Below are positions 1 to 32,000 of a stretch of 32,000 nucleotides of DNA, piece after piece. The stretch's first letter is position 1, and every line of letters begins with the position of its first letter. The DNA is taken from assembly GCA_964401865.1 (NCBI GenBank), contig CAYNZZ010000001.1:1-32000 (forward strand). Direction: 5' to 3'. Position numbers and translations under genes: made by a program. Origin of the DNA: an uncultured Erysipelotrichaceae bacterium (GTDB lineage Bacteria > Bacillota_I > Bacilli_A > Erysipelotrichales > Erysipelotrichaceae). The notes beneath the pieces were generated by a model that saw nothing but the letters and a program-made list of their open reading frames with translations, made no database searches and had not been told where the DNA came from.

Positions 1-1285
1 AAATTAATAAGAATACTAAAGAAATCTTTTTATATAGTTGAATTATTCTATATCCTATCTCTAAATCAAAATAATCCAAGGTCATATCATATATTTCGCT
101 ACCATTTTCAAAGAAAGCGCTAAAATCAAAGATATTTCTTGTAACTGAATATGATAAGGCAAGCATCATTAAAATCGACAAAACCAAAAATAACCATTTT
201 AATTTATATTTTCTTATGTATTTAATTAAAATATCATTTAAAAACCATAGTGTCAGCATAATAACTAAGCCTACAACCAATCCCGATATGACTTTTCCCG
301 ATAATACACTTAGTAAATTGATAAGAGGTATTAAAAGCATTATTGAATATTCTTTAAATAATGAATCATTCTTATCTATTTGCATAAAGAAAAGGGCGAA
401 GAACAAGAAGAACATCGAAAATGTTGCAGTGGATGATGTCGCACAAGCTGCCAACATATACATCGAGCTAATATAAAAATAAGTCTTGTCATTCTCTTTA
501 AAATAATCAATTAAATGATATATAGCATACGCAACAAATAATGTCCTAATACTGTTACCATAAAAGCCAAAAACACTATTGTAATATAGCTTTCCGTAGC
601 CAAAGACAAGTATCATCAATATCGCTATATGCACAACATATTTTTTGGGAAATAATTTATTCAAAGTTTCAATACACAAGCTCACAAAAACAAAATAAAA
701 CAATACCTGAAAACACCATATAAAACCTGTAGCATAATAAAAATCTACTTTAAAGATGCTCATTAATTTGCCAAAAACAAATAATATCGTCGATGCGAGG
801 TAATAGAATGATTGAAAAGTATATTGTAAAGATATACTACGACCATAAGTCCCATAAACCACATGGTTAGTATTTAACTCATTCAAACCAATATTGCCTG
901 TAACAAGATTCAAATAGAAAGTAGAATCAAATCCATTTAATTCGCCCAATGTTGTATTAAATGAAAAATACATCAATATCGTAATAGAAATTAACAATAG
1001 TATTAAATGATATATATTAAATCTTATTCTTAATGAATTCTTTTTCTTAAAAATAAAAAATAAAGATGCCAGAAATAGCAATAAATATATACATAATATT
1101 AAATAGAACGAACAGTTTAAAGCAGTTAATATTGATGTAAGTATATAACACGACATCAATGTAAATGCATACCCAACAGGAAAATAGAAAATATATGATA
1201 TTTTCTTATTAAAAACAGACAACAAACTTTGACCTAATAATTCAAAATAGATCAATAAAATAAGTGGCAAAATAAAATATTCCAT
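1..1285 (-). CDS. Polytopic integral membrane protein, partial because the C-terminus lies outside the window. Possibly a polymerase or GT-C-type enzyme of the envelope glycan locus.
   Basis: I checked the minus strand by hand. From the ATG at 1285-1283 there are 428 codons with no in-frame stop down to position 2. The ORF is missing from the supplied track because its stop lies off-window. The product is extremely hydrophobic (MEYFILPLILLIYFELLGQSLLSVF..., ...TATFSMFFLFFALFFMQ...). The start lies 7 nt downstream of the YfhO-like stop at 1293. I recognised no family-specific motif. Confidence 0.6.
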   Translation of the reverse strand, partial: MEYFILPLILLIYFELLGQSLLSVFNKKISYIFYFPVGYAFTLMSCYILTSILTALNCSFYLILCIYLLLFLASLFFIFKKKNSLRIRFNIYHLILLLISITILMYFSFNTTLGELNGFDSTFYLNLVTGNIGLNELNTNHVVYGTYGRSISLQYTFQSFYYLASTILFVFGKLMSIFKVDFYYATGFIWCFQVLFYFVFVSLCIETLNKLFPKKYVVHIAILMILVFGYGKLYYNSVFGFYGNSIRTLFVAYAIYHLIDYFKENDKTYFYISSMYMLAACATSSTATFSMFFLFFALFFMQIDKNDSLFKEYSIMLLIPLINLLSVLSGKVISGLVVGLVIMLTLWFLNDILIKYIRKYKLKWLFLVLSILMMLALSYSVTRNIFDFSAFFENGSEIYDMTLDYFDLEIGYRIIQLYKKISLVFLLI

Positions 1286-1292
1286 TTTTACA

Positions 1293-3632
1293 TTATAAAC
1301 TATAATTGTTTTTATTTTTTAAATCAGTTATCAAAAGAAATAGAAACACTACAAAACCGAGCATGCTCATTGCACATCCTAATTTAAAACCTTGCGGAAC
1401 ATACCACATTTCTATTGTATGTTTTCCCTCATCCATTAATAATCCAATAAAACCATAATCAACATTAAAAAAATCAGTCTCTATTCCGTCAACTAATATT
1501 TTCCAGCCCTTATCATAAGGGATAGAAATAAACAAAACTTCTTTTTCATCACACGATATATAAGCATTGACATTGTTATTATTTACTTGTTCACTAACTA
1601 TCATTTGATCTTTCTTACTAGGGACAATGTCTTTTGTCAATTCATACAAACTATCATCTACAATTAAAACATTATTCCAATCAAAACCACTATCTATTAC
1701 ATTACTTTTTATATCTTTTTTGTTGATGAATTTGGAATAAGTATGCCCTATATGATTATAGTCATTTAATTTGTAAATCCTGACATGATTTATGTCATAG
1801 GCATAACTATATTTATTTATCGTATCTAATTCTTCTTCACTTACCACGCCGACATATTTTACGCCTAACATTTTCCATATCGACGGATCAGAAACATCAA
1901 ATAGATGATCGGTCAATTGAGAATTAGTTTTCACCACAAATTCCTTCATAGAGTTTTCATATGTACTATCATAGGTATACAAACTCATAAAATTATATTC
2001 CATGCCAACATTCCTGTTTAAAACACTGGCGTTTTCTGGTGGAAAGTTTTCATATCCGATATACTGTCTGTACATTTTATCTTCATCAATACTTTTAAAA
2101 TATTCTATATATTCCTTGCTAATTCCTTCGCTTTTATTTATGTATGCTTGACCCGATATCGTTATCGTTGCATAAAAAACGACTTCCAGAATCGAAATCA
2201 TATAAACCATTAGTCTTTTTTTCTTTGACATTAAAAAGAGGGAAAATAGTCCTATTACAACACCTATTATCAATAAAATAACGGTATTAATGTGTTGCTC
2301 TTTTATATATCCAAGAACAATCGACAAAAATGTGGAAAATAAACATAATATAACCAACGATACTCCAACTTTTTTGTAAATATCGTCGTCATGCTCTTCA
2401 TCCATTACCTTTGCCGAACATAAAATAATTATAAAATTTAAAATAAATGTAGCTCTAGTAGAAGGAGTTGTGAACGCAAACATAATTGAATTTAGCGGCA
2501 AAAACATTACGAACGTGAACAATAAGCCTAATAAAAATATCAAGGTTTTTCTCTCTTTTATTTTCTTATCTACTATCAAAATGAGTATCCCAATGACACT
2601 CAATACTCCATTATATATTGAGTAATAATATGTTATACCTGAATTGTCAGTATTCATTATCTCTTCAAAAGGATTAAATATATGCAAATTTTGAGCGATT
2701 GGAATCAAACTGTAATATATTAAACCTGTCCATGTTTTAAGTGGCCATGTCATAATTCCGGTAAGTTCATTATATGAAAGTCTTGTATTACCTAAAATAA
2801 AAAATATTCCCGGAAGCACAACAACCCCACTCATAAAAAAGCCTACAATAAACGAGATAATTAATTTGCATGATTTTTTCAAATAGTCAAAAAAGTGAAA
2901 TCCTCTTCTTTCATCTTTTTTATAACAACTCCAAACAAAATAAAAAGGTAAAAAAACCGTAACTGAAAACAAAAGATAATAATTTTGCAAAAATAAGATA
3001 CACACAATTAACGAGAATAAAGAAAGCTTACCATGTTTCAAATACTTTTCCACTCCCAAAAACAATAATGGCAAGAAAGCATAAAAACGATGAAACATCG
3101 GGTAGCAAAAGAATATTGTCGCACCTCCACCGATTGAATAAATTATAGAAAAAGTAATCAATACTCCTCTTCTTTTTATTCCCATTTCTTTTAAATATGC
3201 ATACATAGAAAAAGAACTTATATAGACGCACATTATGGTTTCTAACAACATAAAATCTAATATTCTATTTCTAAAAATGAGCAATAGCGGAAAGAAAATA
3301 GATCCAGTACAATAATACAATTTCGAAGCAAAAAAATTTGTTCCCAAGAATGTATTCCATGAATAAAACGGCATAGCTCCATCTTTTAATCCCGTTAACA
3401 ACCGAGCATATTCTTCGTAGAATTGCGATATTTGAAAAAGATGATCATTATTTAATGACAGCAAGTACTTAGTATCTGTCCACAAATATGCACAAAATAC
3501 TATGCATACAATTGCTGATACGATTAAAAATAAAAGACTGTATTCCTTAAATGTTTTTTTATCTTTCCTAATCATTTTTGACATATCGTTTGCCTTTCTT
3601 CGCTTTATTTTTCGCGCATAATCTTTATTCAT
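1293..3632 (-). CDS. YfhO-family polytopic membrane protein, a putative extracytoplasmic glycosyltransferase for teichoic-acid-type polymers.
   Basis: The 779-aa ORF has many TM helices followed by a roughly 250-aa C-terminal soluble part and a final TM. The N-terminal motif GAMPFYSWNTFLGTNFFASKLYYCTGSIFFPLLL matches the YfhO hallmark (..YSW..GLG.NF....AYY..SP). Size and topology are typical of the family. Confidence 0.75.
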   Translation of the reverse strand: MNKDYARKIKRRKANDMSKMIRKDKKTFKEYSLLFLIVSAIVCIVFCAYLWTDTKYLLSLNNDHLFQISQFYEEYARLLTGLKDGAMPFYSWNTFLGTNFFASKLYYCTGSIFFPLLLIFRNRILDFMLLETIMCVYISSFSMYAYLKEMGIKRRGVLITFSIIYSIGGGATIFFCYPMFHRFYAFLPLLFLGVEKYLKHGKLSLFSLIVCILFLQNYYLLFSVTVFLPFYFVWSCYKKDERRGFHFFDYLKKSCKLIISFIVGFFMSGVVVLPGIFFILGNTRLSYNELTGIMTWPLKTWTGLIYYSLIPIAQNLHIFNPFEEIMNTDNSGITYYYSIYNGVLSVIGILILIVDKKIKERKTLIFLLGLLFTFVMFLPLNSIMFAFTTPSTRATFILNFIIILCSAKVMDEEHDDDIYKKVGVSLVILCLFSTFLSIVLGYIKEQHINTVILLIIGVVIGLFSLFLMSKKKRLMVYMISILEVVFYATITISGQAYINKSEGISKEYIEYFKSIDEDKMYRQYIGYENFPPENASVLNRNVGMEYNFMSLYTYDSTYENSMKEFVVKTNSQLTDHLFDVSDPSIWKMLGVKYVGVVSEEELDTINKYSYAYDINHVRIYKLNDYNHIGHTYSKFINKKDIKSNVIDSGFDWNNVLIVDDSLYELTKDIVPSKKDQMIVSEQVNNNNVNAYISCDEKEVLFISIPYDKGWKILVDGIETDFFNVDYGFIGLLMDEGKHTIEMWYVPQGFKLGCAMSMLGFVVFLFLLITDLKNKNNYSL

Positions 3633-3673
3633 TCTATTGATTGATTCTTAATGTATAATTTATTATATCAATA

Positions 3674-5518
3674 TTGGAGGATGCCAAGTTGTTTAATTTA
3701 TTACTAACACTATCAATTTTAATTATTATATCTTATTTTATATGTGATGTTTTCGATACTACATTTGGGAAATCTATCCCGTTTGCATATGTAATTATCA
3801 CTTTAGTTCAATATATTTCTGCTATTTTAGGAAAATTATCGTACTATAAATATTTAATTCTTTTATTGTGTATTTTTATTCTGTTATTCATCGTTTTTAA
3901 ACATAAAAACAGTTTGTCTTCTATATTTAAAAATAAAAAGTTTTTTTCTGTATCTTTGGTCATTTTTATTCTATTATTCACATACTTGTATTTTGCATTA
4001 TCTAATGTTTATCTTTCGAATATAGATGATATTGGATATTGGGGTTCTAGATTAAAAGACATGTTTAATTATGACAAATTATATGAAACTTCCAAATATA
4101 CAATTTTCGGCGGTAGAGGATACCCTCCTTTTACGCATCTGTTAGAATTTGCATTTCTAAAACTTCTCGGTTCTTTCAAAGAACCTTATATGATAATCGC
4201 TTTGTCATCTTTTTCCTGTTCTTTTTTCATGCCTTTGTTTGATCGTTTTACTTTCAAATTAGAAGATATATTAAAAGCGACTATGCAACTTATTTTCATC
4301 ATTGCGCTGCTTTTATGTGTTTCTTTAAATCCCACAAACCATAATCCATCTTACATATTCAATTCAATTTATGTCGACTGGTTGCTTTCAATAGCTTTAA
4401 TGTATGCATTTTATTCAATATATCATTTCAGGCACGACAAAATTTTTGATTATATAAATATAGGCATGGCATCATTCGTTTTGATTTTCACAAAACAAAT
4501 TGGATTCGCATTATTTATTCTTGTGATAACAACCTTGTTGTTTAAATTGATTATTTCAAAGGAAGTCAATCATAAATCCTTTTTACATTATTTTATTCTT
4601 TGTATCATTATTCCCTTTTCCATATATTATTCTTGGATACTGTATGCTAATCATATTTTCAATCCATCTTCGATTAATTACAGTATAGCCAATTCGATAC
4701 CTGTCGGTTCAACTTTCGTTAGTCAAAGCTTTACAGAAGATGGAATTCTATTGTTTTCCAAGTTCTTTCGTGCTATTTTTACCGAAACCATAATGTCTCA
4801 TCCAATTAATTTATCGTATTTTATAATAATATTATCTATTTCCGTTTTTTTGATTCTTTTTGGGGTATTTTGTAAAGAAGATAAATCATTTTATGCAATT
4901 CCAGTTTTTTTCTTTCTGGGTTCAATCGGCTACGCACTAGGAATATTGCTTTCTTATATTTCTATATTTTCTGATGGGCATTCTCTACCTCTTTATGGCA
5001 GATATATGCAGACATATACTTTTTTCGGTTTTTTATTAATATTTGTCTTAATATATGAAAAAATTAATAGCAAGAAATTAATGCTGGCATTAACTATTTT
5101 TTCATTTAATTTTGTCAATCTAGATTCAGTCGATTATATAATATATAACAAAAATAGAGAAATGTATAAATCAAAAGAAAGAACAGGAATCGGCAATTGG
5201 ATTAATAATGAATATAACTATCAAAACATAATTGTGGTAAATCAAACAGATATGGTTTATTTTAGCTTGCTAAAAAACTTATTTGGCGAAAAAGGCATGA
5301 ATGTCACATATATCCAATCTGTGGACAGTGAGTCAAAAACAAGTTTTATTAATCTATTAAAAGAAAACGAATTCATCCTAATAGGTGATTCGGATGACCG
5401 TTTCAACAATTTATGGAACGAAATAACTAACATTCCTCCTTATAATTCGACGCTTTATAAAATTTCAATCAACGAAAATGATATTGCTCTAGAAATGGTA
5501 TACACTTGGGATGAATAG
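3674..5518 (+). CDS. Polytopic membrane protein, GT-C (ArnT/PMT_2-like) glycosyltransferase candidate. It is the only plus-strand gene in the window.
   Basis: The ORF encodes 614 aa: about 470 aa of TM helices, then a soluble tail of about 140 aa. The first loop carries SNIDDIGYWGSRLKDMF...GRGYPPFTHLL. This resembles the acidic DD/DE motif plus downstream PP(L/F) motif of ArnT/PMT-type GT-C enzymes. The track start at 3674 is a TTG. A GGAGG sequence at 3676-3680 sits 8 nt before an in-frame TTG at 3689, which is the more likely start. TATAAT at 3654-3659 is a possible -10 element. Confidence 0.55.
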   Translation: MEDAKLFNLLLTLSILIIISYFICDVFDTTFGKSIPFAYVIITLVQYISAILGKLSYYKYLILLLCIFILLFIVFKHKNSLSSIFKNKKFFSVSLVIFILLFTYLYFALSNVYLSNIDDIGYWGSRLKDMFNYDKLYETSKYTIFGGRGYPPFTHLLEFAFLKLLGSFKEPYMIIALSSFSCSFFMPLFDRFTFKLEDILKATMQLIFIIALLLCVSLNPTNHNPSYIFNSIYVDWLLSIALMYAFYSIYHFRHDKIFDYINIGMASFVLIFTKQIGFALFILVITTLLFKLIISKEVNHKSFLHYFILCIIIPFSIYYSWILYANHIFNPSSINYSIANSIPVGSTFVSQSFTEDGILLFSKFFRAIFTETIMSHPINLSYFIIILSISVFLILFGVFCKEDKSFYAIPVFFFLGSIGYALGILLSYISIFSDGHSLPLYGRYMQTYTFFGFLLIFVLIYEKINSKKLMLALTIFSFNFVNLDSVDYIIYNKNREMYKSKERTGIGNWINNEYNYQNIIVVNQTDMVYFSLLKNLFGEKGMNVTYIQSVDSESKTSFINLLKENEFILIGDSDDRFNNLWNEITNIPPYNSTLYKISINENDIALEMVYTWDE

Positions 5519-5586
5519 TTCAGTGGTCATTTTTTAACATATTTACACCTATTTCTCGTAAAAATCATGGCTTCGCTTATATAAAA

Positions 5587-6254
5587 TTAAAACTTTCTTT
5601 CTCCATCGTGAGCAAGTAAATTTATATTTAATACACCTTCAATTGTCGACAAGTCGTTCACCAACTGCTTTTCGTTTTTTGTTCTGATTTCAAATATCAT
5701 ATCAATTCCAGAATTATTTAAGTTTTTAGACTTAATATTGCTTTTTGCATATTTATTTATAGTAGTTCTAATCTCGTCTTCTGCATTTACATCTTTTGCA
5801 TTTACTACTAATAAAAGCGATGCCTTTTTATTGGGAATTAAATCCAATGTAAATAATAATATTGTAATAACAAGCGACATAATCAATGCTATATCAAAAA
5901 TACCAGCCCCACAAATAATGCCTATACTTATTGACCAAAACAAAAAAAGTAAATCAAGGGAACTTTTTATAGCATTTCTAAAACGAACGATAGATAAGGC
6001 ACCAACCATTCCTAAGGAAATAACAACACTTGACTGCATAGCTAAAACAATGCCAGATGTAACTATTGGCAAACAAGCTAATGTGTTATAAAATCTTTAG
6101 AATAAAAAGTTGATTTGCTTTTTAAACGATATACTTCGTATACATATAATCCCAAAATTAAAGAAATCCCTAGAACAACCAAAATATCCGCGGTGCTTAT
6201 ATCACTGTTGAATCCATTTAATATTGAATCTTTTATTACATCTTCGAATGTCAT
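5587..6254 (-). pseudogene. DUF4956-family membrane protein, interrupted by a 1-nt frameshift. This could be a pseudogene, a sequencing error or a slippage site.
   Basis: The track ORF 5587..6072 contains the DUF4956 hallmark SLGMVGALSIVRFRNAIKS, but it begins at a TTG inside a TM segment. The missing N-terminus (MTFEDVIKDSILNGFNSDISTADILVVLGISLILGLYVYEVYRLKSKSTFYSKDF...) is encoded from the ATG at 6254. That ATG lies 2 nt after the VTC stop and 8 nt after a GGGGG SD-like run. This frame ends at a TAG at 6080-6078. Adding one T to the T4 run (minus strand, 6093-6090) joins the two frames into ...YSKDFYNTLACLPIVTSGIVLAMQ..., giving a 222-aa protein. Confidence 0.75.
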
Positions 6255-6256
6255 TG

Positions 6257-6946
6257 TTAAATCCCCCTCATAACTCTAGATATATAATACTTTGAAAATG
6301 CAGTTTGCATTAAATTATTTAACTCAAGTTGTTGACTGATATGATCGGGCAATATTTCGTCATATTTCACTTCTAATATATGCTTTCCACTTTCTAATAC
6401 AGGCATTGCATATGTATTTTCATCAAAAAAACGATCAAATCTATACGATGCTCTAATGTTTCTATCAAACGTGATTCTTACATTTCCTACGGCATAAACG
6501 AATGCGCTACGATCATATTCAACTAATACTTTTGGTCGCAAATAAGACATGTTATATTCTAGAAAAAATCTTCTTAAAACTTTGTCGTCTTTTAATTCAG
6601 CATAATTTAGCTGCTCGCCCTTTATCAAACTAATAAATAACCCTCTTGAAATATTACAACTTTCTTTTTTTGTCATTCCATTTAATTTGTGCTTTATTTC
6701 AAGTTTGATCATGCTGTCTGAACCATTATATATTCTAATTCTTACTTTAAAACGATTATTTGAGCCGCTTTCATTTTCATGCAAATATCTGTCATTGTAA
6801 TCGTCAAAATATATGCTTCTAATATTATATGAATTATTACTGCTAACATTTTTATCATAAGACAAAATATTTTTCAATCGACTGTTCAGTATTTCGATTT
6901 CATATTCATTTACAATGAATTTAAGCTCGTTTCTATATTCCATCAT
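6257..6946 (-). CDS. VTC-domain (CYTH/TTM-like) protein, polyphosphate-polymerase-domain-containing.
   Basis: The 229-aa soluble protein has an N-terminal YRNELKFIV, an E-x-K beta-strand motif of the CYTH type. It continues with alternating charged strands (IRSIYFDD, FKVRIRIY, IKLEIKHK, ILEVKY) typical of the bacterial VTC family. It overlaps the CotH gene by 4 nt (ATGA) and is followed by a DUF4956 gene, which is the usual partner arrangement. Confidence 0.7.
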   Translation of the reverse strand: MMEYRNELKFIVNEYEIEILNSRLKNILSYDKNVSSNNSYNIRSIYFDDYNDRYLHENESGSNNRFKVRIRIYNGSDSMIKLEIKHKLNGMTKKESCNISRGLFISLIKGEQLNYAELKDDKVLRRFFLEYNMSYLRPKVLVEYDRSAFVYAVGNVRITFDRNIRASYRFDRFFDENTYAMPVLESGKHILEVKYDEILPDHISQQLELNNLMQTAFSKYYISRVMRGI

Positions 6947-8508
6947 TTACCCTTTTCATAACCATAATACTTATCCAATAATTCTATTCTATTTTCTATA
7001 AATTTACGAATTATTTTAACATCATTTTCAAAAAAATTAATATTATCATCATACCATTTTGAATATTCTCTTATAATTGCTCCACCATTTTTTACATCCA
7101 AATAATGTTTGTCCAAGATATCATTAAGAACGTCGAGATTATAAAAACTATTTCTTGCTTCTTTATATATAGATTTTTGAATTAAGAAATAGTCCGTACT
7201 ATTCAATACGCTTGGAGGTAAAAAATCATCGCCATATATCCCGTCAATAGAAGTCGCCCCAAAGAAATCTTCCCCTAAAGAATAATCTAAATCCCAAGGA
7301 TGTTTTTTTAATAAATAACTTTTATCGTTTTGCTTAATAAATTGCAATATCTGGTTTTTAGTTCCGTTGTCTGCTGCGCCAATCAAATTTAAAAGAACGG
7401 TATATTTTGCACTTGATTCAATATCAAAACTAATTTCCGTGTCTAGTTTTTCTACATCAAAAAAACTTGGAACTTCACTATAACCATACACTTCATACAC
7501 CGTTTTTCTGAGTATATCTATCGCTTTGTTATAATCTATCAATTCATGACTAACTATATTAAACTCATCAATATATTGCTTTTTTTCAGAAATGTCATTG
7601 AATATTTCTCTTTGTTCAAAATTAGCGCGATATAACTTTATTTTAGTCAATAAATCTTCACTTTTTTTCATTTTAAAAAACTTGTAATCATAAGGAACCT
7701 GGAGATTATACAAGCCCAGATATTCTTCATTTATTATTACTTCGCAATATTGAAGATTTTCATCGTTATACCCATAAAAATTGTTTAAAACGTCATACGA
7801 AAACTGTTCTCTAATTTTCGAATCGTCAATAAACATCGCATTTAAAATCCAGTCATCATCTTTTCGCATATCAGCAAGAGATGAACTATATTTATCATCT
7901 GTATTTTGCTTCAAATTTATTTTATATGACTTTTTTGGAAACAAAACACTTGTTCCGCCACGAACATGATAGTATATATCAAATTTTTCTTCATTTACTA
8001 TCCCATACCTTCCTTTATTACCGATATCAATAATTCTAAATTTAGCTAAAATATCCTCTTGATTCGAACCGTCAATATCACATATTTCCACTACAGGCAT
8101 ATTAGATAAATTTATATATACTGTTTTATAATAATTATTATCATAAATTAAAACAGCTAATTTTTTTCCGCTTTTCATCATTTCCTGTTTGGATTCATCT
8201 GTATCTTTTATTATTGCTATTTTACGCTTCGGACAAGTTAATAAACCATTAAAACTTTCATCAACCTCTTGAGGTAGTATATATTCATCATATCCATTTG
8301 TAAAAGGGAGCTTAATTTTATTGTAATACAGGTCAATTTTCTCGTCATCATATTGTCTAGTTGTTCTTATTTTATCGGCCTCATCTTCTGAAATAGTTTG
8401 ATTACCATATACATAATTGATATCTGTATATGCATTTTTATATATAATTCCAAAAATAATAACAAAGCTAAATATAACCATTAGTAATTTGTCTTTTTTC
8501 ACGGGCAT
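6943..8508 (-). CDS. cotH: CotH-family atypical protein kinase with an N-terminal membrane anchor.
   Basis: The 521-aa product has an N-terminal hydrophobic segment (LLMVIFSFVIIFGIIY). CotH-like blocks are present: KKSYKINL, DDWILNAMFIDDSKIREQFSYDVLN, LGLYNLQVPYD and the C-terminal HPWDLDYSLG (the D-x-D-x-S-x-G type block). Confidence 0.75.
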   Translation of the reverse strand: MPVKKDKLLMVIFSFVIIFGIIYKNAYTDINYVYGNQTISEDEADKIRTTRQYDDEKIDLYYNKIKLPFTNGYDEYILPQEVDESFNGLLTCPKRKIAIIKDTDESKQEMMKSGKKLAVLIYDNNYYKTVYINLSNMPVVEICDIDGSNQEDILAKFRIIDIGNKGRYGIVNEEKFDIYYHVRGGTSVLFPKKSYKINLKQNTDDKYSSSLADMRKDDDWILNAMFIDDSKIREQFSYDVLNNFYGYNDENLQYCEVIINEEYLGLYNLQVPYDYKFFKMKKSEDLLTKIKLYRANFEQREIFNDISEKKQYIDEFNIVSHELIDYNKAIDILRKTVYEVYGYSEVPSFFDVEKLDTEISFDIESSAKYTVLLNLIGAADNGTKNQILQFIKQNDKSYLLKKHPWDLDYSLGEDFFGATSIDGIYGDDFLPPSVLNSTDYFLIQKSIYKEARNSFYNLDVLNDILDKHYLDVKNGGAIIREYSKWYDDNINFFENDVKIIRKFIENRIELLDKYYGYEKGK

Positions 8509-8543
8509 AATTCCCTTTCTTTACTCACTTAATTTCTTGTCGT

Positions 8544-9701
8544 TTATAATAAATACAAAATATTTTTTTTGATTTCCTCAACACTAGTTCCTGCTGTGCT
8601 GAAATGGTTTTCTTTTAATATCCTATAACTAGGACTATTATCTCCACATATTCCAAGTATTGGTTTATCCAATAATAGATATTCAGTTATTTTTGATGGC
8701 AAATATGGTTGAATTTCTTCGTTTTCCATAATCGTATCAAATAAAACTAAAATATCTGCATTTTTCATGATATTTATTGATTCTTCATAAGAAACCTTAG
8801 GATGAACGATAAAAACATCTTCTAAATTATATTCTTTTATTTTCTTAATATCATATGGTTGTATTTCTGAATATTGATGAAAAACAATCTTTTTAGCTAA
8901 ATCTTTATCTTCTTCTTTCAATTCTTTTAATGCTAATAAGAAATTATCGATTTTTCTAAGACCATATAATCTTCCCAAATGAACCGCCTGTTTAGGAGTG
9001 TTATCTACTTTGGGCGCATTCATCAAATCTTTATACATCTTCCATTCAGGAATATAGGTCAATGGTTCGATTTTACATTTTGAAAGGTATTTATTCCCAT
9101 CGGGATATTGTTTCAAAGTAAAATCTCTTTGTTCCTCACAAATAAAAATTAATTCATCAGCATTTTTAATCGCTACTTCTTCATATCGATTATTCATATA
9201 TATAAAAGAGCCTGCATGAAATGCAACCCTGTAGAAAATGCTCCTGTTCTTTAGATCAGGATCTTTTTTATACGGGCTGTTTTTAATCGAATCACTAAAG
9301 GAAGCTCGCCATTTAATATTAGGATATTTCTTTTTGATTTTATAACCACAAATATGTGTTATGCCAGGAACAGACGAAGTATATATTTCATCATATTTTG
9401 TTTTTTCAAACATTTTTAACGATTCTTTAACATACTTTCGCATATAATAAAAACTCTTTAATATTCTTAAAGGATATTTAATAGCTATGCAATCATCATA
9501 ATCACATAAATATTTAATATGAAACTTATTGTAATTTTTATCGTTTTTTAGTTCTTCTTTAATCCCTAAGTCTTCTTTACCTTTTAAAGCCAAAACATCG
9601 AAATCACAATCAAGTTTTCTTAATCTTTTGTAAGTAAGAAGGGTAACTGTATCATTATACGGAACAAATCCCCCTGGAATTACCAATACTTTTTTAGTCA
9701 T
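8544..9701 (-). CDS. GT-B fold glycosyltransferase-like protein (group-1/GT4-like C-terminal half).
   Basis: The 385-aa product has an N-terminal Rossmann-like start (KKVLVIPGGFVPYNDTVT). The C-terminal half (VHLGRLYGLRKIDNFLLALKEL..., ADILVLFDT..., YLPSKITEYLLLDKPILG) resembles the donor-binding half of group-1 glycosyltransferases. It overlaps the DUF2304 gene by 8 nt. The exact family is not resolved. Confidence 0.5.
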   Translation of the reverse strand: MTKKVLVIPGGFVPYNDTVTLLTYKRLRKLDCDFDVLALKGKEDLGIKEELKNDKNYNKFHIKYLCDYDDCIAIKYPLRILKSFYYMRKYVKESLKMFEKTKYDEIYTSSVPGITHICGYKIKKKYPNIKWRASFSDSIKNSPYKKDPDLKNRSIFYRVAFHAGSFIYMNNRYEEVAIKNADELIFICEEQRDFTLKQYPDGNKYLSKCKIEPLTYIPEWKMYKDLMNAPKVDNTPKQAVHLGRLYGLRKIDNFLLALKELKEEDKDLAKKIVFHQYSEIQPYDIKKIKEYNLEDVFIVHPKVSYEESINIMKNADILVLFDTIMENEEIQPYLPSKITEYLLLDKPILGICGDNSPSYRILKENHFSTAGTSVEEIKKNILYLL

Positions 9702-10068
9702 TTTTATCCTTTAAATCTTCGATTTGTTTTTTTAAATTAGCTATCTCATAATTTAAATTAATAATTTCTTCATTATGTTTGGAAAGTTTTAAATAAACAT
9801 AAAATGTAAAACAGTACAGTAAAAAGATATTAATCAAGAACACGGTATTAACCGGCATTTGAATGCTTAATATATCCGATACAAAAAATGTTATCTGCGG
9901 GAAAACAGATATGGCAATCATGCCGATGCCCCAAATAATCCATATCATTGAATAGTGAATATTCATTTTGTTTTTTATTACGCATCTTAGTACAAATATC
10001 AATGATATTAACGACACAGCAAATAAACCAATTTGTAATTCTAAGCCCATATATAACTCCCTTACCAC
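9694..10068 (-). CDS. DUF2304-family small membrane protein, the usual partner of a DPM1-like GT2.
   Basis: The 124-aa product has four short TM segments and a C-terminal coiled-coil-like tail (NLNYEIANLKKQIEDLKDK), with IHYSMIWIIWGIGMIAISVFPQ in the middle. It lies immediately downstream of, and overlaps, a soluble GT2, which is the typical DUF2304 context. The start could also be the ATG at 10050 (MGLELQ...). Confidence 0.6.
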   Translation of the reverse strand: MVRELYMGLELQIGLFAVSLISLIFVLRCVIKNKMNIHYSMIWIIWGIGMIAISVFPQITFFVSDILSIQMPVNTVFLINIFLLYCFTFYVYLKLSKHNEEIINLNYEIANLKKQIEDLKDKND

Positions 10069-10730
10069 TGTACAAAAACAATCGACAATATGACGCCAAC
10101 CATAAATTTTATTGATTTGAAAGGGTTTTTAAAATAGCTCTCTCCACCATCTCGTCCTTTCATTTCTACTTGAACTTCTTTGACTTTGTATCCATGGTGA
10201 ATGGTATAACACATCGCGTCAGGTTCAGCATAAAAGTTCATGCTTTCAGCAAAATCTTTTAATACATTTTTCCCTAATGCACGCATGCCACTAGTAGGAT
10301 CCGTTACTTTTACACCGGTTTTAAACCTAATAAAAAAACAAATGATTCTACTTCCAAGCATTCTTAGAGAAAACGGTTTTTTCTCATCTACAAATCTCGA
10401 ACCAACTACATAATCATAGCCATTGCTTATCTCCTTAATTAAGTCGTGCACATATTTCGGCTGATGTTGTCCATCGCCATCAATGCATATTGCACAATCA
10501 TAACCATTTTCATATGCGTATTTAAAACCAATTCTTGTTACACCAGCAATACCGACATTAATTGGCAAATCAAGAAAGTTATATTTATTATTTCTAATAA
10601 TGTTTTCCGTATTGTCGGTTGAATTATCATTTATTATCAAATAATCATAGCCAAAAGAATTGATGTCAGTTATCAATTTTTCGATGTTGGCTTGTTCATT
10701 GAATGTTGGAATAATCAATAATGTTTTCAT
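10062..10730 (-). CDS. GT2-family glycosyltransferase, dolichyl/polyprenyl-phosphate sugar synthase-like (DPM1/Ppm1 type).
   Basis: The 222-aa product carries LLIIPTFNEQANI, INDNSTDNT, CIDGDGQHQP (a D-x-D type block) and VVGSRF. It has no long C-terminal TM region and pairs with DUF2304. Confidence 0.75.
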   Translation of the reverse strand: MKTLLIIPTFNEQANIEKLITDINSFGYDYLIINDNSTDNTENIIRNNKYNFLDLPINVGIAGVTRIGFKYAYENGYDCAICIDGDGQHQPKYVHDLIKEISNGYDYVVGSRFVDEKKPFSLRMLGSRIICFFIRFKTGVKVTDPTSGMRALGKNVLKDFAESMNFYAEPDAMCYTIHHGYKVKEVQVEMKGRDGGESYFKNPFKSIKFMVGVILSIVFVQW

Positions 10731-11147
10731 AAAATATCTTATTCATTATATAACATTTTACTCGTTTCTTCATCTCAACATAAACCATATATTCAAAGTA
10801 AGCCACTATAGCACTTTATAAGGAGTTATATCTTTTATTCAAGTAATTAAAAAGGGGGATATGCATTAATTATCCGTCAAATTTTGTGTTCATAGATATA
10901 GTTTCCATTATGACTATGGTCTATATAGAAGGTAGATTTTATTTTATGAATCAAAATAATAAATTATTCATTTCTTTATTAAACTTACATTCTTCTAGTG
11001 CTAGTTTGATTCATTCTGTTAAGGATACTTTTAATCATTTTTCCATTTTAGGTTCCTTGCCAAAAAGGAAATATCTTGCCCTTTTTATTATTGTATTTCC
11101 TGTTTATCGAATAGTTACCATTAGAAAACTAATACACTTTAAATTGA

Positions 11148-12140
11148 TTAATTTGGATTGTGCGTAATAACCTTTAAAAAGATATATATTTTAATGGCGA
11201 TGCTATGAATTTTATTGTATATTTTTTTTGGAAAATGACTCATAATCTTTTCGATTCTAAATAATATAAAATTCTTTCTTTCTTTTTGAAAACACGGACT
11301 AAAGCTTTGATTTCTATACTCTAAATATTTATTTTTAATTGGACTTGTGTTTCCTACTTCCCACGGTCTTCCAAAAACACCATTTAAGCAATGATAAAAA
11401 ACAACATCTTTCTTTGATTCGCAAATTTCTGTCTCTGTATAAAATTTTTTCTTGTCTAGCTCGTACATTTTAAATGAATTATTAATTCCATAAAAGTCAT
11501 ATCCGACAAAGTAATTATATTTCGGACTTATTGGACAAATTAATTCACTTATTCCAAACGAAATATAATCTTGATCTGCCATAATAAATTTTTTATCGCA
11601 TTTTTTTATCACATCTAGTATACGAGAAGAAATATTATTACTTTTCCATTTTTTCACATCCACAAACATAGTCCCGGTATTAAAAAAACAAAAATCTTTC
11701 TCTAACTTTAAAATTTTATTATAAAAAGAATGGACACTATCTATAACACATCCGACAACACAATTGCCAATTCTTGGATTGCTTATTTCTTTCAAACATA
11801 AAATATCCGCATCAAGATACCAGGCAAAATCACATTTCATCTTATCAAAAGCATTTATTCTCCAATAAACATAATAACTACCCGAACCCCATTTGTCGAG
11901 CCTCGCTTCATCAAAATATTTATCATATTCTTTACAATCGATGTGGACTATTTTGATTCTATTATTTGAATAGTACTCTTTCAATTCTAAAAAATTTTTT
12001 GTATACTGATTTAAATCTGTTGCTATATAAAAACAAATGTTCCTATTTTTGTTATTAGTTATTACCGAAGTAATTGATGCACCTAGTTGCGGAATGTAAG
12101 AATCGTCTACAGTATAAATTATATTTAAGTCATTTTTCAT
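11148..12140 (-). CDS. GT8-family glycosyltransferase, retaining, LPS/LOS galactosyl- or glucosyltransferase-like.
   Basis: The 330-aa product has GT8 blocks: NIIYTVDDSYIPQLGASITSV, AWYLDADILCL (DxD), FFNTGTMFVDVKKW and ADQDY. Confidence 0.8.
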   Translation of the reverse strand: MKNDLNIIYTVDDSYIPQLGASITSVITNNKNRNICFYIATDLNQYTKNFLELKEYYSNNRIKIVHIDCKEYDKYFDEARLDKWGSGSYYVYWRINAFDKMKCDFAWYLDADILCLKEISNPRIGNCVVGCVIDSVHSFYNKILKLEKDFCFFNTGTMFVDVKKWKSNNISSRILDVIKKCDKKFIMADQDYISFGISELICPISPKYNYFVGYDFYGINNSFKMYELDKKKFYTETEICESKKDVVFYHCLNGVFGRPWEVGNTSPIKNKYLEYRNQSFSPCFQKERKNFILFRIEKIMSHFPKKIYNKIHSIAIKIYIFLKVITHNPN

Positions 12141-12143
12141 TAT

Positions 12144-13220
12144 TTAATTCTCTTTCAAAACGCTTTCTATCGCATTAACAAAACCAGAAACCATATGGTC
12201 CAATGTACAATAATTATCATAATAATTTTTTGCATTCATTCCCATAGCAATATATTTTTCTCTATTCGCTTTTATGTCCAAAATAATTTTGGCTAATTCA
12301 TCATCTTCTGAGTATAAGACACCATTTTCACCGTTTTTAATATTAAAAATTTCTCCTCCTGTTATCGCGTTTTTTTTGGTAATAAATGGAACCGCATAAC
12401 CCATCGATTTAAGAACACTTAATCCCGCTTGATTAGGAGATATGCAAGCTATCGCATTCATAAATGATTTAATCAGTTCATTTTCATCGTATATAGCTCC
12501 TCTTATAATTATTTTCTTTGATAAATGATTTCTATGAACAAATAATTTAACTGTTTCTAATTCAGGCCCATTTCCAATTATTTCTAAATCATCAATGTTA
12601 TTGTCTATTTTATATGCTTTTAAATAGCTATCCAAAAGTTCGTTTATCCCTTTCTCTTTGTAAAGAGTACCAATAAACAATAAATTATTACTTTTTTTAT
12701 TATCGTTATTCCATTGTTTTACCTCGATAGTATTATTGGCAACAAACATTTTTTTGTTATCTACTCCGTAATTATTATATACACCTACAGGATAATAAGA
12801 ATAAAAAATACATGCTCCAATCATTTTTAAATAATAACTAAAAATCTTTGTTATCCATTTCTTGCTATCGTAATGATTTTTATAGGAAGCTACTACACCT
12901 ATTCCGTAGTAAATGGTCTTCTGTTTTCCATAAAACAAAGAATCAAAAACCAAATTAATATATTTTAAATACGGACTGCATATTACCACATCAAATTCTT
13001 TCATTTTTTTCACGATATTTTTTTTATATATAGCAAAACCGCCAATCATTCTAATAGGGTAATGTTCGATCTTGAAATTAATTTTTTCACCATTATAAAA
13101 AATGTTTTCACTATATATTACAGTCAAATCATAATGCTCGGATATTTTATTAAAAACCGGAATATTATATCTGGTTATAGTTTCTTGTATTTTTAATATT
13201 TTAGGTTTATTCATTTTCAA
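12144..13220 (-). CDS. GT4-family (group 1, GT-B) glycosyltransferase.
   Basis: The 358-aa product has a C-terminal half typical of Glycos_transf_1: LLFIGTLYKEKGINELL, LEIIGNGPE, ACISPNQAGLSVLKSMGYAVPFIT, GGEIFNIKNGENGVLY. It overlaps wecB by 14 nt. Confidence 0.8.
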   Translation of the reverse strand: MKMNKPKILKIQETITRYNIPVFNKISEHYDLTVIYSENIFYNGEKINFKIEHYPIRMIGGFAIYKKNIVKKMKEFDVVICSPYLKYINLVFDSLFYGKQKTIYYGIGVVASYKNHYDSKKWITKIFSYYLKMIGACIFYSYYPVGVYNNYGVDNKKMFVANNTIEVKQWNNDNKKSNNLLFIGTLYKEKGINELLDSYLKAYKIDNNIDDLEIIGNGPELETVKLFVHRNHLSKKIIIRGAIYDENELIKSFMNAIACISPNQAGLSVLKSMGYAVPFITKKNAITGGEIFNIKNGENGVLYSEDDELAKIILDIKANREKYIAMGMNAKNYYDNYCTLDHMVSGFVNAIESVLKEN

Positions 13221-14304
13221 TTAATGCTTCAACTATTTTTTTGCAAGCTCTTCCATCCCCGTATGGATTGCTAGATTCAGACATCTTATTATATTCATCG
13301 CGATTATTCAAAAGTAATTTTGCTGCTTCGTAAATATTTTCTTCGTCTGTTCCAACCAATTTCAATGTACCAGCTTCGATTCCTTCAGGACGCTCGGTCA
13401 TATCTCTCATGACCAAAACAGGTTTCCCCAACGATGGAGCCTCTTCTTGTATCCCTCCAGAGTCTGTTAATATCAAATATGACCTAGCTATAAAATTATG
13501 AAAGTCAATTACTTCAAGTGGTTCAATTATGTGTATTCTTTCATTGTTCTTGAATTCTTCATTAGCCAATTTTCTAATCAAAGGATTCTTATGTATAGGA
13601 TAAATTACTTTTACATCGTTATAATCATTAACAATTCTATTCACGGCCCTAAAAATATTACGAAGCGGTTCACCAATATTTTCTCTTCTATGAGCCGTTA
13701 AAATTATTAGTTTTGAATTTTTTGCCCAGCACAATTCAGGGTGTTCATAATCTTCTTTTACCGTTGTTTTTATTGCATCTATCGCTGTATTACCCGTTAC
13801 AAAGATTTTTTTTGGATTTTTACCTTCTCTAATTAAATTCTGCTTGCTTGTTTCTGTTGGAGCGAAATTATATTTAGCTATCGCACTAACCGCTTGACGA
13901 TTAAATTCTTCTGGGTAAGGAGAATTAATATCATAAGTTCTAAGTCCAGCTTCAACATGGCCAACAGGTATCCCCATATAAAAGCTAGCGAGAGCAGTTG
14001 CGAATGTAGTCGATGTATCACCATGAACAAGAACTATATCCGGATTAACATCGCTTATTATTTCTCTGATTTTTTCTAATACATTTATTGTGATATCAAA
14101 TAAAGTTTGATTTTTCTTCATTATTGATAAATCATAATCAGGTACTACATCAAAAACCTTTAAAACTTGATCAAGCATTTCTCTATGTTGCCCTGTAACA
14201 CACACCACTGTTTCGATTGTTTTATGTTTTTTAAGTTCCTTTACAAGTGGGCACATTTTAATTGCTTCTGGACGCGTCCCAAACACTACTAAAATTTTTT
14301 TCAT
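13207..14304 (-). CDS. wecB: UDP-N-acetylglucosamine 2-epimerase, non-hydrolysing (WecB/MnaA/Cap5P type).
   Basis: The 365-aa product has MKKILVVFGTRPEAIKMCPLV, VCVTGQHREMLDQVL, DLSIM, VHGDTSTT, HVEAGLRT, TAHRRENIG and LTDSGGIQEEAPSLGKPVLVMRDMTERPEG. These are textbook WecB blocks. Confidence 0.92.
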   Translation of the reverse strand: MKKILVVFGTRPEAIKMCPLVKELKKHKTIETVVCVTGQHREMLDQVLKVFDVVPDYDLSIMKKNQTLFDITINVLEKIREIISDVNPDIVLVHGDTSTTFATALASFYMGIPVGHVEAGLRTYDINSPYPEEFNRQAVSAIAKYNFAPTETSKQNLIREGKNPKKIFVTGNTAIDAIKTTVKEDYEHPELCWAKNSKLIILTAHRRENIGEPLRNIFRAVNRIVNDYNDVKVIYPIHKNPLIRKLANEEFKNNERIHIIEPLEVIDFHNFIARSYLILTDSGGIQEEAPSLGKPVLVMRDMTERPEGIEAGTLKLVGTDEENIYEAAKLLLNNRDEYNKMSESSNPYGDGRACKKIVEALIENE

Positions 14305-14313
14305 AAACTTTTC

Positions 14314-15573
14314 CTACAAATGAAAAACACCAGGTAATTCTATTACATTATGGCAATCTAATATTATTTTGTTCTTGATTTTATCAATGTTATTTTTTAT
14401 TTCGTCATGCTTAACCATAATCACAATTAAATCTATCGCATTCAAAAAAGACTCAAAATTATGATATTGATTTTCTACTACATCATTCTTGATAAATGGA
14501 TCATACACTTTTATTGTTGGAGCCAGATGTTTTCTTTGGCTTTCCAGCAATTGCAAGGTAGGTGATTCTCTTAAATCATCTACATTTTCCTTGTACGTAA
14601 GACCATATAATCCAACACGAGCAATGTCATCAATTTTTCGTTCTTTCATTATTTCGTATATTCGTTCCAAAACAAAATCCGGCATAGACTCATTAACTTT
14701 CATAGACTCATTAACAACTTTTGTTAAATTCGGATAGTCTCCTACTAAAAACCAAGGATCAACCGATATGCAATGTCCTCCAACGCCTGGTCCTGGTTGT
14801 AATATGTTTACTCTTGGATGCATATTACATATCTTAATTATTTCGTAAACATTCATGTGATCTTGATGGCATATTTTCGCAAGTTCATTAGCAAAAGCTA
14901 TGTTAACTGCTCTAAAAGTATTTTCAACAACTTTTGTCATTTCTGCAGTACGAATGTCTGTTATAACTATCTCTCCTTGACAAAACGAAGAATATAGTTT
15001 TTTTACTTTTTCCCCTATTTTAATATCATCTGCCCCTATGGTACGATTATTATGAAATAATTCATAAATCATATTACCAGGGATTATTCTTTCCGGTGCG
15101 TGAACTAAGTGTATGTCTTCCCCAATTATAAAACCACTCGACTCAATAATTGGCCGAATATATTTGTTAATCGTTCCGGGTGAAACAGTTGATTCCACTA
15201 TCACTACAGTTCCTTTTACACATACTCTCATTATTTCTTTAATCGCAGCTACGACATAGCTGGAATCCACCTTTTTACTAAATTTATCATAAGGCGTAGG
15301 AACAGATACTATATAAGTATCTGTTCTTTGATATTCTGTGTCAAATTTGATTCCTGATGATACTGCTTCATCAAATAAATCTTTTAATCCGTGCTCTTCA
15401 AAAGTAGCGTGACCATTTCTTAGTGTATTAACCAATTCTTCATTATAATCTGTTCCAACTACTTCAACCCCGTGAGACGCCAACATTAACGCTGTCGGTA
15501 ATCCGATATACCCTAAACCTATTACATTAACAACCACTTTTTTACCTCTCATAATCTTGCGCAATGATATCAT
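14314..15573 (-). CDS. wecC: UDP-N-acetyl-D-mannosamine dehydrogenase (WecC/Cap5O type).
   Basis: The 419-aa product has an NAD-binding motif (VIGLGYIGLPTALMLA) and a catalytic Cys block (PGPGVGGHCISVDPWF). It sits adjacent to wecB. The true start may be the internal ATG at 15552 (MRGKKVV...). Confidence 0.88.
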   Translation of the reverse strand: MISLRKIMRGKKVVVNVIGLGYIGLPTALMLASHGVEVVGTDYNEELVNTLRNGHATFEEHGLKDLFDEAVSSGIKFDTEYQRTDTYIVSVPTPYDKFSKKVDSSYVVAAIKEIMRVCVKGTVVIVESTVSPGTINKYIRPIIESSGFIIGEDIHLVHAPERIIPGNMIYELFHNNRTIGADDIKIGEKVKKLYSSFCQGEIVITDIRTAEMTKVVENTFRAVNIAFANELAKICHQDHMNVYEIIKICNMHPRVNILQPGPGVGGHCISVDPWFLVGDYPNLTKVVNESMKVNESMPDFVLERIYEIMKERKIDDIARVGLYGLTYKENVDDLRESPTLQLLESQRKHLAPTIKVYDPFIKNDVVENQYHNFESFLNAIDLIVIMVKHDEIKNNIDKIKNKIILDCHNVIELPGVFHL

Positions 15574-15612
15574 GTGCTTCAGATAATATTATACACAATA
15601 TTTTACTACTTG

Positions 15613-16779
15613 TTATTTATTTCTCCACACCATCTTATTTACTACGCCAACATAAGACTGGATTATTTTAACCACTTTTGTAGATACATTTTCTTCAACA
15701 TAATCAGGAACAGGAATTCCATATTCTCCATTTTTATTTAATTCCACTGCTGTATCTACAGATTGTAACAATCCTGTTTCATCAATACCAGACAAAATAA
15801 AACATGCTTTATCTAATGCTTCAGGCCTTTCAGTACTTGTTCTTATGCATACAGCAGGAAATGACTTGTCAATACTTGTAAAGAATGAGGATTCTTCTGG
15901 CAACGTTCCACTATCTGATACAACGCAAAATGCATTCATCTGTAAACAATTATAATCATAAAATCCTAAAGGTTCATGCATAACAACTCTTTTATCTAAC
16001 TTAAATCCTGTTTCATTTAGCTTTTTCTTAGATCTTGGGTGGCATGAATATAAAATTGGCATATCATATTTTTCTGCCATTTTATTTATTGCAGTAAACA
16101 AACTATTAAAATTTTCATCTATATCAATATTTTCTTCTCGATGAGCAGACAAAAGAATATATTTCCCTTTTTCCAGATTCAATCTTGAATGTATATCGCT
16201 ATTCATTATTTCACTTAAATTTTTATGTAAGACTTCTGCTATTGGCGATCCAGTAACATACACTCTTTCTTTTGGCAAGCCGCATTCATGAAGATATTTT
16301 CTTGCGTGTTCGCTATAGGCCAAATTAACATCACTAATTATATCGACAATCCTACGATTGGTTTCTTCCGGTAAGCATTCATCTTTACAACGATTGCCAG
16401 CTTCCATGTGAAAAATAGGGACATGAAGTCTTTTAGCTCCTATTACACTTAAGCAACTATTTGTATCGCCTAGAACCAATAATGCATCAGGTTTTACTTC
16501 TACCATCAATTCATAAGACTTAGTAATGATATTGCCTATTGTTTCGCCTAAGTCTTTACCAACTGCATTCAAATATATTTCTGGTTCATCCAATTTTAAA
16601 TCTTTAAAAAAGACCCCATTTAAGTTATAGTCATAATTTTGACCAGTATGAACTAAAATAGTATCAAAGTATTTTCTACATTTATCAATAACCGCACTTA
16701 ATCTAATTATTTCTGGTCTAGTACCAACAATAATCATCAATTTAATTTTGCCATTGTTTTTAAATTTGACTTTATGCAT
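15613..16779 (-). CDS. fnlC: UDP-2-acetamido-2,6-dideoxy-L-talose 2-epimerase (FnlC/Cap5G/WbjD type). This is the last step to UDP-L-FucNAc.
   Basis: The 388-aa product is in the epimerase_2 family. It carries IIVGTRPEIIRLSAVIDKC and the FnlC-type signature VHTGQNYDYNLNGVFFKDL, plus LGDTNS, HMEAGNR, SAHREENID and VSDSGTLPEE. Its pathway partners capE and capF are in the same locus. Confidence 0.85.
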   Translation of the reverse strand: MHKVKFKNNGKIKLMIIVGTRPEIIRLSAVIDKCRKYFDTILVHTGQNYDYNLNGVFFKDLKLDEPEIYLNAVGKDLGETIGNIITKSYELMVEVKPDALLVLGDTNSCLSVIGAKRLHVPIFHMEAGNRCKDECLPEETNRRIVDIISDVNLAYSEHARKYLHECGLPKERVYVTGSPIAEVLHKNLSEIMNSDIHSRLNLEKGKYILLSAHREENIDIDENFNSLFTAINKMAEKYDMPILYSCHPRSKKKLNETGFKLDKRVVMHEPLGFYDYNCLQMNAFCVVSDSGTLPEESSFFTSIDKSFPAVCIRTSTERPEALDKACFILSGIDETGLLQSVDTAVELNKNGEYGIPVPDYVEENVSTKVVKIIQSYVGVVNKMVWRNK

Positions 16780-16806
16780 TTTATTTCTCCGTTTCTTTCT
16801 TGCGAA

Positions 16807-18345
16807 TCATTTTTTCAACAAACGATAAAACGATAAGTATATAGTGTTTTTGAAATAATCACGAACATCTTTATCAACTAATACTATCAATATATTGGTT
16901 ACACTCACCAAAATTATAATAATAATAACTTTTTCAACAAAAACAGTCAAAACATCTATACTTGGCATAAAAGTATTTATTACCAAGCTAATTAAATATG
17001 ATTCCATTATTATTATCCCGATATATTTCAAATACAAATAGGCAACCTTATGTCTGTATTCATAAAAAATACCTGTCATAACATAATAGAATTTGCCTAT
17101 CCATTTTGCAATTGTCGCAATTAAAGTAGCTATGTAAGCACCTATTAATCCATATTTTTCAATCAATACCAACGTTAAAATTAAATTAATTCCCGCCGAT
17201 ATAATTAAAGATACTTTTTCTTTAAATATATATCCACTAATCATAAAAACAGAAGAAACAGGTTCACATAAACTATCTATTAGCCTTATCAATATTAATA
17301 CAATCACTATACTTTGCGTTATTATATACTCTGCCCCTATCCATAAGGATATAAAACTATTTATCATTGTATAAAATCCCGTTATCATTATTGACACAAC
17401 GATGAACGAAACGGACGAAACTATCTTAAACACATTGAAATATCCATTCATATTATTATTTGTGTTTTTGTAATCTGCCATTATTCCTCTTAAAGAAACA
17501 GCTAGCATCGATGTAAAACTCCCCCCCATATTAAACAATATTAAATAATTCGATGTATATGCAACGGCATCCGTAGATAATTTTGCAGAAATAATTATAT
17601 TATCCATAGAAAAAAATATTAAATTGTATATTGTCGCATAAATATATTTATACATTTGAGACAAAACCCCACTGTCTTTAATCGTTTTAAAATTTGCGTA
17701 TTTTATGTTTTTCACATCATAATGTAAGTTAACCCATTTTGTTTGCATAAAATATGTAATCGACGGTACAAATAATAGTGATGCAACATACATATACTCG
17801 TTTTTAAATAATAATAAACTTCCTGTTTTAAAAACAAAACATATAAAATCCACAACAATAGTTGAAATATTTTGGATATAATTTGTTTGGCTCGCACTTA
17901 TAATTGATATTTTATTAATAAAATAATATTTAATTAGTATATTCACTATATTTAATATATATATTTCATACACAAGGATTTTATCTTGATAACCTATATT
18001 GAATATGCAATACAAAAAAGGCATAGCTACTATTGAAATAATCAATATTATCGCAGAAACAATACCGTACACAGTTTTGAAAATAGATAATTGTTTCCTT
18101 ATTTCTTTGATATCCCCGCACGTAAGAGGCTTATAAAGATTATATACTAGTATAGTTCCAAATCCGAGCTCTAACATCATTAGGGAGTTAAAAAAAGAAT
18201 TAAACAAATCTATTACTCCGTATATAGACAACGAAAAATTATCTAAAAATAATCTTTTTGAGATCAGCGAATAAAAAAGCGCCATGATTTGCATCACAAT
18301 TAATACTATAATGTTGATAATAGAATTTTTAGTCCTACTGTTCAT
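16807..18345 (-). CDS. wzx: Wzx-type oligosaccharide flippase (MOP/polysaccharide biosynthesis protein family).
   Basis: The 512-aa product has about 12-14 TM segments. The N-terminus KNSIINIIVLIVMQIMALFYSLISKRLFL is typical of PST-family flippases. The gene sits inside a glycosyltransferase cluster. Confidence 0.75.
   Translation of the reverse strand: MNSRTKNSIINIIVLIVMQIMALFYSLISKRLFLDNFSLSIYGVIDLFNSFFNSLMMLELGFGTILVYNLYKPLTCGDIKEIRKQLSIFKTVYGIVSAIILIISIVAMPFLYCIFNIGYQDKILVYEIYILNIVNILIKYYFINKISIISASQTNYIQNISTIVVDFICFVFKTGSLLLFKNEYMYVASLLFVPSITYFMQTKWVNLHYDVKNIKYANFKTIKDSGVLSQMYKYIYATIYNLIFFSMDNIIISAKLSTDAVAYTSNYLILFNMGGSFTSMLAVSLRGIMADYKNTNNNMNGYFNVFKIVSSVSFIVVSIMITGFYTMINSFISLWIGAEYIITQSIVIVLILIRLIDSLCEPVSSVFMISGYIFKEKVSLIISAGINLILTLVLIEKYGLIGAYIATLIATIAKWIGKFYYVMTGIFYEYRHKVAYLYLKYIGIIIMESYLISLVINTFMPSIDVLTVFVEKVIIIIILVSVTNILIVLVDKDVRDYFKNTIYLSFYRLLKK
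17521..17527 (-). repeat. G7 homopolymer (coding strand) inside wzx.
   Basis: The plus strand reads ccccccc at 17521-17527. On the coding strand this is ATG GGG GGG AGT, encoding MGGS. See findings. Confidence 0.9.
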
Positions 18346-19273
18346 AATCTAATAATTTACCATATAGAGATTTCTTTCCATTAGTTTCTTTCAAAAGAAT
18401 TTGTTTACGATTTAATTTATGCAAACATGAATTAATTTTTTTTATATCACATACATCTACTTCCGAGGACGAAAGCCATTCTGATAATTTATGATAATCA
18501 ATATTGTTAATTTCTACTGCATCAATCATTTTTTTAATTTCTATGTCATCATTATATAGTATAGAAATAAACATATCTATTAAAAAATAATCTATCATTT
18601 CATTATGTTTTTCCCAATATTTTTCAAACAAATTCGATAAATAATACATAAGCTTGTTATTTTTATTTGACGCCATCGCAAAGCTAGTCCAACGACCTTG
18701 AACAATTGAATGATCTTCTTTTTTTTGTGGTCTTCTCATAGTCCAAAAATTATTCTTAAAAATAAAATCTAGTTCCCCACTCGCAAAAATTGTCGAATCA
18801 AGCCAACACCCGCCTGATTGATATAATAAATTAACTCTAATAATATCCGAAAAATGAATTTTTGATATAACTCCTTTTTTATATTTTTCCATAATGGATT
18901 GAGGAATCAAGCAATATCTCATCAAAGTATCGTCGTTTAAACAAATAAACTTAATGTCAGCAATGTTGTTAACTAATGAATTTTCACACATTTTAACTAA
19001 ATCTGGTTTATTTTTGGAATCCCAAAATGTGTAAATCGTCTTGTTAATCCCACAGTCACAACTCTTGTATTCTTTTTTCAATAGTTCGATATCCTTTTCA
19101 AATTCACTTTTTAAATAATTCATTTTAGTTTTATTGAGTTCTTCCTCTTTGCAACTTGTACATAATCCCAAACTCGCTCTTAAACCAATCGCAAAGTGAT
19201 TCATCGTCATTTTAAAGCCAAAATTATTAAGGTATTTTAATAAATATGCTATTTTTTTGTGCATCGTTTTCAA
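18335..19273 (-). CDS. Capsular polysaccharide synthesis protein family (Caps_synth, GT32-like putative glycosyltransferase).
   Basis: The 312-aa product has IYTFWDSKNKPDLVKMCENSL...ISKIHFSDIIRVNLLYQSGGCWLDSTIF. This matches the family pattern (W..W....P.iV..C..S......is.ah.SD.lR..LL...GG.W.D.T). Confidence 0.7.
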   Translation of the reverse strand: MKTMHKKIAYLLKYLNNFGFKMTMNHFAIGLRASLGLCTSCKEEELNKTKMNYLKSEFEKDIELLKKEYKSCDCGINKTIYTFWDSKNKPDLVKMCENSLVNNIADIKFICLNDDTLMRYCLIPQSIMEKYKKGVISKIHFSDIIRVNLLYQSGGCWLDSTIFASGELDFIFKNNFWTMRRPQKKEDHSIVQGRWTSFAMASNKNNKLMYYLSNLFEKYWEKHNEMIDYFLIDMFISILYNDDIEIKKMIDAVEINNIDYHKLSEWLSSSEVDVCDIKKINSCLHKLNRKQILLKETNGKKSLYGKLLDYEQ

Positions 19274-19301
19274 TTCCTTTGTTAAATATCAAAAATTTTT
19301 A

Positions 19302-20252
19302 TTAACCATTTCTTGTTAATTCTGTTTTTGTTATTTTCGAGTATAGTTTCCTTGCTACAATCAATATATTTTTAGGTGCTACTGAAATTAAAAATAAAAT
19401 AAAATAAGGAGATTTGTTATAAAGTTTTAAATATGGATAATATTCTTTTAATAATTTCGGACTAAAGAAATCTTGCGATCTCAAAGACATCAAGATTAAG
19501 TTCGACATACTTTTTTTTCGATTACTTATTATTTGCATTTTAATTTTATAATCATATGTCAACGGTAATCCCATCACCAAATTTGTCCATCCTTTAGCAT
19601 ATATTTCTAAAATTCTATCATTATACGAAATAACTCCTGGTCTTAAAATTCTTGCATAGTCAGGGCCATAAATGTATTGTACGGTTGAATCATGAACTCC
19701 AAAATATTCGAAAATTGCACCAGTTTGAGGAAATTCTCCTAAAGAGTACCTTTCGAATTGCAAATTTTTAACAACATCTCTTTTGTATAGCAATCCAGAC
19801 ATCCATGTCGATTCATCAATCAATTTTATTATTGTTTCATTTCTATCTCGATAGATTTTTTCTTCTATATGTTTATCTCTTCCAATTATCACAAAATCCG
19901 GAGATACTCTTTCTTTTTCGATTTTTTTTATAACCTTTTCGATTTTAACATCTATGGTGTCATCGTCCCCTAGCATCCACGCATAATCTTTTTCACACAT
20001 TTTAACACACTCGCCATTGTTGCCCTCGAAACCTAAATTTATCTTATTTTTTTTGATAGTTATACATTTTATTTCTTTTTTTAAATTCAAAAGTAAATTG
20101 TAGGTATCATCTTTAGAACAATCATCAGATATATAAAAATGGCAAATGCCTTCATCAAAAAGGTCTTTGTTATTTTGGTATATATGCATTATACTTTTTT
20201 TTGTTATTTCACCCCTTTGATAAGTTGGGATACATATTCCTATTGTTTTCAT
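19302..20252 (-). CDS. GT2-family glycosyltransferase.
   Basis: The 316-aa product has IGICIPTYQRGEIT, FYISDDCSKDDT and MLGDDD. The fold assignment is reasonable, but the specificity is unknown. Confidence 0.65.
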   Translation of the reverse strand: MKTIGICIPTYQRGEITKKSIMHIYQNNKDLFDEGICHFYISDDCSKDDTYNLLLNLKKEIKCITIKKNKINLGFEGNNGECVKMCEKDYAWMLGDDDTIDVKIEKVIKKIEKERVSPDFVIIGRDKHIEEKIYRDRNETIIKLIDESTWMSGLLYKRDVVKNLQFERYSLGEFPQTGAIFEYFGVHDSTVQYIYGPDYARILRPGVISYNDRILEIYAKGWTNLVMGLPLTYDYKIKMQIISNRKKSMSNLILMSLRSQDFFSPKLLKEYYPYLKLYNKSPYFILFLISVAPKNILIVARKLYSKITKTELTRNG

Positions 20253-20450
20253 AGTGTCCTGTTTTTAATTTTTATTTTTTAATAATTCCTTCCTTTTTTA
20301 TTAATAATTAAAAAATCGATTTTATTTTTTATAATTGTAGTAAATTTCTAATAAAATTCAATAAAAATTTTATATTTCTTTTTTTTGCAAAGAATCACTT
20401 TCGCTGCAATCTAACCATCTTTTTTAAGCTCGGTTTTACCAATCAATTCT

Positions 20451-21098
20451 TTATGTATTTAAAAAACCAACATAGTCAAATTGATCAATGTATCTAAGCA
20501 CTTTATTCCGTTTAAACGCCAGTACAATTCCCTGCTCTTTTTCATTTCCTTTAATGTATTTACTATTTTTTATATTATATTCTTTATTAGTTAATATTAC
20601 TTTTTTTTCATATCTTAGTTTTTCGAACTCTTTTAAATCATCGATATCCCATTCATCAGTAGTACATGTTAATAAAATGTATATTTTTTCTTTCTCGAGC
20701 CTGTCAATTCTTCTACACCAAGCAACATACGCTTCATCGAAAGTCTTATAATGTATAAATCTTATTTTTATTTTTCCTCCCCAAATTCCAATTGGATATT
20801 TTCCGCTTTCATCAATTTCGTTGCTCTTCTCTATATTATATTTATTTTCAACAAAAAAATAATCATAATTATTTAATGCGTATATTATATCTTTTATTAA
20901 TATTGACAAACCAACTGTAGGCGAATTATACCTCATCTTTAGACTTTTACATATTAATCCTCCGTTGCAATTGTTTGAAATAATACATCTATATTTAGGT
21001 TTTAGTCTTATTCTATTAATAAAATCAATCGTTTTATATAATACGCTTCCTACTAAAGCGGTTACTTTGGGCAACAAGTTGCATATTTTATCAATCAT
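20451..21098 (-). CDS. DUF1919-family protein (exopolysaccharide-locus protein of unknown function).
   Basis: The 215-aa product has CIISNNCNGGLICKSLKMRYNSPTVGL, YPIGIWGGKIKIRFIHYKTFDEAYVAWCRRIDRL. This matches the DUF1919 pattern (isnnCwGG..y......SPtvgl....yPvg......i.f.HY....eA..kW.rR..R). Confidence 0.7.
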   Translation of the reverse strand: MIDKICNLLPKVTALVGSVLYKTIDFINRIRLKPKYRCIISNNCNGGLICKSLKMRYNSPTVGLSILIKDIIYALNNYDYFFVENKYNIEKSNEIDESGKYPIGIWGGKIKIRFIHYKTFDEAYVAWCRRIDRLEKEKIYILLTCTTDEWDIDDLKEFEKLRYEKKVILTNKEYNIKNSKYIKGNEKEQGIVLAFKRNKVLRYIDQFDYVGFLNT

Positions 21099-22104
21099 TA
21101 TTATTCATCCTTTCATCTATTATTTTTTTTATGTATTTTGTAGAACATAGTTTTACAAAAAAATTATACTTTAAGCACCTTCTAAATATTGCTAATAAAA
21201 AGTTGTTCACAAAAAAATAATTTGATTTTTTCCATTCAACACCGGTATTGTTTAATATGTAAATTATTTTTTCCTTTCTGCTTATCAATTCATTTATTTT
21301 TTTATTTTCTAATATATCATAGATTAAATAATCAAACATTTTATTCACACATGTTTCATTTATGAAATATATGTAATCACTATTTGACATCCTTTCTTTA
21401 AAATAATCAATGTTGCTCTCTGTGACCAAGAATAAATCATCAATCATTTTTTGACTTTTTAAATTCATTATTGATTCTGGACGGTTTATCCTATAAAAAT
21501 AAAGTGGCACATCTAGATACGAGAATGTTTCGGCATGATAAAAAACCTTAAACGCAACTGCGTCATCTTCATGCAAAACCCCTTCAGGAAATAAAATGTT
21601 ATATTTTAGGTATATGTTTCTTTTACAAGCAAATGTCCATATTGACGAACAATTTAACCTTATTTTGTTTTTATCGAAATCACATGATTTTTTGAATGTT
21701 AAAATGTCTTTTTTTTCATCCAATTCATAGTAATTAAATAATATCAAATCATCATCAAACTTACTTATTTGTTCAATCATTTTTTCATCAACATAATCGT
21801 CAGAATCTACAAAAATTATATATTCTCCTTCAGCGTTTTTTATACCAATATTTCTAGCTGCAGAAACGCCTCTATTAGAAATACTTATTACTTTAATCGA
21901 ATCGTTATTTAAATAAGAATCACATATTTTTTTGCTATTATCACTTGAACCATCATCAATTAATAATAGTTCGTAGTTTTTGATAGTTTGTTTTAATATT
22001 GATTCGATACAAAAACCAACATATTTTTCTGTGTTATAGACAGGGACAACGAAACTATATCTAGGTTTTTGTTTTTTTTTCTTTTTTTCAGTTGCGCCAA
22101 TCAT
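21091..22104 (-). CDS. GT2-family glycosyltransferase.
   Basis: The 337-aa product has YSFVVPVYNTEKYVGFCIESILKQT, YELLLIDDGSSDNS, ARNIGIKNAEGEYIIFVDSDD. These are classic GT2 (Glycos_transf_2) blocks. An A9 tract lies in codons 8-11. Confidence 0.85.
   Translation of the reverse strand: MIGATEKKKKKQKPRYSFVVPVYNTEKYVGFCIESILKQTIKNYELLLIDDGSSDNSKKICDSYLNNDSIKVISISNRGVSAARNIGIKNAEGEYIIFVDSDDYVDEKMIEQISKFDDDLILFNYYELDEKKDILTFKKSCDFDKNKIRLNCSSIWTFACKRNIYLKYNILFPEGVLHEDDAVAFKVFYHAETFSYLDVPLYFYRINRPESIMNLKSQKMIDDLFLVTESNIDYFKERMSNSDYIYFINETCVNKMFDYLIYDILENKKINELISRKEKIIYILNNTGVEWKKSNYFFVNNFLLAIFRRCLKYNFFVKLCSTKYIKKIIDERMNNND
22072..22088 (-). repeat. A9 + A7 homopolymer pair (coding strand) at the 5' end of the GT2 gene.
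   Basis: The plus strand has T9 at 22072-22080, c at 22081 and T7 at 22082-22088. The coding strand reads GAA AAA AAG AAA AAA AAA CAA, encoding EKKKKKQ. Confidence 0.9.
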
Positions 22105-22118
22105 ACAATAACATCACC

Positions 22119-23258
22119 TTAAACTTTCTCATAATAAGTATCCGGCTTACTCTTATCAAATATTTCATTAGCCCACATAACGGTTATTAATTCTTCGGTG
22201 TCTGACAAATTAACAATGTTATGAGTATAACCCGGGAGCATATGAATAGCTTCTAATTTCTTATCATTCACTTCGAATTGTAATACTTCATCGCTATCTA
22301 TTTGTCGCATTTCAATCAAAGCTTTACCTTTAACTACAATAAAATATTCCCATTTAGTGTGATGCCAATGTTCTCCTTTAGTAATACCTGGTTTTGAAAT
22401 ATTAACCGATACTTGCCCGAACTCCTTTGATTTTAACAGTTCAGTAAAACTTCCTCTATCATCAATATTGCTATCTAACGGAATACTGATTTTATTTTTA
22501 GGTAAATAAGATAAATATGTTGAATACAGTTTTTTTGTGAATTCATTAGATAAATCAGGAATAAATAATCCATCAGCAAAACTATATAATGTATCTTTTA
22601 ATATTTTAAGTGAAACATCATATATCGGTAGGGCACTATAATAATCTTTTTCTTCATCAAAATATGCATTACCATCTATACAATTAATTATTTCACTTAC
22701 TACATCATCAATATATACAAATGGAATAACAGCGCTCTCATCATTTACTGTAATATCTAAATCATTAGCGATATTGTAGCACCATGTTGCAACAACACTA
22801 TTATAATTAGGTCTGCACCACTTGCCAAAAACATTGGCGAGGCGATAAATATATACCACATTTCCTTGTTTTTTAGAAAAATCTTTTATGTAGTCTTCGC
22901 CTTGTTTTTTAGATAACGCATAGTCATTATCTTTACCAACTTGAACACTAGATGTAACTAAAACAGGGCACTTATTATTATTTTCTTTTAAGTATTCACA
23001 TAAAAGTTCTATTGTTCCTTTATTGCCATCATAGAACTCTTTATTGTCTTTTGGACGATTAACTCCTGCTAAATGTACTACAAAATCACAATCTTTAGTA
23101 TATTTTCTTAAATCATCTAAATTATTATTTCTATCATATTCGTATATTTCAGAAACACAAATAGGGAAAGAATTGTCTTTCCCATTTTTAATATTTTTTA
23201 GAGTGTGGACTAGATTTTTTCCGATAAATCCATTTGAACCGGTAACCAATATTTTCAT
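22119..23258 (-). CDS. fnlB: UDP-2-acetamido-2,6-dideoxy-L-talose-forming reductase/epimerase (CapF/Cap5F/FnlB/WbjC type): SDR domain plus C-terminal cupin.
   Basis: The 379-aa product has an N-terminal SDR motif (MKILVTGSNGFIGKNL) and a C-terminal cupin-like block (GITKGEHWHHTKWEYFIVVKG). This two-domain layout is characteristic of CapF. The gene lies 2 nt downstream of capE. Confidence 0.85.
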   Translation of the reverse strand: MKILVTGSNGFIGKNLVHTLKNIKNGKDNSFPICVSEIYEYDRNNNLDDLRKYTKDCDFVVHLAGVNRPKDNKEFYDGNKGTIELLCEYLKENNNKCPVLVTSSVQVGKDNDYALSKKQGEDYIKDFSKKQGNVVYIYRLANVFGKWCRPNYNSVVATWCYNIANDLDITVNDESAVIPFVYIDDVVSEIINCIDGNAYFDEEKDYYSALPIYDVSLKILKDTLYSFADGLFIPDLSNEFTKKLYSTYLSYLPKNKISIPLDSNIDDRGSFTELLKSKEFGQVSVNISKPGITKGEHWHHTKWEYFIVVKGKALIEMRQIDSDEVLQFEVNDKKLEAIHMLPGYTHNIVNLSDTEELITVMWANEIFDKSKPDTYYEKV

Positions 23259-23260
23259 AA

Positions 23261-24295
23261 TTACTTAAATAAATCTAACTTCAACAGGAGTTTCTTCATT
23301 CCTTCTACATCTAATCTTTCAGTATTGTGTGAATTATATTCTTCCGCTCTTTCAAAAAGTGTAGTTCCTTTATTGATATATTTGTCATAGTTGAGATCTC
23401 TATTATCAGCCGGAATCCTAAAATAATTACCCATATCTATAGCCTTAACCATATCTTCCTTAGTGACTAATACTTCAAATAGCTTCTCGCCATGTCTTGT
23501 GCCAATATAAGAAATATTTGGTTTAACATTCTTTAATTCACATACCGCATGAGCCAATGTATCTATGGTTGCTGCCGGCGCTTTTTGAACAAATAAGTCT
23601 CCTTGCTCGCCATTATTAAATGCATATAAAACTAAATCAACCGCATCTTCAAGTGTCATCATGAATCTGGTCATGTCCGGATTAGTAATAGTAATAGGTT
23701 TGTTTTGTTCAATTTGTTCACAGAATAAAGGAATAACGCTTCCTCTTGATGCCATAACATTTCCATATCTAGTTAAACATAAGACAGTATCATTTTCACT
23801 CAACTGTCTAGATCTCGCTACCACATTTTTTTCCATTAATGCTTTTGTCATACCCATAGCATTGATAGGGTAGGCAGCTTTATCTGTAGATAAGAATATA
23901 GCTTTTTTAACCTTATTTTTTACACATGCGGTAATTACATTATCCGAGCCTAAAACATTAGTCTTAACTGCTTCAATAGGATAGAATTCGCAACTTGGAA
24001 CTTGTTTTAACGCAGCAGCATGGAATACATAATCAACACCTTTAAACGCGTATTCGATGGAATTATAATCTCTCACATCACCAATATAAAATTTTAATTT
24101 ATTCGCATATTCAGGATATAAAGCTTGATATTCGTGTCGCATATCATCTTGTTTCTTTTCATCTCTTGAAACAATTCTTATTTCTTTGATATCACTTAAC
24201 AAAAATCTTTTTGTAACCGCATTGCCAAATGAACCCGTACCGCCAGTTATTAGTAATACCTTATCTTTAAATATTGACATATCATCCTCCAACAT
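23261..24295 (-). CDS. fnlA: UDP-GlcNAc 4,6-dehydratase/5-epimerase (CapE/Cap5E/FnlA/WbjB type).
   Basis: The product has KVLLITGGTGSFGN, IRIVSRDEKKQ and the Met-for-Tyr catalytic variant AMGMTKALMEK typical of CapE-type enzymes. The likely true start is the ATG at 24280 (MSIFKDK...). That ATG is preceded by GGAGG at 24290-24286 with 5-nt spacing. The track start at 24295 would place the SD inside the ORF. Confidence 0.9.
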   Translation of the reverse strand: MLEDDMSIFKDKVLLITGGTGSFGNAVTKRFLLSDIKEIRIVSRDEKKQDDMRHEYQALYPEYANKLKFYIGDVRDYNSIEYAFKGVDYVFHAAALKQVPSCEFYPIEAVKTNVLGSDNVITACVKNKVKKAIFLSTDKAAYPINAMGMTKALMEKNVVARSRQLSENDTVLCLTRYGNVMASRGSVIPLFCEQIEQNKPITITNPDMTRFMMTLEDAVDLVLYAFNNGEQGDLFVQKAPAATIDTLAHAVCELKNVKPNISYIGTRHGEKLFEVLVTKEDMVKAIDMGNYFRIPADNRDLNYDKYINKGTTLFERAEEYNSHNTERLDVEGMKKLLLKLDLFK

Positions 24296-24304
24296 TCTCG
24301 CTTT

Positions 24305-24313
24305 ATTTTAACA
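24305..24313 (-). promoter_or_regulatory. Possible extended -10 promoter element (TGTTAAAAT) for the capE-led polysaccharide operon.
   Basis: The minus strand reads ...gaTGtTAAAATaaagcgagaatgttGGAGGatgatATG. A TGnTAnAAT-type element sits about 14 nt upstream of the capE SD, inside the 36-bp spacer after the TOPRIM-like gene. The -35 is weak. Such motifs occur by chance in AT-rich DNA. Confidence 0.3.
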
Positions 24314-24331
24314 TCATATTTACACATTTAA

Positions 24332-24853
24332 TTATACATGTTTATTCTTAATTACTTTAATACCTTGTTTTGTAGAAAATTCTTTAAAACATCCTTTGCC
24401 TTGCCTTGACCACAATTTATCATTATCAAAATTTAAGCTATCCAATTTGGTCTTTAATCCTTCGCTGTTTGCTTTGATAAACTTATTTTTAAAATCACTT
24501 TTAGTTTTTGTGTCAAAGAACTCATTAATGTTATTGATGCTTGTTGAATATATTATTTCATCTTCAAAATCTTTAACTGAATGAATGTGATAAATATTCT
24601 TGATTTTATGCTTTCTTAATTTAGCGATATTTTCATTTAATACATCTGTTTTTTCGACATCAGTATCATAAACCAAAATTATATTTACATTCGGCTTTAA
24701 GTTCATGATTTGCATATCAGAAATTCTTTTGTTGATAAAGTTACATACCGATATTTTACCTGCGACTATACAGTTATATTTAGGATTTTTCAAAATGTTT
24801 ATTAACTTTTCTTCACATTCTCCTTCGACAAAATATTGATATAATTTACTCAT
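24332..24853 (-). CDS. Small TOPRIM-like protein (OLD C-terminal / RloB / DUF4276-like). Predicted nuclease partner of the upstream ATPase.
   Basis: The 173-aa product has strand-1 YQYFVEGECEEKLINIL with conserved Glu (E10, nt 24826-24824). About 50 aa later comes NIILVYDTDVE, a DxD block (D63/D65, nt 24667-24659). E...DxD at this spacing is the TOPRIM signature. A GGAGAG SD lies 4 nt upstream of the ATG. The start overlaps the ATPase stop by 8 nt (ATGAGTAA). Confidence 0.6.
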   Translation of the reverse strand: MSKLYQYFVEGECEEKLINILKNPKYNCIVAGKISVCNFINKRISDMQIMNLKPNVNIILVYDTDVEKTDVLNENIAKLRKHKIKNIYHIHSVKDFEDEIIYSTSINNINEFFDTKTKSDFKNKFIKANSEGLKTKLDSLNFDNDKLWSRQGKGCFKEFSTKQGIKVIKNKHV

Positions 24854-25973
24854 TAATCTCTCCTAATTCAATTATTTTATCAATATTTGGAGATATTCCG
24901 AAAATATCATTATCGACTATTATCTTGGCACTTACATTATTACGATTTTCAACTTCTGCAGCATTGTTACATACAATATAAGTTTTGTGTTCATCTTTTT
25001 CTTTTTTCATAAAATTAAACGCATGAAAAGGCAATTTTAAATCGAGAACTTCATTGTTGTGAGTAGTAATAAAAACTTGTTCATCATTTCCAATTAACAA
25101 TGCAATTAAAGAAATATAAGCTTTTTCCAAGTCACTGTTAACATATGAAAATTGTTCATCAATAAGATATATACCATTTTTTTGTTTTTTAATACAATAA
25201 ATGATCTTTGCAATATTAAATGCGTATTTTGTTCCGCTAGATAATTTATTTAAATCGGTTAAATTCATACCATTTTGAACAATTATTTTACCTACTTCGC
25301 TATGGTCGATTACATATGCATCGTCTGTATCTTTACTTTTTGTCACTTGGACAATTGAAGGATCAAAGCTTTTTAGCACAATGTTTAAAATTTTTGAATA
25401 TAATATTTCCTCTTCTTGGTCTAATTTTAATATATCAACTTGGTCGAATACCTTTTCTGTGCCAGGCAATGTAACAAGCCATCCGGTACCTATTTCTAAT
25501 TTATTAAGGGCTTCTATATAATCCATAAAATGAAAATAATATTTATCAATTTTCTTTATTAAATAATTATATGAATAACTATATTTTAACTCAATGGAAT
25601 TATAGGCCACAGATATTTTTGAATCAGATTCAATAGGTTCAACCAGTATTTTGATTCGATAAAACATATTACCAAAAATAAAATCCAATTCAACATTTGA
25701 TTCAAAATTCTTATCACGAATTATTGAATCAATATAACTTCTTTCTTTTTTACATATAAAAATTAAAATGTTCCATACTGAACGAATGAGCGATGTTTTT
25801 CCACTTGCGTTTGCACCAATAAAAATATTCAACTTTTTATAGTTAATCTTTGGAAAATCAGAAACAAATTCATCTTTTATCAAACTATTCTTTGTTTTTT
25901 TAGGATGTGATAAATTTAATTCAAAATCATTAAAAGATAAAATGTTATCCATTTTAATGTTCAATATAGGCAT
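24846..25973 (-). CDS. ABC-type (AAA_21/AAA_15-like, OLD/SMC-clade) ATPase.
   Basis: The 375-aa product has Walker A GANASGKTS (aa 53-61, nt 25817-25791, checked by hand). It also has a signature-like LSSGTKY (aa 244-250), Walker B GIYLIDEQ (aa 267-274) and a His-switch region FITTHNN (aa 301-307). A long insertion lies between Walker A and the signature, as in OLD/AbiL/PARIS-type ATPases. An AAGGAG SD sits 8 nt upstream of the ATG. Confidence 0.75.
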   Translation of the reverse strand: MPILNIKMDNILSFNDFELNLSHPKKTKNSLIKDEFVSDFPKINYKKLNIFIGANASGKTSLIRSVWNILIFICKKERSYIDSIIRDKNFESNVELDFIFGNMFYRIKILVEPIESDSKISVAYNSIELKYSYSYNYLIKKIDKYYFHFMDYIEALNKLEIGTGWLVTLPGTEKVFDQVDILKLDQEEEILYSKILNIVLKSFDPSIVQVTKSKDTDDAYVIDHSEVGKIIVQNGMNLTDLNKLSSGTKYAFNIAKIIYCIKKQKNGIYLIDEQFSYVNSDLEKAYISLIALLIGNDEQVFITTHNNEVLDLKLPFHAFNFMKKEKDEHKTYIVCNNAAEVENRNNVSAKIIVDNDIFGISPNIDKIIELGEINE

Positions 25974-25988
25974 ATCTTTTTCTCCTTG

Positions 25989-26021
25989 TCATAAATATTC
26001 AAAAAAATTGAATATTTATGA
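25989..26021. promoter_or_regulatory. Perfect 14-bp inverted repeat (TCATAAATATTCAA-N5-TTGAATATTTATGA) in the leader of the ATPase gene. Candidate operator or RNA hairpin.
   Basis: The arms at 25989-26002 and 26008-26021 are exact reverse complements, separated by a 5-A spacer. The repeat lies directly between a TATAAT (26031-26026, minus strand) and the SD (25987-25982). No U-tract follows it on the transcribed strand, so it is not a classical terminator. Confidence 0.6.
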
Positions 26022-26025
26022 CATT

Positions 26026-26051
26026 ATTATACAACTAAATCATTTATACAA
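26026..26051 (-). promoter_or_regulatory. Putative promoter for the ATPase/TOPRIM pair.
   Basis: The minus strand reads cTTGTATaaatgatttagttgTATAATaatg. TATAAT is at 26031-26026 and a TTGTAT -35-like hexamer at 26051-26046. The spacing is only 14 nt, which is suboptimal. The element lies in the 79-bp gap between the ThyX-like stop and the ATPase start. Confidence 0.35.
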
Positions 26052-26052
26052 G

Positions 26053-26661
26053 CTAGTTAGATTTTACTCTTTCCCCAACAATAAATTCACTATGTGGCAA
26101 CGTCTCAAGCCAATCACAAAATGCCTGCCACTCTGGCAATCTATGTGTTCTTCTTTGGTGATAAATGGTTTTCAACTGGCGATAATTAGTTGTCATCTTG
26201 GCAGTCAGTTTGAATCCTGCCGGATTCGAATATAATATCTCTAAGTATTTTTCTTTTAGTGATTCATCAAAAGGATCTTTGGCTTGTAACTCGTTATAGG
26301 CGCCGACTTTTTCTTTCATTATTTCAATCATTCTTGGATCGACATATTCAATATATGAATTGTCCAAATTGAATCGGCATATTCTGTGCATTGTTGATTG
26401 ACTGGAAATAAAATCCAAAAAATGATAACGTTCTGCTTCAACCCACGCTTTATTAGTAAAAGTTAAATCAAATTGTACCAAAATGCCATTTAAAAAATTG
26501 TCATGTCCTTCACCAGTCTTGCAGGTAGCCAATCTTTCTACTGTTTTAGTCACCTCATCATTCACTTTTGTCAGATCGGTAGCCATTGGATATTTGCTTC
26601 CCTTAATCGCTTCTTCAAAACCATAGATTCTAACATTCGATATTACATCTTTAATTTCCAT
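26053..26661 (-). CDS. ThyX (Thy1) fold-like protein lacking the canonical RHRxxS motif. Function unknown.
   Basis: At 202 aa it has ThyX-like length. The block GEGHDNFLNGILVQFDLTFTNKAWVEAERYHFLDFISSQSTMH aligns by eye to ThyX GHeSpfEH..ftF.i......arq..RHR..SfsqqSqRY. The block MTTNYRQLKTIYHQRRTHRLPEWQAF aligns to t.N.R.l..f..lR....AqwEir. RHRxxS is replaced by RYHFLD. A GAGGA SD lies inside the 3' end of the LtaS-like gene, with only 4 nt between the two genes. Confidence 0.45.
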   Translation of the reverse strand: MEIKDVISNVRIYGFEEAIKGSKYPMATDLTKVNDEVTKTVERLATCKTGEGHDNFLNGILVQFDLTFTNKAWVEAERYHFLDFISSQSTMHRICRFNLDNSYIEYVDPRMIEIMKEKVGAYNELQAKDPFDESLKEKYLEILYSNPAGFKLTAKMTTNYRQLKTIYHQRRTHRLPEWQAFCDWLETLPHSEFIVGERVKSN

Positions 26662-26665
26662 TTTA

Positions 26666-28519
26666 TCAATCCTCTTTTTTATAATAGTCGCTAATCAATA
26701 TATCTTGACTATATTTGAATATTTTATTTACCTTTTCAACAATTCTATCATGAAAAAGGGTAGCAGTGTTGTCATCAATACCATTTAAGCCAAAGACAGT
26801 GTTCTTATCAGAATCAAAGTAAAAAAAATCACTCAATATACTTCCGTTTTCAAACAATACCATTCTTTCGGCGTTTTTATCAAAAACATCCTTGCCAACC
26901 TTATAATAATCCGATGAATCAAGATTAAACATGTTCGTGATAGTAGGATATAAGTCAAATGTTGAACATAATGTATCAGATTCGTTTATTCCTAATTCTT
27001 TGTTATAAATCAAAAATGGCACCTTATAAATATCTACTCCATCTTCCTTTAGAATATTGCTTTTAGCTTCATCACTTTTCAAACCATAAGGATAATGATC
27101 ACCAAACATGATTATTACTGTATTATCTAATTCACCTCTATTCTTTAACTCTTCTATCAAAACTTCAATTCCTTGATCTAGCAACATCTGTGCTGCATAA
27201 TACGATTTTGTCTCATCATCTAAATTTTGATATTTTAAATTGCTATTAATTATTTCTAAATTTTCTTTTAATTCATCACGACTAATGCGATAGGGCATAT
27301 GTCCACTCACTGTGATTACAAAATTATAAAACGGTTTGGTAAAATCAGTATTTTCTACCATCTTTTTAAATAGTTCTTCATCTTTTATCCAATTTATTGT
27401 TTCTTTATAACCATCATATCTTTCTATTCCTAACTTCTCCATGTCATAAAAAGTATCAAAGCCAAAAGAATCATGAATTATTTCCCGATTATAGAAATTA
27501 GACATATACGAATGATAAGAATTGACATTATATCCTTTTTCTTTGAACAAATTAGCTAAAGCATTGGGATAACTATTTAAATGAAAGGTGTATGAAGTTG
27601 TTCCATATTCTATCGACGGAAGCATAGAAGTTTGAGAAATGAATTCACTATCTCCGGTAGCAGCATTAAAAATAGGGGCATAATAATTGTCAAAATAATA
27701 ACCATTTTGCGCCATATTATATAAAGTTGGAGTAAGATCTTCTAAAATGGCGCTTTCGCCAAAAGATTCACACAAAATCATGATCAAGTTCTTTCCTTCG
27801 AAAAAACCGGTCATCTCATTATCATTTGTCACTTTAAATTCATCAACAAATTCTCTTACTTCTTGTAATTCTTCTTTATTTAATTTTTTTGAACCACTTA
27901 AACTAAAACTGACATCTTTATTGATAAATTGCATGACTCCAAATCTTTCTAAATAGCGATTTCGATTCTGCATACATTTTAAAAGGTAGTAATCCTTTCG
28001 CCATGATTTATCAATTAAATAATCTTGTCTCAATGATTCGTTAATTCCTATATAACCCGCATTAGAAATAGCAATCATTGCCACCGTAAATATCATTTTA
28101 TATTTCTTGGGCAATTGATACTCTTTTGGTTTTATCATTATCATCAATAAAATCGGCATTATAAATAAAATAAAGGCCGGATTCCATTTTTCAAATATCT
28201 CGCCGGCTACGCTAAATAATTCACCGCTTAAACTTAGCTTTCTAAATGAAAACAATGTCTTAAAATATGCATAATGAAAGCTTTGAGCAAAACAATAAAT
28301 TGAGGAAACTGCAATTAATCCGATTTCGATTTTCTTTCTTATTTTCCCTTTAAATAAAATTAAGATAGCAGAAATAAATAATAAAAAACACATATCGTAT
28401 AGCATTGCCTGAGAAGTGAAAAAAGCTATATCACAAAAATAGCGAAGGAGTATTTCATTCGCTATCATCAACATAAATAGAATTAAGATGTCATAATATC
28501 CTAAAAATATTTTTTTCAT
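26666..28519 (-). CDS. ltaS: LtaS-family (sulfatase-fold) lipoteichoic acid synthase / phosphoglycerol transferase-like membrane protein.
   Basis: The 617-aa product has five N-terminal TM helices and then an extracellular sulfatase-type domain. Motifs are NLIMILCESFG, FNAATGDSEFISQTSMLP (the Thr nucleophile region), HSYMSNFYNRE, VSGHMPY and IIMFGDHYPYG. The stop is TGA. The gene overlaps the upstream GT2 by 4 nt. Confidence 0.8.
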   Translation of the reverse strand: MKKIFLGYYDILILFMLMIANEILLRYFCDIAFFTSQAMLYDMCFLLFISAILILFKGKIRKKIEIGLIAVSSIYCFAQSFHYAYFKTLFSFRKLSLSGELFSVAGEIFEKWNPAFILFIMPILLMIMIKPKEYQLPKKYKMIFTVAMIAISNAGYIGINESLRQDYLIDKSWRKDYYLLKCMQNRNRYLERFGVMQFINKDVSFSLSGSKKLNKEELQEVREFVDEFKVTNDNEMTGFFEGKNLIMILCESFGESAILEDLTPTLYNMAQNGYYFDNYYAPIFNAATGDSEFISQTSMLPSIEYGTTSYTFHLNSYPNALANLFKEKGYNVNSYHSYMSNFYNREIIHDSFGFDTFYDMEKLGIERYDGYKETINWIKDEELFKKMVENTDFTKPFYNFVITVSGHMPYRISRDELKENLEIINSNLKYQNLDDETKSYYAAQMLLDQGIEVLIEELKNRGELDNTVIIMFGDHYPYGLKSDEAKSNILKEDGVDIYKVPFLIYNKELGINESDTLCSTFDLYPTITNMFNLDSSDYYKVGKDVFDKNAERMVLFENGSILSDFFYFDSDKNTVFGLNGIDDNTATLFHDRIVEKVNKIFKYSQDILISDYYKKED

Positions 28520-29469
28520 TTTTCTTCGTGATTAATATATTCTTCAATAAAATATCTCGGTCTTTTTTTAGACTCAATGAAGTTTTTGCCAAGATATTGG
28601 CCAATAATACCAATGGATATCAATTGTACACCGCCAATGAACCAAATAGATGCAAACAAAGAAGTCCAGCCAATAATTGTCTCACCGCTGAAATGACGAA
28701 TAATGGCATATATTATTATTCCAATACTAAATATTGTTGAAATAATACCAAGATATAAAATAAGAGTTAAAGGCTTAATGCTGAAAGATGTAATACCATC
28801 AAATGCAAAAGCCAACATCTTTTTAAACGGATATTTCGATTCACCTTTGAGTCTTTCTTTTCTAGCGTAGTACACACAAGCTGTCTTAAATCCTAATTCA
28901 GGAACAATGCCCCTTAAGAATAGATGACTTTCTTCATACAACGACAATTCTTCCGTCGCTCTTTTAGACATTAAACGGAAATCGGCGTGGTTATACACAC
29001 TCTTGACCCCTAAAACACTCATCAGACGATAAAAACTCTGAGCTGTGAAACGTTTAAAGAACGAATCGGTGCTTCTATCTTTTCTAACACCATATACAAT
29101 ATCATTACCATCGTGATAATAATCAATCATTTCTTCAATAACCGCTATATCATCTTGTAAATCTGCATCAATAGAAATACTTATATCAGCATTCTCTTTC
29201 ACATACATGAGTCCGGCAAAAAGGGCATTTTGATGTCCTTTGTTACCGGCTAATTTTAGTCCGTGGACATGTTCGTCGTTATCATAACCGGTTTTAATTT
29301 TGGACCAGGTCTTATCTTTAGAACCATCATCAACATATAAAATATAACTATCCTGAGAGATTTTTTCTTTACTAATTAAATCTTTCAAAACCTCTAGCAG
29401 CTTTTTATTACTGTCTTCAAAAACTTCTTCCTCGTTATAGCAAGGAACTACAATCGCACATCTTGTCAT
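28516..29469 (-). CDS. GT2-family polyprenyl-phosphate sugar synthase (CsbB/GtrB/YkcC type) with two C-terminal TM helices.
   Basis: The 317-aa product has CAIVVPCYNEEEV, ILYVDDGSKDKT, SIDADLQDD, YGVRKDR and two C-terminal TM segments (LTLILYLGIISTIFSIGIIIYAI, LFASIWFIGGVQLISIGIIGQYL). This is the typical GtrB/CsbB architecture. There is no SD. TATAAT at 29482-29477 ends 7 nt before the ATG. Confidence 0.8.
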   Translation of the reverse strand: MTRCAIVVPCYNEEEVFEDSNKKLLEVLKDLISKEKISQDSYILYVDDGSKDKTWSKIKTGYDNDEHVHGLKLAGNKGHQNALFAGLMYVKENADISISIDADLQDDIAVIEEMIDYYHDGNDIVYGVRKDRSTDSFFKRFTAQSFYRLMSVLGVKSVYNHADFRLMSKRATEELSLYEESHLFLRGIVPELGFKTACVYYARKERLKGESKYPFKKMLAFAFDGITSFSIKPLTLILYLGIISTIFSIGIIIYAIIRHFSGETIIGWTSLFASIWFIGGVQLISIGIIGQYLGKNFIESKKRPRYFIEEYINHEEK

Positions 29470-29770
29470 ATCAATTATTATATCCCAAGTTATAGTTATT
29501 CATTAAATTAAATTTAATTTTTAGTTAGATTTCAAAAAATAGATTTTATTGTAATAAGAGAAGATGAAAGAATTTATGTACAAGTATTTAGAAATATTCC
29601 CAAAATTCTGATCGAGAAATTTCTAATTTATCTGATATAAAAGGCCGTAATATATAGCTGCTCTTGATGAATATACGATTGACAATATAAACGGCATAAA
29701 AATTATGCACTTAGCAGATTTCCTTTTAGTAAACAGTTATTAAGTTTATTAAAACTGGAAACAGTCGAAA

Positions 29771-29820
29771 ATAAAAAAGTTGATTTCAAATATTTATTAG
29801 TCAAACTTTGAAATCAACTT
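29771..29820 (-). terminator. Rho-independent terminator downstream of metQ.
   Basis: A perfect 14-bp stem is formed by AAGTTGATTTCAAA (29777-29790) and TTTGAAATCAACTT (29807-29820), with a 16-nt loop. On the minus-strand transcript the hairpin is followed by TTTTATTTTCG. It lies 48 nt after the metQ stop. The large loop and AT-rich stem lower confidence. Confidence 0.55.
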
Positions 29821-29867
29821 CATAAGTCATATTAAGCGGTTTTTAAATACTTATCAATTAGATTTTA

Positions 29868-30704
29868 TTATTCAACAGGAATTACTGAGCCTTGGAATTT
29901 TTCCAAAATAAAGTCTGTAACTTCTTGAGATTTTAATACTTCGACCAAAGTTTTGATCTTATCTGAATTTTCATCACCATTACGACATGCAATGATATTC
30001 ACATATTCATTATCTTCACTGCTTTCTAATATAAAAGCATCTTTTGAAGGATTAAGACCTGCACCGATAGCATAGTTACCATTGATACCCACCAAATCAC
30101 CATCATTATTAGTATATGCACTTGTAAGCATTTCAGGATTTACTTCTACAAATTTTAATTTTTTTGGATTTTCTTCAATATCTTCAACTGTTGCATCAAC
30201 AACATTAACACCATCTTTTAAAGTAATTAAACCAGCATTTTGAAGCATTGCAAGTAATCTTCCATGATCGGCGATAGAGTTAGAAATCACAACCGTTGCT
30301 CCATCTTCAACATCATCAACAGTTTTATATTTTGTTGAATAGAAACCGAATGGTTCAATATGAATTCCGCCAGCATTAACGATATCGTATCCTTTTTCTT
30401 CTACTTCACCGTTGAAAAATTTAATATGTTGGAAATAGTTAGCATCTACATCGCCGGAATCTAAGGCTACATTGAAGATGTAATAGTTATCTAAGATTTC
30501 GATTTCTAGATCATAACCTTTTTCAGCTAATAAAGGTTTAGCAAATTCCAAAATAGTAGCGTGTGGTTCAGCAGTACAAGACACTACAATCTTTTCTAGT
30601 TGTTGATCGACTGTTTTATCGGTGGTTGTAGGGTTGTTGCTGTTAGAATTTGAACAGCCAAACAGTAGTGTAGTAATTAGTAATAAAATAAATATTTTTT
30701 TCAT
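29868..30704 (-). CDS. metQ: Methionine ABC transporter substrate-binding lipoprotein (MetQ/NlpA family).
   Basis: The 278-aa product has a signal peptide with a lipobox (LLFGCSNS). NlpA-family blocks are present (ANYFQHIKF, GIHIEPFGFYS, IANDxGR-like SIADHGRLL, VEVNPEML). It lies downstream of metI and metN. Confidence 0.88.
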   Translation of the reverse strand: MKKIFILLLITTLLFGCSNSNSNNPTTTDKTVDQQLEKIVVSCTAEPHATILEFAKPLLAEKGYDLEIEILDNYYIFNVALDSGDVDANYFQHIKFFNGEVEEKGYDIVNAGGIHIEPFGFYSTKYKTVDDVEDGATVVISNSIADHGRLLAMLQNAGLITLKDGVNVVDATVEDIEENPKKLKFVEVNPEMLTSAYTNNDGDLVGINGNYAIGAGLNPSKDAFILESSEDNEYVNIIACRNGDENSDKIKTLVEVLKSQEVTDFILEKFQGSVIPVE

Positions 30705-30715
30705 GTTTAATCTCC

Positions 30716-31384
30716 TTATCTTTTATCAACTTTCTTACTTATATAATCTCCCGATATTTGTATCAGAAATACAATAATCATAATCATTACGGTTGAAGTC
30801 CACATCAATGGTTCATTTTTTCTGATAATGCCATATTGATACGCTTCAAATCCTAATCCTCCAGCGCCGACAGCACCAGCCATCGTGCTATATGATACTA
30901 GGTTAATCGCCGTAACCGCAATAGATGAAATGAGTGTCGGCATACTTTCAGGAATTAATACTTTAAATACAATTTCTAAGTTACTAGCACCAATAGCTTT
31001 CGATGCTTCAATCGTTCCTTTATCAACATCACTAAAAGCCAAGACAACCATTCTGGCAAAAAAAGGAATAGCTGCCAAGGTTAGCGATGGAATAGCTGCC
31101 TTTACGCCGATAGTTGAACCTACTAAGAATTTTGTGAATGGAAGTAACCATATAAGCAATATCAAGTAGGGAACTGATCTGAATATGTTAACTAAACCAT
31201 CAGAGGCAACATTTAATGATCTGCTAATCTTATTTTTTCTTACATTAATAATCCCATTATCACCTGTTATAAAAATAATGATTCCGATGACCGAGCCAAT
31301 TATAACCGCAAGTAATAATGGTACAAAAGTCAAAATTAAAGTTTCGCATAATGGCTCATATAATTTATTAAGTAATTCAATCAT
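30716..31384 (-). CDS. metI: Methionine ABC transporter permease (MetI).
   Basis: The 222-aa product has five TM helices and the EAA-type loop EASKAIGASNLEIVFKVLIPESMP. The gene sits between metN and metQ. Confidence 0.88.
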   Translation of the reverse strand: MIELLNKLYEPLCETLILTFVPLLLAVIIGSVIGIIIFITGDNGIINVRKNKISRSLNVASDGLVNIFRSVPYLILLIWLLPFTKFLVGSTIGVKAAIPSLTLAAIPFFARMVVLAFSDVDKGTIEASKAIGASNLEIVFKVLIPESMPTLISSIAVTAINLVSYSTMAGAVGAGGLGFEAYQYGIIRKNEPLMWTSTVMIMIIVFLIQISGDYISKKVDKR

Positions 31385-31385
31385 C

Positions 31386-32000
31386 TTATACCACCTCTAC
31401 CTTAACTTTTTGCCTTTGCAATTCCTCGACTAAAGGTCCGATATCAGAACGCTCACCGATATGAATATACATTACACCTAATGCTCCGGCTTGCGTATTT
31501 TTAATGTTAGCACTGACGATATTAATAGGAATATTTAATTTAGTAACTACTTCATATAATATCGGTTTTTCACTGGTTTCATTTTCAAAGGTTACTCTTA
31601 GCAAATGCCCATCAGGATATTTTTCTTTTAATTCTCTTGCAAGTTTAACGACATCTACTCCAGTATCTACTGTTTGAATAAGTTCTTTTGTAACTTTATG
31701 AGTAGGGTTAGTGAAAATATTTTCCACCGTATCAATTTCCACAACTTCGCCATTTTTCATCACCGCAAGGCGGTGACATATTTTCTGAACCGTTTCCATC
31801 TGATGAGTTATCATCAAAATTGTAAGATTCATTTCTTTATTAATTTGTTTAAGCAAATCTAATATATCTTCGGTCGTTTTCGGATCTAAAGCGCTGGTAG
31901 CCTCATCACATAACAGAATATCCGGTTTTAAAACAAGTGCTCGAGCAATGGCAACCCTTTGTTTCTGACCACCTGACAAATTACTTGGATAAACATTTAA
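31386..32000 (-). CDS. metN: Methionine ABC transporter ATP-binding protein (MetN), partial because the N-terminus lies outside the window.
   Basis: The frame stays open to the window edge (LNVYPSN-LSGGQKQRVAIARAL). The ABC signature, Walker B (ILLCDEATSALD), H-loop (ITHQM) and a C-terminal NIL/ACT-like domain (LLRVTF...GALGVMYIHI) are all present. Confidence 0.9.
   Translation of the reverse strand, partial: LNVYPSNLSGGQKQRVAIARALVLKPDILLCDEATSALDPKTTEDILDLLKQINKEMNLTILMITHQMETVQKICHRLAVMKNGEVVEIDTVENIFTNPTHKVTKELIQTVDTGVDVVKLARELKEKYPDGHLLRVTFENETSEKPILYEVVTKLNIPINIVSANIKNTQAGALGVMYIHIGERSDIGPLVEELQRQKVKVEVV

Follow-up and report, generated by a model that had tools for sequence, protein, structure and literature searches.

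Within the stretch of DNA analysed here (32,000 nucleotides, hereafter the window), two overlapping genes are wedged between LTA-type and capsule genes, and the question they raise is what an ABC-type ATPase and a small TOPRIM-like protein do in such surroundings. A first-pass annotation of the window had taken them for a split ABC-ATPase and TOPRIM pair of the OLD, PARIS or AbiL kind, and this reading is supported by the profile, fold, motif and neighbourhood evidence presented below. The locus is probably an ABC-ATPase plus TOPRIM-nuclease module of the kind represented by P2 Old, GajA, PARIS, AbiL and HEC-01, with a role that is most likely directed against phages or mobile DNA.

The open reading frames, the 8-nt overlap and the two good Shine-Dalgarno sequences listed in that annotation are all present, and both genes lie on the minus strand, which it had not stated (Table 1). 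The start of gene 2 overlaps the stop of gene 1 by the 8 nt ATGAGTAA of the coding strand (24846-24853 of the window, ttactcat on the plus strand), and gene 2 has an RBS of its own, AGGAGAG, 5 nt ahead of its ATG; the two genes are translationally coupled. Upstream of the pair are a GT2 gene and a gene for a sulfatase-domain (LtaS-like) protein, and downstream of it are CapD/CapF-type and glycosyltransferase genes, the CapD-type gene following gene 2 after 36 nt without a terminator. The dnaA gene is ~9 kb from the pair. The claimed setting between LTA-type and capsule genes was thus borne out, and no integrase or transposase was found within the approximately 10 kb around the pair that were checked. 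The label "thyX-like" given to an upstream 202-aa ORF was rejected; this ORF gave zero family matches. With a GC content of 0.23-0.28, compared to 0.25-0.35 around it, the pair is slightly below its immediate flanks and equal to the capsule genes, and hence composition argues neither way on foreign origin; as the GC of the pair is not clearly foreign, this line of argument was set aside.

Table 1. Coordinates of the two genes and of the elements preceding them, in window positions.
Feature	Position	Strand	Description
Gene 2	24332-24853	-	173-aa TOPRIM-like protein, from the ORF list; proposed metal-dependent nuclease effector
Gene 1	24846-25973	-	375-aa ABC/SMC-clade ATPase, from the ORF list; proposed sensor/regulator subunit
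Gene 1 RBS (AGGAG)	25982-25986	-	Read from sequence; 8 nt before the ATG, directly after the palindrome
Palindrome	25987-26023		Perfect 16+16 nt inverted repeat, TGTCATAAATATTCAA-N5-TTGAATATTTATGACA; candidate operator or 5'-terminal leader hairpin
TTC-N9-GAA core of palindrome	25998-26012		
-10 hexamer (TATAAT)	26026-26031	-	Read from sequence; 2 nt upstream of the palindrome

As judged from its motifs and profile matches, gene 1 encodes an AAA_21/AbiLi-type ABC ATPase whose set of catalytic motifs is complete. Its translation contains GANASGKTS at residues 53-61 (with K59), LSSGTKY at 244-250, IYLIDE at 268-273 and TTHN at 303-306, which correspond to Walker A (G53-T60), the signature (S245-G247-T248), Walker B (D272-E273) and the H-loop (H305), respectively. 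Among 42 relatives, no variation was seen at G53, N55, G58, K59, T60, S245, G247, T248, D272 and H305. The Pfam model AAA_21, a check that had been proposed with the first-pass annotation, was passed with 44.1 bits (cut-off 27). Of the PADLOC models, AbiLi (PDLC02335) matched at 1.3e-22 and 78 bits, covering profile positions 50-271 of 326 only, AriA at 4e-12 over 74 residues only (238-311), mad3 at 1.5e-9, and HEC-01A at 8.7e-5 over residues 36-66 only, in the Walker A region; a further match, to phrog_5836, reached 1.6e-35. The nearest solved structures by sequence were only Rad50 (3e-4) and AriA (7e-3). Three models were failed: NCBIfam MAD3 (NF047739; 12.6 bits, cut-off 420), recF (TIGR00611; 27.8 bits, cut-off 172, on 25 residues of the Walker A region) and ABC_tran (13.3 bits, cut-off 25). 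Given the last of these, and with no permease adjoining the pair here or at related loci, an ABC transporter subunit was rejected, and the earlier assignment to the ABC/SMC clade, drawn from the same four motifs, holds.

The proposal for gene 2 had been that VEGECE followed by VYDTD marks a TOPRIM metal-binding fold. Both motifs are present, at residues 9-14 and 61-65 of the translation. The family of gene 2 comprises 912 clusters at 50% identity, and conservation was assessed on 147 relatives that are less than 50% identical pairwise: E10, G11, D65, K122 and W148 do not vary, and conservation is at least 90% at E14, D63, E97 and E99. It is this family-wide conservation that makes the motifs of both genes more than chance. 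An OLD-type two-metal set (E, E+4, DxD, T/ExE, Lys) can be read in the sequence, where the order E10/E14/D63/D65/E97/E99/K122 parallels E400/E404/D455/D457/T506/E508/K562 of BpOLD, the two sets being matched by residue order along the sequence only. In BpOLD, these residues constitute two metal sites, as demonstrated by mutagenesis (PMC6755086).

The AF2 model of gene 2 (pLDDT 94.6) presents the order b1-a1-b2-a2-b3-a3-b4-a4 and ends in a helical tail. E10 is placed directly after beta1 (strand 5-9), D63xD65 at the end of beta3 (strand 57-63) and E97xE99 after beta4, such that the hallmark of TOPRIM domains, a Glu after beta1 and a DxD after beta3, is found in the model as well as in the conservation among the 147 relatives. 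The predicted fold and the pattern E-x3-E...DxD...ExE...K match the order of an OLD-type two-metal TOPRIM site. When the model was compared with the PDB using Foldseek, ranks 1-3 and 5 were C-terminal regions of OLD proteins (6nk8, 6njw and 6njv on top), with values below the usual significance (E 4e-3, TM 0.41). A model of the core only (residues 1-112) returned generic Rossmann-like folds first, and the TOPRIM signal became no sharper.

Profile searches with gene 2 itself returned zero models at threshold from Pfam, NCBIfam and PADLOC, and among those that had been suggested for checking, RloB (PF13707), DUF4276 and DUF4435, it passed none. Its sole match to the TOPRIM clan of Pfam was Toprim_2 at E 0.2, AbiLii was not matched at any reported E-value, and phrog_10204, a family of unknown function, was matched at 8.8e-20. 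Single scans of the 147 relatives returned AbiLii as the commonest model (48/147, best 2.3e-6), with HEC-01B second (1.2e-4 at best, to 1e-2), and the Pfam models OLD-like_TOPRIM (18), OLD-like_TOPRIM_1 (12), Toprim_2 (6), DUF4276 (4) and Toprim (3), each under its cut-off; nearly all of these sub-threshold matches are to models of the TOPRIM clan. RloB and DUF4435 were absent from the 25 Pfam families listed, those with matches from the largest numbers of gene 2 relatives, and no matches to RecR-type, zinc-finger or HhH models were obtained. The family profile found zero true relatives among PDB sequences, the only matches being spurious ones to repeat proteins and thermosomes, and the family HMM found no distant paralogues in the fetched loci. 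Alignment of the family to P2 Old with hhalign was negative, an uninformative result given that P2 Old was represented by one single sequence; a search for homologues of its C-terminal region yielded only 5 fragments, and a scan of viral contigs with P2 Old only close relatives (73-100% identity). The TOPRIM proposal is supported by the catalytic pattern and by the strand and helix order; OLD proteins are the top fold matches, below significance, and gene 2 itself passed zero TOPRIM-clan models, to which its relatives gave sub-threshold matches.

The two genes belong together. In 48/48 loci of other species they are adjacent, with the ATPase homologue immediately upstream on the same strand and usually an overlap of 1-11 nt, and both here and in those 48 loci they are two ORFs, never fused. 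The description of a miniature split pair agrees with this arrangement and with the length of gene 1, which is shorter than AbiLi and AriA. Their distribution is patchy across Mollicutes/Bacilli, Clostridia, Spirochaetes, Bacteroidaceae, Chloroflexi and Gammaproteobacteria, and copies were found in phage NatCom_17901, between the portal and terminase genes, in the Acinetobacter prophage Ab105-3phi, adjoining the integrase, and on a mobilizable Acinetobacter plasmid. The pair is a self-contained, horizontally mobile two-gene module. At some loci it has defence-island neighbours (Abi_2, methyltransferase, HNH, Abi_alpha, ThsB_TIR), at another it is accompanied by PLD, a 1187-aa SIR2 protein and HNH, and its nearest neighbours include CBASS cyclase, PifA, AbiEii and PDC-S01.

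Several loci, in turn, have the pair within housekeeping or polysaccharide regions and not in defence islands. The earlier statement that it has nothing obvious to do with glycan synthesis is true of most loci, which are without nearby sugar genes, but has to be softened because the pair recurs at the borders of polysaccharide loci in related Mollicutes/Bacilli genomes. Invariant association with capsule genes across relatives, the finding that was to have spoken against a defence role, was not observed; the module is strictly two-gene, crosses phyla and occurs on mobile elements and in defence islands. Presence and absence within this species were compared by looking up both the small protein and the upstream 202-aa protein. 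No polymorphism was seen, as every species contig with the flanking 202-aa gene also has the pair.

The module is preceded by a palindrome that appears to be part of it. The palindromic leader of the first-pass annotation is indeed a perfect inverted repeat and is unique in the window, and the TATAAT hexamer beyond it is likely, from its sequence and position, to be the module's own promoter; no match to a -35 consensus for this promoter was found in the window. Many homologous loci have TTGACA-17-TATAAT-like promoters at the corresponding place, immediately ahead of the palindrome, and the order of palindrome, GGAG and ATG recurs in most of them. In 43/50 loci, TTC-N9-GAA is present in the 70 nt that precede the ATPase gene, as opposed to 9/383 control upstream regions, and inverted repeats of at least 11 bp occur upstream of this gene in 49% as opposed to 3.7% of controls (Fisher p 5e-16). 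The TTC-N9-GAA palindrome travels with the module, an observation new in this analysis; a search of the literature found no paper on the motif. A terminator was considered and rejected because the palindrome stays with the ATPase gene, preceded by a -10 box, irrespective of what is found further upstream.

Its location between the -10 box and the RBS, together with its co-transfer with only these two genes, suggests autorepression, and the module is probably autoregulated. Neither the gene 1 nor the gene 2 protein has a recognisable DNA-binding domain, and hence we infer this step purely from position and co-transfer. One of the proteins, or their complex, would bind the palindrome and repress its own operon, as in type II toxin-antitoxin modules. 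It is also possible, and is entertained tentatively, that the palindrome works at the RNA level, as a hairpin at the mRNA 5' end, and not as a DNA operator; it would then stabilise the transcript or offer the nuclease a decoy or substrate. It begins 2 nt past the -10 box, so that most of it would be transcribed, its RNA fold has a predicted energy of -19 kcal/mol (z -4.6) and its mirrored positions covary (A:T, G:C and C:G at 4/12; A:T/T:A at -2/18). Moreover, related TOPRIM nucleases cut structured RNA, and P2 Old was recently reported to be a sensor of ssDNA hairpins at a phage origin. However, conservation extends beyond pairing to the sequence of the TTC/GAA half-sites and to their 9-nt spacing, the asymmetries are T:T, A:A and A:C instead of G:U, the central "loop" is down to 1 nt in some loci, and Rfam gave zero family matches in the palindrome region. 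More doubtful is the notion that the ATPase/TOPRIM complex itself binds TTC-N9-GAA sequence-specifically, as duplex or hairpin, and so couples autorepression to activation; similar structures on invading DNA would then titrate the complex away, whereupon the operon would be induced and the nuclease unleashed. Given the reported sensing of ssDNA hairpins by P2 Old, a module with its own "reference hairpin" would, if this were true, provide a sensor-ligand pair directly testable for the whole superfamily.

These observations suggest that the pair is a previously unnamed minimal variant of the known ABC-ATPase plus TOPRIM defence kind, for which we infer the defence function, target and trigger. 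The evidence for an anti-phage role is contextual, namely the defence-island neighbours and the carriage by phage, prophage and plasmid. By analogy with PARIS and P2 Old, an oligomer of the ATPase would hold the nuclease inactive and sense an infection cue; upon triggering, the nuclease would be released or opened and would cut nucleic acid, leading to arrest of the cell or of the invader. AriB and P2 Old act on tRNA, GajA and class 1/2 OLD on DNA; either may be the target here.

Other functions can be proposed for the pair. The position just before the CapD gene would be explained if the pair served the cell-envelope polysaccharide locus in an accessory or regulatory capacity, for example in the control of capsule expression. 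The 36 nt without a terminator between gene 2 and the CapD-type gene, the CapD-type neighbours in loci L019, L038, L078 and L022, and the rank of Polysacc_synt_2 as the commonest single nearest-neighbour family (4/137) are consistent with such a role, which is nevertheless highly improbable: most loci have no sugar genes nearby, and the chemistry of a nuclease and an ATPase has no obvious place in glycan synthesis. In addition, the CapD of L019 is 73% identical to that of the window and the pair only 44%, which fits a hotspot better than a co-inherited unit, and in L009 and L022, Abi_alpha and TIR are interleaved among the same sugar genes. A housekeeping function in DNA repair or recombination, with a divergent RecF-/Rad50-like ATPase and a RecR-like TOPRIM partner near the origin, is extremely improbable. 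RecF has about 370 residues and RecR about 200, sizes that the two proteins resemble, gene 1 has a weak recF match on the Walker A region and Rad50 as its best PDB sequence match, and dnaA is not far away (~9 kb). The recF score of 27.8 bits, however, is far under the cut-off of 172 (TIGR00611) and spans 25 residues, and RecR, zinc-finger and HhH models are unmatched, for which reasons the RecF/RecR identity was rejected. The patchy phyletic spread, the phage, prophage and plasmid copies, the existence of pseudogenised copies and the module's own putative operator and promoter also speak against it.

A selfish toxin-antitoxin (addiction) module of no real anti-phage benefit is unlikely, too. 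In such a module the TOPRIM nuclease would be the toxin and the ATPase the antitoxin, and the pair would persist through post-segregational killing and autoregulation. Like type II toxin-antitoxin operons, the pair is compact and overlapping and has a candidate operator; one copy is carried on a small mobilizable plasmid, and the neighbours include RelB, AbiEii and HTH genes. Decay falls preferentially on the nuclease gene, with 5 loci at which an intact ATPase gene is accompanied by a frameshifted or truncated gene 2, and PARIS formally behaves as a toxin-antitoxin pair (PMC13064643). Yet PARIS, the known ABC-ATPase plus TOPRIM pair with this behaviour, is a defence system, and copies of the present pair also occupy defence islands and an accessory slot of a phage. 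Furthermore, a 375-aa ATPase with every catalytic motif kept would be a costly antitoxin unless it senses something.

Combinations of an ABC ATPase with a TOPRIM domain, as in Old, Gabija, PARIS and AbiL, constitute a major theme of bacterial immunity. To our knowledge, only two or three of these systems have a known sensing mode of the ATPase and a known nuclease target. The pair described here is the smallest version seen in this analysis (about 43 kDa plus 20 kDa), a size attractive for structural and biochemical work, and it occurs commonly in Mollicutes-like Bacilli, Clostridia, Spirochaetes and Bacteroidaceae of the gut and rumen. The current models of Pfam, NCBIfam and PADLOC overlook its nuclease subunit; given a profile derived from the alignment of 147 sequences, defence-annotation tools would find about 900 clusters that at present are labelled hypothetical. 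The conserved candidate operator, a defined 15-27 bp, offers a handle on which subunit binds nucleic acid and on how expression is tied to activation.

Set against the known families, the locus has an AbiLi-type ATPase and lacks an AbiLii/RloB partner, AriA with DUF4435, HEC-01A/B and MAD3 with DUF4276. In MADS (Mad3/Mad4) and Menshen (NsnC), DUF4276/RloB TOPRIM effectors with Glu and DxD motifs have been described (PMC12065111). The present pair likewise joins an ABC ATPase to a small effector of the TOPRIM superfamily, and gene 1 matches mad3 at 1.5e-9; however, it scores 12.6 bits with MAD3 where 420 are needed, DUF4276 is weak and confined to 4/147 relatives of gene 2, and methylation or ParB-type partner genes are missing beside the pair. 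HEC-01 (Hma-embedded candidate) is also a small two-gene ABC-ATPase and TOPRIM candidate, and its HEC-01B ranks second among the matches of gene 2 relatives. Its metal site aligns to that of BpOLD, and in the published assay it, the nearest candidate of this kind to have been tested, gave no protection in E. coli (bioRxiv 10.1101/2024.01.29.577857). The HEC-01 matches are weak (best 1.2e-4), and that of HEC-01A is confined to the Walker A region of gene 1. PARIS shares with the pair an AAA_15/21-type ABC ATPase and a separate TOPRIM nuclease, and is often carried on phages and satellites. In that system, a hexamer of AriA holds AriB until a trigger releases it, and the AriB dimer then cleaves tRNA-Lys (PMC11464382). 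AriA, in contrast to gene 1, is a protein of 464 aa with coiled-coil and trigger-binding inserts, and gene 1 matches its models over 74 residues; AriB is about 35 kDa and belongs to DUF4435, for which gene 2 has no match.

The likeness to the OLD proteins (P2 Old, class 2 BpOLD/XccOLD and Gabija GajA) resides in the catalytic order E-x3-E, DxD, (T/E)xE, K, in the OLD C-terminal regions being the best PDB fold matches of gene 2, and in OLD-like_TOPRIM being the commonest Pfam models among its relatives. In OLD proteins, however, ATPase and TOPRIM domain form one fused chain, whereas the two are split here; the matches are sub-threshold, with hhalign to the single P2 Old sequence negative, and the helical domain that follows the TOPRIM region is much smaller in gene 2. 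AbiL, an abortive-infection system of Lactococcus plasmids, consists of AbiLi and AbiLii, the latter a member of the RloB family. Compared to it, the proteins of the pair are shorter (375 aa for gene 1 as opposed to about 453 aa for AbiLi, with a partner of 173 aa), the match of gene 1 to AbiLi is partial, gene 2 itself matches neither AbiLii nor Pfam RloB, and the TTC-N9-GAA operator is not described for AbiL. Nevertheless, both are two-gene operons in which an ABC ATPase comes first and a small TOPRIM-type protein second, AbiLi is the best PADLOC match of gene 1, and AbiLii is the commonest match of gene 2 relatives (48/147). The predicted structure of AbiLii superimposes on OLD 6NJV (PMC13064643), just as the model of gene 2 matches OLD regions.

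Both overlapping reading frames of the first-pass annotation were found, and they lie on the minus strand. The start of gene 2 and the stop of gene 1 share, by direct reading, the 8 nt ATGAGTAA, a GGAG-type ribosome-binding site precedes each gene, and the two are translationally coupled. The motifs quoted for their products were all recovered at the residues assigned to them: Walker A GANASGKTS with K59, LSSGTKY, IYLIDE and TTHN in gene 1, and VEGECE and VYDTD in gene 2. Placement between LTA-type and capsule genes was likewise borne out, the module being preceded by genes for a GT2 glycosyltransferase, a 617-aa sulfatase-domain (LtaS-like) protein and a 202-aa ORF, and followed by CapD-type (Polysacc_synt_2), CapF-type and further capsule-type genes, all co-directional, with dnaA approximately 9 kb further on. 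As had been stated, no integrase or transposase lies within 10 kb of the module. The label "thyX-like" for the 202-aa ORF was not supported; this ORF had no match in Pfam, PADLOC or the PDB, and it adjoins the pair in the window's species only (0 of 48 loci from other species).

GC skew is negative throughout window positions 18000-32000 and, to the right of about 6.2 kb, all genes are on the minus strand; with dnaA so close, this places the window on one replichore, near the origin. Another inverted repeat (arms of 15 nt with 93% complementarity, separated by 28 nt) flanks the overlap of the two genes together with the gene 2 ribosome-binding site, and could be either a modulator of translational coupling or a chance occurrence in AT-rich DNA. 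Just past the right end of the window, a methionine-transporter ATPase gene (ABC_tran + NIL) is divided into 90 + 252 aa at two loci of the same species and intact (344 aa) at three others, the split reflecting either a frameshift at strain level or an artefact of sequencing.

Coordinates of the module, its flanking elements and the compared loci
Feature	Positions	Strand	Remarks
Gene 1	24846-25973	minus	ORF, 375 aa
Gene 2	24332-24853	minus	ORF, 173 aa
202-aa ORF	26053-26661	minus	directly upstream of module; promoter and palindrome between ORF and gene 1
Palindrome	25987-26023		perfect 16+16 nt inverted repeat
Second inverted repeat	24831-24845 and 24874-24888		
Module copy, phage NatCom_17901	L060 6884-8483 = PV036423.1 21578-23177	opposite	own TTC-N9-GAA palindrome
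Polysaccharide-locus regions	L019 and L038 11786-12748; L078 9792-10817; L009 4630-9155		related Mollicutes/Bacilli genomes
Damaged gene 2 region	about 10001-10500 or 1299-1750		L028, L038, L055, L056, L057
Methionine-transporter ATPase gene	L001, L005 2435-3468; L002-L004 2434-3468		split in the former, intact in the latter

The product of gene 1 is an ABC-clade ATPase and belongs to the AAA_21 type associated with defence. Its score clears the Pfam AAA_21 cut-off (44 bits vs 27) and falls far under that of ABC_tran, which upholds the earlier view that it is not a transporter subunit. Its best PADLOC model is AbiLi (1.3e-22), with AriA next (matching just the C-terminal 74 residues), then PDC-M38A, mad3 and NsnB; nothing in NCBIfam came near its cut-off (recF, 27.8 vs 172; MAD3, 12.6 vs 420), and a sequence search of the PDB gave no close solved structure (Rad50, 3e-4; AriA, 7e-3). 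Across 42 relatives, the most distant ones included, G53, N55, G58, K59 and T60 of Walker A, S245, G247 and T248 of the signature, D272 and E273 of Walker B and H305 of the H-loop are invariant or nearly so, and because of this conservation the protein should be a catalytically competent, ATP-hydrolysing enzyme.

Gene 2 yielded nothing above noise in Pfam and NCBIfam (Toprim_2, E 0.2), its sole real match being PHROG 10204, to which no function is assigned. A first search recovered relatives in 63 clusters at 90% identity, and a profile search of 1.84 billion representatives (E<=1e-3) extended the family to 912 clusters at 50% identity, all of approximately 165-180 aa. In an alignment of 147 sequences, E10, G11, D65, K122 and W148 are invariant, and Y7, V9, E14, G32, N38, D63, N75, E97, E99 and L137 reach 90% conservation or more. 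The AlphaFold model (pLDDT 94.6) has the order b1(5-9)-a1-b2(33-36)-a2-b3(57-63)-a3-b4(87-92)-a4 and then a helical tail, with E10 just past b1, D63xD65 ending b3 and E97xE99 just past b4; in the TOPRIM layout, the Glu likewise follows the first strand and DxD the third (PMC6755086). Moreover, E10, E14, D63, D65, E97, E99 and K122 match, in sequence order, the two-metal site of the Burkholderia OLD nuclease established by crystallography and mutagenesis (E400, E404, D455, D457, T506, E508 and K562; PMC6755086), and gene 2 thus bears an OLD-type TOPRIM metal-site signature.

In structural comparison, Foldseek placed OLD C-terminal regions (6nk8, 6njw, 6njv and 6njx) at ranks 1, 2, 3 and 5 in the PDB, with weak scores (E 4e-3 to 2e-2, TM 0.3-0.4), and matches of similar strength to "Toprim-like" and DnaG-like primase entries were found in BFVD. 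Refolding of the core (first 112 residues) did not improve the TOPRIM signal; designed Rossmann 2x2 proteins came top, OLD was 8th and the Toprim of RNase M5 (1t6t) 34th. For an OLD-TOPRIM reference, the homologue search gave fragments only and the viral scan only near-identical Old proteins. The most persuasive sequence evidence for the putative TOPRIM identity is the scan of the 147 relatives one by one against PADLOC and Pfam, in which every match was sub-threshold and almost all were to TOPRIM-clan models, most commonly AbiLii (48/147, best 2.3e-6), several HEC-01B models and GajA in PADLOC, and OLD-like_TOPRIM (18), OLD-like_TOPRIM_1 (12), Toprim_2 (6), DUF4276 (4) and Toprim (3) in Pfam. 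The proposal of a TOPRIM nuclease is supported by the placement and conservation of the Glu and DxD residues; the window's own protein passed none of the curated models. Membership of the TOPRIM superfamily, while not formally proven, is likely, and gene 2 most likely encodes a predicted minimal TOPRIM nuclease outside every curated family.

The two genes travel together. At all 48 loci with a gene 2 relative (scan of one genome per species), a gene 1-type ATPase gene lies directly upstream on the same strand, usually overlapping or a few bases apart. The hosts comprise Mollicutes, Acholeplasmatales, Erysipelotrichaceae and other Bacilli MAGs, Butyrivibrio, Lachnospiraceae and other Clostridia, Sphaerochaeta and other Spirochaetes, Bacteroidaceae including Phocaeicola dorei, a Chloroflexi MAG and the gammaproteobacterium Leucothrix. 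The distribution is patchy and mobile: the module, both genes annotated as hypothetical, sits between the portal and large terminase genes of the human-gut phage NatCom_17901, on the opposite strand; it adjoins the integrase of Acinetobacter prophage Ab105-3phi; it is carried by the mobilizable 12.7-kb Acinetobacter plasmid pYH12207-5, where hhalign identifies the small partner as a genuine member of the family (probability 97.5%); and of 6 IMG/VR viral contigs with a gene 2 relative, 5 have the ATPase homologue directly upstream. Within the window's own species, the presence/absence polymorphism envisaged earlier was not seen, every contig found having the pair in the same place. At five loci a frameshift or truncation affects gene 2 beside an intact ATPase gene, which may reflect preferential decay of a dispensable, potentially toxic effector, or else MAG assembly errors. 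At one further locus (L058), both genes are broken.

Some of these contexts are defence islands, namely L009/L022 (Abi_2, N6 methyltransferase, HNH, Abi_alpha, ThsB_TIR) and L077 (ADP-ribosylglycohydrolase, PLD, a 1187-aa SIR2 protein, HNH). In L006 and L076 the module lies amid housekeeping genes, and in the window, L019, L038 and L078 at the edge of a polysaccharide locus. Descriptively, the 137 nearest neighbors include PADLOC matches (E<=1e-5) to PDC-S01, PDC-S46, CBASS cyclase, PifA, AbiEii, QatA and mad3, and their commonest Pfam family is Polysacc_synt_2 (4/137). The first-pass annotation saw no obvious tie between the pair and glycan synthesis. The recurrence of the pair at polysaccharide-locus edges calls for this to be softened, but between L019 and the window CapD is 73% identical and the pair only 44%, and the start of the capsule operon is therefore read as a variable hotspot, not as evidence of a link in function. 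Abi_alpha and ThsB_TIR are interspersed with sugar(-nucleotide) genes in L009/L022, and polysaccharide loci seem to be hotspots for defence genes in this clade.

The "palindromic leader" ascribed to the module proved to be a perfect inverted repeat, present once in the window, with a TATAAT box 2 nt upstream and an AGGAG ribosome-binding site directly downstream. When the 70 nt preceding the ATPase gene at the various loci were compared with 383 upstream regions of other genes at the same loci, inverted repeats of at least 11 bp occurred in 49% vs 3.7% (Fisher p 5e-16), nearly all sharing TTC-N9-GAA with further symmetric flanks (consensus tATttaTTCAAAAAatTTGAAtTtAta). The core was present at 43/50 loci vs 9/383 controls; three more have N8 or N10 spacing, and it is absent at all spacings of 7-11 nt from four, although in three of these (L046, L048, L050) a palindrome of related or degenerate form still occupies the position. 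It also occurs in the phage, prophage and plasmid copies and at three further loci, and many loci have a TTGACA-17-TATAAT-like promoter whose end lies 1-3 nt ahead of it. The palindrome is thus module-specific and promoter-proximal. Since these two genes alone accompany it from phylum to phylum, any recogniser of it must be the gene 1 product, the gene 2 product or their complex. Mirrored positions covary (A:T, G:C and C:G at 4/12; A:T/T:A at -2/18 and -3/19). It is possible that the element acts as a 5'-terminal RNA hairpin, its predicted fold being stable (-19 kcal/mol, z -4.6), although no Rfam family matched; a candidate DNA operator is favored over the hairpin because the half-site sequence is conserved, the 9-nt spacing fixed and the mismatches non-wobble. 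Such an operator would imply autorepression, by analogy with type II TA modules. No published description of the motif was found in a literature search.

In PARIS, AriB is held by an AriA hexamer until freed by a trigger, whereupon the AriB dimer cuts tRNA-Lys (PMC11464382); in recent work on P2 Old, the TOPRIM site opens when the tetramer is destabilized, and the protein cleaves tRNA and senses ssDNA hairpins. By analogy with these, the ATPase would silence the nuclease and sense an infection cue, and the nuclease once freed would cut tRNA or DNA, thereby aborting infection. An anti-phage role for the module is likely, and PARIS-like sequestration of the nuclease by the ATPase is conceivable at somewhat under even chances.

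The pairing or fusion of an AAA_15/21 ABC ATPase with a TOPRIM nuclease is already well known from the OLD classes, Gabija, PARIS, AbiL, MADS3-4 and HEC-01 (PMC13064643, PMC12065111, PMC11464382), and for specialists in defence systems the module is unsurprising in principle. HEC-01, the only comparable small candidate to have been tested, gave no protection in E. coli (bioRxiv 10.1101/2024.01.29.577857), a result that calls for caution over the putative defence role of the module. AbiL and HEC-01 are its nearest systems by profile. AAA_21, one of the family profiles proposed for the pair, matched gene 1, but the AbiLii/RloB, DUF4435, DUF4276 and PF20469 models all failed with gene 2; with matches of gene 1 to the ATPase models of known systems only partial, assignment to any named system was rejected. 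The module is also smaller (375 + 173 aa vs about 453-464 aa + about 300 aa), the helical domain past its TOPRIM core is, unlike in known systems, very short, gene 2 forms a family of its own of approximately 900 clusters, and a conserved candidate operator sets the module further apart. It represents a family that is compact, lacks annotation and lends itself to experiment, with the palindrome as a new regulatory feature.
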